Shown piece by piece: positions 1 through 64,000 of a stretch of 64,000 bases of DNA. A program made the position numbers and the translations under genes. Source of the stretch: Micromonosporaceae bacterium. GTDB taxonomy: Bacteria; Actinomycetota; Actinomycetes; Mycobacteriales; Micromonosporaceae. The stretch covers positions 10,488 through 74,487 of the forward strand of contig VSCG01000001.1 of the NCBI GenBank assembly GCA_047459115.1. Direction: 5' to 3'. Within the stretch, counting starts at the first letter, position 1; the number at the start of each line of letters is the position of its first letter. Below the pieces are notes generated by a model. That model had not been told where the DNA came from, searched no databases, and saw nothing but the letters and a program-made list of their open reading frames with translations.

Positions 1-1407
1 GGTGAGCAAAAACGCCTTCGCCCCGTCAGGCCGCCAGCCGGCCGGCCACCCCATCTCGACCACGATCACCGGGTACGCCGTGACCAGCGCCTCGATCAGC
101 GCGCGGGCGGCGGGTTTGCGGTGGGTGTGCCGGGTGACGACGACGATCGGCCGGCCGGCTGCAGCCGCGACCAGGTCGTCCACGGTGGTCTGCTCGGCGG
201 TGACCCGCAGGTGCTCCGGGGCGCCCGGCCGGCCGGCGTCGGGCAGGTGCGGGGCGAGCCCCCACGGCACCCGGCCTTCGGCGATCGTGGACTCGATCTC
301 GATCTGCACGACCAGCGGCGTCCGGTCCAGGTCGACCGATCCCGTGACGTGCACCGCGCGGCGCGCCGCGGCGTACCCCAGGTCGGGGTCGTGCTCGTCG
401 GCGCCCTCGCCGAGCGTCCAGGCGGCGAGCGCGGCGGCACGAACGCACGCCTCTTCCAGCCGCCCGGCGGGCAGCCGGCCGTCACGGACCGCGGCGACGA
501 TCTCCGCGACGGTCGCCTCGACGAGGTCGGCGTCGACCACGGACCCGATGCACATCAGGTCCGCACCGGCGGCCAGCGCGCGCACGGCCGCCTGGGGCAC
601 CCCGCCCGCGGCCTTGACCGAGCCCTTCATCTCCAGCGCGTCCGTGATCACCGCTCCGGTGAAGCCGAGTTCGCCGCGCAGCAGGTCGACCAGCGCCGCC
701 CGGCTGAACGTCGCCGGCCCGTCGCCGGTCAGCGCCGGCACCCGGATGTGTGCCGTCATGACCGCCTTGACGTCGGCCGCGATGGCCGCGCAGAAGGGCG
801 GCAGTTCCCGTACCCGCAGGGTGTCCAGCGGGGCGTCCACGATGGGCAGCTCGTGGTGCGAGTCGGTGTCGGTGGCGCCGTGCCCGGGGAAGTGCTTGGC
901 GCAGGCCGCGACACCGGCCTGTTGCAGGCCCGTCACCGCGGCCACGGCGTGCGCGGCCACCCGGGCGGGGTCCGCCGCGAACGAGCGGGTGCCGATGACC
1001 GGATTGTCGTGGGTGGTGTTGACGTCGACGCTGGGCGCGAGGTTGACGTTGACCCCGACCGCCGCGAGTTCAGCGCCGATCTGCCGGTAGACGCGCCGGG
1101 TGAGCGACACGTCGTGCACCGCGCCCAGCGCGGCGTTGCCCGGGTACGGGCTGCCGGTGGCGTGCGCGAGCCGGGTGACGTCCCCGCCCTCCTCGTCGAT
1201 AGCGACCAGCACGTCGGGGCGGGCGGCGCGCAGCCGGGCGGTCAGCTCGGCGAGCTGGGCCGGGTCGGCGACGTTGTAGCCGAACAGGACGTGCCCGGCG
1301 AGGCCCTGCTCGACGAACGCGGTCGCCCACGCGGGCGGCCTATGCCCGGGAAATGCGGCGAGCAGCGTGCCCAGCGCGAGTCGGCGAAGCTGCGGATCGG
1401 TCTGCAC
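1..1407 (-). CDS. Glycoside hydrolase family 3 beta-N-acetylhexosaminidase-like protein (NagZ-type); C-terminus runs off the left window edge
   Basis: Absent from the ORF track because no stop lies in the window. My translation from GTG at 1407 (GGAGG a few nt upstream) reads VQTDPQLRRLALGTLLAAFPG...VAIDEEGGDVTRL...NLAPSVDVNTTHDNPVIGTRSF...AKHFPGHGATDTDSHHELP, a typical GH3 NagZ signature. The + strand ORF 121..1548 is its antisense shadow. Confidence 0.8.
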   Translation of the reverse strand, partial: MQTDPQLRRLALGTLLAAFPGHRPPAWATAFVEQGLAGHVLFGYNVADPAQLAELTARLRAARPDVLVAIDEEGGDVTRLAHATGSPYPGNAALGAVHDVSLTRRVYRQIGAELAAVGVNVNLAPSVDVNTTHDNPVIGTRSFAADPARVAAHAVAAVTGLQQAGVAACAKHFPGHGATDTDSHHELPIVDAPLDTLRVRELPPFCAAIAADVKAVMTAHIRVPALTGDGPATFSRAALVDLLRGELGFTGAVITDALEMKGSVKAAGGVPQAAVRALAAGADLMCIGSVVDADLVEATVAEIVAAVRDGRLPAGRLEEACVRAAALAAWTLGEGADEHDPDLGYAAARRAVHVTGSVDLDRTPLVVQIEIESTIAEGRVPWGLAPHLPDAGRPGAPEHLRVTAEQTTVDDLVAAAAGRPIVVVTRHTHRKPAARALIEALVTAYPVIVVEMGWPAGWRPDGAKAFLLT

Positions 1408-1504
1408 GAGCGCCTCCTGTTCTCGCCTCCGTCGCGAACCGTTCCCGCGGACCGGGCTCGTCCTCCGGCGCCGGCCTCGAAACGGTTGAAGCTATCCTGC
1501 CCGA

Positions 1505-2281
1505 ATGGCCGCCTCTCCTGTCGCCCCCTGGTCCGACGGTTCCGGTGACGCGGCCGCGTTGTCCCCAGCAGCGTCGCGGCCGGCCGCCGCGGACTTCTTG
1601 GCGAGCAACCGGGGCGGGGGGTTGTTCAGCGAGGCGGTCAACCAGCGGCTCGGGGCGTACCTCGCCCTCTCCGCCCACCGGCTGGGTCTGGCGCCCACGC
1701 ACCTGACCCTGGCCAGCCTGCTCATCGGAGCCGGCAGCTCGCTCGGCGTCACCGTGCTCGCCCCGCGCGCCGCGGCCGGTGACGTGCCCTCCTGGCTGGT
1801 CGGCCTCGCCGCGCTCCTCGCCTGGCACCTCGCCTACAGCCTGGACTGCGCCGACGGCCAACTGGCCCGGGTGACCGGCCGGGCCAGCGCGGCCGGTGCG
1901 CGCGTCGACATCCTCTGCGACGTCGCGGTACACATCTGCCTGGTCACCGCGCTCGCTGCGACCGCGGTGGCGCACGCCCCGGACACCCCCGCCTGGTTCG
2001 TCGCGCTGTTCGCGGGCACCTGGATGGTGAACCTGGTGACCTCGGTGCTCGCCGGCGGCGCCGCCGCCGGCAGTCTGATCACGTCCGGGTCCCTGCCGGT
2101 GCGCGTCCTGAAACTCTCCCGGGACTTCGGCGCGCTGCTCACCGCGTACGCCCTGGTGATCGCGATTATTCCACAGTGGACTGTATGGGCGATGGCCGGG
2201 TCGGCTGGGGTGAACGGGGCATTTCTGGCGTTGAGCATCGGCCAGGCGGTGCGCGCCAGCCTGCGCCACTCTGCGCCATGA
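1505..2281 (+). CDS. CDP-alcohol phosphatidyltransferase family membrane protein (small paralog)
   Basis: 258 aa and hydrophobic. Contains [28 protein letters not shown], which matches the D-x2-DG-x2-AR...G-x3-D-x3-D signature. Confidence 0.8.
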
Positions 2282-2393
2282 GTCTGCCCGGGCCGAGGTG
2301 TTCGGGCCATATGGTCTCGGTCGACCAGACGTGCCACACTGGCTCTTCGTGCCATGCGCGGACAGTCCAATCTCGCGGATACAGGGCGGCGAA

Positions 2394-3464
2394 TTGAGGG
2401 AAGCTACGACGAACCACACCGACGGGCGGTCCACCGGGCGCAGCCGGGTTGCCTTCATCACCGGCATCACCGGCCAGGACGGCTCCTACCTGGCCGAACT
2501 GCTGCTGTCCAAGGGGTACGAGGTGCACGGCATCATCCGCCGTGCCTCCATGTTCAACACGCACCGGCTCGACGGCGTCTACCAGGACCCGCACGAGAAT
2601 CACCGCCGACTGTTCCTGCACTACGGCGACATCACCGACTCGAGCTGCCTGGTCAACCTGATCCGGGACATCCAGCCCGACGAGGTCTACCACCTCGCCG
2701 CGCAGAGCCACGTGATGGTGAGCTTCGAGATCCCCGAGTACACCGGCCAGGCCACCGCGCTGGGCACGATCCGGTTGCTGGAGGCGATCCGGGCCTCAGG
2801 CATAGACACCCGGTTCTACCAGGCGTCCACCTCCGAGTTGTACGGCGCCATGCCGCCTCCCCAGAACGAGCAGACGCCATTCCATCCGCGCAGCCCGTAC
2901 GGCGTCGCCAAGCTCTACGCGTACTGGTCGACGGTCAACTACCGCACCGCGTATGGCATGCACTGCTCGAACGGGATCCTGTTCAACCACGAGTCGGAGC
3001 GCCGCGGCGAGACGTTCGTGACCCGCAAGATCACCCGGGCGGTGGCGCGGATCAAGGCCGGCCTGCAGGACACGCTCTACCTGGGCAACCTCGACGCGGT
3101 GCGCGACTGGGGCTACGCCCCGGAGTACGTCGAGGGGATGTGGCTGATGCTCCAGCAGGACGTCCCGGACGACTACGTGCTGGCCACCGGCGAGGCCGCG
3201 ACCGTGCGGGAGTTCTGCGAGGCGTCGTTCGCGCACGCGGACCTGGACTGGGAGCGCTACGTGCGCATCGACCCACGCTACGTGCGACCGGCCGAGGTGG
3301 ACCGGCTGATCGGTGACGCGACCAAGGCCCGCGAGAAGCTCGGCTGGGTGCCGAAGACGACCTGGCGCGAGGTGGCCCGGATCATGGTGGAGGCCGACAT
3401 CGCGCAGCTGGACGACGAGCTGTCCGGTCGGGCCGTGCGCATCGACCGTGAGCGCTACGGCTAG
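2394..3464 (+). CDS. gmd: GDP-mannose 4,6-dehydratase
   Basis: [32 protein letters not shown]...[10 protein letters not shown]...[12 protein letters not shown]...[18 protein letters not shown]. The track ORF starts at 2298, but codons 2298-2393 use rare A/T-ending codons, so I prefer TTG 2394. The start is uncertain. Confidence 0.9.
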
Positions 3465-4690
3465 CGCCGTGCGGCCGCGAGTGCGGCCACGTCGCGGTAG
3501 ACCGCGAGGAGCGCGGCCAGTCCGGCCGCCGGGCTGAACCACTGTTCGTACCGCCGCCGCGCCACCTCCACGAGGGTGGCGGCCTCGGCCCGGGCCCGCG
3601 GCAGCGCCGCGGCGAGCGCGTCCGACCCAGGGGCCACCACCCAGCCGGCTGCCTGCCCTGCTTGGCCGGCTGCCGTCCGTGGTTGGCCGGCTGCCTCTCC
3701 TGGTTGGTCGGCGCCGATCAGCCACGGCAAGCCACCGTTCGCGGTGGCGAGCACCGGCCGGCCGTTCGCCAGCGCCTCGATGAGCGCCATTGGGCACACC
3801 TCCGGGCAGGTGGACGGCACGACGACCACGGCCGCCCGGCGGATCACCCCGCTGACCTGCGCCGGAGCCAACCGGCCCAGGTACGCCACGTCGCCGCGCG
3901 CCGCCGCGGCCGCCTCGACCGCACCGCGCAGCGGCCCGTCGCCGGCGATCGACAGCCGTCCCAGCGACCCGTCCGGATGCCGCGACCACGCGTCGAGCAG
4001 CAGCCCCACGCCCTTCTCCGGCGACAGCCGCCCGACGAACAGGAACCCGTCCCCGGGTACGGTGTGCAGTCCCGGATCCGGCGCCACGTTCGGCCTGACC
4101 ACCACCCGGTCGTCGGGCACGCCGAGCGCGGACAGGTGCCTTCCAAGGGTCGGGTTCAGCGCGAGAAACCGGTCCACCCGGCGCCACGTGCCGCGGTGCG
4201 CCGCCAGCGCCGTGGCCATCACCACGCTCTGCGCGCGCGATCCGCGGTAGCACCCGTGCCGCACGGCCGGCACCGCCCACGCCCGGCCCACGCACTCCTG
4301 ACACTCCCGCCCCTGCCGGTAGAACACCCCGGACACACAGACGTGCCGGAAGTTGTGGACGGTCTGCACCACCGGTACCCCGTGCGCGTGCGCGGTGCGC
4401 ACCACCCACGGCGAGAGCAGCGGATACGGATTGTGCAGGTGTACGACGTCAGGCCGTTCGGCGGCGAGCAGCGCGGCCAGATCGCGCTGCGCGCGGGGGG
4501 CGTAGATCGGGGACACGGGCAGCAGCGCCCGCTGGGCGGGCGGCAGTGCCGGGATCTCGTCCGAGCTGCGCAGGAACGGCACCACCGCCACCCCGGCCTC
4601 GGCCAGCATCCGCATCTCGGCGTCCACGACGGTGTTCTCTCCCGACGGCTGCGCCGAGGAGTATCTGTTGTGCGCTACGAGGACCTTCAC
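3461..4690 (-). CDS. Glycosyltransferase family 4 (GT-B fold)
   Basis: 409 aa. [22 protein letters not shown] at the N-terminus; [13 protein letters not shown]...[27 protein letters not shown] is a GT4 EX7E-like region. Its stop overlaps the gmd stop within a CTAG. Confidence 0.85.
3645..3707. repeat. In-frame tandem repeat, 3 x 21 bp, inside the GT4 gene
   Basis: CCGGCTGCCTGCCCTGCTTGG / CCGGCTGCCGTCCGTGGTTGG / CCGGCTGCCTCTCCTGGTTGG. On the minus strand it encodes the heptads [21 protein letters not shown]. Confidence 0.85.
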
Positions 4691-4762
4691 GCCGCCCGTT
4701 TCCTTCAGCGTTGACTAGTCTGACACGCTACCGACCGACTGACGCCGCCGCCGGAGACAGCA

Positions 4763-5731
4763 TTGACCTCGTCCACGTACCGCCATGACCTGCCCCGCGA
4801 CGCGACCGTCTACATCGCCGGCCACCACGGCCTGGTCGGCTCGGCGATCTGGCGGCACTTCCAGGCACAGGGCTTCACGAACCTGGTCGGTCGCCGCTCG
4901 GCCGAACTCGACCTGCGCGACCCGGAGGCGACGAGGGCATTCTTCGCCGAGGTCCGCCCGGCGTACGTCATCGACGCCGCGGCCAGGGTCGGCGGAATCC
5001 TCGCCAACGCCACCTACCCGGCGGAGTTTCTCTCCGACAACCTACGCATCCAGGTCAACCTGCTCGACGCGGCCCGGGAGTTCGGGGTGGTCCGCCTGCT
5101 CTTCCTCGGCTCCAGCTGCATCTACCCCAAGCACGCGCCGCAGCCGATCAGCGAGGACGCACTGCTCACCGGCCCGCTGGAGCCCACCAACGAGGCGTAC
5201 GCGATCGCGAAGATCGCCGGTGTGCTGCACGTGCAGGCCCTGCGCCGCCAGTACGGCTGCTCGTTCATCTCCGCGATGCCGACGAACCTCTACGGCCCGG
5301 GCGACAACTTCGACCCGGAGACATCGCACGTCCTGCCGGCGCTGATCCGGCGCATGCACGAGGCGGTGGAGCGCGGTGACGATACGTTCGTCGTATGGGG
5401 GTCCGGCACGCCGCGCCGGGAGTTCCTGCACACCGACGACCTGGCGGCGGCGTGCCTGACGCTGCTGGAGCGGTACGACGCGGAAGCGCCGGTCAACATC
5501 GGCACCGGGACGGACGTGACCATCCGCGAACTGGCCACGATGGTCGCCGAGGTGGTCGGGTTCCACGGCGACCTGGTCTTCGACACCACGAAGCCCGACG
5601 GCACGCCCCGCAAGCTGCTCGACGTGTCGCGGATCCGTGCGCTCGGCTGGGCGCCGCGAATCGAGCTGCGCGAGGGCATCCGGCAGACCTACGCCTGGTT
5701 CCTGGCCAAGCGTGCCACGGCCCGGGTATGA
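4763..5731 (+). CDS. fcl: GDP-L-fucose synthase (GDP-4-keto-6-deoxy-D-mannose 3,5-epimerase/4-reductase)
   Basis: VYIAGHHGLVGSAI...VIDAAARVGGILAN...FLGSSCIYPK...EPTNEAYAIAKIAG...SAMPTNLYGPGDNF. The TTG start is taken from the track. Confidence 0.9.
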   Translation: MTSSTYRHDLPRDATVYIAGHHGLVGSAIWRHFQAQGFTNLVGRRSAELDLRDPEATRAFFAEVRPAYVIDAAARVGGILANATYPAEFLSDNLRIQVNLLDAAREFGVVRLLFLGSSCIYPKHAPQPISEDALLTGPLEPTNEAYAIAKIAGVLHVQALRRQYGCSFISAMPTNLYGPGDNFDPETSHVLPALIRRMHEAVERGDDTFVVWGSGTPRREFLHTDDLAAACLTLLERYDAEAPVNIGTGTDVTIRELATMVAEVVGFHGDLVFDTTKPDGTPRKLLDVSRIRALGWAPRIELREGIRQTYAWFLAKRATARV

Positions 5732-5764
5732 GCCGGACCACGTGTCCGATTCCTGACCATCGCT

Positions 5765-6634
5765 ATGCCGGGTAAGCTCTGCGCCGGTATGGCGGAGGAC
5801 AGCCGCGTCAATGTGGGCAGTTTCGTCTGCAGTGGTGTGCGCATCGATGACCTGGGCCCGGAGGAAGCGGTAACGCTCCTCCGGCGCTCGCGCTACGGCG
5901 TGGCCCGTAGAGTCCACTTATGCAATGCGTACACCCTTTCGCTCGCGGTCCGGGACGCGAACTACCGGCGGATGCTCAACGAGAGCGACCTGAACTTCGC
6001 CGACGGGCACTATGTGGCGCTCGTGGGTCGACTTCGGGGCCAAGCTGCGATGCGGGCGCGGGTGTATGGCCCGGACCTGATGTTGAACACAATGGATCGC
6101 GGTCGGGCAGAGCGCCTGCGCCACTACCTCTACGGAGCGACGCCCGAGACAGTGATCAGGCTCGCGGAGCGGCTGCGGGAGAGATTCCCGGGTGTGGAGA
6201 TCGTCTCGGTGGAGTCCCCGCCGTTCCGCCCGCTCGACTTGGCGGAGGAGAAGGAACTCCTCGAACGGGTGGAGGCCGTGCGACCAGACATCTTCTGGGT
6301 CGGGCTCGGCACTCCTCGCCAGGACCTCTTCGTCGCCACCTACGCCGAGCGCCTCGGCTGCACGGTGGTCCCCGTCGGTGCGGCATTCGACTTCCATGCA
6401 GGCACCAAGCGGATCGCCCCGAAGATCGTCCAGCGAATGGGCCTGGAGTGGCTCTTCCGCCTGCTGACCGAGCCGATACGGCTGTGGCGGCGCTACTTGT
6501 TCGGAATTCCGATCTTTCTTATGGGCGTGATTGCAGATCACTTCTGGAAGTGGCGCCACTCCACCGGCGAGGCGGCGAACGGGGCATCTGGCTGTGCTCG
6601 TCGAGGTGCCGATCAGGGAAGGCTCATGCCCTAG
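5765..6634 (+). CDS. WecB/TagA/CpsF family glycosyltransferase (GT26)
   Basis: LCNAYTLSLA...NFADGHYVA...YGPDLM...YLYGATPE...PPFRPL...DIFWVGLGTPRQDLF...VGAAFDFHAGTKRIAPKIVQRMGLEWLFRLLTEP. The start may instead be ATG 5789. Confidence 0.85.
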   Translation: MPGKLCAGMAEDSRVNVGSFVCSGVRIDDLGPEEAVTLLRRSRYGVARRVHLCNAYTLSLAVRDANYRRMLNESDLNFADGHYVALVGRLRGQAAMRARVYGPDLMLNTMDRGRAERLRHYLYGATPETVIRLAERLRERFPGVEIVSVESPPFRPLDLAEEKELLERVEAVRPDIFWVGLGTPRQDLFVATYAERLGCTVVPVGAAFDFHAGTKRIAPKIVQRMGLEWLFRLLTEPIRLWRRYLFGIPIFLMGVIADHFWKWRHSTGEAANGASGCARRGADQGRLMP

Positions 6635-6757
6635 CGGCGGAGTCGTCCTTATCCCGTATATGTCTGATCTCGCTGAACCTCGGCCCGGCGGTGCGATGGT
6701 GCCCCGTCGGTCAGCTGCCGGCCCGACTCTCCCAGTAGAGCGCGATCGGGAGTTTGC

Positions 6758-8917
6758 GTGACCGTCGCCGTAGTGTTCGTGACACAGCCGTCCCCAAGGG
6801 CGCCCGAGCATGCCGCAGCCATTCTGCCCCTGTCCGAGACGACGGTAATCGGGCGGTTGCATGAGCAACTTGTGGCATTTGGGACCAGGGCCATAACGAC
6901 CGTGGCTCGGCCAGAGTTGGTGCCGCATCTGCGCCGGAGGGGTCTTGACGTGATCGAGTCGACGAGCCCGGTCACAGATATGACAATTGCTGCGCGCATT
7001 ATTCGTAGCTCGCTCGATCACGTCGTCATCTGTTCTGGCAACGTCGTAGCGCACCAGGCTGCCCTCGCTTCCCTGACATCCGCGGCAATGCGGCGAAGCG
7101 TTGCCATGGTGGGCGCAATAGATGCGCGTTGTCAGCAGACATCGATACGTTGTGAGCGCGGACGGGTGGTATCCGTGGCGACCGAGTATCATTCGGTCAG
7201 CGGAGCCAATGCGAGCTTTCGCGGGGTCCTCGTGGTCGCCCGTCACCAGGCGCAGACATTTTCGGAAGCCTGCTACCAGCTGGTAAATACGGGTCCGGCC
7301 GATGTGATTTCTGGATGGGGCGGGGCGGTGGAGTTGATGCTCCTGGCCGCCGTTCGTTCCGGAATCCCGATCGGTGCACACGATGTGCGGGGGCTATTTT
7401 GTGCCCGGGTCGCCACAGAGGAGGACGTCATTGTCGCGGCTGAGCGACTCCACGCCGTTGATGAGCGCGCGGCGTTGCTCAAGGCAGCCGTCAAACCACA
7501 CGACGACCTCTTCGCCACTTTCGGCGTAAGCCCCTTCTCACCGCAGGTGGTGCGATGGGCGGCACGATGGCGGCTCACGCCGACTCAGGTGACCTGGTTT
7601 TCTGTGGTGCTTGCGGTGGGCGCAGCGCTGGCCTTCGCGTTAGGGGATCGAGAGTTCAGGATTGCTGGCGCGATCCTCCTGTACCTGAGCTTCGTACTTG
7701 ATTGTGTGGACGGTCAACTGGCACGGTTCACCGGCCGCTTTTCCTCCTACGGTGGCTGGCTCGACGCCATTTCCGATCGGGTCAAGGAATATATCGTCTA
7801 TGCAGGACTCGCCATCGGAGCAGCCCATACTGGCACTGCTGATGTATGGCCGATCGCGCTGGCAGCAATTGCTCTGCAGACTGCTCGTCATATGACCGAT
7901 ACCTGGTACGGCGCGATTCAGGATGAGCATATTGACCGCAGAACACGGGCCCCACTTGATGTGTCGGCGGATGGATTCGCAGCAACGCCGCAACCGCCCG
8001 GGCGCTCATTCAGCCTGCGCCTAGGCTCAGCCCTCGGTTACCTCTCCGCGCGCGCACATGACAATCGGCAATCGGTGCTGTACTGGGTCAAGCGTACCCT
8101 TCCCTTTCCGATAGGCGAGAGATGGCTGCTGATCGGCGTAACGGCAGCGGTGTTCGACGCGCGAATCACATTCGTCTGCTTGCTATCCGGCGCGGCCATC
8201 GCCGCGATCTATACCCTGACGGGCCGGATACTACGCGCACGAATCATTAGGGCGTCCGCACTTGGACGTCACGGAACCTTTCTGCATCGCGACTCCGGTG
8301 CCGTCGATCGGTTCTTGGGATGGATCGGACAGGGAAGGCTGCGGCCGCTTCCAATTGCGCTCATAGCGGCTCTGCCGACAGTCGCGCTCTTGAGCTTAGA
8401 CTCGCTGGGGCTGGCCGCACGACAGCTCACCGCCACGGATGACCGGCTGATCGTGACGGCCGGACTGATCTTGTTAGGGGCTGGGCTGGGAGCTGGTCAT
8501 CCCCACAACGGTCCACTGGACTGGTTGGTGCCTGCGGCGCTCCGCGGCGCTGAATATCTCTTCATTCTGCTCGTTGCCCGTAACGAGGGTGTGTCTCCAC
8601 TGTTGGCATTCGCCTTGATCGGCGCGGTCACCGTCTTCCATTACGACCTAGCCGCCCGGCACGACACTCGGTCGTCACCGTTACCGGTCCGACGGATCGG
8701 GTTCGGCTGGGACGTGCGTGTCCTTTTCATGACGCTTGCAGCAGGCCTGGGGGCGGGAACTTTGCTATTCGCGAGCCTTCTGAGTTACCTCTCGGTGGTG
8801 TTTATCGTGGCTGCCTTATTCGGTGTATACAGAAGCCGCCGGGATTTGATTGGGCCGGTCCCACCTCGGCAGCATATTCGACACAATGAGACAGAAGCGG
8901 CGATTGTCGAGCGATGA
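6758..8917 (+). CDS. Three-part membrane protein: nucleotidyltransferase-like N-domain without a recognisable signature, CDP-alcohol phosphotransferase domain, and a C-terminal polytopic region
   Basis: 719 aa. Residues about 1-200 look like an NTP-transferase fold but lack a G-x-G-x-R-L loop (VFVTQPSPRAPEH instead). The middle has LDCVDGQLARFTGRFSSYGGWLDAISDRVKE, the CDP-OH-PT signature. The C-terminal ~300 aa are multi-TM; I recall such tails being catalogued as DUF5941, which needs checking. Its stop overlaps the next start (ATGA at 8914-8917). Confidence 0.75.
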   Translation: MTVAVVFVTQPSPRAPEHAAAILPLSETTVIGRLHEQLVAFGTRAITTVARPELVPHLRRRGLDVIESTSPVTDMTIAARIIRSSLDHVVICSGNVVAHQAALASLTSAAMRRSVAMVGAIDARCQQTSIRCERGRVVSVATEYHSVSGANASFRGVLVVARHQAQTFSEACYQLVNTGPADVISGWGGAVELMLLAAVRSGIPIGAHDVRGLFCARVATEEDVIVAAERLHAVDERAALLKAAVKPHDDLFATFGVSPFSPQVVRWAARWRLTPTQVTWFSVVLAVGAALAFALGDREFRIAGAILLYLSFVLDCVDGQLARFTGRFSSYGGWLDAISDRVKEYIVYAGLAIGAAHTGTADVWPIALAAIALQTARHMTDTWYGAIQDEHIDRRTRAPLDVSADGFAATPQPPGRSFSLRLGSALGYLSARAHDNRQSVLYWVKRTLPFPIGERWLLIGVTAAVFDARITFVCLLSGAAIAAIYTLTGRILRARIIRASALGRHGTFLHRDSGAVDRFLGWIGQGRLRPLPIALIAALPTVALLSLDSLGLAARQLTATDDRLIVTAGLILLGAGLGAGHPHNGPLDWLVPAALRGAEYLFILLVARNEGVSPLLAFALIGAVTVFHYDLAARHDTRSSPLPVRRIGFGWDVRVLFMTLAAGLGAGTLLFASLLSYLSVVFIVAALFGVYRSRRDLIGPVPPRQHIRHNETEAAIVER

Positions 8918-10665
8918 AGACGAGAATTTCGAACCGATCCGAAGCATTGGTCCTCGCTATCTCCGCAATCAGCGCCATCGCGCTCGCCGGTGCTATTGCG
9001 GTCGTACTGTTGGGCAGCCCGAAACCGAGACTCGTGCCAGGCCAGCAAGGCCCATCATCACCAGTGGGCCAACCAATCACGGTGATCAGCTGGAACATCT
9101 GCAGCGACGTCAGAACCTGGTGTCCCTCCGGGGGAGAGCCGGAGGTACTCGCCGAGGCCATAACTGAGACCATTCGCACGCACGAACCTGACGCTGTGTT
9201 TCTGCAGGAGGTGTGCTCAGCGGTAGTAACGGATCTGCGGAGACGCCTGGGTCCCGAATGGATGGTGCACTTTCGCAAGACCAGGGAGCTCGTGTATGTC
9301 GGGCAGCAGGAGGTGATCAGGACGACATCGTGTTCCGAACCGCTAGGTGATATTGGAATCGCGATCGGACACACCTCATCGTTGGCTCGGTCTGGGTCGG
9401 CGTCCATCGATCAAGCGAGACCCGTGATACGTTCGCATCCCCTGCCATCTCCGACTCCTACCAATAAAGGGCGAGCCCACCAGCGGCTTGCCATGTGTGT
9501 TCAACTGAATGCACCCGGCCTGCAGTTTTGCAACGCGCATCTACCAACGCGGGGAGAGGATCCGTCCGGACAACTGCGGGCCGCCGGCATAGAGATCCTC
9601 GCCGAAGAGATCAGCTTCGGGCAGCGGGTGGGTCTATTGACCATTGCTGGGGGTGATCTGAATACTCGACCCACAGAAACCGTGAATGGTACCCCGATAC
9701 TTGCTCGTTTGTACGACACAAGCACCGAGTGCGATTCAGGCGACGACCCGCAGCCCACATTTAAGGGCGAAAAGATCGACTATATATTTGCAGGTTGGGG
9801 ATCGGCCAACATGGAATGTAGGATCGAGTCCTCCACTCGTTCTGATCACGACATTCTCCTTGCCCGGATCCAGTTGATGCAAGGCATGGGTGCTCGTGCC
9901 CTTCGTGATGGCTTTCCCCTACTGCTGGAGAAGGCATATGCACGCGCCGACCGGCAGCGCCCGAATGCTCTTCTGCTGACAACTGCCCTTCAGCGTGGCT
10001 TCAACAACGTCGAAGTCGACGTGCAGCCGCCTACGGAGGCCGGTAGCTTCCCACTCGGCACCAATAAACCTGATCCCTGGGGCCGTACACTTGAGGATTA
10101 CTATCTCTATCCTCTGCAGCAATGGGTGAACGCACAGCAAGGCAAGATTCACCCTGAGTCGCAAGGTCCGTTCACTCTCATGGTTGATATCAGGAGCAGT
10201 CGGCTGACCGAGAATGTGTACCGGTCTCTTGAACGGAATCTGACACCCTACAAGCCAATGCTTTCGCGGGTTGAGGAGGGCAAGGTCGTCCCGGGGCCAA
10301 TCCGTGTGGTGGTGCCCAACTCGGCTGCACTCGTCAGACATCTGGCGGACAGATCCAGCTCATTGTTCTTTGTGGACGTACGTGCGCCGTGGCGAGCAGG
10401 AGAGGCCGCCATGCCTCCTTCGGTCTTTGTTGCGATGGCCAGCGTGAGGCTGAGTGACGTGACAGGGGAGCAGATGGACCTGACCAGGGTGGCGGGGGAG
10501 GTGAAGCGAGCGCATGACCTTGGGTACGCGATTCGCTTCTACGGGTATGAGCACCTCGGAGACTCTCCGGAGATCAGGCGGATCTGGGCTGCACTAGAGG
10601 CGGCCGACGCGGACTTCATCACCACGGACGATCTAGATGCGTTGGTGCGCGCCCTTGCTCGCTGA
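8914..10665 (+). CDS. Membrane-anchored endonuclease/exonuclease/phosphatase (EEP) domain fused to a PI-PLC-like (Ca-dependent PLC-C1-like) domain
   Basis: 583 aa with an N-terminal TM anchor (LVLAISAISAIALAGAIAVVLL). EEP-like features are ITVISWNIC...DAVFLQEV...CNAHL...GGDLNT...DYIF...SDHDILLARI. The C-terminal ~260 aa resemble my recollection of bacterial PI-PLC-C1 proteins (RTLEDYYLYPL, FTLMVDIRS, PYKPML, IRFYGYE, ITTDDLDAL). The expected HxHNDY motif reads KAYARAD. Confidence 0.6.
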   Translation: MKTRISNRSEALVLAISAISAIALAGAIAVVLLGSPKPRLVPGQQGPSSPVGQPITVISWNICSDVRTWCPSGGEPEVLAEAITETIRTHEPDAVFLQEVCSAVVTDLRRRLGPEWMVHFRKTRELVYVGQQEVIRTTSCSEPLGDIGIAIGHTSSLARSGSASIDQARPVIRSHPLPSPTPTNKGRAHQRLAMCVQLNAPGLQFCNAHLPTRGEDPSGQLRAAGIEILAEEISFGQRVGLLTIAGGDLNTRPTETVNGTPILARLYDTSTECDSGDDPQPTFKGEKIDYIFAGWGSANMECRIESSTRSDHDILLARIQLMQGMGARALRDGFPLLLEKAYARADRQRPNALLLTTALQRGFNNVEVDVQPPTEAGSFPLGTNKPDPWGRTLEDYYLYPLQQWVNAQQGKIHPESQGPFTLMVDIRSSRLTENVYRSLERNLTPYKPMLSRVEEGKVVPGPIRVVVPNSAALVRHLADRSSSLFFVDVRAPWRAGEAAMPPSVFVAMASVRLSDVTGEQMDLTRVAGEVKRAHDLGYAIRFYGYEHLGDSPEIRRIWAALEAADADFITTDDLDALVRALAR

Positions 10666-10968
10666 CGCGCGTTGGCTGCACTGTGTGCCTTGTGGACTCG
10701 GAGTGGCAGATGACAAGGTCGTTGAGAGCCGGCTCAAGAGGGACAATTCCTGATCAGGGCACCCGCACAGGACCGCTCGCAGGGCTGAGCAATGGCGCCT
10801 GCCCTGAAGGGTGAGGCTGCGGTATCTTCCTGTCGGGATTCAACGGAGGGTATACATACCTGTGACTGGGTCAGCTGCGGCGCGTGAGTCGTTGACGGGC
10901 AGTGTCGTACCGATGGCGAGAGCCGCGCTAATGCCGGTGAGGCGCACCGTAACGGTTGGCGGGAGGCC

Positions 10969-12714
10969 TTGAGGATGCTCTTCTTGCGGCTATATCGGGC
11001 GCTGCCGAGGCGATTTCGAACCAGGCTGCTCGGAATGATTCCGAGTTCGCGACTGTTGTGGCTCGTGCGCCGGCTAGTGCCACTTCAGACGCAACGCCAG
11101 ATGCACGACTCCAGCGGTCGGCGGGTCGTTCGTGATCGAGGGCAGGTCGTTCCGGCCTCCGTGTCTGATACGGCCACTCCGTTCGCCGTAAGGCAGGCGA
11201 ATCTCGACGCCGTCGTGCAGGTGTTGGACAGCGCGGGTATACCCTATTTCCGGATTCGCCCTGACAGTAGCTTGAGGACGGCTATCGCGGTTCCGTTGCA
11301 GAACCAGGCCAGGGTCGCAGAGGAGATCCATCGCTCTTTGAGCGACTTCACGGTTCGGTGGGTGTCCCCTAGGTCGAGACCAATAAAGGAGAATGGCGGT
11401 CATTCGGCAGTTCTTCAGGTATTTCACGCCGTTACCTCGCAAACGGGGTCACTGGTGCTTGGGAGCAAGTACGCTTGCGAGATTGAGTTCTGGCTAGAGG
11501 AGAAAGGAAAACTTATCGCTCCTCGTCGGAACGCCGTCGGCGGCGTCGTTTCTGCGAAGTATGAGCCAGTCATGGCCGACGAGCATGTGTTTAGCCGCCT
11601 TGCAGGCCGAAACGCCAGTCGACAGTATCAGACCCGAGAGGAGTTTGCTTGCCTCGGAATCGACATGGTCGACTTCCCCATCGATGCCGTCTACACATGG
11701 GTCGATGGCTCCGATCCCGAATGGCAAAATAGGAAGAATGCCGCGTTGGCGACTCAGGGTGACGGTGAGTTGAGCGAACTTGCTGCCAACTCATCTAGGT
11801 ATCTGAATCGCGATGAATTGCGCTATTCGCTTCGATCATTGGTATGTTTCGCTCCGTGGATTCGGCACATCTACCTTGTGACGGATGACCAGATTCCCCC
11901 GTGGTTGGATCCTCACCACCCGATGATAACGGTAATCCGCCACCGAGAGATCTTTGGTGAAACCGGTGTCTTGCCTACGTTCAACTCTCACGCGATCGAA
12001 TCAAGGCTGCACCGTATTCGCGGTCTTTCGGAACATTTCCTATATGTGAACGACGACATGTTCTTCGGCCGGATGGTCTATCCGACGACATTCTTTCACC
12101 CGAACGGCATCGCCAAGTTCTTCTTGTCACGGGCGCAAATGGGTGCCGGCCCGGCATCTATCGACGATGCGCCCGTAGATGCCGCCGCCAAGAACAACCG
12201 TACGATTATTCAGGATCGGTACGGCCGGTTCATCAGCCGGAAGATGAAACACGTGCCGTATCCTCTCCGCAAGAGCGTGTTGGAGGAGATCGATCAGGCG
12301 CTGCATGCCCAGGTCTTGGCGACCGCCTCCCACCAGTTCCGGCACCCTGGAGATCTCTCTATCCCCTCGTCCCTCCATCACTACTGGGCTCTCATGACTG
12401 GTCGCTCGGTGCCGGGTTCGATCAGGTACGCCTACGCAGATCTCGGACACCCGTCGACCCCGTTGAGGCTTCGGGAGTTGCTCGCCAAGAGAAGGTGGGA
12501 TGTATTTTGCCTCAACGATACAGATTCGGGCGACGTGAGCCATGCGGAGCAGATGGCAATGATGTCGGAGTTTCTGCCCGCGTACTTCCCGTTCCGAGCG
12601 CCATTTGAACTGCCAGACGACGTAGCGGCGGAGCGCGCCCGCCTCGGCGCTACCCAACTGGCTAAGGAACTACTAGATCTTCCTACCGGTTTAGCTGGAG
12701 CGGGGCGGAATTAG
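10969..12714 (+). CDS. Stealth family protein (putative hexose-1-phosphoryltransferase)
   Basis: Stealth conserved regions are present: CR1 DAVYTWVDGSDPEW, CR2 NRDELRYSLRSL..FAPWIRHIYLVTDDQIPPWL, CR3 LPTFNSHAIESRLHRIRGLSEHFLYVNDDMFFG, CR4 region HQFRHP. The start is TTG 10969 or ATG 10975. Confidence 0.85.
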   Translation: MRMLFLRLYRALPRRFRTRLLGMIPSSRLLWLVRRLVPLQTQRQMHDSSGRRVVRDRGQVVPASVSDTATPFAVRQANLDAVVQVLDSAGIPYFRIRPDSSLRTAIAVPLQNQARVAEEIHRSLSDFTVRWVSPRSRPIKENGGHSAVLQVFHAVTSQTGSLVLGSKYACEIEFWLEEKGKLIAPRRNAVGGVVSAKYEPVMADEHVFSRLAGRNASRQYQTREEFACLGIDMVDFPIDAVYTWVDGSDPEWQNRKNAALATQGDGELSELAANSSRYLNRDELRYSLRSLVCFAPWIRHIYLVTDDQIPPWLDPHHPMITVIRHREIFGETGVLPTFNSHAIESRLHRIRGLSEHFLYVNDDMFFGRMVYPTTFFHPNGIAKFFLSRAQMGAGPASIDDAPVDAAAKNNRTIIQDRYGRFISRKMKHVPYPLRKSVLEEIDQALHAQVLATASHQFRHPGDLSIPSSLHHYWALMTGRSVPGSIRYAYADLGHPSTPLRLRELLAKRRWDVFCLNDTDSGDVSHAEQMAMMSEFLPAYFPFRAPFELPDDVAAERARLGATQLAKELLDLPTGLAGAGRN

Positions 12715-12721
12715 ACCGCCC

Positions 12722-13705
12722 GTGCGGCGCTCCAAGAAGAGGAAGGGCCTAACCGTGCCGCTCGTCATCAAGATGCCCCGTAATCAGTCCGCGCTCGCTG
12801 CCGTCGGCCCGTACCCTCGTGCTCTCAACGTTCTCGATCGCAAACAGACGGCCGTGCAACGACAGTTGCGCCGTGCGGGCCTTGCCGGTTACGAGCCGTC
12901 GACTCAGGCGACTCTACTAGCGATCATGCAGCTCGCACCTCGGGGTTCAGCGTTCTTCGACATCGGTGCGCACATCGGTCTGTACTCGGCAATGGTTTCT
13001 GCCATCTTCGGTTCTCGCGGGCATCGTGTATATGCCTTCGAACCGAGCCCAGAAACCGCTCAGATTTGCCGGAAGCTGCGAGACATCAATGGCTTGGACT
13101 TCGGTGTTGTCGAGAAAGCGCTTGGCCGTGAACCAAGTGAGGCCGTGCTTCACCTCTCTGCGAAAGCCGAGACATCAAACTCCCTTAACCCGACTTTTCG
13201 CAGTTCTATCGGGACTGTTACTGTTCCGGTTTCCACTGTCGATCTTTTCACGGCGACTCACCATGTCGACCCGTGGCTTATGAAAATCGACGTTGAGACA
13301 TATGAGCCAATGGTGTTGGCGGGATCGCTGCAAGCTATCGAACGTGCTCGACCATGGGTTATCTGTGAGATACTGGACAGCGTTGATCATGAACTCTTGG
13401 CTCCGGTTCTCAGCGACCTTGCCGACCTTGGCTATACGTTTTATCGCATCGATGATCGACACCCTTGGTCGAGCAGTACAGTTGACGGGTACCGCTATCG
13501 TATATCAGGGAGCAGCAGAGACTGGCTATTCGCCCCTACGGACCTAAGTAGCGATTTTTTCAAGACCGTGCGCGCTTGGTCGGATGCGATCGCCAAGTGT
13601 GGCCCGGAGACCAATCTGCTGATCCCTGGGGGTGTGCCATTCCCAGAAGGTTGGAACGCTCCTTACCCACGGCGTAGATGGTGGCATCTCGGCCGGCGAG
13701 ACTGA
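12722..13705 (+). CDS. FkbM family methyltransferase
   Basis: FFDIGAHIGLYS...VYAFEPSPET...KALGREPSEAVLHLS...SNSL...LMKIDVETYEPMVLAG. The start is uncertain; an internal ATG lies near 12768. Confidence 0.8.
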   Translation: MRRSKKRKGLTVPLVIKMPRNQSALAAVGPYPRALNVLDRKQTAVQRQLRRAGLAGYEPSTQATLLAIMQLAPRGSAFFDIGAHIGLYSAMVSAIFGSRGHRVYAFEPSPETAQICRKLRDINGLDFGVVEKALGREPSEAVLHLSAKAETSNSLNPTFRSSIGTVTVPVSTVDLFTATHHVDPWLMKIDVETYEPMVLAGSLQAIERARPWVICEILDSVDHELLAPVLSDLADLGYTFYRIDDRHPWSSSTVDGYRYRISGSSRDWLFAPTDLSSDFFKTVRAWSDAIAKCGPETNLLIPGGVPFPEGWNAPYPRRRWWHLGRRD

Positions 13706-13907
13706 CCTTTAGTATGTCCAGGAACGACTTTCAACCTAACGGCACTCCAAGTTCTGGACTTAGAGATCAGTGAACCACTGGATGAGCGGTGGGCGGCGAT
13801 ATGGGAAAGCGGCAGACGGCATTGCGATGAAGGAGCTCCGGCGGTTGTCTGATCAATGAAGCGGCTGTAGCGTCCGCTTCCTTGGTCGGTACGCCAGTTG
13901 GCTCGGT

Positions 13908-14648
13908 GTGAGGTGCTTGATGATTGGGTTGGTACTCGCTGCTGGGGCGGGAAGCCGGCTGCGGCCGCACACTGACGCGCTGCCCAAGACCCTCCTACCG
14001 GTCGCCGGCGAGCTGACCATCCTCGACATCATCCTGCGCAACCTCGCCGCCGTGGGTCTGGCCGACGTCGCGGTCGTGGTCGGATACGCCGCGGCGGCCG
14101 TACAGGCTCGTGTGCCCGAACTCGAGCGGCGGCACGGCGTGCGGCTGAGCCTGCTCCACAACGACCGCGCCGACTGGAACAACGCCTACTCGCTCTGGCT
14201 CGCGCGGCACGCATTCGCCGAGGGCGCGCTGCTGGTCAACGGGGACACCGTCCACCCGCTCGACGTGGAGAAGACCCTGCTCGCCGAGCGCGGCCCCGGG
14301 GTGCTGATCGCGGTCGACGGGCTCAAGACGTTGACCGACGAGGCGATGAAGGTGCGCCTGGACCCCTCCGGCCGACTGCTGCGCATCACCAAGCAGATGC
14401 CGGTGGCCGACGCGCACGGGGAGTACATCGGCGCCGCGCTCATCGAGGCACGTGCGGCGCGCGACCTCGCCGCGGCCCTCGAGGCGACCTGGCGGCGCGA
14501 TCCGCAGCTGTACTACGAGGACGGTTTCCAGCTCTTCGCCGACCGCACCGGCGACCTGCGGGCCGCCCGGCTCGGAGCGTTCGAATGGGTGGAGGTCGAC
14601 GACCCTGCCGACCTCGCCCGGGCCCGGGACATCGCATGCCGCTACTAG
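13908..14648 (+). CDS. NTP-transferase domain protein (LicC/phospho-alcohol cytidylyltransferase-like)
   Basis: MIGLVLAAGAGSRLRPHTDALPKTLLPV...VVVGY...NNAYSLWLA...LLVNGDT...YIGAALI. The likely true start is ATG 13920. Confidence 0.8.
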   Translation: MRCLMIGLVLAAGAGSRLRPHTDALPKTLLPVAGELTILDIILRNLAAVGLADVAVVVGYAAAAVQARVPELERRHGVRLSLLHNDRADWNNAYSLWLARHAFAEGALLVNGDTVHPLDVEKTLLAERGPGVLIAVDGLKTLTDEAMKVRLDPSGRLLRITKQMPVADAHGEYIGAALIEARAARDLAAALEATWRRDPQLYYEDGFQLFADRTGDLRAARLGAFEWVEVDDPADLARARDIACRY

Positions 14649-15697
14649 CCCGCGCGGTGCTCGCCCCGCTCGCGGTCGAGGTGCGCCGCGGCGCGCTGGG
14701 CAGCCTCCGCGACATCCTCACCGACCGGCGCATCTCAGCCGGCGGCGACGTCGCGGTGGTCGTTGGCCCCGGCCTAGGTAACGAGGTCAGCGAACTGCTG
14801 CGGGGCCGGCTGGACCGCGCGGAGATTCTCACGGTCACCGGTGGCACGTTCGCCGCCGCCGCCGAACTCGGCGCCAAGCTGCGCGCCCGGGCGTACGACG
14901 CTGTCGTCGGCATCGGCGGCGGCCGCACCATCGACACCGTCAAGTACGCGGCGACCCAGCAGGGCCTGCCGATGGTCTCCGTCGCCACCAGCCTGGCGCA
15001 CGACGGGATCGCATCCCCGGTGAGCGTGCTGGACCGGGAAGGGGTGAGCGTGTCGTACGGCGTGCACACCCCGCTCGCTGTGGTGGTCGACCTGGACTTC
15101 GTGCGCCGCAGCCCGGCATGGCAGACCCGCTCGGGCGTCGGCGACGCGCTCAGCAACCTGTCGGCGACGGCGGACTGGCAGCTCGCGCACGAGGTGCGTG
15201 GAGAGCCGCTCGACGGGCTGGCCCTGGCGTTGGCGCGTACGGGCGCCGAGGCCGTGCTCTCGCACCCCGGCGGGATCGGCGACGAGGACTTCCTCGCCAC
15301 GCTGGCGAATGCGCTCGTGCTCGGCGGAGTGGCGATGGCCGTGGCCGGCTCCAGCCTGCCGTGCAGCGGCGGCTGCCACGAGATCGCCCACGCCGTCACC
15401 AAGCTCTATCCGGGCGCCGGCACCCACGGCCAGCAGGTCGGGCTCGGGGCGCTGTTCTGCACGTACCTGCGCGACGACGCCGACCACTTCGTCCGGCTCG
15501 CCGCCGCCCTGCGCCGCCACGGGCTGCCCCGCACCCCGGCCGAGCTGGGGCTGACCGATGAGCAGTTCGTCGAGGCGGTGACGCACGCGCCCGACACCCG
15601 CCCGGGGCGGTACACGATCCTCGAGCACCTCGCGCTGTCCCGCGACCAGATCGCCGGTAAGCTCGCCGGTTTCCTTCGTGCCGTCGCCCGTTCCTGA
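14636..15697 (+). CDS. Iron-containing alcohol dehydrogenase family protein, sn-glycerol-1-phosphate dehydrogenase-like (AraM/EgsA-type)
   Basis: DAVVGIGGGRTIDTVKYAA...PMVSVATSLAHDGIASPVSVL...GVGDALSN...CHEIAHAV. ATG 14636 overlaps the upstream stop by 13 nt, so I prefer it over the track start 14585. Confidence 0.75.
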   Translation: MPLLARAVLAPLAVEVRRGALGSLRDILTDRRISAGGDVAVVVGPGLGNEVSELLRGRLDRAEILTVTGGTFAAAAELGAKLRARAYDAVVGIGGGRTIDTVKYAATQQGLPMVSVATSLAHDGIASPVSVLDREGVSVSYGVHTPLAVVVDLDFVRRSPAWQTRSGVGDALSNLSATADWQLAHEVRGEPLDGLALALARTGAEAVLSHPGGIGDEDFLATLANALVLGGVAMAVAGSSLPCSGGCHEIAHAVTKLYPGAGTHGQQVGLGALFCTYLRDDADHFVRLAAALRRHGLPRTPAELGLTDEQFVEAVTHAPDTRPGRYTILEHLALSRDQIAGKLAGFLRAVARS

Positions 15698-15872
15698 TGC
15701 GGGTACGTGAGGTCGTGTCGTAGTATCCGTAATACGTGCGTAGTACACTGCGGCATGCCGTACGAGTGGGACGAGTGGGCAATGCGAGCCCTTGTGGGAA
15801 TAGAGCCCTACGAAGTGCGGCAGGTTCTTGCGCCCGCGAGATGACCGATGATGAGTTGGCCGAGTTTCTCCG

Positions 15873-16241
15873 ATGGGAGAAGGCGCGATGAGTGATAGGC
15901 GGGAGCTGCCCCGCACTCCGGATGAGGTCGCAGCATTCATGAACAACCTGACGTTCGAGCCGCCGCCATCCTCGGAGCAGGAGGAGGAGGAGGAGGATCT
16001 TCTCGCGTCGCTGCCGCCGGCCGGATCGGAGGTCATGGTGGTCCGCTCGCTTCGCCTACCGCTTGAGGTTGACGAGGCGGTGGCCGCCGCGGCCCGGGAA
16101 GCCGGTGTGCCGAAGACGGCGTGGATCAGGCAGGCGATTGAGATGGCACTGGCGTCGCAGTCTGAAGCGGATGAGCCCATCTCGCGTGCCGAGGCGGTGC
16201 GGGCCCTGACCCTGCTGCGTCCGGTCCGCCGGGCGGCCTGA
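15873..16241 (+). CDS. Ribbon-helix-helix (CopG/Arc-like) protein, antitoxin-like
   Basis: The C-terminal half VMVVRSLRLPLEVDEAVAAAAREAGVPKTAWIRQAIEMAL fits a beta-strand/helix/helix RHH pattern. An acidic run EQEEEEEDL precedes it. The start may be ATG 15888. Confidence 0.55.
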   Translation: MGEGAMSDRRELPRTPDEVAAFMNNLTFEPPPSSEQEEEEEDLLASLPPAGSEVMVVRSLRLPLEVDEAVAAAAREAGVPKTAWIRQAIEMALASQSEADEPISRAEAVRALTLLRPVRRAA

Positions 16242-16265
16242 CGAGGCCGGGCCCGATATACCGCG

Positions 16266-16886
16266 TCAGCCGGGGAGTGCGGCGCCGGCGGCGAGGGCGG
16301 TGGTGGTCAGTGTGGCCACGCGCCGCAGATATGCGTCGGGCAGGGGGCCACGGGCGACGGCCAGCCGCCAGTAGACCGGGCCGACGACGAGGTCCAGGGC
16401 GAGTTCCGGGTCGGTGCCGGATGGGATTTCGCCGCGTTTGACCGCGCGATCGATCAGCAGATTCCCGATGTCGCGCTGGGCATCGCGCAGCGCCTGCTGG
16501 AGGGTCTGCCCGATCTGCGGGTTACGCGCGGCTTCGGCGAGGAGGTCGGGCACGATCTGGGACGCCAGCGGGTGGCGCAGCGCGCGGGCGACGAGGCCCA
16601 GCACCATCTCGAGATCGCCGCGCAGGCTGCCCGTGTCGGGCAGCGGGAGGAGACTCTTCCCGGCGATGTCGGAGACGATATCCAGCACGATCTCCAGTTT
16701 GGAGCTCCACCGGCGGTAGATGGCCGTCTTGCCGACGCCTGCCCGGCGTGCCACCGCCTCGATCGACAGCCGCCCGTAACCCACGGCCGCGAGCTCCGCG
16801 AGCACGGCGTTGCGGATGGCGGCCGTCACCCCCCCGCGCAGCACCGCCGCACCGGCCGGGGCGCGCCGCCTCTCGACTGTGGACAC
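16266..16886 (-). CDS. TetR/AcrR family transcriptional regulator
   Basis: LSIEAVARRAGVGKTAIYRRWSSKLEIVLD is the canonical TetR HTH. Confidence 0.9.
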   Translation of the reverse strand: MSTVERRRAPAGAAVLRGGVTAAIRNAVLAELAAVGYGRLSIEAVARRAGVGKTAIYRRWSSKLEIVLDIVSDIAGKSLLPLPDTGSLRGDLEMVLGLVARALRHPLASQIVPDLLAEAARNPQIGQTLQQALRDAQRDIGNLLIDRAVKRGEIPSGTDPELALDLVVGPVYWRLAVARGPLPDAYLRRVATLTTTALAAGAALPG

Positions 16887-16898
16887 GCGCGGGACTAT

Positions 16899-16917
16899 AC
16901 CGTAGCGACGCTACGGT
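16899..16917. promoter_or_regulatory. 19-bp perfect palindrome, candidate TetR operator in a divergent promoter region
   Basis: ACCGTAGCG-A-CGCTACGGT lies between the TetR start (16886, minus) and the ABC-2 permease start (16978, plus). A second short inverted repeat CGACGC...GCGTCG overlaps it. Confidence 0.6.
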
Positions 16918-16977
16918 TGCGTTGCGTCGTAAGCTCGCATAGCATCCCCGCAGTCGGCCTGACCGGCCCGGTACGCG

Positions 16978-17889
16978 ATGACAGATCGGAGTCTGCGGAT
17001 GGCACAGACCGCGGTGGCCGAACAGCCGGCCGACGCGGCACAGTTGGCGGCCCGCTACGGTCTACAGCGGAGTGGTGAACGGCCCTCGCTGGTGACCTAT
17101 ACCCGGCAGGTCTGGGCGTACCGGCACTTCATCGGCGCCTTCGCCACGGCCAGACTCGTCGTCTCGTTCTCCAGCGCCCGCCTCGGCCGGTTGTGGCAGG
17201 TGCTGACACCCCTGGTGAACGCCACCGTCTACTTCCTGGTGTTCGGCCTTGTGCTCAACACCCGAGAAGGCATAGACAATTTCGTGGCGTACCTGTGCAC
17301 CGGCATCTTCCTGTTCACGTTCACCCAGACCGTGGTCTTCTCCGGCGTCGGCTCGATCGCCGACAACCTCAACCTGGTCCGGGCGCTGCAGTTCCCGCGC
17401 GCCTGCCTGCCGATCGCGCTCACGCTGACCCAGCTTCAGCAGATGGTCGTCTCCACCGGCGTCCTGCTGGTCATCGTGCTGGTCACGGGCGAACCGCTGA
17501 CCCTGTGGTGGCTGCTGGTGGTGCCGGCCCTGCTGCTGCAGTCGCTGTTCAACGTCGGACTGGCCCTGGTCATGGCCCGCCTTGGTGCGAAGATGGCGGA
17601 CCTCAAGCAGCTCATGCCGTTCGTCATGCGCACCTGGATGTACGGTTCGGGCGTCTTCTACAGCGTACGGACGTTTTCAGAACACCTACCGCCGGCCATC
17701 GCGAACGTCGTGCACGCCAACCCGCTGCTGGTCTACATCGAACTCGTGCGCCACGCCCTGCTCAGTTCGGCGCCGCTGACGTCGCCGCCGCTGCAACTGT
17801 GGCTGCTCGGCATCGCCTGGGCACTCGTGGTCAGCATCGGCGGGTACGTGTTCTTCTGGCGTGGCGAAACGGAGTACGGCCGTGCCTGA
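16978..17889 (+). CDS. ABC-2 type transporter permease (TagG/polysaccharide-export type)
   Basis: 303 aa with about 6 TM segments. The N-terminal YRHFIGAFATARLVVSFSSARLGRLWQVLTPLVNATVYFLVFG is typical of ABC-2 glycopolymer exporters. Confidence 0.85.
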   Translation: MTDRSLRMAQTAVAEQPADAAQLAARYGLQRSGERPSLVTYTRQVWAYRHFIGAFATARLVVSFSSARLGRLWQVLTPLVNATVYFLVFGLVLNTREGIDNFVAYLCTGIFLFTFTQTVVFSGVGSIADNLNLVRALQFPRACLPIALTLTQLQQMVVSTGVLLVIVLVTGEPLTLWWLLVVPALLLQSLFNVGLALVMARLGAKMADLKQLMPFVMRTWMYGSGVFYSVRTFSEHLPPAIANVVHANPLLVYIELVRHALLSSAPLTSPPLQLWLLGIAWALVVSIGGYVFFWRGETEYGRA

Positions 17890-18679
17890 GCCACGCGAGC
17901 AGCCGCAGACCGGGGCCGCGGTGGCCGAGCGCGTCCCCACGGTCATCGTCGACGACCTGCACATCATCTACCGGGTCTACACCGCCGGCGCCCGCGCCAC
18001 CTCCCCGGTCGCGGCGCTCAAGCGCATGGTCTCGTCCTCGCGGGTCCGCCTGGTGCACGCCGTCCGAGGGGTCAGCTTCGTCGCGTACCAGGGCGAGGCG
18101 ATCGGGCTCATAGGGACCAACGGCTCCGGTAAGTCGACCCTGCTGCGCGCGATCGCCGGACTGCTACCGGCCACCCGGGGCGCGGTCTACACCAGAGGGC
18201 AGCCGTCGCTGCTCGGGGTCAACGCCGCGCTGATGAACGACCTCTCCGGCGAGCGCAACGTGCTGCTCGGCTGCCTGGCGATGGGGATGAGCCGGGAGGA
18301 GGCCCTGCAGCGGCGTCAGGAGATCATCGACTTCTCCGGCATCGACGAACGGGGCGACTTCAGTTCGATGCCGATGCGCACGTACTCCTCGGGCATGGCG
18401 GCCCGGCTGCGGTTCGCGATCGCCGCCGCGAAGAAGCACGAGGTGATGCTGATCGACGAGGCGCTGGCCACCGGTGACGCGCGGTTCCGCCGGCGCAGCG
18501 AGGAGCGGTTGCGCGAACTGCGCGCGGAGGCCGGCACCGTCTTTCTGGTCAGCCACTCGAACCGGTCCATTCGCGACACCTGCGAACGAACGATCTGGCT
18601 CGAGTCGGGCGTCATCCGCATGGACGGCCCGACCGATGACGTGCTCGCCGAGTACGAGGCGTTCGTCAACCGCAAGTGA
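17861..18679 (+). CDS. ABC transporter ATP-binding protein (TagH-like, glycopolymer export)
   Basis: Walker A GTNGSGKST, signature YSSGMAARL, Walker B VMLIDEAL. An alternative GTG 17882 overlaps the permease stop (GTGCCTGA). Confidence 0.9.
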   Translation: MAKRSTAVPEPREQPQTGAAVAERVPTVIVDDLHIIYRVYTAGARATSPVAALKRMVSSSRVRLVHAVRGVSFVAYQGEAIGLIGTNGSGKSTLLRAIAGLLPATRGAVYTRGQPSLLGVNAALMNDLSGERNVLLGCLAMGMSREEALQRRQEIIDFSGIDERGDFSSMPMRTYSSGMAARLRFAIAAAKKHEVMLIDEALATGDARFRRRSEERLRELRAEAGTVFLVSHSNRSIRDTCERTIWLESGVIRMDGPTDDVLAEYEAFVNRK

Positions 18680-18747
18680 GCCGACCTGATTGCCGGGCGA
18701 AACTCTCGCGAGTTGGTCCGCGGTCATTGGGTCCGTAGGATCTGGCG

Positions 18748-19944
18748 GTGCCAGGTCGATCGGTGTTGCCGGATCCGGACCGCACCGGCGGTTACCGGGC
18801 CGGGCACCCACGGGCGGACGAGCGACGGGCGGGTGAGCGGCTGATGAGTCAGCGGCGGGCGAGTGAGCGGTGGGCAGGCCGCAGCCTCGTCGACAGCGAA
18901 CCGACGATGTACCTCCCGATCGACGGCGGGCTCCCGGAGGAGTCAGCGGTCGGAGAACAGGGGCAACCGGCGCGCAGACGGAGTCGTGCCAAGCGGGTGG
19001 CCCTGATCACCGGTCTGGTCGTCGCGCTGCTCGCGGGGGGCGGGGCGATCGCGGCCGGGCTGTACGTCCGCTCGGTGGAGTCCAACCTCACCCGTGTGGA
19101 CGCGTTCGAGAACGTGCCCGAGGACTCCCGGCCGGCCAAGGTCTCCGAGGCGATGAACTTCCTGATCCTCGGCAGCGACTCGCGGGACCCCGACGTCACC
19201 GGCTCGCGCACCGACACGATCATCCTGGCCCACATCCCGGCCGACCGCTCCGCCGCGCAGCTGATCTCGATTCCCCGGGACACCTGGGTACCGCTGGCGA
19301 AATCGCCGTCTGGCAAGGGCGGGCACGAGGCGAAGATCAACGCCGCGTTCTCGCTGGGCGGCGTCCCGCTGATGGTGCAGACCGTGGAGAGCTTCACCGG
19401 GGTACGCATCGACCACGTGGTGCTCATCGACTTCGGCGGGTTCAAGGAGATCGTGGACGCGCTGGGCGGCGTGGACATCGCCGTCGACCAGAACTTCACC
19501 TCGATCCACCCGCCCAAGCGCAAGTTCACCAAGGGCATGATGCACATGGACGGGGAGACCGCGCTCGACTACGCCCGACAGCGGTACCAGTTCAAAGACG
19601 GCGACTTCGCGCGCATCCGTCACCAGCAGCAGCTCATCAAGGCGGTGCTGGACAAGGCGGCGTCGACGGGCATGCTGGCCAACCCGGCGCAGCTGAACTC
19701 GTTCCTGCGGGCCACCGCGGATGCGGTCACCGTCGACCAGACCTTCTCCCTGCTGGACATGGCGATGGAGCTGCGCCACCTGCGCGGCCACAACCTGACG
19801 TTCATGACCAGCCCGACGAAGGGTACGGGTCGGATCGGCAACCAGAGCGTGGTCCTCGCCGACACGGAGAAGGTCAAGGAGTTCTACGACGCGGTCCGCC
19901 GCGACGCGGTGGATGAGTTCACCGCCCTGGCCACGAAGAAGTGA
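18748..19944 (+). CDS. LCP (LytR-CpsA-Psr) family glycopolymer-peptidoglycan ligase
   Basis: A TM anchor followed by MNFLILGSDSRD...RTDTIILAHIP...LISIPRDTWV...INAAFSLGG...VRIDHVVLIDFGGFKEIVDALGGV. The start is uncertain (18748, 18844 or 18907). Confidence 0.9.
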   Translation: MPGRSVLPDPDRTGGYRAGHPRADERRAGERLMSQRRASERWAGRSLVDSEPTMYLPIDGGLPEESAVGEQGQPARRRSRAKRVALITGLVVALLAGGGAIAAGLYVRSVESNLTRVDAFENVPEDSRPAKVSEAMNFLILGSDSRDPDVTGSRTDTIILAHIPADRSAAQLISIPRDTWVPLAKSPSGKGGHEAKINAAFSLGGVPLMVQTVESFTGVRIDHVVLIDFGGFKEIVDALGGVDIAVDQNFTSIHPPKRKFTKGMMHMDGETALDYARQRYQFKDGDFARIRHQQQLIKAVLDKAASTGMLANPAQLNSFLRATADAVTVDQTFSLLDMAMELRHLRGHNLTFMTSPTKGTGRIGNQSVVLADTEKVKEFYDAVRRDAVDEFTALATKK

Positions 19945-19974
19945 CCGGCCCGGGCCGGTGAACGGGGCCCGTGG

Positions 19975-20775
19975 TTGGATATGCGCGTGGGATCCGACCT
20001 GGTGATCGCGGTGGAGCACGTCACGGTGCGCCGTGGCGGGACCCACCTGCTGCGCGACGTGAGCTGGCGGGTCGCCGCGGACGAGCGGTGGGTCGTGCTC
20101 GGGCCCAACGGCGCGGGCAAGACCACGCTGCTGGGCCTGGCGGCCGGTCGCCTGCACCCGACCAACGGCGTGGTGCGGGTGCTGGGTGAGCGCCTGGGCC
20201 GCACCGACCTGGCCGAGCTGCGGACCAGGATCGGCTTCGCCACGATGACGCTGGCCGAGCGCATTCCGCCGGACGAGACCGTGCACGACGTGGTGGTGAC
20301 CGCGTCCTGGTCGGTGGTGGGCCGGTTCCGGGAGCAGTACGACCCGATGGACGAGGCCCGGGCGCGCGAGCTGCTCGAGCAGGTGGGCATGGCCCCGCTG
20401 GCGCACCGCCGCTACGGGACGCTGTCAGAGGGCGAGCGTAAGCGGACCCTGCTCGCCCGGGCGCTGATGACCGACCCGGAGCTGCTGCTGCTCGACGAGC
20501 CGGCGGCCGGGCTCGACCTGGCTGGCCGGGAGGACCTGGTGGCGCGCCTCGCCGAGTTGGCGTACGACCCGGACGCGCCGGCGCTGGTGCTGGTCACCCA
20601 CCACGTCGAGGAGATCCCGCCGGGCTTCACGCACGCGCTGCTGCTGCGCGAGGGCACGATCGTCGCCCAGGGGCCGCTCGCTTGGACGATCACCGACGAG
20701 CACCTGTCGAAGACGTTCGGGCTGTCGCTGCGCGTACGCCACGAGGACGGGCGGTTCACGGCCCGGGCCGGGTGA
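19975..20775 (+). CDS. Stand-alone ABC ATP-binding protein
   Basis: GPNGAGKTTLL, LSEGERKRTLLARAL, LLLLDEPAAGLD. No adjacent permease on the same strand. Confidence 0.8.
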   Translation: MDMRVGSDLVIAVEHVTVRRGGTHLLRDVSWRVAADERWVVLGPNGAGKTTLLGLAAGRLHPTNGVVRVLGERLGRTDLAELRTRIGFATMTLAERIPPDETVHDVVVTASWSVVGRFREQYDPMDEARARELLEQVGMAPLAHRRYGTLSEGERKRTLLARALMTDPELLLLDEPAAGLDLAGREDLVARLAELAYDPDAPALVLVTHHVEEIPPGFTHALLLREGTIVAQGPLAWTITDEHLSKTFGLSLRVRHEDGRFTARAG

Positions 20776-20797
20776 GATAACTCACCCCGCGGTTCGC

Positions 20798-20816
20798 TTA
20801 GGTTAGCCTAGCCTTA
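20798..20816. promoter_or_regulatory. IdeR/DtxR-type iron box upstream of the Fe(III) ABC importer
   Basis: TTAGGTTAGCCTAGCCTTA matches the remembered consensus TWAGGTWAGSCTWACCTWA at 18 of 19 positions. It lies 42 nt upstream of ATG 20858. A partial core copy (GTTAGGCTAGCC on the minus strand) sits at 20826-20837. Confidence 0.65.
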
Positions 20817-20857
20817 TGATGGCCTGGCTAGCCTAACTACGTGACGGGCAGGGACTG

Positions 20858-21910
20858 ATGTTAATCACCCGTGTCAGGGCAATACTCATAGTGGTCGCCA
20901 GCGGGTTGCTCGCCCTGGGCGCGGCCGCCTGTGGCGCGGCCGCCGGGCAGTCGGGCGGCGGGGCCGACCCGGACAAGAAGATCACGATCTACAGCGGACG
21001 CTCAGAGTCCCTGGTCAAGCCGATGCTGGAGCAGTTCGAGAAGGCGACCGGCATCACCGTGGAGGTCCGCTACGGCAGCACGGCCCAGCTGGCCGCGCAA
21101 CTGCTGGAGGAGGGCGAGCGCAGCCCTGCCGACGTGTTCCTGGCCCAGGACGCCGGGGCGCTCGGCGCGGTGGCTAAGCAGGGCCTGTTCGCGACGCTGC
21201 CGGCCGAGGTCACCGACAAGGTCCCGGCGACCTACCGGGCCCGCGGCGGTGAGTGGGTCGGGGTGACCGGCCGCTCCCGGGTCCTGGTCTACAACGCGGA
21301 CCTCGTGCCCGCCGCCGACCTGCCCGGATCGGTGTTCGACCTGGCCGACCCGAAGTGGCGCGGCAAGATCGGCATCGCCCCGACCAACGCCTCGTTCGAG
21401 GCGTTCGTCACCGCGCTGCGGGTCCAGCACGGCGACCAGCGCGCCGAGCAGTTCCTCGCCGACCTGAAGGCCAACGACGCGCAGATCCGCGACAACAACG
21501 CGATGATCGTCTCCGACGTCGACGCCGGCAAGCTCGCCGTCGGCCTGGTCAACCACTACTACGTCTACCAACTCGCCAAGGAGAAGGGCACGAGCGTCGA
21601 CCAGCTCACCGCAAAGCTGCACTTCTTCTCCGACGGTGACACCGGGGCGCTGGTCAACGTCTCCGGTGTGGGCGTGCTGAAGAAGGCCGCCGACGACCCC
21701 GACGCCCGGGCGTTCGTCGACTACGTGCTCGGCACCGAGGCGCAGCGCTACTTCGCCGAGCAGACCTCCGAGTACCCGATGATCCAGGGTGTCCCGACCG
21801 CGCCGGGCCTGCCGCCGCTGGCCGAGCTCGACGCGCCCGACATCGACCTCAACGACCTGGACACGCTGGAGCGGACGGTCTCGATGATCAAGAATGCGGG
21901 GCTGGCCTGA
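20858..21910 (+). CDS. Fe(III) ABC transporter substrate-binding protein (FbpA/AfuA-like)
   Basis: Signal/lipobox-like N-terminus (LLALGAAAC), then ITIYSGRSESLVKPMLEQFEKATGITVEVRYGSTAQLAAQLLEEG...DVFLAQDAG. Confidence 0.85.
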   Translation: MLITRVRAILIVVASGLLALGAAACGAAAGQSGGGADPDKKITIYSGRSESLVKPMLEQFEKATGITVEVRYGSTAQLAAQLLEEGERSPADVFLAQDAGALGAVAKQGLFATLPAEVTDKVPATYRARGGEWVGVTGRSRVLVYNADLVPAADLPGSVFDLADPKWRGKIGIAPTNASFEAFVTALRVQHGDQRAEQFLADLKANDAQIRDNNAMIVSDVDAGKLAVGLVNHYYVYQLAKEKGTSVDQLTAKLHFFSDGDTGALVNVSGVGVLKKAADDPDARAFVDYVLGTEAQRYFAEQTSEYPMIQGVPTAPGLPPLAELDAPDIDLNDLDTLERTVSMIKNAGLA

Positions 21911-21921
21911 GCACTCATGCG

Positions 21922-23460
21922 GTGAGCGTGCGGCTGGTTAGCCGGGCGCGGCGCCTTGCGCCGCGCCCGGCCCTCGCCGTCGCCGCGCTGCTCGCCGTCG
22001 CCGTCGCGCTCGTCCCGCTCGGGTACCTGGCGGTACGCACCACCGAGGCCGGCTGGGACCGGATAGCCGCCGAACTGTTCACCCGGCGCACCGGCGTGCT
22101 CGCCGCACGCAGCCTGGCGCTCGCGGCCGTGGTCACCGTCGCGTGTACCGTCCTCGGCGTCGCGTCGGCGTTCCTCGTCACCCGCACCGACCTGCCCGGC
22201 CGCCGGGTCTTCGGGGTGCTCGCCGCGCTGCCGCTGGCCGTCCCCACGTACGTCGCCGGGTTCGCCTGGGTCGCCACGGTCGACGACTTCGCCGGGTTCT
22301 GGCCGGCCGCGCTGGTGCTCGCCCTCTGCTCGTACCCCTACGTGTACCTGCCCGTCGCGGCGGCGCTCGCCGGCACCGACCCGGCCCAGGAGGAGGTGGC
22401 GCGGTCGTTGGGTCGCGGGCCCTGGCGTACCTTCCTCACCGTGACGGTGCGACAGGTCCGTCCGGCCGTGGCCGCGGGCGCGCTGCTCGTGGCGCTCTAC
22501 GTGCTGTCCGACTTCGGCGCGGTATCGATCGTGCGGGTCGAGGTGTTCACCCAGGCCATCTTCACCGCCATCAACCTGGGCTTCGACCGCACCGGCGCGC
22601 TGGTGCTCGCCACCGTGCTCGTCGTGCTCACCGCGCTGCTGCTCACCGGCGAAGGGCTCACCCGCCGGCGCGGCGCCCGGTACGCCCGGCTCGGCGGCGG
22701 CGCCGGCCGCCCAGCGCCCCGGATCCGGCTCGCCCGCTGGCGCTGGCCCGCGCTGCTCGGCCTGACCGGCGTCGCGGCGCTCGCCCTCGGCGTGCCGGCG
22801 GTGAGCCTGGTGCGGTGGTTCGCCGCCGGGGTGTCCCGGCCCGGATCGCTCGCCGAGGTCGCGGCGGCCGTGGGCAACTCGCTGCAGGCCGCCGCGTTCG
22901 GGGCCGGGCTGACCATGCTGCTCGCCCTGCCCGTCGGCGTGCTCACCGCGCGCGCCCCGGGCGTGCTGGCCACCGCCCTGGACCGGCTGGCGTACCTGTC
23001 GCATGCGCTGCCCGGCCTGGTCATCGGGCTGTCCCTGGTGTTCTTCGCCATCAACGTGGCCTACCCCCTCTACCAGACCGTGTGGCTGCTCGCGCTGGCG
23101 TACGCCGCGCTGTTCCTGCCGCTGGCGGTCGGCGCGGTCAGCGCCGCGACCGCGCAGGCCCCGCCGGCGCTCGAGGAGGTCGCCCGGTCGCTGGGCCGCC
23201 GCCCCGCCCACGTGCTGCGCACGGTCACCCTGCCGCTGGCCGCGCCCGGGATCGGCGCCGGCGCCGCGCTGGTGTTCCTCACCTGCATGAAGGAACTGCC
23301 CGCCACGCTGCTGCTGCGGCCCACCGGCTTCGACACGCTCGCCACCGAACTGTGGACCCACACGTCGGTGGCCGCGTACGCCGCGGCCGCGCCGTACGCG
23401 GCTCTGCTCGTGCTCATCTCGGCGGTGCCCGTCGCCGTGCTGATCCGGGGGAGGCGGTGA
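21922..23460 (+). CDS. Iron ABC transporter permease (duplicated TMD, FbpB-like)
   Basis: 512 aa and highly hydrophobic. Two EAA-like loops (EEVARSLGRGPWRTF and EEVARSLGRRPAHV). Confidence 0.85.
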   Translation: MSVRLVSRARRLAPRPALAVAALLAVAVALVPLGYLAVRTTEAGWDRIAAELFTRRTGVLAARSLALAAVVTVACTVLGVASAFLVTRTDLPGRRVFGVLAALPLAVPTYVAGFAWVATVDDFAGFWPAALVLALCSYPYVYLPVAAALAGTDPAQEEVARSLGRGPWRTFLTVTVRQVRPAVAAGALLVALYVLSDFGAVSIVRVEVFTQAIFTAINLGFDRTGALVLATVLVVLTALLLTGEGLTRRRGARYARLGGGAGRPAPRIRLARWRWPALLGLTGVAALALGVPAVSLVRWFAAGVSRPGSLAEVAAAVGNSLQAAAFGAGLTMLLALPVGVLTARAPGVLATALDRLAYLSHALPGLVIGLSLVFFAINVAYPLYQTVWLLALAYAALFLPLAVGAVSAATAQAPPALEEVARSLGRRPAHVLRTVTLPLAAPGIGAGAALVFLTCMKELPATLLLRPTGFDTLATELWTHTSVAAYAAAAPYAALLVLISAVPVAVLIRGRR

Positions 23461-24518
23461 TGGCCGAACTGCGGGTTACCGGCCTGCGCAAGTCGTACGG
23501 TCCGGTGCAGGCGCTCGCCGGGGTGGACCTCGCCGTCCGCTCCGGCGACCTGGTGGCCGTGCTCGGGCCGTCCGGGTGCGGCAAGACGACCCTACTGCGG
23601 TGCGTGGCCGGGTTCGAGCGGGCGGACGCGGGCGAGGTGGTCGTGGACGGTCGGACGGTGACCGGTCTGGCGCCGGAGCGACGGCGGATCGCGGTCGTGC
23701 CGCAGGAAGGGGCGCTGTTCCCGCACCTGTCGGTGCTCGAGAACGTCGCCTACGGGCTGGACCGCTCGGCGCGCCGCGCCGGCCGCGCGGAACAGGTGCT
23801 CGACCTCGTCGGGCTCGCCGGGCTCGGTGACCGCATGCCGCACCAGCTCTCCGGTGGGCAGCAGCAGCGGGTCGCGGTGGCCCGGGCGCTCGCCCCGCGC
23901 CCGCCGATCGTGCTGCTCGACGAGCCGTTCAGCGCGTTGGACGCGGCGCTGCGCGCGGAGCTGCGCCGCGACGTGCGCGCCGCCCTGCGCGCCGACGGCG
24001 CCACCGCCGTGCTGGTCACTCACGACCAGGGTGAGGCGCTGTCCATGGCCGACCAGGTTGCGGTCATGCGCGACGGGCGGATCGTCCAGTACGGCCCGCC
24101 CGGGGTGGTGTACAGCGAGCCGGCCGACGCGTGGGTGGCCGGGTTCCTCGGCGAGGCGGTGTGGCTGCCCGCCGAGGTGTCCGCTGGCCGGGCGGTGACC
24201 GTGCTCGGCGAGGTGCCGGTCGCGGGCGCGGTGACGGCGGGCGCCGCCCGCGTGTTGCTGCGCCCCGAGCAGCTCGCCCTCGACCCGGACGGCGTGCCGG
24301 CCACCGTGGTGCGCTGCGACTTCCACGGCCACGACGCGCTGTTGACGATGCGCCTGACCGACGGCACCGAGGTGGCCGTGCGGGTGCTCGACCGTGCCGG
24401 CCGCGAGGTAGCCCCCGGGGACCGCACCGGCCTGCGGGTCACCAGCCCGGCCCGCGCCTTCCCGGCCGCGACCCCGCCCGCAACCCCAACGAGGTCGGCA
24501 TCTCCGGTACAACACTGA
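23460..24518 (+). CDS. Iron ABC transporter ATP-binding protein (FbpC-like)
   Basis: [14 protein letters not shown]...[11 protein letters not shown]...[15 protein letters not shown]...[14 protein letters not shown] 23460 shares one nt with the permease TGA. The 791-aa track ORF 22143..24518 is an artefactual N-terminal extension. Confidence 0.9.
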
Positions 24519-24561
24519 GGACATCCCCGGGCCTGGTGGTGGCCGCCGCCGGCCGTACGCC

Positions 24562-25083
24562 CTAGGTGACGGGCATCTTCGTAGCGGAGGTCGCGACCTT
24601 CGGCCGCCCGCGCGCAGCGGCGCGGTGTTCGAGGGCGCGCTGCAGCGCGCGGTAGACCCGGCCGAACCGCAGCCGGTCGCCGGTGCACAGCACCAGCACC
24701 TCCCGGCCGCGCCAGCGGGCCCAGATCTCGTGCGTCCGGGTGCCCCGGTCCCAGGTCCGGTCGACCATGTCCAGCGCCAGGTCCACCAGCGGCAGCGTGA
24801 GCAGCGCGAACAGCCCGGCCACCACGAAGAGCACCACCCGGATGCCGGTCGTGGCGTCCAGCCGCACCCCGAGCGCGACCAGACCCACGGCGCCGACGAG
24901 CGGGGCGAGCGGGCCGACCGTGTACGCCGCCCGGGCCAGGAGCACCCGCCACCCCTGGCGGTGCCGGCGCCCCGAGCGGTGCCAGACCGTCGTCAACTCG
25001 CCGAGCGGGTACGCCCGGCCGCGGACCTCGATCGCGGCCGAGGTCACCCGTACCGTTGCGTCGCGGTAGTAGACGGTCATCAC
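24562..25083 (-). CDS. Hypothetical membrane protein (DUF6232-like by recollection)
   Basis: 173 aa. N-terminal [26 protein letters not shown] followed by two TM helices. The family name is from memory only. Confidence 0.5.
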
Positions 25084-25128
25084 CTCGCACTCTACGTCCG
25101 ACCCGAGGGTTCGTTAGGCTGGGCGACC

Positions 25129-25908
25129 ATGACGGTTGGAGAGTTCGTCCGGTGGGAGACGTCGGGCGGCATCGGCACGATCCGGCTGGACCGCCCGCCG
25201 ATGAACGCGCTCAATACGCAGGTGCAGGAGGAGTTGCGCGCCGCGGCCGCGGCCGCCACCGCCGACGACCAGGTCCGCGCGGTGATCGTGTACGGCGGGG
25301 AGAAGGTGTTCGCGGCGGGCGCCGACATCAAGGAGATGGCCGACATGTCGTATGTGGACATGGCGGCCCGCGCCACCGCCCTGTCCAGCGCGTTCGACGC
25401 CATCGCCCGGATCCCCAAGCCGGTGGTGGCGGCCATCACCGGGTACGCGCTGGGCGGCGGTTGCGAGCTGGCGCTCGCCTGTGACTGGCGGGTCGCCGCC
25501 GCCGACGCGAAGCTTGGCCAGCCGGAGATCAAGCTCGGCATCATCCCCGGGGCCGGCGGCACCCAGCGGCTGGCCCGGCTCGTCGGCCCGGCGCGCGCCA
25601 AGGACCTCATCTTCTCCGGACGGATGGTGGATGCCGACGAGGCGCTGCGCATCGGCCTGGTCGACCGGGTCGTGCCCGCCGACCAGGTGTACGCCACGGC
25701 TGTGGAGCTCGTCACCCCGTACACGTCCGGCCCCGCCCAGGCGCTGCGCGCGGCGAAGCTGGCGATCGACGGCGGCCTGGACCGCGACCTCGCGGCCGGC
25801 CTGGCGTGGGAGAGCCAGTTGTTCGCGGCGCTGTTCGCCACGGAGGACCGCCGCGAGGGCATGACCGCGTTCGTCGAGAAGCGGGCGCCCAAGTTCACCG
25901 GACGCTGA
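25129..25908 (+). CDS. Enoyl-CoA hydratase/isomerase family protein
   Basis: [12 protein letters not shown]...[12 protein letters not shown]...[27 protein letters not shown]...[21 protein letters not shown]. The start is chosen at the internal ATG 25129. Confidence 0.9.
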
Positions 25909-25940
25909 CGCCGACGCTGCTGACCGAAGGAGTAACGCCG

Positions 25941-27560
25941 ATGAGCACGATCGACGGCCACGGCGGCACGCTCGCCGTGGCCGCGCTGCGCGCCGCCGGG
26001 GTGACGGAGATGTTCACCCTCTCCGGAGGCCACGTCTTCCCGCTCTACGACGCGGCGCACACCACGGGGCTGCGCATCGTCGACGTGCGTCACGAGCAGT
26101 CCGCGGTCTTCGCCGCCGAGGCGGTCGCCAAGCTGCGCCGCCGGCCCGGGCTCGCGGTGCTCACCGCCGGGCCCGGGGTCACCAACGGCGTCTCCGGCCT
26201 GACCAGCGCCTACTTCAACGGCGCGCCGGTGCTCGTCATCGGCGGGCGGGCCCCGGCGTTCCGCTGGGGCTCGGGCAGCCTGCAGGAGATCGACCATGTG
26301 CCGCTGGTCGCGCCGGTCACCAAGCACGCCGCCACGGTGCTCTCGGCCGACGAGATCCCGGCCGCCGTGCGGGACGCCCTGACCACCGCGCTGACCGCGC
26401 ACCGCGGACCGGTCTTCCTCGACCTGCCGCTGGAGGTGGTCTTCGGGCATGGCGAGGCGGCGGCGCCCGAGGCCCCGCGGGTGCCGGTGCTGGAGCCCGA
26501 CCCGGACGAGGTCGCCCGCGCGGCCGGCCTTCTGGCCGCTGCGCAGCGGCCGGTCATCATCGCCGGTTCGGACGTGTACGCCGGCGACGCGGTGGACGCC
26601 CTGCGGGCCGCCGCGGAGGCGTTGCAGGTGCCGGTGTTCACCAACGGCATGGGGCGCGGCGCGCTGCCACCCGGGCATCCGCTCGCGTTCATCCGGGCAC
26701 GCCGCGCCGCGCTCCGCGAAGCCGACGTGGTCGCGGTCGTCGGCACCCCGCTGGATTTCCGACTGAACTTCGGCGACTTCGGCGCGGCGCAGGTGGTGCA
26801 CGTCGTCGACGCTCCCTCGCAGCGTGCGTCGCATGTGGCCACCGCTGCCGCGCCAGCCGGCGACCTGCGGCTCATCCTCACCGCCTTCGCCGACCACAGT
26901 GGACAGCGGGCGGACCACGCCGACTGGATCGCCACGCTGCGCGCGGCCGAGGACGCGGCGACCGCCAAGCACGCGCAGGAGATGGCCGCGGACACCGAAC
27001 CGATCAAGCCCGCGCGGGTGTACGGCGAACTGCGGCGCGTGCTCGACCCCGACGCGGTCACCATCTGCGACGGCGGCGACTTCGTCTCCTACGCCGGGCG
27101 CTACCTGGAGCCCGCGGTGCCCGGCACCTGGCTGGACCCCGGCCCGTACGGGTGCCTCGGCACCGGCATGGGGTACGCGATGGCCGCCCGGCTCACCTAT
27201 CCGGATCGGCAGGTCTGCGTGCTGATGGGCGACGGCGCGGCCGGGTTCAGTCTGATGGATGTCGAGACGCTGGTGCGCCACCGCCTGCCGGCGGTCATCG
27301 TGGTCGGCAACAACGGCATCTGGGGGCTGGAGAAGCATCCGATGCGGGCGATGTACGGCTACGACGTCGCCGCCGACCTGCAGCCGGGTCTGCGCTACGA
27401 CGACGTGGTGCGGGCGCTCGGCGGGGCGGGAGAGACGGTGTCGCGACCCGACGAACTCGGCCCGGCGCTCAAGCGGGCGTTCGACGCGGGTGTGCCGTAC
27501 CTGGTGAACGTGCTGACCGACCCGGACGACGCCTACCCGCGCTCCTCCGTCCTGGCCTGA
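25941..27560 (+). CDS. Thiamine-pyrophosphate-dependent enzyme, acetolactate synthase large-subunit-like paralog
   Basis: GAAGGAG RBS before ATG 25941. GVTEMFTLSGGHVFPLYDA...VRHEQSAVFAAEA...LTAGPGVTNG... and the TPP motif GDGAAGFSLMDVETLVR..LPAVIVVGNNG. Confidence 0.85.
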   Translation: MSTIDGHGGTLAVAALRAAGVTEMFTLSGGHVFPLYDAAHTTGLRIVDVRHEQSAVFAAEAVAKLRRRPGLAVLTAGPGVTNGVSGLTSAYFNGAPVLVIGGRAPAFRWGSGSLQEIDHVPLVAPVTKHAATVLSADEIPAAVRDALTTALTAHRGPVFLDLPLEVVFGHGEAAAPEAPRVPVLEPDPDEVARAAGLLAAAQRPVIIAGSDVYAGDAVDALRAAAEALQVPVFTNGMGRGALPPGHPLAFIRARRAALREADVVAVVGTPLDFRLNFGDFGAAQVVHVVDAPSQRASHVATAAAPAGDLRLILTAFADHSGQRADHADWIATLRAAEDAATAKHAQEMAADTEPIKPARVYGELRRVLDPDAVTICDGGDFVSYAGRYLEPAVPGTWLDPGPYGCLGTGMGYAMAARLTYPDRQVCVLMGDGAAGFSLMDVETLVRHRLPAVIVVGNNGIWGLEKHPMRAMYGYDVAADLQPGLRYDDVVRALGGAGETVSRPDELGPALKRAFDAGVPYLVNVLTDPDDAYPRSSVLA

Positions 27561-27641
27561 CGCCGCCCGTTCGCGGCGGGGTCGCTGCTCGTGGCCCTCT
27601 GATGGCGGTCCTCGGCCTACACGGCGGGTAGCAGGCATCGT

Positions 27642-27747
27642 CCTATTGCTCTGCGCCACGCAGGCGAGCAGAGCAGCATTCCGGCTCTGCTCGTTAGGGC
27701 AGAGCGGCGTCCCGGCTCTGCTCGTGTTCGTGGAGCAGAGCAATAGG
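27642..27747. repeat. 106-bp imperfect palindrome built from six alternating GCTCTGC/GCAGAGC heptamers (MITE/REP-like or bidirectional terminator)
   Basis: The 13-bp termini CCTATTGCTCTGC (27642-27654) and GCAGAGCAATAGG (27735-27747) are perfect inverted repeats. Heptamers start at 27648, 27668, 27684, 27699, 27715 and 27735, with symmetric spacing 20/16/15/16/20. It lies between two convergent genes. Confidence 0.75.
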
Positions 27748-27844
27748 GATTTGACGGCTACCACCCGTCCAGCGCGACCTGGTGTGAGGCCAGCCGGCCG
27801 GTGCCGGCCGACCGCGACGGCGTCAGGCGGCGACCGCGACGGCG

Positions 27845-29893
27845 TCAGGTGGCGGGCGCAGCGGGCGTGGGCGCGGGTTCCGGCTCGCCGGCCGGGTCCG
27901 GATCCGACGTGGGGGTCTCGCGGGGGACCAGGGCCGCGGCGAGCGCCCAGGGCACCCAGACGAACTCCAGCAGGATGCGCGGCAGCGACGGCGGCACCGG
28001 GATCCACGGCAGCATGAACACGCTCCGGTCCACGCCGCCCGCCAGAGCCAGCACGCCGAGCGCCACGGTCAGCCAGCCGAGTCCCGGGCCGCCGCGGCGG
28101 CGCAGCGCCAGCCCGACGGTCAGCCAGCCGAGCCCGAGCAGCGCCAGCCCGACCCCGGTGAGCACGGTGCCCTCGTACGCGGTGCCGAAGACCCCGACGA
28201 TCAGCCCGCCGACCGCGCCGGCGACCGCCAGCGCCGCCCACCGGGATGAGCGCAGCCGCCGCGCCCACAGTGCCAGCAGCGCCAGCCCCAGCAGGATGGC
28301 CTCGGCTAGCGCGTACTGCACCTCGATGCGCTGCAGTCCGCGTGCGCCGAACCAGTCGCAGTTGGCCGCGATGCGCTGCTCGTCGCGGGAGTAGTCCGCG
28401 CACACGTACAGCTTGAGGGTCTTGCCGAGCTCGCCCACGTAGCGGTGGGTGCCGGGGCCGCCGCAGCCGGGCAGCGCCACCGGGTCGGACACCCCGTCGG
28501 ACTGCCAGCAGGAGCCCACGCCCTGCCCGTCCCACCAGAAGTCGATGCCGTTGGGCCGCGACTCGCCCTCCGGGGTCACCCCGAGCTTGTTGCCCAGGTA
28601 CCGGTTGTGGTGTGAGGTGTCGAACTGCGCGGCGAAGGAGGTGTCGTTGCGCACGAAGCCCGGCACCCACGAGGTGATGAAGCCCGCGAACCGGTTGTCG
28701 TAGACCCAGTTGTCCTGCCAGATGTTGTAGTTGCCGCCCGGGTTGATGATCCCGGTGCCGACCGGCAGCGGCACCACCGGGCACACCACCCCGTCCTCGT
28801 ACCCGCGCTCGGCGAACGGCCGGGCGCAGGTGCCGTCGCGCACGTACCGGTAGTAGTCCTCGTTGTTGTCGGCGATGATGTTGCGCTCGAACTTCGCGTG
28901 GTTCTGCGGCAGCCCGGGATGGTTCGGGAACGCCGAGTCGGTGGCGACGCCCGCGGTGTTGTTGACGAACTCGTTGTCGTGCGCCCATACCGAGTCGCCC
29001 GCGGTGCCCGAGTAGCCCAGCGTGTTGTGGTGCGAGCGGCACCCACGGATCTCGATGGCGTAGCGCAGCACGTCGTGCCCGCGGTCGGCGTTGATGTTGT
29101 TCGCCGCGCCCGGGTAGATCCCGGAGTCGCCGTTGCCGTACGCCTCGCAGTCGGTGTAGAGACCATGGTCGGTGGCGAACGTCAAGAAGCCGTACTCGTC
29201 GTTCCACCGCCCGATGACCCGGTCGATGACGAACCCGTCGGTCTCCATGATGTAGACCGCGTTGAACGTAGTGCGCTGCGCGGTGAGGTTGCGGATGTAG
29301 AAGCCGTCGGACTTGTCGGCCCGGATCGCGTTCAGCTTGTGGTACTGCGCGTCCACGACCACGTCCTCCGGACGGGCGCCGGTGCCCTCGATCTGCAGGT
29401 CCTTCTTGCCGAGGATCGCGACGAGGTTCTGCACGTTCGGGCAGGCGAGTTGATGCTCCCAGGAGAGCACCTGGTACTGGCCGTTGCCGGCCCACCGGGC
29501 GTCGATGCTCGCGCAGGCGCCCGTCGGCGGGGCCAGGCTCGGCTCCTCGAGGTAGACGCCGGGCAGCACCAGGATGTTGGTGCCCGGCAGCCGGACGTTG
29601 CTCACCGCCTCCTGCAGGTGGCGGTAGCCGCTGCGCTGGCACTCCTCCCACAGGGACAGGTTGCGCTCGCGCAGCGCGCTGTCGAAGTCGGCGATGCGCC
29701 GCTCGAAGTCGGCCCGGTCGCTCTTGCAGACCAGCAGCCGCGGTCCGTCCGTGCGGTACGTCGGCACGCTGCCGGTGCCGGCAAGCTGTCCGGTCTCACG
29801 CTCGTCGTGCGCGGCCGCCGCGCCGGGGTGCGGGCCGACGGCCAGCGCCACCCCGAGCAGGAGGACGCCGGTGACCCGCGTCAATCTCCCCAT
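27845..29893 (-). CDS. Secreted right-handed parallel beta-helix repeat protein with a C-terminal multi-TM anchor
   Basis: 682 aa with a signal peptide (VLLLGVALAVGPHPGAAAA). Repetitive N/D/G-rich turns (GNGDSGIYPG, HHNTLGYSGTAGDS, HDNEFVNNTAGV, ERNIIADNN) suggest a pectin-lyase fold. The last ~170 aa contain several hydrophobic helices and a P/T/E-rich tail. Confidence 0.65.
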   Translation of the reverse strand: MGRLTRVTGVLLLGVALAVGPHPGAAAAHDERETGQLAGTGSVPTYRTDGPRLLVCKSDRADFERRIADFDSALRERNLSLWEECQRSGYRHLQEAVSNVRLPGTNILVLPGVYLEEPSLAPPTGACASIDARWAGNGQYQVLSWEHQLACPNVQNLVAILGKKDLQIEGTGARPEDVVVDAQYHKLNAIRADKSDGFYIRNLTAQRTTFNAVYIMETDGFVIDRVIGRWNDEYGFLTFATDHGLYTDCEAYGNGDSGIYPGAANNINADRGHDVLRYAIEIRGCRSHHNTLGYSGTAGDSVWAHDNEFVNNTAGVATDSAFPNHPGLPQNHAKFERNIIADNNEDYYRYVRDGTCARPFAERGYEDGVVCPVVPLPVGTGIINPGGNYNIWQDNWVYDNRFAGFITSWVPGFVRNDTSFAAQFDTSHHNRYLGNKLGVTPEGESRPNGIDFWWDGQGVGSCWQSDGVSDPVALPGCGGPGTHRYVGELGKTLKLYVCADYSRDEQRIAANCDWFGARGLQRIEVQYALAEAILLGLALLALWARRLRSSRWAALAVAGAVGGLIVGVFGTAYEGTVLTGVGLALLGLGWLTVGLALRRRGGPGLGWLTVALGVLALAGGVDRSVFMLPWIPVPPSLPRILLEFVWVPWALAAALVPRETPTSDPDPAGEPEPAPTPAAPAT

Positions 29894-29927
29894 ACGCCGG
29901 CAGCGTAGAGAACACCGGTCGATTGAG

Positions 29928-30314
29928 CTAGTCCGAGTTCTCCTTCGGCCCGGCGTCCTGCGCCCGCGGATCCTTCGGTTTGCCGATCGACCGTAGGAAC
30001 TCCGGGTCGTCGTCGGGCGCGAGCGGGCGGCGGGGTCGTTCGCGCTCCGGGAAGCCGCCGCCGATACGCCACAGGCCGGGCCGGGGCGCGGTGGGCAGCG
30101 GCCGCCCGGCGACGAAGTAGACGATCGACCCGACCAGCGGGAACAGCAGGATGACGATCACCCAGGCGATCTTCGGAAGACCGCGCAGCTCGCCGTCCTC
30201 GGCGGAGATGCAGCTGATCAGCGCGATGACCGCCAGGACGACCTGGGCCAGGAAGAGCAGGGGCAGTAGCCGAGCCATGCGGCAATCATGCCCGGTGAGA
30301 GCGTCCGGCGTCAT
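29928..30314 (-). CDS. PLD nuclease N-terminal (PLDc_N) domain small membrane protein
   Basis: LRGLPKIAWVIVILLFPLVGSIVYFVAGRP is the typical PLDc_N motif. ATG 30314 overlaps the upstream stop (ATGA). Confidence 0.65.
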   Translation of the reverse strand: MTPDALTGHDCRMARLLPLLFLAQVVLAVIALISCISAEDGELRGLPKIAWVIVILLFPLVGSIVYFVAGRPLPTAPRPGLWRIGGGFPERERPRRPLAPDDDPEFLRSIGKPKDPRAQDAGPKENSD

Positions 30315-30637
30315 GCCAGCACCAGCAACACCCCGAGTACGGCGTACCCGGTGACGATGAGGGCGAGGGCGGGCAGCGCGCGGCCGGACGGGTCCCCGGG
30401 TGCCGGGCGGGGCGGGGCGAGGGCCCGTACCCGGTGGTGGCTGACGGCGAGGACGGCGGCCCAGAGCGCGGCGACCGCGACCAGGCCGAGCAGCCGGACC
30501 GGTGTCACCCGCTGCACGGCCAGGCGCGCGGCGAGCAGCGCGACCCCGGTCACGGCGAGCGCGGTGCGTCGCCAGGCGAGCCGGGTGCGCTCCGGCTGGA
30601 GCCCCGGGTCGCGTCCCGGCCCTGCCGCGCGGGTCAC
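30311..30637 (-). CDS. DUF202 (YidH-like) membrane protein
   Basis: GLQPERTRLAWRRTALAV followed by two or three TM helices. GTG 30637 overlaps the upstream stop (GTGA). Confidence 0.6.
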   Translation of the reverse strand: MTRAAGPGRDPGLQPERTRLAWRRTALAVTGVALLAARLAVQRVTPVRLLGLVAVAALWAAVLAVSHHRVRALAPPRPAPGDPSGRALPALALIVTGYAVLGVLLVLA

Positions 30638-31020
30638 GACCTGAACCTGCCCACGAGTACCGCGACCGCGAGCAGGAACGCCCCGAGCAGCACGGTCAGC
30701 GTCAGCACGGCCGGGAACCGGGTCGGCGGCAGGTCCTGGTCCAGCCGCATCGCGCGTTCTGAGCGGATCCAGCGGTCGACCGCCCGCACCGCGCACGCCG
30801 CGCCGAGCGCCATGAGCGCGATGGCGACAGCTTCACGCAGGTACGGCACGGCCAGCGGCGGCAGGAACTGCGCGATCGCCAACCCGCCGGCGAGCAGGGC
30901 GAGCGCTGTGCGGATCCAGGCCAGGAACGTGCGCTCGTTGGCCAGCGAGAAGCGGTAGTCGGGCGTGTGGCCGACCCGGCGGATCTCATCCGGATCGAAC
31001 CACCACCTGATCCCGCCCAT
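30634..31020 (-). CDS. DUF202 (YidH-like) membrane protein
   Basis: LANERTFLAWIRTALALLAGG is the DUF202 signature. I chose the internal ATG 31020; the 292-aa track ORF extends upstream through non-coding-looking sequence. Confidence 0.7.
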   Translation of the reverse strand: MGGIRWWFDPDEIRRVGHTPDYRFSLANERTFLAWIRTALALLAGGLAIAQFLPPLAVPYLREAVAIALMALGAACAVRAVDRWIRSERAMRLDQDLPPTRFPAVLTLTVLLGAFLLAVAVLVGRFRS

Positions 31021-31077
31021 GCGGCGATTATCCGGCGCGGTGCGGCACGGCCGCCCCATGAGCCGCAGAATGGCGGG

Positions 31078-31485
31078 ATGACCGAGCCGTTGACGGACTA
31101 CGAGCGCCACACCCTGAGGGACGCCGCCTACGGTGCGATATTCCTCGTCTCCAACGCCGATCCCGGTCTGCTCGACATGGTGAAGGAGAGCTTCGCCGCC
31201 TCGAAGGTCCTCGCGCGCTCGCCCGGGACGCTGCGGGAGGTGCTGACCACCGGAGGGCTGCCCACGCTGCCCCGCTCGCCGGCCGAACTCGAGGAGGTCG
31301 TGCTGCCTGCGTTGCGCCGGTCCATGGCCATCCTCCGGGCGAAGGCGCCGGGCGAGGCGGAGAACTTCCGCACGACCGTGTTCGAGGCGTGCACCGAGGC
31401 GGCCGCGGCGGACAGCGGGATCAAGGCGACCGAATCGACGGCCCTGGCGAAGATCAGGTCCGCGCTCGACTCGGCACCGCAGTGA
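31078..31485 (+). CDS. Hypothetical protein
   Basis: 135 aa from the internal ATG 31078 (MTEPLTDYERHTLRDAAYGAIFLVS...). Good GC3 bias, no motif recognised. Confidence 0.45.
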   Translation: MTEPLTDYERHTLRDAAYGAIFLVSNADPGLLDMVKESFAASKVLARSPGTLREVLTTGGLPTLPRSPAELEEVVLPALRRSMAILRAKAPGEAENFRTTVFEACTEAAAADSGIKATESTALAKIRSALDSAPQ

Positions 31486-31666
31486 CGGAGGCGTGGCCGT
31501 GAACTGTGTCACCCGCCGCGAGGGTAACCCTACTCGCGGGTAACATGGGCCGTGGCGAACCGCACATCAGCAGCGGTTGACCCGGTACGTGCGGCTGCGA
31601 AAGGCTGCGCGGCAGGACGTCGGCCTAAACGCCCGTTCACAGCTCAGGGAGGGTCGTCGAAAACCC

Positions 31667-32446
31667 ATGAACATCGTCGTACTTGTGAAGCAGGTGCCGG
31701 ATTCTGGCGCGGAGCGTCGGCTCGTGGCGGACGACAACACCGTCGACCGGGGATCGGCCAACAACGTCATCAACGAGATGGATGAGTACGCCATCGAGGA
31801 GGCGTTGCGCGTCCAGGAGGCCCACGGCGGCGAGGTGACGATCCTGACGATGGGGCCCGAGCAGGCCGGGGAGTCCATCCGCAAGGCGCTGTCGATGGGC
31901 CCGGACCAGGCCGTGCACGTCCTCGACGACGCGCTGCGCGGCTCGTGCGCGGTGGCCACCTCGAAGGTGCTCGCCGCGGCGCTGCGCACCCTGAACGCCG
32001 ACCTGGTGCTGTGCGGCGCGGAGTCGACCGACGGGCGGGTGCAGGTGATGCCGCAGATGATCGCCGAGCGGCTCGGCATGCCCGCCCTGACCGGCGCGCG
32101 CAAGCTGACCGTCGAGGGCTCCACGCTGACCGTCGAGCGGCAGACCGAGGAAGGCTACGAGGTGGTGACCGCGCAGACCCCGGCCGTGGTGTCGGTGTGG
32201 GACACCATCAACGAGCCGCGGTACCCGTCGTTCAAGGGGATCATGGCGGCGAAGAAGAAGCCGGTGCGCACCCTGTCGCTGGCCGACCTCGGGATGTCCG
32301 CCGACGAGGTGGGGTTCGCCGGCGCGACGAGCGTGGTGGTGGAGCACAGCCAGCGCCCGCCGCGCTCCGGCGGCGTGAAGGTCGAGGACTCCGGCGACGG
32401 CGGAGTCAAGCTGGTCGAGTTCCTGGCTTCCGAGAAGTTCGTGTGA
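31667..32446 (+). CDS. etfB: Electron transfer flavoprotein beta subunit
   Basis: MNIVVLVKQVPDSGAERRL...NEMDEYAIEEALR... AGGGAGG RBS upstream of ATG 31667. Confidence 0.9.
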   Translation: MNIVVLVKQVPDSGAERRLVADDNTVDRGSANNVINEMDEYAIEEALRVQEAHGGEVTILTMGPEQAGESIRKALSMGPDQAVHVLDDALRGSCAVATSKVLAAALRTLNADLVLCGAESTDGRVQVMPQMIAERLGMPALTGARKLTVEGSTLTVERQTEEGYEVVTAQTPAVVSVWDTINEPRYPSFKGIMAAKKKPVRTLSLADLGMSADEVGFAGATSVVVEHSQRPPRSGGVKVEDSGDGGVKLVEFLASEKFV

Positions 32447-32455
32447 GGGCGTGGC

Positions 32456-33412
32456 ATGGCTGAGGTTCTGGTAGTCGTCGACCACTCCGACGGGGCGGTC
32501 AAGAAGGTCACCCTGGAGATGCTCACCCTCGCGCGCGACCTGGGTGAGCCGGCCGCCGTGGTGCTGGGCGCCCCCGGCACGGCCGCCGCGCTGACCGAGA
32601 AGCTGGGCGAGTACGGTGCCGCGACCGTGTACGCGGCGGAGCACGAGGATCTGGACGCGTACCTGGTGTCGCCGAAGGCGACCGTGCTGGCGTCGCTGGT
32701 CGGTTCGGTGTCCCCGGCGGCGGTGCTGCTGCCCTCGACCCAGGAGGGCAAGGAGATCGCCGGCCGGCTGGCGGTCAAGCTGGACAACGGGCTGCTCACC
32801 GACGTGGTGGAGCTGTCCGCCGACGGGGTGGCGACGCAGGTGGTGTTCGCCGGGTCCACCATCGTCAAGTCGAAGGTGTCGCGCGGGCTGCCGCTGGTGA
32901 CCGTGCGACCGAACTCGGTGACGCCGGCACCGGCGCCGACCACCCCGACGGTGTCGACGGTCGAGGTGCAGCTCACCGACGCCGACCGCCTGGCGCGGGT
33001 CGTCGAGCGGGTGGCCGAACCCAAGGGCGCCCGGCCGGAGCTGACCGAGGCGTCGGTGGTGGTCTCCGGCGGGCGCGGCGTGGGCAGCGCGGAGAACTTC
33101 AAGCTGGTCGAGGAGCTGGCCGACCTGCTCGGCGGCGCGGTGGGCGCGTCGCGGGCGGCCACCGACTCCGGGTTTTACCCGCACCAGTACCAGGTGGGGC
33201 AGACCGGCAAGACCGTCTCGCCGCAGCTGTACATCGCGCTGGGCATCTCCGGGGCGATCCAGCACCGGGCCGGCATGCAGACCTCGAAGACGATCGTCGC
33301 GGTGAACAAGGACGCCGAGGCGCCGATCTTCGAGCTCGCCGACTACGGGGTGGTCGGCGACCTGTTCAAGGTCGTCCCGCAGGCGATCGAGGAGATCCGC
33401 AAGCGCAAGTAG
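32456..33412 (+). CDS. etfA: Electron transfer flavoprotein alpha subunit
   Basis: [15 protein letters not shown]...[62 protein letters not shown]. Confidence 0.9.
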
Positions 33413-33473
33413 CCGGACCGGGAACCGGGCCCGCGGACCGCGGCTCCGCATGAATATGGAGAGCGGATGCGAC

Positions 33474-34003
33474 ATGGTTCGGGCGTTGCGGGCGGCGGTC
33501 CTGGTGATGGTTCTCGTGGCCGCCGGGTGCGCCGGTCGGTCGGATTCAGGTTCGCGGGGGCGGGGCCGGCGACATCCGTCGCCGGCCCCGCCCCGTCCGT
33601 CGAACCCTCCGTCGTGCCCGGCGGCTGCGGACAGACCCCGCTGCTGGTCGGTGGGGCGCCGCGATGGGCCGAGGGTGCCCCGGACGACCTGCCGTACGTG
33701 ATGTCGCGCGAGGGCAACCTGGTCGGCGTGCTGTTCGGGCATCCGCTGCGCGCCTCCTCGGGAACCGAGGGCCGGAGAAACAAGATCCTGTGGCGGGTGC
33801 GGGAGCCGCGTAACGGCTCCGATCTGCGGCTCACGCTGCACCCGGCCGCCGGCGACGGGCCGTCGGTCACGGTCACCGAGCCGGCCGGCGCCGGGCCCGG
33901 CGAGATCTATCCATCCGGTGTGGATGTGCCGACGGCCGGGTGCTGGTCGGTCGTCGCCGAGTGGGACGGCCACCGGGCCACCCTGGAACTCGCATACGGA
34001 TAA
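33474..34003 (+). CDS. Putative secreted lipoprotein with an apparent frameshift between signal peptide and mature domain
   Basis: The frame of 33474 gives [27 protein letters not shown] (lipobox-like), then turns to junk. The frame of track ORF 33467..34003 carries the plausible mature domain ([18 protein letters not shown]...[18 protein letters not shown]). The switch point coincides with G-runs at 33556-33565. Confidence 0.5.
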
Positions 34004-34062
34004 CCGCCCACCGATCTCGGCCACCGCCGCTGCCGGACGGCCGCGGGCTACGCTTGGCGGCG

Positions 34063-35241
34063 ATGGCCTACTTGGATCATGCCGCCACCACGCCCATGCT
34101 CGCCGAGGCGGTCGACGCCTACCTGACGACCGCGCGCGAGGTCGGCAACCCCTCCTCGCTGCACGCACCCGGTCGCCGGGCCCGGCAGCTGGTCGAGGAG
34201 GCGCGCGAACGGATCGCCGCCGTGCTCGGCTCGCGGCCGTCCGAGGTGATCTTCACGGGTGGCGGTACGGAGAGCGACAACCTCGCGGTCAAGGGCATCT
34301 ACTGGGCGCGCCGGGCGGCGGAGCCCAGGCGCACCCGGATCATCGCCAGCGCCGTCGAGCACCACGCGGTGCTCGACGCGGTGCTCTGGCTGCACACGCA
34401 CGAGGGCGCGCCGGTCAGCTGGCTGCCGGTGGACGCGGCCGGGCGGGTGGACGTCGCCGCGCTGCGCGCCGAGCTGGACCGGTACCGCGACGAGGTCGCA
34501 CTGATCACCGCCATGTGGGCGAACAACGAGGTGGGCACCGTCCAGCCCGTCGCCGAGATCGCCGCCGTCGCGGCCGAGTACGGCGTGCCGTACCACACCG
34601 ACGCCGTGCAGGCCGTCGGGCAGGTGCCGGTCGACTTCGCCGCCTCCGGCGCGGCCGCGCTCACCGTGACCGGGCACAAGCTCGGCGGGCCGGGCGGCGT
34701 GGGCGCGCTGCTGCTCGCCCGCGAGGTGCCGTGCGTGCCGCTGCTGCACGGCGGCGGGCAGGAGCGCGACATCCGCTCGGGCACCCTCGACACCGCGGGC
34801 ATCGTGGCGTTCGCGACCGCGGTGGAGGTGGCGGTCAAGGGCCAGCAGGACTTCGCCGCCCGGATCGGGGCGTTGCGCGACGACCTGGTGGCCCGGGTAC
34901 GCCAGGCGGTGCCCGACGCGATCTACAACGGCGACCCGGCCGACCGGCTGCCCGGCAACGCGCACTTCTCCTTCCCCGGCTGCGAGGGCGACGCGCTGCT
35001 GCTGCTGCTCGACGCGCAGGGCATCGCCTGCTCGACCGGCTCGGCCTGTTCCGCGGGGGTGGCGCAGCCGTCGCACGTGCTGCTCGCCATGGGCGCCGAC
35101 GAGAAGCTGGCGCGCTCCACGCTGCGCTTCACCCTGGGGCACACCTCGACCGCCGCGGAGGTCGACGAGCTCGTCGCCGCGCTGCCCGCGGCGGTCGAGC
35201 GGGCGCGGCGCGCCGGCGCCATCCGCTCCGCCCGCGGCTGA
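34063..35241 (+). CDS. iscS: Cysteine desulfurase (NifS/IscS class)
   Basis: [13 protein letters not shown]...[15 protein letters not shown]...SAVEHHAVL...[15 protein letters not shown]...GTLDTAGI...[10 protein letters not shown]. Confidence 0.9.
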
Positions 35242-35275
35242 CCCACCGCGCGGACCGCCCGGATACGCTTGTCGG

Positions 35276-36379
35276 GTGCGAGTCCTAGCCGCGATGTCCG
35301 GAGGGGTCGACTCGGCGGTCGCCGCCGCGCGGGCGGTCGACGCCGGGCACGACGTGACCGGGGTGCACCTCGCGCTCGCCCGCAACCCGCAGACCTACCG
35401 CTCGGGGGCCCGGGGCTGCTGCACGATCGAGGACGCCCGCGACGCCCGCCGGGCGGCCGACGTGATCGGGATCCCGTTCTACGTGTGGGATCTCGCCGAC
35501 GAGTTCCACCAGGACGTGGTGGACGACTTCGTGCGCGAGTACGCGGCCGGGCGTACCCCCAACCCGTGCCTGCGCTGCAACGAGAAGATCAAGTTTGCGG
35601 CGGTGCTGGACCGCGCGCTGGCCCTGGGCTTCGACGCGGTGGTCACCGGCCACCACGCCCGGCGCGGCCCGGACGGCCTGCTGCGCCGCTCGGTGGACCT
35701 CGCCAAGGACCAGTCGTACGTGCTCGCGGTGCTCACCCGCGAGCAGTTGGCGCATTCGATGTTCCCGCTCGGCGACTCGACGAAGGCCGAGGTCCGCGCG
35801 GAGGCGGCCCGGCGCGGGCTGGCCGTGGCCGACAAGCCCGACTCGCACGACATCTGCTTCATCGCCGACGGCGACACGCAGAAGTTCCTGCGTTCCCGGC
35901 TCGGCGAGACGCCCGGCGACATCGTCGACGCCGCCACCGGCGCGGTGCTCGGCCGCCACCGGGGCGCGCACGCGTACACCGTGGGTCAGCGCCGCGGGCT
36001 GGGTCTGCAGCGGCCGGCGCCGGACGGGCGGCCCCGCTACGTGCTGTCCATCACCCCGGTCACCAACACCGTGACCGTCGGCCCGGCCGAGGCCCTCGAC
36101 GTGTCCACTGTGTATGGCGAGCGTCCGGTATGGATGGACGAGCAGACCACCGTGGATTGTGACGTGCAGTTGCGCGCGCACGGCGAGACCGTGCCCGCGA
36201 CGGTGCGGCTGGACAACGGGGTGCTGCGCGCCGACCTGCACCGGCCCGCCCGCGGGGTCGCGCCGGGCCAGACGATCGTCGCCTACCGCCGTGAGCCGGG
36301 CGGCGACGTGGTGCTCGGCTCCGCGACGATCACGCGCACCGGATCGGCCGCCGGATCCCCGGTGCCGGTGGCCGGATGA
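35276..36379 (+). CDS. mnmA: tRNA 2-thiouridine(34) synthase
   Basis: [17 protein letters not shown]...[26 protein letters not shown]...[16 protein letters not shown]...KDQSYVL. Confidence 0.9.
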
Positions 36380-37392
36380 GCGCACCGGGCTGGCCGTGGC
36401 CGGCGGGCGCCGCCACCGGGATCGGGTCGCTGCCCGGCACCGACGTCGTCGAGGCGGTCAAGACCGTGTTCGGCGAGCTGCCGGAGTTCCCGTACCTGCC
36501 TGAGCTGCCGGCGCGGGGCCCGGGGGCGGACGCGATCGGACGCACCGCCGCGCTGCTGGTGGACCTGCCCGTCGAGCTGTACGCGGCCCGCTGGCGCGTC
36601 GCCGGGCGGCCGGGCCGGGACCTGCGGCGCGCCCACGACCTGCGGGAGCGGGACCTCGACACGCTCACCGAGGAGGCGGCGGAGTTCGCCGGACCGGTCA
36701 AGGCCCAGGCGGTCGGGCCGTGGACGCTCGCCGCCGCGCTCGACCTGCCGTACGGCGGGCCCGTGCTGCGCGACCCCGGCGCGGTGCGGGACCTGGCCGC
36801 GTCGCTCGCCGAAGGGCTGCGCGCGCACGTGGCCGAACTGCGCGCCCGCCTGCCCCGGGCGAGCCCCGTGCTGCAGCTCGACGAGCCGTCGCTGCCCGCC
36901 GTGCTCGCCGGGCAGGTGCCGACCGAGAGCGGGTTCGGCACGCTGCCCGCGGTGGAGCCGGGCGTGGCCGTCGGCGCGCTCCGGTCCGTCGTGGCCGCCG
37001 TCGGCGTACCCGTCGTGGTGCACTGCTGCGCCGCCGGCGTACCGCTGCGGTCGCTGCGCGACACCGGCGCCGCCGCCGTCGCCGTCGACCTGGACCTCCT
37101 GGACGACTTCGACGCCCTCGGCGAGGTCTTGGACGACGGGCTCGGGCTGTTCGCCGGTGCCGTCTCCACGGCCCCCACGGCACCCCCCGCCTACCCTTCG
37201 TCGGCCGACATCGCGTCCCGGGTACGCCGGCTGTGGCGGGACCTGGGCCTGCCGCTCGACCGGATGCCCGCGCAGGTCGTGGTGACCTCCGCCTGCGGGC
37301 TGGCCGGAGCCACTGCCGGGCAGGCCCGCGCGGTGCAGGCCGCCTGCCGGGAGGCCGGACGGCGCCTGGCGGAGGAGCCGGAGGCCGGCTAG
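36376..37392 (+). CDS. Cobalamin-independent methionine synthase-like (UROD/MetE-like) family protein
   Basis: GIGSLPGTD...[15 protein letters not shown]...[14 protein letters not shown]. It sits where I recall Rv3015c-like genes next to ligA. The function is not established. Confidence 0.6.
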
Positions 37393-37408
37393 GGTCCCGC
37401 CGCGACAC

Positions 37409-38611
37409 CTAGCCTCGCCGGGCGTCCTTGACGAACACGATCCCGTCGGTGCTGGTCACGTGGGCCGGGTCGAGCGGGGCGTAACCGTACCAGGGGGATA
37501 CCCGGGCAGCCGGTGTCACGTCGGCGAGGGCGGCGGCCAGCCGGCGGGGGTCGGCGAGGTGGCGCTCCCCCGGGAGCGCGTACAGCATCCCCTCGATGGT
37601 GTCCGGAGGCGGGGCGTCTACTCCGTGGTGAGGAATCGTGCCGAGGGCCGTGGCGAGGAAGGCGTACCCCTCGTCCAGGTGGGCGCCGACGATCGCACCG
37701 GCGCTCCACCACTCCACCGGCCCTTCCCGCATCTGCATCGTGCTCTGGGGCCGTTGCAGGTGCGCGTTGTGGGCGTAGACCAGCGTCGGGCCGCGCTCGG
37801 CGAGGGCGAGCAGGTTGGCCGCCATCATCGCGTCCCGCACCGCGCACAGCCGGGTCATGCGGCTCGGCGACGTGTCGGCCATCCAGAAGTGGTAGCGCAG
37901 CAGCCCGGTCGCGGTCCGCCCGTGCAGGCGCGCGCGGTGCCAGTCCTCCCGGGAGGACGCCGCGATCAGGTGGGGTGCCTGCGCGTCGAGCAGGGCCACC
38001 AGGTCGTCGGCGAGCAGCCGCAGCTGTGCGGCGTCGGGCGTGCGCCCCACGGACTGGGACGGGTCCATCATGGCGGCGGGGTTCGTCCACCGGTCGTCCG
38101 CGCCGAGCAGGCGGTCGAGCGTCTCCGCGGTGCAGGGGAGCAGGTCGGCGTCCACCCAGGCGGTGAGGTAGGTGTGCAGCGCGGTGAGGGCCTGCCGAGG
38201 GCTCGCGGCGCCGGTGATCTCCATCGGGCCGTCGAAACCGGCGAAGCGCAGCTGCTCGGACGCGGGCCGGCCCTCGTTGTACGCGCGCATCCAGCGCACC
38301 AGCTCGCGGTTGGCCGCGAAGGCGCCGAACCCGTGGCTGAAGCCGGCCTCCATGACCTCGTCGAGACTGCCCGTGCCCGTCGTGACGTAGTCGTCCACGA
38401 CCAGGCCCATCATGCAGTCGCTCTCGATCGCGATCGTCCGGTAGCCCGCCAGCTCGACGAGTTGCCGGAAGAGATCGTTTCGCAGGTCGAGCAGGACCTC
38501 CTCGCCGTGGGTGGGCTCGCCCAGGGCGAGCAGCCGCGGCCGGGCCGCAAGCAACCCCATGACGGCGGCGGCGTCAACAGCATGCGTGGTGTCGGTGATG
38601 CCAACAGTCAT
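37409..38611 (-). CDS. Erythromycin esterase family protein
   Basis: LLALGEPTHGEEVLLDLRNDLFRQLVE..GYRTIAIESDC...FGAFAANRELVRWMRAYN...LVYAHNAHL. The start is chosen at ATG 38611. Confidence 0.8.
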   Translation of the reverse strand: MTVGITDTTHAVDAAAVMGLLAARPRLLALGEPTHGEEVLLDLRNDLFRQLVELAGYRTIAIESDCMMGLVVDDYVTTGTGSLDEVMEAGFSHGFGAFAANRELVRWMRAYNEGRPASEQLRFAGFDGPMEITGAASPRQALTALHTYLTAWVDADLLPCTAETLDRLLGADDRWTNPAAMMDPSQSVGRTPDAAQLRLLADDLVALLDAQAPHLIAASSREDWHRARLHGRTATGLLRYHFWMADTSPSRMTRLCAVRDAMMAANLLALAERGPTLVYAHNAHLQRPQSTMQMREGPVEWWSAGAIVGAHLDEGYAFLATALGTIPHHGVDAPPPDTIEGMLYALPGERHLADPRRLAAALADVTPAARVSPWYGYAPLDPAHVTSTDGIVFVKDARRG

Positions 38612-38670
38612 ACCTGTAACGGTATCGTTGAATCCACGGTTGAAACTTTTCCGCCAACTCAAGCAGAGCA

Positions 38671-39468
38671 ATGGGGCGAAACCTTAAAGACGGAGGACGG
38701 CTCAGGCCGGTGGATCTGGCGCGTGGGCACGGTCTGTCGACACAGGCGGTCCGCAACTACGAGGCGGCGGGGATCCTCCCGGGCGCCGAGCGCACTTTGC
38801 ACGGGTACCGCACGTACACGGCGCTGCACGCGCAGGCGCTGCGCGCGTTCCTCTCCCTGGTGCCTGGATACGGCCACCAGACGGCCGCGTCGATCATGCA
38901 GGCGGTCAACCGGGACGCGACCGAGGAAGCGCTCCGCCTCATCGACTCCAGCCACGCCCAGCTGCTCGACGACCGCCGCACCCTCGAGTCGGTCGAAGCC
39001 GCGCTTCGCGACCTCGAGCCGGTGCCGCAGGAACGCGGCGAGATGTTCGTCGGTCCCCTGGCGAGAAGGCTCGGCATCCGACCGGCCACCCTGCGCAAAT
39101 GGGAACGCGCCGGCCTGGTCCAGCCACGCCGCGACCCGCGGACGGGCTACCGGGTCTACGGCGCGGCCGACGTGCGCGACGCCCGGCTGGTGCACCAGCT
39201 CAGACGGGGCGGCTACCTGCTGGAGCAGATCGCCCCGGTCATCGCCCAGGTGCGCTGTGCCGGAGGCGTCGCGCCGCTCGAGTCGATGCTGCGCGACTGG
39301 CGCGCCCGCCTCTCAGCCAGGAGCCGCGCCATGCTCGCCGGCGCTGCGGCGCTCGACGCCTACCTCACCTGCCGGGACAGGCTCAGGCACGACACGACCG
39401 TTGGGCACGACCAGGGCCCGGCCCCGATATCCCCGAACCGCTGCCCCGCTACCGCCCCGCCCCGATAA
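38671..39468 (+). CDS. MerR family regulator with two tandem MerR-type HTH domains
   Basis: First HTH: VDLARGHGLSTQAVRNYEAAGILPGAERTLHGYRTY. Second HTH: LARRLGIRPATLRKWERAGLVQPRRDPRTGYRVY. It is divergent from the esterase gene across a 59-bp gap. Confidence 0.8.
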   Translation: MGRNLKDGGRLRPVDLARGHGLSTQAVRNYEAAGILPGAERTLHGYRTYTALHAQALRAFLSLVPGYGHQTAASIMQAVNRDATEEALRLIDSSHAQLLDDRRTLESVEAALRDLEPVPQERGEMFVGPLARRLGIRPATLRKWERAGLVQPRRDPRTGYRVYGAADVRDARLVHQLRRGGYLLEQIAPVIAQVRCAGGVAPLESMLRDWRARLSARSRAMLAGAAALDAYLTCRDRLRHDTTVGHDQGPAPISPNRCPATAPPR

Positions 39469-39507
39469 TCGAAGGAGGGGCGCGACCGCCGCCGCGACGG
39501 CACACGG

Positions 39508-42920
<3,413 letters not shown>

Positions 42921-42986
42921 AAGCGCGGCGTACAGGAAAAGACACGTAGAATCCGGGCGTCGTCGCGGAGGCAGGGAGGTGTCGGG

Positions 42987-45080
42987 ATGGAGCCCACAAC
43001 CCTGCGCAACGCCGCCCCGTCCAAACGACGGGGCGCCTTTGTCGGCTACTTCGCCGCGGTCGTCGCGCTCGGGGCGCTCGTGGCCGCCGGGTCGATGTCG
43101 GACCTGCCCGCCGAGGTCCGCGCCGCGCCGCCCGCGTTCTGGCTGATGGCCGCCCTGGCGGTGCTGTCGGACGCCCGCCCGTTCAGCGCCCCCGGCCGCC
43201 GCGACGCCGCGGTCGTCTACCCGTCGGTCTGCTTCACCTTCGCCATCCTGCTCACCTGGGGCCCGGGTCCGGCGATCCTCGTGCAGACCGCCGCCGTCCT
43301 GGTCGTGGCGCTGCGTCAACGGCACGCGCCGTGGCGGGCCGCGTTCAACGCCGGCCAGTACGCGCTGTCGTTCGCCGCGGCGGCCGCCGTACTCGACCTC
43401 GCCGCGCCGGACCCGCTCGGTGCCGCCACCGGGGCACCCGCCTGGCGCGGGCTCGCGGTGGTCCTGGCCGCGGCCGCGGCCTGGTTCCTCGTCAACGACC
43501 TGCTGGTGACCGTGGCGATCGCCCTGCGGTTCGGGGTGCCCTGGTGGCGGGTGGCCACCGGCACGCTCGGTCCGGAGGCGCTGTCGACCGGGGCGCTGCT
43601 GCTGCTCGGGCCCGTGCTCGCGGTGGCCGCGCAGGCCAGCGCCGCGCTCATCCCGCTCATCTGGCTGCCGCTGTACGCCGTCGAGCGCATGGCGCGGCTG
43701 TCCCACGAGCAGGCGCGGGCGGCGTTGCTGGACCCGCTGACCGGCCTGGCCAACCGGGAGGCGCTGCTGACGGAGGTGTCCGCGCAGATCGCGGCACACG
43801 CCGAACGGGCCGCCCAGGACGGCACGGTCGGCCGCCTCGCCCTGCTGCTGCTGGACCTGGACCGGTTCAAGCACGTCAACGAGGCGCTCGGGCACGGCGT
43901 GGGCGACGAGTTGCTGGTGGCGGTGGCCGAGCGGTTGCAGGGCGTGGTGCCGCGCGGCGGCCTGGTCGCCCGGCTCGGCGGCGACGAGTTCGCCATCCTG
44001 GCACCGACGGTCACCGGTCCGGGTGAGGCGCGGGCGGTGGCGGGACGCATCGAGGAGGCGCTTGCCGAGCCGGTGCTGCTCGACGGGCTGCCGGTCGACG
44101 TCAGCGGGTCGGTCGGCGTGGCGATCTACCCCGACCACGGCGGGGACTTCGCCGCGCTGATGCGCCACGCGGACGTGGCGATGTACGACGCGAAGCACCG
44201 CGGCGACACGGTGGCCGTGTACCTGCCCGAGTCCGACCACAACTCCCCGGAGCGGCTCGGTCTGCTCGCCGACCTGCGCCGGGCGTTGGAGACGCCGGGG
44301 TGCGAGGAGATCGCCCTGTACTACCAGCCGCAGATCGCGCTGCGCGCCGGTGAGGTGGTCGGCGTCGAGGCGCTGCTGCGCTGGCGCCACCCGGTGCGCG
44401 GGATGGTCAACCCGGAGGAGCTGATCCGGGTCGCGGAGCACACCGCCGTGATGCGGCTGCTGACCCGCCGGGTAATCGACGACGTGGTGGCGCAGGTGGC
44501 CAAGTGGACCGCGGACGGGCTGTGGCTGCGCGCCTCGCTCAACGTCAGCGTGCGGGACCTGCACACCAACGAGATCGTCTCGCATCTGGCGGCGCGGCTG
44601 TCGGAGTACGGCGTGTCCGCGAGCCGGCTGCAGCTCGAGATCACCGAGGGCGCGCTGATGGTGGATCCGCGGCGGGTGCTCGCCACGATCACCCAGATCG
44701 CGGCGCTCGGCGTCGCCATCTCGCTGGACGACTTCGGCACCGGGTACTCGTCCCTGCAGCACCTGCGCCGGCTGCCGTTGACCGAGGTCAAGGTGGACCG
44801 GTCGTTCGTGCTGGGCATGACCGCGGACGGCTACGACGCCGCGATCGTCCGCTCCACCATCGAGCTGGCCCGTTCGCTCGGGCTGCGGATCGTCGCCGAG
44901 GGCGTCGAGGACGAGCAGACCTGGCGGCTGCTGGTGGAGTCGGGCTGCTGCGTCGGGCAGGGGTGGTTCTTCGCGCGACCGATGCCCGGCGACGAGCTGC
45001 CCGCCTGGCTCGCCCGCTACCGCGCCCCGGTGCTGCGCCGCTCGTCTTACCCGGACCGCGCCGCGCCGGCCGCCGAGTAG
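42987..45080 (+). CDS. Membrane-bound GGDEF-EAL protein (c-di-GMP cyclase/phosphodiesterase)
   Basis: An N-terminal ~250 aa polytopic region, then [12 protein letters not shown]...[10 protein letters not shown] (GGDEF), then YYQPQI...VGVEALLRW...EITEGALM...DDFGTGYSSL (EAL). Confidence 0.85.
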   Translation: MEPTTLRNAAPSKRRGAFVGYFAAVVALGALVAAGSMSDLPAEVRAAPPAFWLMAALAVLSDARPFSAPGRRDAAVVYPSVCFTFAILLTWGPGPAILVQTAAVLVVALRQRHAPWRAAFNAGQYALSFAAAAAVLDLAAPDPLGAATGAPAWRGLAVVLAAAAAWFLVNDLLVTVAIALRFGVPWWRVATGTLGPEALSTGALLLLGPVLAVAAQASAALIPLIWLPLYAVERMARLSHEQARAALLDPLTGLANREALLTEVSAQIAAHAERAAQDGTVGRLALLLLDLDRFKHVNEALGHGVGDELLVAVAERLQGVVPRGGLVARLGGDEFAILAPTVTGPGEARAVAGRIEEALAEPVLLDGLPVDVSGSVGVAIYPDHGGDFAALMRHADVAMYDAKHRGDTVAVYLPESDHNSPERLGLLADLRRALETPGCEEIALYYQPQIALRAGEVVGVEALLRWRHPVRGMVNPEELIRVAEHTAVMRLLTRRVIDDVVAQVAKWTADGLWLRASLNVSVRDLHTNEIVSHLAARLSEYGVSASRLQLEITEGALMVDPRRVLATITQIAALGVAISLDDFGTGYSSLQHLRRLPLTEVKVDRSFVLGMTADGYDAAIVRSTIELARSLGLRIVAEGVEDEQTWRLLVESGCCVGQGWFFARPMPGDELPAWLARYRAPVLRRSSYPDRAAPAAE

Positions 45081-45279
45081 ACGGCGAACCGCGATCCGGG
45101 TCGGCGGGGCGGGCGGACGGCGGCGCACATAGAATCGCGCGGGTCGGGAATCGGACGGGTCGGGCCCGGTCCGGCCGGACCGGCCGACCAGACCGACGAC
45201 ACCGACGACGGACGACACCGACACCGATGCTGACGACGACATCGACGATCGGACCGGACGACCCCGAGGGGAGCAGCCC

Positions 45280-45579
45280 ATGGCCGCCATCTCCCGCGAG
45301 GAGGTCGCGCATCTGGCGCGCCTCGCGCGGCTCGCCGTCACCGAGGAGGAGTTGGACGCCTTCGCCGGCCAACTGGACGTGATCCTCCAGTCGGTCGCCC
45401 GGGTGGGCGAGGTGGCCGCCGCGGACGTCCCGCCGACCTCGCACGCCGTCCCGTTGACCAACGTGCTGCGCGACGACGTGCCGGCCCCCTGCCTGTCCCA
45501 GGACGAGGCCCTGTCCGGCGCCCCCGACCGCGAAGCCGGGCGGTTCCGCGTACCCCGGATCCTCGAGGCGGAGGAGTGA
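45280..45579 (+). CDS. gatC: Asp/Glu-tRNA amidotransferase subunit C
   Basis: [37 protein letters not shown]... Confidence 0.9.
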
Positions 45580-47069
45580 CTGCCATGGGCACGACAGGCG
45601 ACCTGACCAGGAAGACCGCGGCGGAGCTGGGCCGGCTCGTCGCCGACGGGGAGGTCTCGGCCGAGGAGGTGACCCGGGCGCACCTGGACCGGATCGCCGC
45701 CGTCGAGCCGAAGGTGCACGCGTTCCTGCACGTGGACGCCGACGGCGCGCTGGCCGCGGCGCGCGAGGTGGACGCCCGCCGGGCACGCGGCGAGGCGCTG
45801 GGGCCCCTCGCGGGCGTGCCGGTAGCGGTCAAGGACGTCTTCACCGCCCGGGGCATGCCGACCACCGCCGGGTCGAAGATCCTCGAAGGCTGGGTGCCGC
45901 CGTACGACGCGACGATCGTGCGGCGGCTCCAGGAGCACGGCCTCGTTTTGCTCGGCAAGACCAACATGGACGAGTTCGCGATGGGCTCGTCCACGGAGTA
46001 CTCGGCGTACGGGCCGACGTTCAACCCGTGGGACCTGACGCGGGCCCCGGGCGGCTCGGGCGGCGGCTCGGCCGCGTCGCTGGCCGCCTACGAGGTGCCG
46101 CTGGCCATCGGCACCGACACCGGCGGCTCGATCCGCCAGCCCGGCGCGGTCACCGGCACGGTCGGTGCCAAGCCGACCTACGGCGGCACGTCCCGGTACG
46201 GCGTCGTCGCGTTCTCATCCTCATTGGACACCCCTGGCCCGTGCGCCCGTACCGTCGAAGACACGGCCCTGCTGCACACGGTCATCGGCGGGCACGACCC
46301 CCGCGACTCGACGTCGATCCCGGCGCCCGTACCCCCGGTCGTCGAGGCGGCCCGGCAGGGCGCGCAGGGCGACCTCGCGGGCGTGCGGCTCGGCCTGGTG
46401 CGGGAGTTCGACGGCGAGGGCGCCGAGCCGGGCGTGGTCGCGGCGTTCCGCGACGCGGTCGACGCGCTGGCCAAGCTCGGCGCGGAGGTGGTCGAGGTCT
46501 CCTGCCCGCACTTCACGTACGCGCTGCCGGCCTACTACCTCATCGCGCCGAGCGAGTGCTCCTCCAACCTGGCCCGCTTCGACGGCGTCCGCTACGGGCT
46601 GCGGGCCGGCGACGACGGCACCAGGTCGCTGGAGGAGGTCATGTCACTGACCCGCCAGGCCGGCTTCGGGCCCGAGGTCAAGCGGCGGATCATGATCGGC
46701 ACGTACGCGCTCTCGGCCGGGTACTACGACGCCTACTACGGGCAGGCGCAGAAGGTGCGCACGTTGATCGCCCGCGACTTCGCCGCCGCGTTCGAGTCCG
46801 CCGACGTGCTGATCAGCCCCACGACCCCGTTCGTGGCGTTCCAGATCGGCTCGCGCACCGCCGACCCGTACCAGATGTACCTCGCCGACCTCTACACCGT
46901 GCCGGCCAACATGTACGGCGGTCCGGCGATCTCGGTGCCCTGCGGGCTGTCCGAAGGGCTGCCGGTCGGCCTGCAGGTGATGGCGCCGACGATGGCCGAC
47001 GACCGGATGTACCGGGTGGCGGCCGCGCTGGAGTCGGCCGTGGGCAGGCTCACCCCGCCGGCCCTGTGA
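45576..47069 (+). CDS. gatA: Asp/Glu-tRNA amidotransferase subunit A
   Basis: [10 protein letters not shown]...TTAGSKIL...[15 protein letters not shown]...[10 protein letters not shown] (amidase signature). Confidence 0.95.
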
Positions 47070-47113
47070 CCGCCGCCCACGCCCGGCCGGACGGGGCGAC
47101 TAGGCTTGCCCGG

Positions 47114-48616
47114 GTGAGCACCGTCCTGTCCAGCATCGAAGACGTGCTGACCCGCTACGAGCCGGTCATCGGCATGGAGGTCCACATCGAGCTCGGCACG
47201 GCCACGAAGATGTTCTGCGGGTGCCCGACCCGCTTCGGGGCCGAGCCGAACACCCAGGTGTGCCCGGTCTGCCTCGGCCTGCCCGGCAGCCTGCCGGTGG
47301 CCAACCGCGCCGCCGTCGAGGCGACCATCCGCATCGGCCTGGCCCTGAACTGCACCATCGCGACCTGGAGCCGGTTCGCGCGCAAGAACTACTTCTACCC
47401 GGACATGCCGAAGAACTTCCAGACCAGCCAGTACGACGAGCCGCTGTGCACGGACGGCTGGCTGGACGTGGAGGTGCCGGGCCCGGACGGGCCGCAGACC
47501 GTGCGGGTGGGCATCGAGCGGGTCCACCTCGAGGAGGACACCGGCAAGACGATGCACATCGGCGGGGCGACCGGGCGGATCCAGGGCGCGACGGAGTCGC
47601 TGGTGGACTACAACCGGGCCGGTATCCCGCTGGTGGAGATCGTCACCAAGCCGGTGGTGGGCGCCGGCGAGCTGGCCCCCGCGGTCGCCCGGGCGTACGT
47701 GACCGAGCTGCGCGACGTGATCCGCTCCCTCGGCGTCTCCGACGTACGGATGGAGGAGGGCTCGCTGCGCTGTGACGTGAACGTGTCCCTCAACCGGCCG
47801 GGGGAGCCGTGGGGCACCCGTACCGAGACGAAGAACGTCAACTCGCTGCGCAGCGTCGAGCGTGCCACGCGGGCCGAGATGCTGCGCCAGGCGGCGGTGC
47901 TCGACGCCGGCGGCGTCGTGGTCCAGGAGACCCGCCACTTCCACGAGGACACCGGCGAGACCACCTCGGGGCGCACCAAGGAGACCGCCACCGACTACCG
48001 GTACTTTCCGGAGCCCGACCTGGTGCCGCTCGCGCCGGACCCGGCCTGGGTGGCCGAGCTGAAGGCCGCGCTGCCCGAACTGCCCCGGGTGCGCCGCAAC
48101 CGCCTGCGCGACGAGTGGGGGCTGACCGACCTGGACATGCAGGCGATTGTCAACGCCGGGGCGCTCGAGCTGATCGAGCAGACCGTCGCCGCCGGCGCCA
48201 CCCCGGAGGCCGCGCGCAAGTGGTGGCTCGGCGAGCTGGCCCGGCGCGCCAACGAGGCCGGGGTCGAGCTGCCCGCGGTCGGCGCCACTCCGCAGCAGGT
48301 CGCGGCGTTGCAGCGGCTGGTCGACGCGGGCACGCTGACCGACAAGCTGGCCCGTACCGTGCTCGACGGGGTGCTCGCCGGCGAGGGCGATCCGGAGGCG
48401 GTGGTGGCCAAGCGGGGCCTCGCGGTCGTCTCCGACCCGGGGGCGCTGTCGGCCGCGGTGGACGAGGCGATCGCCGCGAACCCCGACGCGGCCGAGAAGG
48501 TGCGCGGCGGCAAGGTCGCGGCCGTCGGTGTGCTCGTCGGCGCGGTGATGAAGGCCACCCGTGGCCAGGCGGACGCCAAGGCGGTGCGCGAACTCCTGCT
48601 GGAGCGGCTCAGCTAG
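47114..48616 (+). CDS. gatB: Asp/Glu-tRNA amidotransferase subunit B
   Basis: [24 protein letters not shown]...[12 protein letters not shown]...[17 protein letters not shown]...C-terminal YqeY-like tail. GTG 47114 lies within a longer track ORF. Confidence 0.95.
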
Positions 48617-50198
48617 GGCTGGGCGTAGGGGTCCCGGCCGGCACCGGGGGGCCAGTCGGCGCCGGCTCCGGCGGGCCGTCGATGACGTGCCGCTCCAGCG
48701 TCACCGTGGCCAGGCCCGTGCCGCCGACCCGGATGTCGTCGTACGCCTGCAGCGTCCTGTTCTCGTTGAAGTAGAGCACCGACAGCGCCAGCGGCGTCGG
48801 CTCCTCGTGCTCCAGCCCGCGCAACCCCGCGCCGCCGGTGGAGCCCTGCACCATCAGCAGCGTCGGCGGCCCGCCGTCGCGGGTGAGCGTGCGCACGTCC
48901 CTCCCGTGGGTGTGCCCGGCCAGCACCACCGGCACCTCCCCGACCAGCCCGCCGGCCGAGGTCGGATCGTGCACCAGCGCCACGTCCACCTGCTGCCCCG
49001 AGCGCCGGATCGTCTCGGCCAGGCGGCCGCCGGTCTCCAGCACCCGCTCCATGGTCTTCTGCGACTCGGCCGGAGTGGCGGGCGCGGTCTCCTTGTCCGG
49101 CGTGAACCGGGGGTCGGATATGCCGGCGAAGGTCAGGCCGCCCGCGCTGCGGACGTCGTCGTCCAGGACGATCGCGTTGGGTTGCTGGGCCACCGCCGCG
49201 GAGACGATGGCCGAGTCGTGGTTGCCGCGGATGTAGACGTACGGCACGTCGAGCGCGGCGATCGACGAGACGTACCGGGACGCCTCCTGCTGCGTGCCCC
49301 AGTCGGTGATGTCCCCGGTGTCCACCACCACGTCGATGTCGAACTGATCCACCACTGAATCGATGATCGACCAGGCGGACGGGTTGAGGTGCAGGTCGGA
49401 GACGTGCAGCACCCGGGTGGTGGACGGGTCCGGCTCGAAGACCGGCAGGGTCGACACGGTGGTGTACAGCCTGCTCACGTTGCGCACCAGGCGTTGCAGT
49501 TGGGCCCGGTACTCGTCGTACCGGTCGGCGATCCGCTGCGCCTCGCCGACCACGGCCGGGGCGTTGACCAGCAGGCCCTCGTACCGGGGTTCCTGGATGG
49601 CCGTGGGGCGAAAGGTGGCCACCGCGACGCCGAGGCTGGCCGCGGTGATGCCGAGCGCCACCGCGCCGGTGATCGCGACGCGGCGCAGGTTGCGGAACAC
49701 CAGGGTGGCCAGCGCCATCGCGCCGAGCAGCGTGGCGGCCAGGGTGCGCAGCGCCAGCCGGGTCAGGCCGGTCTCCACGTCCTCGACCGCGGTGTCGCTG
49801 GCCCGCACGATCCCCTCGGGGTCGGCCACCAGCGCCTGGGTGCGGCCCTGGTCCAGGTTGCCGAGCCGCAGCGACACGTGCGCCGGCCCGTCGTGGCTGT
49901 CGAGGGCGAGCGAGCCCAGCGGCGGGATCTGCACGTCCGCGCCGCCGGCGAGCGACGGGGTGATCTGCAGCTCCGCACTGAACGGCCCGACGTCGCTGGC
50001 GGTGCGGGCGCCGATGAGCACGCCCAGGATGATCCCCACGACGGCGACCGTGGTGATCGACAGGACAGCCGTGGCCCGGCGCATCACGGGGCCGGGCGAG
50101 CGCAGCCGGTCGACCAGGCCGCGCAGCCGACCGACGGCCGCCCGCAGTGTCACCGCCGTCACCAGCTCGCGCAGCCACTGCCACATGGTCCTCATCAT
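48609..50198 (-). CDS. Membrane-anchored metallophosphoesterase
   Basis: [10 protein letters not shown]...[11 protein letters not shown]...YIRGNHDS...AGHTHG. Several N-terminal TM helices. The 3' end overlaps the gatB stop by 8 nt (convergent). Confidence 0.8.
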
Positions 50199-50227
50199 GA
50201 CGCGCCGCGGGGACGATCGGCGAACGA

Positions 50228-51472
50228 TCAGCTCTTACCGATCGCGCCGCCGCCCAGCACCAGGCGCAGGATGCGGTCGTCGTCCGGGCGCGGATCACCC
50301 CGGCGATCATGGTTGGAGGTGGTTACCCACAGCGACCCGTCGGGAGCCCGCGCCGCAGCGCGCAGCCGGCCGTACTCCTTGTAGAGCAGGTCGCTCGGGG
50401 CGCCCAGGGCGCTGCCGCCCCCGGTCAGCTCGACCAACCACAGGCGCTCGCCCCGCAGGCTGGCGGCGACGACGATATTGCCGAGGATCGCCATCCCCGA
50501 CCACGACGCCTCGTTGGTCGGCTTGGTCACCAGCGGGTCCACGTACCGCGTGTCCTGGCCCATGCCCTCGACCTCGGGCCAGCCGTAGTTGCCCCCGGGC
50601 TCGATCCGGTTGATCTCGTCCCAGGTGTTCTGGCCGAACTCGGTCGCGAACAGCCGGCCCTGGTTGTCCCAGTCGAGCCCCTGCACGTTGCGGTGTCCGT
50701 AGGACCAGACCAGGGAGTTGGGGAAGGGGTTGCCAGGCGCCGGTTGCCCGTCCACGGTCATCCGCAGGATCTTGCCGCCGAGGCTGGTCAGGTCCTGCGC
50801 GTGGTCGGTCCGCCCCGCGTCGCCGGTGGTGGCGTAGAGGTACCCGTCCGGACCGAAGGCCAGCCCGCCGCCGTTATGGATGCCGCCGGCGGGGATGCCC
50901 GTGACGATCGGCTCCGGGCGACCGCCGAGCGTCAGGCGGGCGATCCGGTTGTCCTCACGGGTGGTGTAGTAGATGAAGACGGTGTGGTCGGTCTCGTAGG
51001 ACGGGGAGACGGCGATCCCCAGCAGGCCGCCCTCGCCGCGCGGCTCGGCCTCGTCGACCGTCTGCACCGGCGTGACCTTGAGCCCGCCCGCCTCGGTCTC
51101 CGGCCCGACCTTGAGGATCCGGCGGGTGTCCCGCTCGGTGACCAGCGCGCCGCCGTCGGGCAGGAACGCCACCCCCCAGGGCACCCGCAGCCCTTTGGCG
51201 ATCACCGTGAGCGCCCCACCCTCCACGCTGTTGCCGGATCCGCCGGCCGGGGCGGTGGGGGTGGGCAGGCTGGGCGGCGCGGCGGCCTGGTCGGGCGGTG
51301 GGGGGCCGAAGCTGCATCCGGCGAGCACGGCGAGCGCCGCGAGCACGGCGACGGTGGCGACCGCGCGGGTCCTGCCGGCCGTGAGGGTCCTGCCGGCCGT
51401 GGGGGTCCTGGCGCTGGTCACGCGGTCCAGCCTAACCATGACGGACATCCGCACTGATCCCCTTTCCGCCAC
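50228..51472 (-). CDS. PQQ-dependent sugar dehydrogenase (soluble glucose/sorbosone dehydrogenase-like), probable lipoprotein
   Basis: LAGCSF lipobox. [11 protein letters not shown]...LLGIAVSP...[20 protein letters not shown]...LGGKILR...[11 protein letters not shown]...[14 protein letters not shown]. Confidence 0.85.
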
Positions 51473-51661
51473 TCATCGGACCGGTCGGGCTGCGCGTCCC
51501 GCGGTCGCTGCGCGGGAGCGGCAGAAGTCGCTGCGCCCGGCCTGCAGAAAGTGCGCCCGGCGATAGGAGTTGAGGCACGTGCGCGCCGGCGGGTTCCGCG
51601 TGCGCAGCGGGCCGTCCGGCGCGCAGGCGGCCAGCGTGCCGCGGATCAGCGTGCGGCGGGG

Positions 51662-52072
51662 TCAGCGCGCCGGGTCGGGGGAGTCGGCCTCTTCGGCCGC
51701 GGTCAGCTCCTGTCCGCTGGCGGCGACGAGCCGGGGCAGATCGGCGGGGGTGACGGCGGTCAGCGTGACGACGGCCCCGTCGGTGAGCACCGCCGAGACC
51801 CGGCCGTGGCCGGTCGGTACGAGCTGGGCGATCCGGGCCCAGGGCAGCCGTCGCGAACCGAGCAGCGCGCGCACCTGCAGGCCGTGGCGGTCCGCGTCGG
51901 TGCCGGCGCGCCACGCCCAGACCGCGACCGCGAGCGGCACCAGCGGGATGGGCGCCAGCCAGGGTGAGGACGCCGCCACCGGGAGGGCGCCGACCAGCGC
52001 GACCACCGCCGCGACCGTGAGCGCGGCGTTGTGGCGGAAACGAATGATCCCTGCCCTGCGCACGATCCCCAT
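51662..52072 (-). CDS. PH-domain membrane protein (CFP-6/low-molecular-weight antigen 6-like)
   Basis: 136 aa from the internal ATG 52072. Two N-terminal TM helices, then WRAGTDADRHGLQVRALLGSRRLPWARI. Its position next to the ilv genes recalls M. tuberculosis cfp6. Confidence 0.65.
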   Translation of the reverse strand: MGIVRRAGIIRFRHNAALTVAAVVALVGALPVAASSPWLAPIPLVPLAVAVWAWRAGTDADRHGLQVRALLGSRRLPWARIAQLVPTGHGRVSAVLTDGAVVTLTAVTPADLPRLVAASGQELTAAEEADSPDPAR

Positions 52073-52180
52073 CGTCCCACCTGCGCGCCTGGCGGCGCAG
52101 CCCGGGGCCGCAGTGTGTCGTACCCCGGGTGGACGCTGGTTCGGCAGGTGCGGGAGCCGCGCCGTCGAGGAGGTTGTGCG

Positions 52181-53101
52181 ATGCCTGTTCTGCTCGCCAT
52201 CGGCACCGGCAAGGGTCTCTTCCTGGCCCGCAGCGAGGACGACCGCACGTCCTGGACGGTCAGCGGTCCGCACTTCCCGATGACCGGGGTGTACGCGGTG
52301 GCCATCGACAAGCGCCGGGGCGCGCCCCGGCTGCTGGCCGGTGTCACCAGCCCGCACTTCGGGCCGAGCGTGGCGACCAGCGACGATCTCGGTGTGTCGT
52401 GGTGGGAACCGGAGCGGGCGCCGCTCGCGTTTCCCGAGGACACCGGGGTCGCCCTGGAGCGCGTCTGGCAGTTGGCGCCGGGGCCGGCGGACCAGCCGGA
52501 CCGGGTGTACGCGGGGGTCCAGCCCTCGGCCCTGTTCCGCTCCGACGACGGCGGTCGGACGTACGAGCTGGTGCGCGGGCTGTGGGACCATCCGCACCGC
52601 GAGCACTGGGACGCGGGCGCGGGTGGGCAGGCGGTGCACACCGTGCTGCCGCACCCGGTCGACATCGCCACCGCGGTGGTGGCGATGTCGACCGGCGGGG
52701 TCTACCGCACCGTCGACCGCGGCGCGACCTGGACGGCGACCAACACCGGCATCCGGGCCTACTTTCTGCCCGACCAGTTCCCCGAGTTCGGCCAGTGCGT
52801 GCACAAGGTGGCCCGCGACGCGGCGGACCCGGACCGCCTGTACGCCCAGAACCACCACGGCGTCTACCGCTCGGACGACGGCGGCGCGACCTGGCGGTCG
52901 ATCGCCGACGGCCTGCCCCGCGAGCCGTACTACCCGGCCGTGCTGCGCGACGCGATGTGCGCCGACGACGCCGAACCGGCCGGGATCTACTTCGGTACGC
53001 GCTCCGGCGAGGTCTACGCCAGCCGGGACGAGGGCGACTCGTGGGCGCGCGTGGCGGCGCACCTGCCCGATGTGCTGTGCGTGCGGGCGGCGGTGGTGTG
53101 A
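52181..53101 (+). CDS. BNR/Asp-box repeat beta-propeller protein (sialidase-superfamily-like)
   Basis: Five Asp-box-like motifs: SDDLGVSW, SDDGGRTY, TVDRGATW, SDDGGATW, SRDEGDSW. GAGGAGG RBS before ATG 52181. Confidence 0.75.
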   Translation: MPVLLAIGTGKGLFLARSEDDRTSWTVSGPHFPMTGVYAVAIDKRRGAPRLLAGVTSPHFGPSVATSDDLGVSWWEPERAPLAFPEDTGVALERVWQLAPGPADQPDRVYAGVQPSALFRSDDGGRTYELVRGLWDHPHREHWDAGAGGQAVHTVLPHPVDIATAVVAMSTGGVYRTVDRGATWTATNTGIRAYFLPDQFPEFGQCVHKVARDAADPDRLYAQNHHGVYRSDDGGATWRSIADGLPREPYYPAVLRDAMCADDAEPAGIYFGTRSGEVYASRDEGDSWARVAAHLPDVLCVRAAVV

Positions 53102-53102
53102 G

Positions 53103-53378
53103 GTGCCGGTGCTGCTGGTGCCCGGGATGCTGCGCGGCGAGTGCGGCGGCGCCGCCCGGCTGACCGTCGACGGTTCGGGCACGCTGCGGGCCGTGCTGGA
53201 CGAGGTGGCGGCGCGCTGGCCGCGCCTGGAGCGGCGCATCCGCGACGAGCGGGGCGAGCTGCGCCGGTTCGTCAACGTGTACGTCGACGGGGAGGACTGT
53301 CGGCGTGGCGCCGGGCTGGACACGCCGGTCCCGCCGGGCGCGGAGATCCAGGTGCTGCCGAGCGTGGCCGGAGGCTGA
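53103..53378 (+). CDS. MoaD/ThiS-family ubiquitin-like small protein ending in Gly-Gly
   Basis: 91 aa ending ...EIQVLPSVAGG followed by a stop. It starts 2 nt after the propeller gene stop. Confidence 0.7.
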   Translation: MPVLLVPGMLRGECGGAARLTVDGSGTLRAVLDEVAARWPRLERRIRDERGELRRFVNVYVDGEDCRRGAGLDTPVPPGAEIQVLPSVAGG

Positions 53379-53466
53379 CCGTGGGGCGCTTCCCGGGCAT
53401 CCGCCGCGGGCAAGGCCGCCGGCACAGGCGCCTCGGGCCGCGGCCGGACAGCCGCCCGGCGCCGCC

Positions 53467-54738
53467 TCAGGCCGCCGGCCGCCAGCCCGGCATCGGGTAC
53501 GCGGCGAGCAGGTCGCGCACCTCGCCGGCGATGCGGTCCAGCGCCGACTGGTCGTCCTTGAGCCCAGCCGTCACCGCCGCGTCGATCCACGCCGCGACCT
53601 GGGGCATCTGCTCCTCGGTGAGGCCCCGCGTGGTCAACGCGGGGGTGCCCAGCCGGATGCCTGACGGGTTCCACGGCTTGCGCGGGTCGAAGGGCACGGT
53701 GTTGAAGTTCAGTACGATGCCGGCGCGGTCCAGCGCCTTGGCGGCCGGCTTGCCCTCGATCCCCTTGTTAGTCAGGTCCACGAGGATCAGGTGGTTGTCC
53801 GTGCCGCCGGAGACGAGGTCGAAGCCGCGCTCGGTCAACGCGGCCGCGAGCGCCTTGGCGTTCGCGACGACCTGGTGGGCGTACGCCCGGAACTCCGGCG
53901 TGGCCGCCTCCTTGAGCGCCACCGCGATGCCGGCGGTGGTGTGGTTGTGCGGGCCGCCCTGCAGGCCCGGGAAGACCGCCTTGTCGAGCGCCGCCGCGTG
54001 CTCGGCGGTGCTCATCAGCATCGCGCCGCGCGGCCCACGCAGCGTCTTGTGCGTGGTGGTGGAGATGACATCGGCGTGCCCGACCGGGGACGGATGGGCG
54101 CCGCCGGCGATCAGACCGGCGATGTGCGCGATGTCCGCCACGAGCAGCGCGCCGACCTCGCGGGCGATCTCGGCGAAGGCGGGGAAGTCGATCGTGCGCG
54201 GGATCGCCGTACCGCCGCAGAAGATCAGCTTCGGGCGCTCGCGGCGGGCGATGTCGCGGACCTGGTCCATGTCGATGCGGCCGGTTTCGCGGCCGACACC
54301 GTAGTGGACCGGGCGGAACCACTTGCCGGTGGCCGAGACGGGCGACCCGTGGGTGAGGTGGCCGCCGTGCGCCAGCTCCAGCGACAGGAAGGTGTCGCCG
54401 GGCGTCAGGAAAGCCAGGTAGATCGCCAGGTTGGCGGGGGAGCCCGAGTACGGCTGGACGTTGGCGTGCTCGACGCCGAACAGCGCCTTGGCCCGCTCGA
54501 TCGCCAGCGTCTCGATCGGGTCGATGAACTGCTGGCCCTCGTAGTAGCGCTTGCCGGCGTACCCCTCGGAGTACTTGTTGGTGAGCACCGTGCCGGTCGC
54601 CTCGAGCACCGCGGGGGAGACGTAGTTCTCCGACGGGATGAGGCGCAGCTTGTCGTGCTGCCGGTCGGCCTCCTGCTCGATCAGCCCGGCGAGTTCGGGG
54701 TCGGCGGCGTGCAGGTGGGGCAGGCGTGGCTCGTGCAT
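53467..54738 (-). CDS. glyA: Serine hydroxymethyltransferase
   Basis: LIPSENYVSPAVLEA...NKYSEGYAGKRYYEG...[21 protein letters not shown] before ATG 54738. The upstream part of the track ORF is the leader. Confidence 0.95.
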   Translation of the reverse strand: MHEPRLPHLHAADPELAGLIEQEADRQHDKLRLIPSENYVSPAVLEATGTVLTNKYSEGYAGKRYYEGQQFIDPIETLAIERAKALFGVEHANVQPYSGSPANLAIYLAFLTPGDTFLSLELAHGGHLTHGSPVSATGKWFRPVHYGVGRETGRIDMDQVRDIARRERPKLIFCGGTAIPRTIDFPAFAEIAREVGALLVADIAHIAGLIAGGAHPSPVGHADVISTTTHKTLRGPRGAMLMSTAEHAAALDKAVFPGLQGGPHNHTTAGIAVALKEAATPEFRAYAHQVVANAKALAAALTERGFDLVSGGTDNHLILVDLTNKGIEGKPAAKALDRAGIVLNFNTVPFDPRKPWNPSGIRLGTPALTTRGLTEEQMPQVAAWIDAAVTAGLKDDQSALDRIAGEVRDLLAAYPMPGWRPAA

Positions 54739-54754
54739 TCCGGACTCCTCGCGG

Positions 54755-54845
54755 TCGCCGGCACCCAGGCGCGCGGTGCACGGACAAAGGTCGCTCCCCG
54801 GTGGTCGATTCCACCCTCGACGGCGCCAGTCGCGGTTTGACCTGC
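54755..54845 (-). ncRNA. ZTP (pfl motif) riboswitch in the glyA leader
   Basis: The minus-strand RNA reads GGUCAAACCGCGACUGGCGCCGUCGAGGGUGGAAUCGACCACCGGGGAGCGACC...(linker)...CGCGCGCCUGGGUGCC. It contains the remembered conserved blocks GACUGGCG, a GGUGGA..ACCACC hairpin, GGGGAGCGACC and the 3' CGCCUGGG pseudoknot partner. glyA is a classic ZTP-regulated gene. Confidence 0.8.
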
Positions 54846-55315
54846 CCGATCCTAAATGAGCGTCACGGGGGCCAAGCCGCGCGGCCCGCGGTGGGCCGGC
54901 AGGCATTCTGTCGGCCACCCGACGCTCCCGCGCCGGGCGCCGGACGCAGCGGCGATCCCCGTGCGCCTTCCATGATCGACACGACTTCCCGCACGTCGCG
55001 GGGTTGAGCGTCCGCGACTTCCCGCATATCGGGGCGTTCGCGTCGTTTCGGCGCACGACATCCTGCAAAGCGCGGTGTCCGGGCCGCGCGATACCGCCAC
55101 ATGCGCGCAAGCTGAGTCGATCATGGCTGCGGACACCCCGATTTCATGAAACTCGCGCCCGCCACCGCGGCCCGGATACGCCGACATGCAGGATGTCGCG
55201 ACGATCACCCGGAGGGTGTCGGGTCCCGCATGATCATCCACACCGGCGCCAAGACCTCTCGCGGATCATCTGCGGCCGACGAGGTCCGCCGCGACGCTGG
55301 CCGAGTGGGTGGGAG

Positions 55316-55720
55316 TCAGCTTTCCCGCGCGAGCCGATCGCCGGTCACCGCGAGCAGCACGCTGTCGTCGGTCACGTCGGCGATCTCGTCCGCGGCGGCG
55401 TACCGGTCCCGGCCGACGCCGGGGCTGTCGATCTTGAAAAAGCCGATGCGCAGCAGGCGGGCGGCGACGCTCGGCGGGAGATCCGGCTCGGGGCCGGCGA
55501 CCGCCTCCGCGAGCTGCTCGACCAGCGTGTCCGGGCCCGTCTGCTGGCCCTGGATCGTCACCGCCTGCGGGTCGCCCATCTTCACGTAGTCGACGCGGCC
55601 GATGTCCTCGCCCGCGCTGTCCACCACGCGCATGCCCGAGACCACCGCGGTGAGCGGGTGCCTGCCCCGGCCGAGGGGCGCCGATTCGGGGGACGCCGGT
55701 TCGGGAGATGTCGAGCTCAT
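55316..55720 (-). CDS. PRC-barrel domain-like small protein
   Basis: 134 aa. MRVVDSAGEDIGRVDYVKMGD... and ...FFKIDSPGVGRDRYAAADEIADV resemble PRC-barrel/DUF2171-type proteins by eye. Confidence 0.55.
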   Translation of the reverse strand: MSSTSPEPASPESAPLGRGRHPLTAVVSGMRVVDSAGEDIGRVDYVKMGDPQAVTIQGQQTGPDTLVEQLAEAVAGPEPDLPPSVAARLLRIGFFKIDSPGVGRDRYAAADEIADVTDDSVLLAVTGDRLARES

Positions 55721-55863
55721 CCATCGCCTCCTCCGCTCGCCGTCCTCGTTTCCCCCGGGATCGGCCGGCCAACCGTCCCGACTCGACGTCGGCCGTTGAC
55801 ATAACGAGATTCGTTATGCATGCTCTGGGGGCCCCATAACGAAAAACGATAAGGAGGCCGGCG

Positions 55864-56607
55864 GTGAAGGCTCTGGGAAAGCGGACGGGCCTCGTGCTCA
55901 TGCGGGTGCTGCTCGGTGTCGCGATGGTGGTGGTCACCGCGGGCGCCGTGTCGGCGGTCGTCGGGCCCAAAGGTCTCGATATCGGTGGGCCCACGGTCCT
56001 GGGGGTGCTCCCGCCGCCGCCGTATGTGCCCCTGCTGTGGTGGGATACGGCGCCGGAGATCCCGGTGGTGCCCGACAGCGGTTTCCAGGCGAGAGTCGCC
56101 GAGGTGGGCGCGGAGGATTCCGGCGGGATCTTCGGCGCCACCCTCTTCCCCTGGAAGGACACCAGCGACGGCACCCGGGACGCCCGCACGGGCCTTCCTC
56201 CGGTGGAGCTGGGTTCGGAGATGGCGCTGTACGTTCTGCAGCCACCCTGGCGGGGTCGACTGGCCTACGCCGGCCCGGTGCTGTTCACGCAGGCGCTGGC
56301 GCTCACCGTGCTGGTGCTGCTGTGGCGCATCGTGGGCACGGTCGCGAGCGGAGAGGTGTTCGTCCGGGAGAACGCCCGGCGCATGCTCGCCATCGGGGTG
56401 ATCGTGGCCGTCGGCGGCTCGCTCGCGCAGGTGCTGCGGTACCTCGGCTGGGTCGACATGATCGAGCACTCCGCCGCCGCGGGCGTGGTCCGGGCCGCGT
56501 GGTCGTTCTCGTTCCTGCCGCTGCTGGCCGGCGCGGTCATCCTGCTGCTCGCCGAGGTGTTCCGCCAGGGCGTGCGGATACGGGCGGACGTGGAAGGGCT
56601 CGTGTGA
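55864..56607 (+). CDS. DUF2975-like membrane protein
   Basis: 247 aa with 4-5 TM segments. Contains GEVFVRENARRMLAIG, typical of DUF2975. It is paired with a YozG-type HTH gene that starts at its stop codon. Confidence 0.65.
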   Translation: MKALGKRTGLVLMRVLLGVAMVVVTAGAVSAVVGPKGLDIGGPTVLGVLPPPPYVPLLWWDTAPEIPVVPDSGFQARVAEVGAEDSGGIFGATLFPWKDTSDGTRDARTGLPPVELGSEMALYVLQPPWRGRLAYAGPVLFTQALALTVLVLLWRIVGTVASGEVFVRENARRMLAIGVIVAVGGSLAQVLRYLGWVDMIEHSAAAGVVRAAWSFSFLPLLAGAVILLLAEVFRQGVRIRADVEGLV

Positions 56608-56867
56608 TGGGTACCGGCGCCGCAGCGGACGGCCACCGGGTCGAGGTGCATCTCGATCGCCTGCTCGCGGCGCGCGGGATGACGCTGGTGGAGCTCTCCG
56701 AGCGGGTCGGCATCAGCGTGGTCAACCTGTCGGTGCTGAAGAACGGCCGCGCCCGGGCGATCCGGTTCTCCACGCTGACCGCGCTGTGCGACGCGCTGGA
56801 CTGCACTCCGGGCGAACTGCTCACCGTGCGGGCGCGGGCCGTCTCCGGCGAACCGGCCGCGGAGTAG
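56607..56867 (+). CDS. Helix-turn-helix (Xre/YozG-like) transcriptional regulator
   Basis: VHLDRLLAARGMTLVELSERVGISVVNLSVLKNGRARAIRFSTLTALCDALDCTPGELL. ATG 56607 overlaps the upstream TGA. Confidence 0.8.
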   Translation: MGTGAAADGHRVEVHLDRLLAARGMTLVELSERVGISVVNLSVLKNGRARAIRFSTLTALCDALDCTPGELLTVRARAVSGEPAAE

Positions 56868-56940
56868 CCGATCACCGGCCACCGTCATGTGCCGGCCGGC
56901 TCGGCCTCGCTGCGCACCACGCAGAACTCGTTGCCCTGCG

Positions 56941-58788
56941 TCAGTCGGGCACCCGGCGGTAGGCGCCGTCGCTCGCGCTGGTGGTCATCGAGGCGTAGGC
57001 GCGCAGCGCCGCCGAGACCGCGCGGTCGCGGTTGACCGGGGTGTACGGACGGTCCCGCTTCTCCTGGGCCACCCGGCGGGCGGCGAGCTCCTCGTCGGAC
57101 ACCTGCAGGCTGATCGACCGGGCCGGGATGTCGATCTCGATGATGTCCCCGTCCTCGACGAGCGCGATCGGGCCGCCGGCCGCCGCCTCCGGGGAGATGT
57201 GCCCGATCGACAGGCCCGACGTGCCGCCGGAGAAGCGCCCGTCGGTGATCAGCGCACAGGCGCGACCGAGCCCGCGTCCCTTGAGGAACGACGTGGGGTA
57301 CAGCATCTCCTGCATGCCCGGCCCGCCGCGGGGACCCTCGTAGCGCACCACCACCACGTCCCCGGCCACCACGTCGCCGCGCAGGATGGCCTCTACTGTC
57401 GACTCCTGCGACTCGAAGACCTTGGCGGGTCCGGAGAAGCGCAGGCACTCCTCCGGCACGCCGGCGGTCTTGACCACGCAACCGTCCGGGGCGAGGTTGC
57501 CGAACAGCACGGCCAGGCCGCCGTCGGCGGAGTAGGCGTGCGCCACGTCGCGGATGCAGCCCTCCGCCGCGTCGAGGTCCAAACTGGACCACCGGTTCTC
57601 GGTCGAGAACGGCTCGGTGGTGCGCACCCCGCCGGGCGCGGCGTGGAACAGGTCGATCGCCTCCGGCCGGGCGGACCCGCCGCGGACGTCCCACGCGGCC
57701 AGCCACTCGGCGAGCGACGGCGCGTGCACCGCGTGCACGTCGCGGTGCAGCAGCCCGGCGCGGTCCAGCTCGCCGAGGATGGCCGGAATGCCGCCGGCGC
57801 GGTGGACGTCCTCCATGTGGTACTTCTGCGAGTTCGGCGCGACCTTGACCAGGCACGGCACGCGGCGGGAGATGGCGTCGATGTCGGCGACGCTGAAATC
57901 CACCTCGGCCTCGCGGGCCGCCGCGAGCAGGTGCAGCACCGTGTTCGTGGAGCCGCCCATCGCCACGTCCAGCGTCATCGCGTTCTCGAAGGCGGCGCGG
58001 GTGGCGATCGAGCGGGGCAGCACGCTCTCGTCGTCGCCGTCGTAGTAGCGCTTGGCGAGGTCGACGACGAGCCGGCCGGCGTCCTCGAACAGCCGGCGTC
58101 GGGCGGCGTGCGTGGCGAGCACGGAACCGTTACCGGGCAGGGCGAGCCCGATCGCCTCGGTGAGGCAGTTCATGGAGTTGGCGGTGAACATGCCCGAGCA
58201 CGAGCCGCAGGTCGGGCAGGCCGACCGCTCGATGGTGTCGAGCTGCTGGTCGGTGACCGCCTGGTTCGACGAGGCGATCATGGCGTCGATCAGGTCGATC
58301 TTGCTGTGCACGATCCCCTCGATGGCGGTCGTCTTGCCCGCCTCCATCGGACCGCCGGAGACGAAGACCGTGGGGATGTTCAGCCGCAGCGCGGCGAGCA
58401 GCATGCCCGGGGTGATCTTGTCGCAGTTGGAGATGCAGACGAGGGCGTCGGCGCAGTGGGCGTTGACCATGTACTCGACCGCGTCGGCGATCAGCTCCCG
58501 GCTGGGCAGCGAGTAGAGCATGCCGCCGTGGCCCATCGCGATCCCGTCGTCGACCGCGATCGTGTTGAACTCCCGGCCGACCCCGCCGGCCGCGGCTACC
58601 GCGTCCGCCACCAGGCCGCCCATGTCCTTGAGGTGGACGTGCCCGGGCACGAACTGGGTGTAGCTGTTGGCGATCGCGACGATCGGCTTGCCGAAGTCGC
58701 TGTCGGTCATGCCGGTGGCGCGCCACAGGGCACGGGCGCCGGCCATGCTCCGACCGTGCGTGGAGGTCCTCGACCGCAGTTGGGGCAT
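56941..58788 (-). CDS. ilvD: Dihydroxy-acid dehydratase
   Basis: [27 protein letters not shown]...[20 protein letters not shown]...[16 protein letters not shown]...[18 protein letters not shown]... 615 aa from ATG 58788. Confidence 0.95.
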
Positions 58789-58956
58789 GTCGTCAAGTGT
58801 GGCACCGATCCGGCCCGTCCCGGGTGCCCCGTCCCGACCGCGTCCACCACCCGGGACGAGCCGGGCCCCGAGCCGGCCCCAAATCGGTCCCCGACCGGGG
58901 CCGGCGTCGCACATGCTGTCCCTACCCTCCGGCGGCCACGCCGCACAGTTGGATTC

Positions 58957-60453
58957 GTGCACCCGCCCGCCTCCGTGCTCCTCGTGGCGCTCGCCGGTCT
59001 GGCCGTCGCGTTGGTCCACCAGACCCTCGCCGTACGCCGCCTGCGCCGCGCCAACGCCCGGCTGGCAGCCAGTGACCGGCACCACCGTGAACTCGCCCAC
59101 ACCGACCCGCTGACCGGGCTGGCCAACCGTCGGGGACTGCTGCGGGTGATGCGGGAGCGGGCGGGTGCCGGCTGCGTGCTGCTCGCGATCGACCTGGACG
59201 GCTTCAAGAGCATCAACGACCTGCGCGGGCACGACGTCGGCGACGAGGTCCTCGCCGAGGTGGGACGGCGGCTGCACGGCCGACTGCGCTCCGGCGACGT
59301 CGCGGCCCGGCTCGGCGGAGACGAGTTCGCGGTCCTGATGTGGGCCCCGCCGGTCGAGGCCGAGCCGATCGCCCGCCGGCTGCTCGATGCGGTCTGCCGG
59401 CCGTACGAGCCGGCCGAGGGCGGCACCGTCTTCCTGTCCGCCAGTGCCGGTCTGGCCGACGCCGCGAGCGCAAAGAGCGCCGCGCGGTTGCTGCGCAACG
59501 CCGATCTCGCGCTGCGCGCGGCCAAGCAGCGCGGTAAGGCCCGCATCGAGCGGTACGAACCGGCGTACGAGGTGGCGGTGCGCCGGAGTACCACCGTCGA
59601 GCACGAGTTGCGCGGCGCGATCGACCGGGGCGAGCTGCGCCTCGCGTTTCAGCCGGTGGTCGCTCTGCCGTCGGTGCGTCCGGTCGGCGCGGAGGCTCTG
59701 CTGCGCTGGCACCACCCCGAGCTCGGCCAGGTCGCGCCCGGCGAGTTCATCCCGATCGCCGAGCGGAGCGGGCTCATGCCGCGGCTGGGTGCGTGGGTGC
59801 TGGGCCGGGCCTGCCATCAGCTCTCGCGGTGGCTCGCGGACGGCCACGACGTGTGGATGTCGGTGAACGTCTCCCCGGGCGAGCTGCGCTCCGGCGCGTA
59901 CCTGGACCGGGTGATCGGCGCCCTGCGGGCGCACCGCGTGCCGGCGCAGCGCCTCGTGCTGGAGATCACCGAGCACGACGTGGCGATCGGCGTGGACGAC
60001 CTGGTGGAGCGGCTGGGGGAGTTGCGGGCCCGGGGTGTGCGGATCGCCCTGGACGATTTCGGCGCGGGTTACTCGTCGCTGGGCCGGCTGCACCGGCTGC
60101 CGGTGGACATCCTGAAGATCGACAAGAGCCTGCTCGCCGAGCCGGCACCGGGGCCAGGGCTGCGCCCGGCCCCGCTGGTCCAGGTGGCGGTGTCGCTCGG
60201 CCAGCGGCTCGGCCTCACCGTGATCGCCGAGGGTGTGGCCGAGGTCGCGCACCGGCGCCTGCTCGAACAGGCCCGCTGCCCGTACGCTCAAGGAGTACTG
60301 TTCGGTTCGGCGACGCCGGCCGAGCACGTCGAGGCGATGCTCGCCGCCGCGGTGCCCGCCGTTCCGGCGGCCCCCGTGGTGCGCCGGGTGCCGCCACCGC
60401 CTTTCCAGATTGTGAGACCAGTTGACTCAGGCCATGAGATGCGTCAGTCTTGA
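58957..60453 (+). CDS. GGDEF-EAL protein with a single N-terminal TM helix
   Basis: [12 protein letters not shown]...[10 protein letters not shown] (GGDEF), FQPVVAL...VGAEALLRW...EITEHDV...[10 protein letters not shown] (EAL). GTG 58957 lies within the 1188-aa track ORF. Confidence 0.85.
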
Positions 60454-60609
60454 TGGCATGTCCGCCGCGCATGCCGCCCGAGTACTTACCTAGGCGCACT
60501 CTCGACGACCGGGAGTGCGCAGCCTGTGTGCCCTTTGGCACGCGGGCTTTTTTGTTGCCCGCCTGACGCCGAAATCCAGAATTCCTAGCCGAAGAAGGCC
60601 AGATAGCCC
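60454..60609 (+). promoter_or_regulatory. ilvB leader region with two hairpins (candidate transcription attenuator)
   Basis: Hairpin 1 is GCGCACTC (60494-60501) paired with GAGTGCGC (60513-60520). Hairpin 2 is followed by a T-run (see the terminator feature). A short ORF MSAAHAARVLT (60458-60493, stop included) ends just before hairpin 1. Confidence 0.55.
60522..60553 (+). terminator. Intrinsic-terminator-like hairpin plus U-tract upstream of ilvB
   Basis: GCCTGTGTGCC-ctt-TGGCACGCGGGC (about an 11-bp stem with two G-U pairs) followed by TTTTTTG. It lies 56 nt before the ilvB ATG. Confidence 0.6.
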
Positions 60610-62522
60610 ATGAACCGACCAACTCCCGAACTGCTTGCCAACCGCCCGCCAGGAGCGTCGGCGGGGCAGAACTCGGCGGCCGCACCGCCCCCGGCGCGCG
60701 CGTCCGCCCCGGCCGGGGCGGGTCGGCCGGCCCAGGCCCCGGCGACCCGGTCCACCGCTTCCGCCCAGGTCCGCACCACCGGCGCGGGCGCCCTCGTCAA
60801 GTCGCTCGAGGCGCTCGGCGTCGAGGTGGTGTTCGGAATCCCGGGCGGCGCGATCCTGCCGGCCTATGACCCGCTGTTCGACTCCGCGGTCCGCCACATC
60901 CTGGTGCGCCACGAGCAGGGCGCCGGGCACGCCGCGTCCGGGTACGCGAGCGCCACCGGCAAGGTGGGTGTGTGCATCGCCACCTCCGGCCCCGGCGCCA
61001 CCAACCTGGTCACGCCGATCGCCGACGCGTACATGGACTCGGTGCCCATGGTCGCGATCACCGGGCAGGTGTCCCGCGCGGCGATCGGCTCGGACGCCTT
61101 CCAGGAGGCGGACATCCAGGGCATCACCCTGCCGATCACCAAGCACAACTACCTGGTCCAGGACGCGCGTGACATCCCGCGGGTGCTCGCCGAGGCCTTC
61201 CACCTGGCCGCCACCGGCCGGCCCGGCCCGGTGCTGGTGGACATCCCCAAGGACGTCCTGCAGGCCGACACCTCGTTCGCCTGGCCGCCGACGCTGGAGC
61301 TGCCCGGCTACCGCCCGACGCTGCACCCGCACGGTAAGCAGATCCGGGAGGCAGCCCGGCTGATGGCCACCGCCCGCCGGCCCGTCCTGTACGTGGGCGG
61401 CGGTGTGCTGCGCGCCGGTGCCTCGGCGGCGCTGCGTCAGCTCGCCGAGCAGACCGGCATCCCCGTGGTGACCACCCTGATGGCCCGGGGCGCGTTCCCC
61501 GACTCGCACCGCCAGCACCTGGGCATGCCCGGCATGCACGGCACGGTCGCCGCGGTCTACGCGCTGCAGAAGGCCGACCTTATCGTGGCGCTCGGGGCCC
61601 GGTTCGACGACCGGGTGACCGGGCGGCTGGACACGTTCGCGCCGCACGCGGCGATCGTGCACGCGGACATCGACCCGGCCGAGATCGGCAAGAACCGCGC
61701 CGCGGACGTGCCGATCGTGGGCGACGCGCGGCATGTCATCGAGGAGTTGGTGACCGCCGTGGCCGCCGAGCACGCGGCCGGCCGCCGCGCCGACCTGACC
61801 GAGTGGTGGTCCACTCTGGACGATCTGCGCGGGCGGTACCCGCTGGGCTGGGAGGAGCCCGCCGACGGCACGCTGGCGCCGCAGTACGTGATCAAGCGGC
61901 TCGGCGAGATCGCCCACGAGATGGCCGGGCCGGACGTGATCTTCGTGGCCGGCGTGGGGCAGCACCAGATGTGGGCCTCGCAGTTCATCTCGTACGACCA
62001 GCCGGGCACCTGGCTGAACTCCGGCGGCCTGGGGACGATGGGGTACGCCGTGCCGGCCGCGATGGGGGCGAAGGTCGGCCACCCGGACCGGGTGGTGTGG
62101 GCGGTCGACGGCGACGGCTGCTTCCAGATGACCAACCAGGAGCTGGCGACCTGCGCGCTGGAGGGCATCCCGATCAAGGTGGCCGTCATCAACAACGGCA
62201 ACCTGGGCATGGTGCGCCAGTGGCAGACGCTGTTCTACAACGAGCGGTACTCCAACACCGACCTCGGCACGCACAAGCACCGGGTGCCGGACTTCGTGAA
62301 GCTGGCCGAGGCGCTCGGCTGCGTGGGTCTGCGCTGCGAAACGTCGTCTGATGTGGACTCCACGATCCGGGCGGCGATGTCGATCAACGACGCTCCGGTG
62401 GTCGTCGAGTTCGTGGTCGGCAAGGACGCCATGGTGTGGCCGATGGTCGCGGCGGGCACCAGCAACGACGAGATCATGTTCGCCCGGGGCGTGCGCCCGA
62501 TGTTCGACGAGGACGACGTCTG

Positions 62523-62523
<1 letters not shown>
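60610..62523 (+). CDS. ilvB: Acetolactate synthase large subunit
   Basis: [27 protein letters not shown]...[11 protein letters not shown]...[16 protein letters not shown]...[17 protein letters not shown]...[13 protein letters not shown]...[12 protein letters not shown]. Confidence 0.95.

Positions 62524-64000
<1,477 letters not shown>

Follow-up and report, generated by a model that had tools for sequence, protein, structure and literature searches.

A low-GC block with serotype-like variability in a putative wall-glycopolymer locus of a Micromonosporaceae bacterium

Organisation of the locus

The window, by which we mean the whole 64-kb stretch of DNA that was analysed, comes from an uncultured actinomycete of soil and contains a wall-glycopolymer-type locus whose genes are listed in Table 1; housekeeping genes surround this locus within the window. 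The gene calls of flanks and cassette were checked with Pfam and NCBIfam, and the identities given to the flanking genes on both sides by a first-pass annotation of this DNA were borne out. The closest relative available for comparison is the JGI contig Ga0310831_100133 (L086+L088), in the following rel1. On the left side, the 258-aa CDP-alcohol phosphotransferase has an intact family motif (ending 8Gx3Dx3D), shares 82% of its amino acids with rel1 and has a GC content at third codon positions (GC3) of 0.90. The gmd gene (GC3 0.92) lies inside an 85.7%-identical stretch common to the window and rel1, and the GT4 protein is 89% identical to its rel1 counterpart. The final gene of native composition on this side is fcl (GC3 0.93, 94% amino acid identity to rel1), whose product is identical to NCBI MFS8477369.1, 'MAG: GDP-L-fucose synthase [Micromonosporaceae bacterium]'.

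The conserved right flank begins with the nucleotidyltransferase (NTP) gene (GC3 0.90), in which homology to the relatives restarts at codon 4-5. The following Fe-ADH_2 protein matches NCBIfam PRK00843 (G1P dehydrogenase) with 245 bits, a score under the equivalog cut-off. The true start of its gene is probably near 14640 because the orthologues have 353 aa, and it was paired with the NTP gene every time in the 80 genome_contigs loci retrieved with the NTP protein. The TetR protein is identical to NCBI MFS8477378.1, and the TagGH-like permease and ATPase as well as the LCP ligase are all conserved in rel1.

Table 1 Features of the locus (positions refer to the window).
Feature	Position	Strand	Family matches and remarks
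Small CDP-alcohol phosphotransferase, 258 aa	1505..2281	+	Pfam CDP-OH_P_transf; conserved left flank
gmd, GDP-mannose 4,6-dehydratase	2298..3464	+	Pfam GDP_Man_Dehyd, 474 bits; conserved left flank
GT4 glycosyltransferase	3461..4690	-	Pfam Glyco_trans_1_4 and Glyco_trans_4_4; conserved left flank
fcl, GDP-L-fucose synthase	4763..5731	+	Pfam Epimerase and GDP_Man_Dehyd
GT26 (WecG/TagA-type) glycosyltransferase	5765..6634	+	Pfam Glyco_tran_WecG, 171 bits
Variable block	6555..13920	+	No nucleotide homology to the block of rel1 at the same site (blastn, junction alignments); GC 0.55-0.63
CDP-OH-PT/DUF5941 membrane protein, 719 aa	6758..8917	+	Pfam CDP-OH_P_transf and DUF5941
EEP protein, 583 aa	8914..10665	+	Pfam Exo_endo_phos
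Stealth-family hexose-1-phosphate transferase, 581 aa	10969..12714	+	Pfam Stealth CR1-CR4
FkbM-family methyltransferase	12722..13705	+	Pfam Methyltransf_21 and TIGR01444
Nucleotidyltransferase (NTP), probably cytidylyltransferase	13908..14648	+	Pfam NTP_transferase; opens conserved right flank
Fe-ADH_2 protein, G1P-dehydrogenase-like	14585..15697 (longest ORF)	+	Pfam Fe-ADH_2
TetR-family regulator	16266..16886	-	Pfam TetR_N and TetR_C_11; conserved right flank
TagG/TagH-like ABC-2 permease (16978-17889) and ATPase (17861-18679)	16978..18679	+	Pfam ABC2_membrane and ABC_tran
LCP (LytR-CpsA-Psr) glycopolymer ligase	18748..19944	+	Pfam LytR_cpsA_psr, 159 bits

Base composition and codon usage

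The segment 5732-13907, between fcl and the NTP gene, has a GC content of 0.600 compared with 0.727 in the remaining window. The five lowest-GC windows of 8 kb all overlap this cassette, and in bins of 2 kb GC is 0.58-0.63 over 6001-14000 and at least 0.688 in all others. An earlier count of 48-62% GC for single 60-nt lines of the cassette, against more than 70% in the flanks, came close to the computed values of 0.43-0.73 (10th-90th percentile 0.52-0.67) versus 0.65-0.80 elsewhere. GC3 is 0.80 for GT26, 0.66 for CDP-OH-PT/DUF5941, 0.64 for EEP, 0.67 for Stealth and 0.595, the cassette minimum, for FkbM, whereas the 31 other genes of the window have 0.928±0.027 with a minimum of 0.875 (z of the cassette genes -4.6 to -12.2). 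The tetranucleotide correlation with the remaining window falls to 0.79 for 8001-12000 and is at least 0.976 for bins off the cassette. The region 5765-13705 can thus be distinguished from its flanks by all three measures proposed in the first-pass annotation (GC, GC3 of 0.60-0.80 and tetranucleotides). The TTA leucine codons at 7640 and 8474, described there as rare in such genomes, are real and in frame; TTA accounts for 7/2504 cassette codons versus 2/13583 codons of the other genes, an approximately 19-fold enrichment.

Both edges of the anomaly are sharp: in-frame GC3 steps from 0.93 at the end of fcl to 0.77 at the start of GT26, and from 0.62 at the end of FkbM to 0.85-0.98 in the NTP gene. 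In a contig of a metagenome-assembled genome, so abrupt a change at both edges could also reflect an assembly chimera, or contamination fused to a Micromonosporaceae contig. We attach hardly any probability to this explanation. The left junction (fcl/GT26/cassette) is spanned by contig L096, which comes from another sample and matches the window with 100% identity over 5586-7225. L092, likewise from another sample, matches with 99.9% identity over 10487-21106, a stretch that starts within the EEP gene and crosses the right junction. Since each junction is found again in an independent metagenome assembly, the cassette is not a chimera. Its open reading frames are also intact and closely packed, the stop of the DUF5941 gene overlapping the start of the EEP gene by 4 nt (8914-8917).

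Alternative blocks at the same site in relatives

The relatives compared are metagenome contigs, the lineage relations of which are taken from local identity alone. The gene order of the flanks is the same in the window and in rel1, with nucleotide identities of 85.7% over 2-6559, 89.9% over 13921-15697 and 87-90% over 13921-24485. According to junction alignments, homology stops at ~6555, late in GT26, and restarts at ~13920, early in the NTP gene. Between GT26 and the NTP gene rel1 has 16.2 kb and the window 7.4 kb, and the two stretches are non-homologous by blastn; the block of rel1 encodes four GT2s, an NDP-sugar dehydrogenase, an MT24 methyltransferase and a lyase-family protein. Contig L093 is 94-95% identical to rel1 as far as the dehydrogenase gene and then carries another low-GC distal block. 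In the more distant L099 (fcl-GT26-NTP) and L102 (GT26-NTP-FeADH) the cassette is absent, GC is flat at 0.71 and the end of GT26 shares 4 nt with the beginning of the NTP gene; this stop/start overlap marks an empty site. The first-pass annotation had left it to such an alignment to tell whether fcl and the NTP gene are adjacent or separated by other cassettes: rel1 and L093 have other cassettes, and in L099 GT26 alone lies between fcl and the NTP gene; none of rel1, L093, L099 and L102 has the same five genes here. The lineages with differing blocks are ~86-90% identical (window and rel1, which probably represent different species) or 94-95% identical (rel1 and L093). For the lineage of the window, no genome of >95% ANI was found to carry another block, and the near-identical contigs L092 and L096 keep the same cassette.

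Low GC is a property of the blocks at the GT26/NTP site and not of the gene families: GC3 is 0.64-0.85 in the block of rel1, lowest in mid-block, and 0.64-0.65 in that of L093, whereas Stealth and DUF5941 homologues encoded elsewhere have GC3 values of 0.87-0.98.

The cassette had been described as comprising five genes between fcl and the NTP gene. This holds for the part from ~6555 to 13920, which is non-homologous to rel1, but not for GT26, which is present in rel1, L093, L099 and L102 and belongs to the conserved genes of the locus rather than to the cassette-specific content. The allele in the window is nevertheless divergent and of low GC3 (about 0.80-0.82 versus 0.92, 0.92 and 0.89 in relatives). 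At third codon positions its identity to rel1 is 0.60, the minimum among 13 usable genes (gmd was left out), the other 12 of which are at 0.71-0.82. The allele probably served as the left arm for recombination or else moved together with the cassette; given such an outlier, a left edge at 5732 can be defended in terms of composition and recombination.

Conserved syntenic flanks, alternative or absent blocks and an atypical composition are what is found at a variable, serotype-like region of a polysaccharide locus. We consider it likely that the region represents the variable centre of a chromosomal wall-glycopolymer locus of the ABC-transporter-dependent type and is exchanged at a hot spot between GT26 and the NTP gene. 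The conserved scaffold consists of the small CDP-alcohol phosphotransferase, gmd, GT4, fcl and the TagA-like GT26 on the left and of the cytidylyltransferase-like NTP, the G1P-dehydrogenase-like, TetR, TagGH-like exporter and LCP genes on the right. The hot spot would lie exactly between GT26 and NTP, which form a coupled pair in some relatives and enclose unrelated low-GC gene sets in others. As to the mechanism, we infer homologous recombination in the arms: the left crossover would fall in GT26 or where fcl meets GT26, the right one at the 5' end of the NTP gene; site-specific mobility machinery would play no part in block swapping.

A classical integrative island or mobile element (phage, ICE or transposon), with mobility genes decayed or located outside the block, would also produce a sharp-edged anomaly in composition and codon usage. 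We regard such an origin as very unlikely. All five of the five open reading frames are biosynthetic, and Pfam detects no integrase, recombinase or transposase among them or their neighbours. There are no tRNA or tmRNA genes in the 64-kb window, the only direct or inverted repeats at the boundaries are imperfect matches of 14-26 nt, which is chance size, and the intergenic gaps of the cassette hold no remnants of other genes or pseudogenes. The absence of integrase, transposase, tRNA and boundary repeats had already been noticed in the first reading of the sequence. Moreover, the relatives hold different biosynthetic blocks at the identical site, the block junctions fall at the ends of conserved genes and the neighbours are housekeeping genes. 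The swapped block or empty site seen in relatives agrees with the initial comparison to capsule and O-antigen loci rather than to an integrative island.

More deserving of discussion, although still improbable in our view, is an old, vertically inherited block that has been lost or replaced elsewhere and that, lacking a homologous partner, escapes GC-biased gene conversion and codon selection and drifts to AT. The cassette proteins have their nearest homologues exclusively in high-GC Micromonosporaceae (37-60% identity, with one metagenomic Stealth protein at 76%), so that a low-GC donor is not evident, and no donor was identified among the best homologues. The amino acid composition is shifted to residues with AT-rich codons (FYMINK fraction 0.143 versus 0.094±0.014 for the DUF5941 protein and 0.194 versus 0.162±0.019 for Stealth), which argues for long residence at lower GC. 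In the window and rel1 alike, GC3 has its minimum in mid-block and rises to both conserved arms, and L081, a divergent relative of the cassette, is low-GC too. Against this explanation stand the abruptness of both compositional edges, which lie within tens of bases, and the wholly non-homologous blocks between 86-90% identical flanks. Together with the coupled GT26-NTP pair of two relatives, the latter show that replacements happened, whatever keeps GC low. Vertical inheritance accounts for the composition but not for the polymorphism, and is compatible with exchange of cassettes from a family-wide pool.

Comparison with known surface-polymer loci

The variation in gene content at this site is real and of a familiar kind, as in capsule and O-antigen serotype regions. 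Region 2 of the group 2/3 kps loci of E. coli and the rfb loci of Enterobacteriaceae have a low-GC central block with sub-blocks of differing GC and usually unidentified donors, and new forms arise when the arms or shared genes recombine (PMC10433991; PMC3715488). The present locus likewise has a variable biosynthetic centre, with genes for ABC-transporter export in its conserved arms, and the fall of GC nearer to the specific genes known from Salmonella rml resembles the gradient in the window and rel1. It differs in belonging to a monoderm actinomycete of high GC, and its product is presumably ligated to peptidoglycan by LCP and not linked to lipid A or lipid-anchored. Another difference is that the hot spot separates two genes which other lineages keep translationally coupled. 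Furthermore, the block of the window lacks a conventional glycosyltransferase, Wzx and Wzy, and the nearest homologues of its genes are found in the same high-GC family and not in low-GC taxa.

The locus also resembles the wall teichoic acid (WTA) systems of Firmicutes in its presumed product, a wall-anchored anionic glycopolymer, and in three canonical Tag/Tar components identified by Pfam, the TagA-type GT26, the TagGH ABC exporter and the LCP ligase. Firmicutes have alternative WTA gene sets, S. aureus ST395 for instance making a poly-GroP-GalNAc WTA instead of the usual RboP WTA, and the variable region of the cwps loci in lactococci and streptococci is comparable (PMC9574508). In such systems the genes that specify the polymer are replaced from lineage to lineage, which alters surface chemistry and the range of phages and horizontal gene transfer (PMC3903184). 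Among the genes of 1-24 kb, however, we found no Glyphos_transf-family match that would represent a TagB/TagF/TarL-type CDP-glycerol/ribitol phosphotransferase, and no TagD/TarI-type cytidylyltransferase; an initiating TagO/WecA is not among the annotated genes of the window and may be encoded elsewhere in the genome. Activation of the polyol phosphate apparently depends on G1P-dehydrogenase-like and NTP_transferase-type enzymes instead, its transfer on a membrane protein of the CDP-alcohol phosphatidyltransferase family, and a Stealth enzyme is present in addition. Judged by its gene families, the locus would work like a WTA pathway, yet is not a canonical member.

Cassette proteins and proposed product

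The 719-aa protein is tripartite: its N-terminus resembles a degenerate NTP transferase and is joined to a CDP-alcohol phosphotransferase domain and to DUF5941. The N-terminus gives a faint match to NTP_transf_3, and PF12804 is annotated on the homologues P0150, P0153 and P0159. The CDP-alcohol phosphatidyltransferase motif D(x)2DG(x)2AR(x)8G(x)3D(x)3D is present at residue 315 as DCVDGQLARFTGRFSSYGGWLDAISD and reads DCVDGQLARx8Gx3Dx3D. The best homologues (37-46% identity) are all from Micromonosporaceae or Stackebrandtia; in Streptosporangiales, DUF5941 homologues sit immediately upstream of the NTP-FeADH genes. The bifunctional IPCT/DIPPS of hyperthermophiles, a cytidylyltransferase joined to a CDP-alcohol phosphotransferase, has a similar order, in which the phosphotransferase with its DxxDGxxARx8Gx3Dx3D motif comes after an NTP-transferase-like N-terminus. 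However, the match to the NCBIfam IPCT/DIPPS and PIP synthases is weak (48 bits versus an equivalog cut-off of 580), no GxGxR nucleotide-binding loop can be recognised in the N-terminus, the C-terminal DUF5941 membrane domain is extra, and a separate canonical NTP-transferase gene lies beside the cassette.

The Stealth protein contains all four conserved regions (CR1 55.6, CR2 152.5, CR3 69.7 and CR4 62.0 bits) in order within residues 236-556 and above the gathering scores, as do the capsule polymerases of N. meningitidis A/X (CsaB/CsxA) and the mammalian GlcNAc-1-phosphotransferase. It differs from these by an actinobacterial-type N-terminal extension of ~230 aa and by being encoded in a wall-polymer locus and not in a Gram-negative capsule locus. 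It is 76% identical to the metagenomic P0002 on L081 and 50-60% identical to Micromonospora and Actinoplanes paralogues. The FkbM protein is 45% identical to the N-terminus of an FkbM-GT61 fusion, likewise on L081.

The AF2 model of the EEP protein is confident (pLDDT 89.4) and has a helix at 8-34 as the N-terminal membrane anchor, then the EEP domain and then a beta/alpha domain, and a Foldseek search with the 583-aa model returned EEP enzymes. A fusion of EEP and PLC halves had been postulated. Exo_endo_phos and a GDPD_2-like C-terminus, the homologues of which match GDPD_2, are indeed present, but the PLC half lacks three conserved histidines: the GDPD_2 motif AHAHNDY...ExDV...LxVxH is changed to AYARAD...EVDV...FPLGT in the window protein and in P0121, while 40 homologues retain the three family histidines. 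The fold of this half is probably retained in view of the modelled beta/alpha pattern with pLDDT above 90, but its catalytic activity is doubtful because of the three replacements.

No conventional GT-A/GT-B glycosyltransferase is encoded in the variable block of the window, and the cassette (Stealth, CDP-OH-PT-DUF5941, EEP with its degenerate GDPD-like domain and FkbM) is predicted to provide only phosphoryl-transfer chemistry. CDP-alcohol phosphotransferases are not known to act as wall-polymer polymerases. Stealth proteins are hexose-1-phosphate transferases that form sugar-1-phosphate diester linkages (PMC5974469), and a module of CDP-alcohol phosphotransferase, nucleotidyltransferase, araM and tagGH is syntenic in Streptomyces (PMC13118837). 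We infer the substrates of the enzymes and the structure of the polymer as follows. The Stealth enzyme would use a UDP-sugar to form sugar-1-phosphate diester bonds. The CDP-alcohol phosphotransferase-DUF5941 protein would move a polyol phosphate, most likely glycerol phosphate, from a CDP-alcohol supplied by the products of the flanking G1P-dehydrogenase and cytidylyltransferase genes, and FkbM may O-methylate a residue, possibly as a chain-terminating cap. The cassette thus probably specifies a teichoic-acid-like poly(glycosyl-phosphate / polyol-phosphate) chain, a phosphodiester polymer presumably built on a linkage unit made by GT26, exported via TagGH and joined to peptidoglycan by LCP. 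As a guess, the membrane-anchored, extracytoplasmic EEP protein would trim or process phosphodiester bonds after export, and its dead GDPD-like domain may act as a binding module.

A further, tentative reading is that in related Micromonosporaceae one hot spot accepts cassettes for either of two anionic wall polymers of opposite chemistry, the low GC resulting from long recombination isolation of a family-internal pool and not from low-GC donors. The phosphate-rich, teichoic-like option would be the cassette of the window, in which Stealth and CDP-alcohol phosphotransferase-DUF5941 would make the phosphodiester polymer. The phosphate-free, teichuronic-like option would be the cassette of rel1, with four GT2s and a UDP-ManNAc-dehydrogenase-like enzyme for a uronic-acid polymer. 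Bacillus switches between teichoic and teichuronic polymers by regulation; if true, this reading would describe a counterpart at the level of the genotype, and phosphate availability and phage pressure could maintain both cassettes.

Full-length EEP/GDPD-like fusions are very rare, with about 5 found among 1.84 billion representatives, and the fusion of an EEP domain to a dead GDPD domain may represent a new kind of wall-polymer-processing protein.

Composition of the low-GC block

The five genes between fcl and the NTP gene (GT26, a CDP-alcohol phosphotransferase with a DUF5941 domain, an EEP-fold protein, Stealth and FkbM) differ clearly from their flanks in sliding GC, in GC3 and in tetranucleotide usage. 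In sliding windows GC is 0.70-0.78 before the block, only 0.53-0.63 across ~5.8-13.9 kb, and 0.72-0.74 again thereafter; the interval has a GC of 0.600 against 0.727 in the remaining window, and when 8-kb windows are ranked by GC the lowest five all overlap it. As a reference for GC3 we used 31 genes elsewhere in the window, picked by the frame signature GC3>GC1>GC2. Their GC3 is 0.928±0.027 (minimum 0.875), whereas the five cassette genes, in order, have values of 0.80, 0.66, 0.64, 0.67 and 0.595 (z = -4.6 to -12.2). Both edges are abrupt in the in-frame sliding GC3: fcl ends at 0.93 and GT26 starts at 0.77, and FkbM ends at 0.62 and is followed by values of 0.85-0.98 in the NTP gene. The tetranucleotide correlation of the cassette centre with the rest of the window drops to 0.79, and TTA codons make up 7/2504 codons in the cassette vs 2/13583 in the other genes. 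The first-pass annotation had described a low-GC block inside a high-GC locus, and the GC and GC3 values bear this out; the two TTA leucine codons it quoted are genuine and in frame, and every one of its gene assignments was reproduced with Pfam and NCBIfam.

The source MAG is annotated 'Micromonosporaceae bacterium' (proteins MFS8477369, fcl, to MFS8477378, TetR), and the rest of the window consists of ordinary chromosomal housekeeping genes. An assembly chimera is excluded as the cause of the junctions, since both recur in assemblies from other samples, the left one in contig L096 and the right one in contig L092. One nucleotide is missing in L092 from a G run just ahead of the Stealth stop, which creates a 909-aa Stealth-FkbM ORF; this could be a true variant or a homopolymer assembly error.

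Signatures of mobility were likewise searched for. ARAGORN found no tRNA in the window, repeats bracketing the block were only matches of chance size, the two intergenic gaps held no gene remnants, whether of other alleles or of mobility genes, and a promoter and terminator scan together with Rfam gave no signal above background. Along with the Pfam results this agrees with the earlier statement that integrase, transposase, tRNA and boundary repeats are lacking. With neither integrase nor tRNA nor direct repeats, the cassette is not a classical genomic island.

Positions of the features discussed, in window coordinates
Feature	Window position	Counterpart or remark
Low-GC interval, five genes	5732-13907	
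Left flank aligned to rel1	2-6559	85.7% nucleotide identity
Part not homologous to rel1	~6555 to ~13920	from 25 codons before GT26 stop to codon 4-5 of NTP
Right flank aligned to rel1	from 13921 on	87-90% nucleotide identity
Left junction in L096	5586-7225	100% identity
Right junction in L092	10487-21106	99.9% identity
GDPD_2/PLC-like half of EEP protein	9900-10665	
G-run deletion in L092	~12700-12714	L092 ~2215-2230
NTP segment matched in L081	14086-14193	L081 5468-5652; 71% nt identity, tblastn
Overlap of longest Fe-ADH_2 ORF with NTP	14585-14648	64 nt
Segment between FeADH and TetR	15698-16265	CopG-like ORF 15873-16241 (+)
Site of extra gene in rel1	24485-24610	~125 bp; L088 1320-2237 in rel1

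Alternative occupants of the site in relatives

Exact-sequence look-ups of the EEP protein, of fcl and of entry P0001 found no encoding contigs on record. A scan of GTDB species representatives with the NTP protein had 74% identity as its closest match and thus no close relative. The Micromonosporaceae genomes from that scan have a different gene order (NTP-FeADH-small CDP-OH-PT-...-GT4), so that it could not settle whether fcl and NTP are adjacent; in the 80 loci fetched with the NTP protein, NTP and Fe-ADH_2 genes are always paired. Relatives were therefore reached through cluster members of fcl and TetR with ≥90% identity, which led to contigs of other metagenomes, and empty sites came to light when metagenomes were scanned with GT26 and a tblastn panel was then run.

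The closest relative (rel1, JGI contig Ga0310831_100133) has the same order as the window on the left (small CDP-OH-PT, gmd, GT4, fcl, GT26) and on the right (NTP, FeADH, TetR, ABC-2, ATPase, LCP). Between these flanks it carries an unrelated block of 16.2 kb in place of the 7.4 kb of the window, encoding a 606-aa protein without assignment, four GT2 proteins, an NDP-sugar dehydrogenase nearest to UDP-ManNAc dehydrogenases, a Methyltransf_24 protein, two small ORFs and an alginate-lyase-family protein. The metagenome contig L093 is 94-95% identical to rel1 through the end of the dehydrogenase gene and then continues with a different low-GC gene set; window and rel1, at 85.7-90% identity, are probably different species, and the contigs nearly identical to the window have its own cassette. 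Two more distant relatives have an empty site, fcl-GT26-NTP in L099 and GT26-NTP-FeADH in L102, where GT26 and NTP overlap at their stop and start codons (GTGA or ATGA), with a uniform GC of 0.71. The hot spot thus has at least four states: it is empty, or it carries a block of the window, the rel1 or the L093 type. Conserved flanks with alternative or absent blocks support the proposed likeness to the variable centre of capsule and O-antigen loci.

A further contig, L081, holds a divergent cassette of the window type (identity 60% for EEP and 76% for Stealth); other genes follow it, and its GC is low as well. Short NTP-like fragments downstream of the Stealth and MT24 genes in L081 suggest a decayed NTP gene beside this cassette too.

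Edges of the block and the GT26 allele

The original five-gene cassette stands as a compositional and recombinational unit, but not as a unit of gene content. Homology to rel1 spans most of GT26, so this is by content a scaffold gene conserved in relatives, and the non-homologous part begins only near its 3' end. In composition, however, the GT26 of the window stands apart, with a GC3 of 0.80-0.82 against 0.92 in rel1, 0.92 in L093 and 0.89 in L102. Its third-codon-position identity to rel1 is 0.60 vs 0.71-0.82 for 12 other shared genes, a comparison that leaves out gmd, the row of which was read in the wrong frame. This is most simply explained by a left crossover at or before the fcl/GT26 boundary, which would have brought in a foreign GT26 allele together with the block. 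With its edges refined in this way, the earlier observation is confirmed and its interpretation supported.

Origin of the low GC

Low GC is not inherent to these gene families, because homologues of Stealth and of the DUF5941 protein elsewhere in actinomycetes have GC3 values of 0.87-0.98. It is a property of whatever occupies the hot spot: GC3 in the rel1 block runs from left to right through 0.89, 0.82, 0.81, 0.64, 0.66, 0.72, 0.70, 0.73, 0.79 and 0.85, and that of the L093 block is 0.64-0.65. A centre-low gradient of the same kind has been reported for Salmonella O-antigen clusters (PMC3715488). Import from a phylum of low GC is not supported, as the nearest homologues are all of high GC; the best for Stealth are Micromonospora, Actinoplanes and Krasilnikovia proteins (50-60% identity), and the best for the DUF5941 protein come from Micromonosporaceae or Stackebrandtia (37-46% identity). 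We also rejected the loci of the 50-60% identical Stealth homologues (L082-L085) as the source of the cassette; they are unrelated paralogous loci of native GC. Residues with AT-rich codons are enriched in the cassette proteins relative to their homologues (+1.7 to +3.5 sd), and this shift in amino acids indicates that the lower GC is old. It may stem from import from an unsampled relative of moderately lower GC, or from long residence in a cassette pool without homologous partners, where the genes would have escaped GC-biased conversion and codon selection. The lack of a low-GC donor, with all homologues of high GC, is relevant to the long-standing question why genes specific to polysaccharides are AT-rich.

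Cassette proteins and the putative polymer

No GT-A or GT-B glycosyltransferase is encoded in the variable block. The Stealth protein has all four conserved regions of its family, the members of which are hexose-1-phosphate transferases that join sugars via phosphodiesters (PMC5974469). The 719-aa membrane protein combines an intact CDP-alcohol phosphotransferase motif with a C-terminal DUF5941 and a degenerate NTP-transferase-like N-terminus; a literature search for DUF5941 under that name returned nothing. The NTP-protein scan placed CDP-alcohol phosphotransferases of the DUF5941 type directly upstream of NTP-FeADH throughout Streptosporangiales, and Streptomyces has this module in synteny with tagGH (PMC13118837). 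From these associations, the most likely substrate of the 719-aa protein is a CDP-polyol, probably CDP-glycerol, supplied by the NTP and G1P-dehydrogenase-like genes that follow the cassette. As called by NCBI, Stealth (380 aa) and the DUF5941 protein (580 aa) are too short to include the N-termini conserved in their homologues. The fourth variable-block protein, FkbM, is a methyltransferase.

The 583-aa protein has an N-terminal transmembrane helix, an EEP fold modelled with confidence (pLDDT 89.4) and a C-terminal beta/alpha domain. A Foldseek search with the model retrieved generic EEP enzymes only (Nocturnin, TDP2, CNOT6L), with no clue to the substrate, and a PDB sequence search gave no match. 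Free-standing homologues of the C-terminal domain are GDPD_2-type phosphodiesterases. In the window protein AYARAD...FPLGT replaces AHAHNDY...LxVxH, so that all three histidines are lost, likewise in P0121, its only close homologue; this half is probably a binding module and not an enzyme. While the halves are common separately, HMMER found ~5 full-length fusions among 1.84 billion representatives, two of which (P0272, P0273) have ricin-lectin tails and keep the histidines; a word-index search with the fusion returned one homologue only.

Judged by its gene families, the cassette would specify a teichoic-acid-like poly(glycosyl-phosphate / polyol-phosphate). The polymer would be assembled on a linkage unit made by GT26; the TagGH-like transporter would export it and LCP would ligate it, with the EEP protein acting on the outer side of the membrane. 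The rel1 block, with its GT2 proteins and sugar dehydrogenase and no phosphotransferase, looks like one for a uronic-acid polymer. This difference is the basis for a teichoic-versus-teichuronic reading of the hot spot, and we put forward as a tentative, rather doubtful possibility that alternative cassettes specify phosphate-rich teichoic-like and phosphate-free teichuronic-like wall polymers.

Relation to known systems

The locus works like the E. coli group 2/3 capsule loci with their region 2 and like O-antigen clusters, in which conserved arms with ABC export genes enclose a low-GC, serotype-specific centre that is exchanged when the arms or shared genes recombine (PMC10433991, PMC3715488). 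Of the defining features of such a variable centre, conserved flanks, alternative or absent gene sets at one site and atypical composition are present here; a difference in polymer structure or serology would follow from the differing gene content, and the variation is seen between lineages of 94-95% identity or less. The lineage-specific replacement of staphylococcal wall teichoic acid is also similar (PMC3903184). TagA, TagGH and LCP are present but a TagB/F/D-type enzyme is absent at the locus, which by gene content is not a canonical Tag/Tar pathway. Its predicted repertoire is unusual, with only phosphotransferases and a rare fusion of EEP and dead GDPD. The G1P-dehydrogenase-like enzyme, the cytidylyltransferase, the CDP-alcohol phosphotransferase-DUF5941 protein, Stealth and the EEP protein are a candidate non-Tag route to phosphodiester wall polymers.

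How phages adsorb, how cells interact and how phosphate is budgeted all depend on surface glycopolymers. Micromonosporaceae are major antibiotic producers and abundant in soil, and to our knowledge hardly anything is known of the genetics of their surface glycopolymers. The locus is a well-delimited hot spot of glycopolymer diversity in this little-studied family of very high GC, and the logic of O-antigen and capsule loci, conserved arms with a swappable low-GC centre, is also at work in an actinomycete of 72% GC. Geneticists of surface polysaccharides will find this unsurprising; it offers a useful entry to the wall-polymer diversity of Micromonosporaceae and to the low-GC puzzle. As the hot spot is a single intergenic or overlapping junction, it can be used for mining cassette diversity.

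Further variation around the locus

The scaffold genes (NTP, FeADH, small CDP-OH-PT, GT4, gmd, fcl, GT26) occur in several orders and orientations in Micromonosporaceae and metagenomic relatives (L001-L008, L037; L103-L108; L115-L116), which indicates that the locus is prone to rearrangement beyond the single hot spot. Between FeADH and TetR lies a small ribbon-helix-helix (CopG-like) ORF that is present in L092 and absent in rel1, which has a 12-bp gap only. Another small indel polymorphism close by is an extra 1.2-kb gene of the AbiEi_4/DUF559 family in rel1. Finally, the longest Fe-ADH_2 ORF overlaps the NTP gene; the orthologues have 353 aa, so the true start is probably ~17 codons downstream.

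Follow-up and report, generated by a model that had tools for sequence, protein, structure and literature searches.

Gene content of the locus

The analysed window was a stretch of 64,000 nucleotides from contig VSCG01000001.1 of a Micromonosporaceae bacterium. As shown in Table 1, it encodes a predicted membrane-anchored protein of 583 amino acids with an endonuclease/exonuclease/phosphatase (EEP) domain and a degenerate barrel. The open reading frame begins with ATG and ends with TGA, and re-reading the translation placed it exactly where the original prediction had put it. An orthologue (P0001/L001) with 58% identity and the same gene order was found, and the dN/dS between the two was about 0.20 over the whole gene; the open reading frame is therefore a real gene.

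Table 1. Genes and protein features at the locus, numbered from the first letter of the window.
Feature	Position	Strand	Evidence
CDP-alcohol phosphotransferase + DUF5941 membrane protein, upstream partner	6758..8917	+	Pfam, NCBIfam
Whole gene: putative anchored EEP phosphodiesterase with degenerate GDPD-like barrel, 583 aa	8914..10665	+	ORF, translation, syntenic orthologue
Hydrophobic segment, residues 12-33: signal anchor or long signal peptide	8947..9012	+	Read from sequence
EEP catalytic domain, residues 58-312	9085..9849	+	Pfam PF03372
Variable inter-domain linker, residues ~322-336	9877..9921	+	15% identity to orthologue, dN/dS 0.64
Degenerate GDPD-like/PLC-like TIM barrel, residues 337-583	9922..10662	+	Relatives, alignments, AF2, Foldseek
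Stealth hexose-1-phosphoryltransferase (CR1-CR4), downstream partner	10969..12714	+	Pfam Stealth_CR1-4, E 4e-15 to 5e-45
FkbM-family methyltransferase, end of low-GC3 cassette	12722..13705	+	Pfam, NCBIfam; GC3 0.60

The two flanking genes had been predicted as a CDP-alcohol phosphotransferase and a Stealth transferase, and Pfam confirmed both (CDP-OH_P_transf plus DUF5941 upstream, Stealth_CR1-4 downstream). The EEP gene is translationally coupled to the CDP-alcohol phosphotransferase gene: both here and in L001, the stop codon of the latter and the start codon of the former share an ATGA. The C-terminus of the CDP-alcohol phosphotransferase was also conserved in L001, where a Stealth gene again lies downstream of the orthologue. 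The EEP gene belongs to a four-gene cassette of low GC3, which lies inside a wall-polymer cluster encoding TagA, an ABC-2 exporter and LCP. The cassette is a horizontally acquired one for a phosphate-linked wall polymer.

Membrane anchor, EEP domain and C-terminal barrel

Residues 12-33 of the 583-aa protein are hydrophobic without interruption and are preceded by K2, R4 and R8. Since these positive charges lie on the N-terminal side of the segment, we predict that everything beyond it is extracytoplasmic, and the protein probably resides at the cell surface. The EEP-domain relatives P0151 and P0061 carry Sec/Tat-type signal peptides, and eight cysteines were invariant in the EEP domain across the alignment of fusion relatives. 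Residues 58-312 matched Pfam Exo_endo_phos with E=9.1e-8 and 32.5 bits (cut-off 24.5) over the full length of the profile (positions 1-225 of 225). The predicted transmembrane anchor and EEP domain both stood. The catalytic set of the EEP domain is complete (N61, E99, H209, D248, N250, D289, D311 and H312) and was invariant in six of six aligned fusion relatives. From general knowledge of the fold, we read N61 as the Asn in 'WN', E99 as the Glu in 'QE', D248 and N250 as the acid and amide in 'GDxN', and D311 and H312 as the last two residues of the C-terminal 'SDH'. Against solved EEP enzymes the profile gave weak, generic matches (uncharacterised EEPs, nocturnin, ExoIII and sphingomyelinase), with E of 0.003-0.04 for beta-hemolysin and sphingomyelin phosphodiesterase.

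The C-terminal half had no Pfam match above cut-off; the sole match was GDPD, with E=0.085 and 13.4 bits (cut-off 23.6). An exhaustive HMMER search with this domain returned 509 relatives (clusters at 50% identity) at E<1e-3, 87 of them at E<1e-10, in alignments spanning residues ~14-260 of the 262-residue query. The family consensus reads AHAHNDY...GFxSVEADV...LLVGH...LLIDxK...RFWGTP...INTDDL, and its invariant residues A358, R541, D567 and D572 are all present in the C-terminal domain. The alignments assign the domain to this large uncharacterised 'AHAHNDY' GDPD-like family of the PLC-like/GDPD superfamily, which is presumably the AIM6-like subgroup of the PLC-like phosphodiesterases.

AF2 modelling of the domain on a 54-sequence alignment gave a confident eight-stranded barrel (pLDDT 92.6, pTM 0.90) with alternating strand and helix elements, while a model of the full-length protein on a two-sequence alignment reached a pLDDT of 34. 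The first Foldseek matches of the barrel model were spider PLD/SMase D (class II PLD), GDPDs and LPG-PLD (E 1e-5 to 2e-3, TM 0.52-0.55), and the family profile matched the solved GDPD 2pz0 (E=2.9e-5) in an alignment that brings the ExD and HD motifs into register. The modelled barrel thus falls within the GDPD/PLD/PLC fold class, and these results bear out the predicted barrel of the PLC-like superfamily. The original prediction had also likened the C-terminal half to the Ca-dependent PI-PLC (PI-PLC-C1) proteins of bacteria. PF16670 (PI-PLC-C1) did not match the C-terminal domain (E<=10), 54 relatives (E<=1e-3) or seven typical relatives (E<=10), and PI-PLC-C1 structures were found neither among the sequence-profile matches nor among the top 50 Foldseek matches. 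The relatives instead passed the Pfam cut-off for GDPD_2 (33/54) or GDPD (8/54), GDPD and PLD structures came first in Foldseek, and NCBI names the relatives generically, as 'phosphatidylinositol-specific phospholipase C/glycerophosphodiester phosphodiesterase family protein'. A Pfam PI-PLC-C1 identity was therefore rejected, and the likeness is correct only at the level of the broad PLC-like phosphodiesterase barrel superfamily.

With the GDPDs (Pfam GDPD/GDPD_2; 2pz0, GlpQ teichoicase) the domain has in common a TIM barrel, an aligned E-x-D and C-terminal 'TDD', and acidic metal residues. However, the family carries the motif AHAHNDY instead of HRG, the similarity is remote (profile E=2.9e-5, TM ~0.5), and the barrel of the 583-aa protein has lost both catalytic histidines and scores below the Pfam cut-off. 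The AHAHNDY proteins align over their full length with it and have the same RFWG/INTDD C-terminal signature, but the 583-aa protein has other residues in place of H, N, H and K.

Residues lost and retained in the barrel

In the alignment, 'KAYARAD' stands at the position of the family's 'xAHAHND', as originally predicted, and column counts over 153 family domain instances agreed. Y342, R344, A345, T383 and R427 replace H, H, N, H and K of the family. The R344 and T383 columns hold His in 135/153 and 139/153 domains, the A345 column Asn in 134 and the R427 column Lys in 141, so that the two catalytic histidines, the Asn and the Lys are each about 90% conserved; comparable loss of the motif was seen in only ~10 of the 153. 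The T383 column aligns with His59 of 2pz0. The barrel keeps E367, D369, D425, D488, H534, R541, D567 and D572, including the acidic metal triad E367/D369/D425 (E-x-D plus a third acid). Roles of the catalytic residues, including the two general acid/base histidines, were taken from the GDPD literature (PMC4926365) and from the 2pz0 alignment. Judged by these residues, the barrel is a putative pseudoenzyme: both acid/base histidines are gone, while the fold, the acidic residues of the metal site and several residues of the pocket are kept. With the catalytic His motif lost, a non-catalytic or binding role is likely, in line with the inactive or binding-only module first suggested; given the kept triad, the barrel may still have some residual or altered chemistry. 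The barrel was 63% identical to that of the orthologue (dN/dS ~0.17) and the EEP domain 61% (dN/dS 0.20). The dead barrel is constrained as much as the live EEP domain, both being under purifying selection.

The original prediction knew of no described EEP plus PLC-like fusion. A literature search found no paper on such a fusion, but the architecture is not unique: at least seven other 50%-identity clusters combine an EEP and an AHAHNDY domain, some with intact motifs and one in reverse domain order. As these fusions occur in both domain orders and in several lineages, we take the two types of domain to be linked in function. The combination of an EEP domain with a dead barrel is rare. Fusion members that keep the motifs are secreted and bear ricin lectins, and their genes are found away from wall-polymer clusters; one of these genes adjoins a GDPD gene. 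Two such proteins from soil metagenomes, P0007 and P0061 (secreted EEP, intact AHAHNDE barrel and ricin lectin), resemble the 583-aa protein in EEP subfamily, invariant Cys pattern and domain order, and their barrels are related to its barrel, P0007 also having the PDPWGRTL motif in common with it; they differ in keeping the catalytic motif, in their added lectin domains and in their genomic setting. The degenerate anchored clade adjoins Stealth or TagF-like genes in the three or four examples available, two of which are short contigs; a third member lies beside a gene for a GT2 + TagF-like glycerophosphotransferase. A sister degenerate clade (P0005/P0006) has the motif loop AFIGAAGT, with E-x-E in place of E-x-D. 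As this loop differs again, no alternative catalytic residue is conserved there.

Proposed function and alternative readings

We propose, at about even confidence, that the protein is a membrane-tethered, extracytoplasmic EEP phosphodiesterase that acts on a phosphodiester-linked wall polymer and uses its pseudo-GDPD barrel as a binding module; here we infer both that the wall polymer is the substrate and that the barrel binds. The EEP domain would be the only catalytic module, a metal-dependent phosphodiesterase outside the membrane. The barrel would bind phospho-ester ligands and so direct the EEP domain to the wall glycopolymer or its exported lipid-linked precursor, or set its position there. 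The CDP-alcohol phosphotransferase and the Stealth hexose-1-phosphotransferase, whose genes are co-transcribed with the EEP gene, would make this polymer. Hydrolysis of its phosphodiester bonds by the EEP domain could serve trimming, remodelling, turnover or release. It is the genomic context that makes the protein a candidate wall-polymer hydrolase.

A lipid-directed enzyme of phospholipase C/D type, which we consider unlikely, would pair a sphingomyelinase-like EEP domain with a barrel that binds lipid headgroups. Its target would be a membrane phospholipid or a lipid anchor or primer from the coupled protein of the CDP-alcohol phosphatidyltransferase family; for example, it might detach the polymer, once exported, from a carrier of phospholipid type or recycle that carrier. 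The membrane tether, the coupling to a member of a lipid-synthase family and the weak EEP matches to beta-hemolysin and sphingomyelin phosphodiesterase are consistent with this, and phosphodiesterases of lipid headgroups (spider PLD/SMase D, S. aureus LPG-PLD and lysoplasmalogenase) give the best structural matches to the barrel. However, the EEP matches also include nucleases and nocturnin and thus do not discriminate, TagA and LCP in the cluster imply a conventional undecaprenyl-pyrophosphate-linked route, and in another member of the clade the coupling partner is a TagF-like polymerase instead of a lipid synthase.

It is quite improbable, in our judgement, that the barrel still catalyses through non-canonical residues, such as Tyr342/Arg344 with the metal site, as part of a bifunctional diesterase/monoesterase like the intact-motif relatives. 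The strong purifying selection on the domain and the retention of E367/D369/D425, H534, R541, D567 and D572 would fit such activity, and some otherwise intact relatives tolerate F or Y at the first His column. Against this, both GDPD acid/base His columns, the Asn and the Lys are replaced (roles from PMC4926365), and P0005/P0006, with unrelated residues and E-x-E, have no alternative set in common with the rest of the degenerate clade. We give equally little credence to a secreted scavenger (a nuclease, or a general organophosphate diesterase that acquires phosphate) that is a mere passenger of the cassette, with no function dedicated to the polymer pathway. In its favour, nucleases occur within the EEP fold, many phosphatase types are fusion partners of the AHAHNDY domain, as phosphate scavenging would predict, and the intact-motif relatives, one of them beside a GDPD gene, are secreted proteins with lectins, encoded away from polymer clusters. 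The conserved stop/start overlap and gene order across 58%-identical orthologues, the repeated location of the degenerate clade beside Stealth or TagF-like genes, and a membrane tether in place of a cleavable secretion signal plus lectin argue against it.

To our knowledge, few enzymes remodel phosphate-containing wall polymers outside the membrane (GlpQ, PhoD and WhyD), and we know of almost nothing on such remodelling in actinomycetes or for Stealth-made polymers. If the proposed binding-module reading is correct, an EEP-type hydrolase would join this short list, and the protein would be a clean natural case of a phosphodiesterase barrel turned binding module. It would also offer a handle on the abundant AHAHNDY PI-PLC/GDPD-like family (509 clusters at 50% identity); that these proteins are fused again and again to phosphatases with several different folds suggests that they take part in processing organophosphates. 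If the protein is just another secreted phosphodiesterase, the value is that of an annotation.

A bolder version, which we hold to be rather improbable, makes the protein an extracytoplasmic phosphodiesterase dedicated to tailoring sugar-1-phosphate wall polymers made by Stealth enzymes; its GDPD-like barrel would have become a metal-dependent module that recognises the polymer and steers the EEP domain. Bacteria would then have a counterpart of the eukaryotic phosphotransferase/uncovering-enzyme logic, and the barrel would be the first 'reader' of teichoic-acid-like polymers to be derived from an enzyme, as a pseudoenzyme. As in the eukaryotic pair of GlcNAc-1-phosphotransferase (a Stealth protein) and uncovering enzyme, a Stealth transferase is genetically paired with a candidate enzyme for its sugar-1-phosphate diester. 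The uncovering enzyme itself is from an unrelated family, and the parallel is a speculative analogy only.

WhyD of Streptococcus pneumoniae is a membrane-anchored wall teichoic acid hydrolase of GlpQ/GDPD type, a phosphodiesterase (PMC9208761). Both proteins combine a membrane tether with a predicted or known extracytoplasmic phosphodiesterase module and a barrel of the GDPD superfamily, wall-polymer tailoring being the proposed role here; we take WhyD as a precedent and proposed functional analogue, related in sequence at the superfamily level. In WhyD the GDPD domain is active and the anchor has seven transmembrane segments (PMC9208761), whereas the 583-aa protein has a barrel without the catalytic His pair, catalysis presumably supplied by the added EEP domain, and a single-helix anchor.

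The EEP fusion gene and its N-terminal half

The EEP fusion is encoded by an ORF running from ATG to TGA (583 aa), exactly where the original prediction had placed it. The TM anchor and EEP motifs claimed for its N-terminal half were also recovered. Residues 12-33 (LVLAISAISAIALAGAIAVVLL) are hydrophobic without a break and are preceded by K2, R4 and R8, and the Pfam profile Exo_endo_phos matched residues 58-312 from end to end (E=9.1e-8, 32.5 bits, cut-off 24.5). No NCBIfam model matched the protein. Its orthologue P0001 (586 aa, Logan assembly, contig L001) shared 58% identity across 99% of the length, and the two genes gave a dN/dS of about 0.20 (Nei-Gojobori), a rough value because synonymous sites are saturated. 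On the basis of this conservation, the EEP fusion is judged to be a genuine gene and no chance ORF.

Residues N61, E99, H209, D248, N250, D289, D311 and H312 of the EEP domain were invariant in all related fusions and in a stand-alone Streptomyces relative, as were eight cysteines. Sec- or Tat-like signal peptides were present in the EEP-domain relatives P0151 and P0061. These signal peptides, the conserved cysteines and the positive charges on the N-terminal side of the anchor point to a predicted extracytoplasmic location.

Fold and active site of the C-terminal barrel

When residues 322-583 were scanned alone against Pfam, the sole match was the C-terminal end of GDPD, below threshold (E=0.085). 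PDB sequence searches with the whole protein or with either domain singly gave no match; profiles, not single sequences, were needed for PDB matches of either domain. Word-index homologue searches returned one or two matches each, whether run with the whole protein, its EEP domain or the fusion alignment. An exhaustive HMMER search covered 1.84 billion cluster representatives and gave 509 barrel relatives at E<1e-3, of which 87 had E<1e-10; each represents a cluster at 50% identity. Stand-alone proteins of 250-300 aa make up most of them, and the NCBI name for relatives is [quoted passage not shown]. The consensus of this family, here called the AHAHNDY family, is PLxxAHAHNDYxHxRPLxDALxxGFxSVEADVxLxDGxLLVGH ... 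LLIDxK ... DGR ... AHxxGxxxRFWGTP ... GVDxINTDDL. It probably corresponds to the "AIM6-like" subgroup; nothing on the function of AIM6 was found in the literature.

Among 54 relatives scanned singly against Pfam, GDPD_2 was found in 33 and GDPD in 8. PI-PLC-C1 (PF16670), the original candidate for this half, matched none of the 54, and typical members gave no match even at E<=10. Membership in PI-PLC-C1 was ruled out, as neither the barrel nor its relatives matched PF16670. The family profile matched the solved GDPD 2pz0 in the PDB (E=2.9e-5), followed by 3no3, the lysoplasmalogenase 7ym0 and 1zcc; in the profile alignment, the family E-A-D and G-H-D aligned with E44-L-D46 and H59-D of 2pz0, respectively. 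The AlphaFold2 model of the barrel, built from a 54-sequence alignment, had a pLDDT of 92.6, a pTM of 0.90 and the strand/helix alternation of a TIM-type barrel, while the full-length protein modelled from a 2-sequence alignment had a pLDDT of 34. The first Foldseek matches of the barrel in the PDB were the spider class II phospholipase D/sphingomyelinase D structures 3rlh, 4rw3 and 4q6x (E 1e-5 to 8e-5, TM 0.52-0.55). Other leading matches were the GDPDs 3mz2 and 4r7o, the S. aureus lysophosphatidylglycerol PLD 8ghh and PLC-beta3 4gnk. From these profile and model results, the C-terminal half is assigned to the PLC-like/GDPD-superfamily barrels, without a close solved relative, and by sequence to a GDPD-like family that is uncharacterised and distinct from PI-PLC-C1. 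The predicted PLC-like character thus held at the superfamily level only.

The GDPD signature is HR...EN...ExD...HD; its His pair supplies the general base and the general acid, and the metal ligands are Glu44, Asp46 and Glu111 (PMC4926365). The original prediction had read KAYARAD in place of HxHNDY, and this loss was borne out when 153 domain instances were aligned to the family HMM and counted in the columns of the window positions. R344, T383, A345, R427 and Y342 replace His, His, Asn, Lys and His, which are present in 135, 139, 134, 141 and 120 of the 153 instances, respectively; F or Y occupies the Y342 column in 23 other relatives. E367, D369, D425, D488, H534, R541, D567 and D572 are kept, these residues being present in 146, 144, 142, 139, 131, 146, 142 and 140 instances, respectively. 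These positions lie at or just past the C-terminal ends of predicted strands in the barrel model, and barrel active sites sit at the C-terminal ends of strands.

P0001 has a pattern (AYARAD / LDT / DIR) identical to that of the window protein, and the sister pair P0005 and P0006 is more degenerate (AFIGAAGT, E-x-E, no Lys). Compared with P0001, the barrel showed 63% identity and a dN/dS of about 0.17 and the EEP domain 61% and 0.20, whereas the 13-residue linker showed 15% and 0.64. Since the barrel is conserved to a degree comparable to the EEP domain, it is not decaying and appears to be a maintained pseudoenzyme module, keeping a possible metal/phosphate site.

Distribution of the fusion

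The original prediction knew of no described EEP plus PLC-like fusion; the fusion is rare, not unique. Among the best 150 of the 509 AHAHNDY family representatives, the barrel is preceded by an EEP domain of the window protein's subfamily in P0001, P0005, P0006 (a fragment), P0007 and P0061. P0142 joins the barrel to a more distant EEP domain, and P0008 has the reverse order (barrel, beta-propeller repeats, EEP). P0007 and P0061 retain AHAHNDE/AHSHNDE, G-H-D and the Lys and have added ricin-type lectin domains. Metallophosphatases, sulfatase/alkaline-phosphatase-like domains, canonical GDPD, GDSL lipase and PQQ propeller are other partners of the barrel, a range that would suit a phosphodiesterase acting jointly with other phosphoesterases. 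The family (relatives P0003-P0150 of window 9877-10662) shows recurrent phosphoesterase fusions and is seemingly without a characterised member. Literature searches found no paper describing an EEP and barrel fusion.

In a neighbour-joining distance tree of the barrels, which carries no support values, the window protein with P0001 and P0005 with P0006 formed one clade, with P0007 adjoining. This placement suggests that the fusion arose first and that the loss of the catalytic residues came later.

In the plasmid collection, barrel relatives were single-domain only, with no EEP fusion. The scan of species-representative genome contigs gave no relative and no such fusion, so the window genome and its close relatives appear to be absent from that set. 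The assembly index has no entry for the exact protein, nor was a locus found for P0002. The sole match of the metagenome scan was a 3-kb fragment, identical in sequence to the window. On this contig, L002 (Ga0079224_100176380, JGI metagenome, 3087 bp), positions 3-731 encode the C-terminal part of the window protein (residues 341-583, 100% identity), and P0002 is a 247-aa fragment 98% identical to it; metagenomes have therefore sampled the window strain or one very close to it.

Genomic context and proposed role

The GC content is about 0.72 in the window and about 0.59 in the 6-14 kb stretch. Because the genes flanking 6758-13705 have a GC3 of 0.80-0.93, against the lower values of the four genes within it, this stretch looks like a horizontally acquired cassette inside a resident TagA/ABC/LCP wall-glycopolymer cluster. 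The flanks hold GDP-mannose 4,6-dehydratase, epimerase, TagA/WecG, NTP transferase, Fe-ADH_2 (glycerol-1-phosphate-dehydrogenase-like), ABC-2 permease and LCP genes, and also GT4, TetR and ABC ATPase genes.

Coordinates of the four low-GC3 genes and of other features in the window
Feature	Coordinates	Strand	GC3
CDP-OH_P_transf + DUF5941 (putative cassette)	6758-8917	+	0.60-0.67
EEP fusion (putative cassette)	8914-10665	+	0.60-0.67
Stealth (putative cassette)	10969-12714	+	0.60-0.67
FkbM methyltransferase (putative cassette)	12722-13705	+	0.60-0.67
NTP transferase	13908-14648		
Fe-ADH_2	14585-15697		
ZMP/ZTP riboswitch RF01750	54756-54843	-	

The upstream gene ends in GTC GAG CGA TGA, within which the ATG of the EEP fusion is embedded, and L001 has the same VER* end and ATGA overlap. 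This shared overlap indicates translational coupling of the two genes, conserved over 42% protein divergence. A Stealth gene was found in L001 too, downstream of P0001 with a 119-aa ORF between. That ORF (L001 2150-2509) has no Pfam match, and the 304-bp spacer before the Stealth gene in the window has no comparable ORF; a promoter/terminator scan of this spacer found nothing. Downstream of P0006 lie a Methyltransf_24 gene and a gene for a GT2 + TagF-like CDP-glycerol glycerophosphotransferase, and P0005 adjoins a Methyltransf_24 gene on a short contig. No glycopolymer clusters were found around the intact-motif fusions P0007 and P0061, to which the Stealth association did not extend. The pattern of dead barrel, membrane anchor and phosphate-polymer cluster versus live barrel, lectin and other surroundings is consistent among these very few examples.

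The most likely reading, at about even odds, is that the EEP fusion acts outside the cell on phosphodiesters of a wall polymer, the dead barrel binding and the EEP domain cutting. The TagA gene implies a lipid-linked primer, on which the CDP-alcohol phosphotransferase and the Stealth hexose-1-phosphotransferase would assemble the polymer in the cytoplasm. The ABC-2 system would then export the polymer, and LCP would attach it. Tethered to the membrane on its outer side, the EEP fusion would cut phosphodiester bonds of the polymer or of its lipid-linked form. The barrel would bind the polymer at a phospho-ester element, possibly via the retained metal site. Length trimming, turnover, release and removal of a group are all candidate purposes.

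The EEP-domain profile gave weak, generic matches to solved structures (3g6s, 4ruw (uncharacterised EEP), nocturnin, exonuclease III, beta-hemolysin/sphingomyelinase and TDP2), and the substrate class of the domain cannot be read from its sequence. A lipid-directed, PLC/PLD-like role is unlikely. Residual, non-canonical catalysis by the barrel is quite improbable, and the degenerate clade shares no conserved alternative catalytic set. Just as little weight is given to a scavenging enzyme or nuclease that is unrelated to the polymer and hitch-hikes in the cassette. No glycopolymer genes were found around the more distant EEP relatives P0151, P0152 and P0008; because their contexts are unrelated, the association with polymer clusters is specific to the degenerate clade.

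For the proposed wall-polymer phosphodiesterase, the nearest functional parallel is pneumococcal WhyD, a GlpQ-type hydrolase anchored in the membrane, which tailors wall teichoic acids (PMC9208761). Both proteins are membrane-anchored, but the EEP fusion has a dead GDPD-type module and leaves catalysis to its EEP domain. In this role the fusion would join the known extracytoplasmic phosphodiesterases of wall-polymer pathways, and its architecture of live EEP and dead GDPD is unusual. It would be of more value if the barrel is truly a polymer-reading module. The originally suggested analogy to an "uncovering enzyme" is speculation. Literature searches on Stealth-associated hydrolases gave nothing relevant.

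Taken with the CDP-alcohol phosphotransferase, the NTP transferase and Fe-ADH_2 genes suggest a route through a CDP-activated polyol phosphate, not of the usual TagD/TagF type. The ORF calls of the NTP transferase and Fe-ADH_2 overlap by 64 nt. In the CDP-alcohol phosphotransferase, about 230 aa at the N-terminus have no Pfam match, and at the C-terminus lies DUF5941, which no paper found in the literature search mentions. The best NCBIfam matches of this protein, all far below cut-off, were (archaetidyl/phosphatidyl)inositol-phosphate synthases and bifunctional IPCT/DIPPS. Elsewhere in the window, the ZMP/ZTP riboswitch scored 46.8 bits, above its gathering score of 39.
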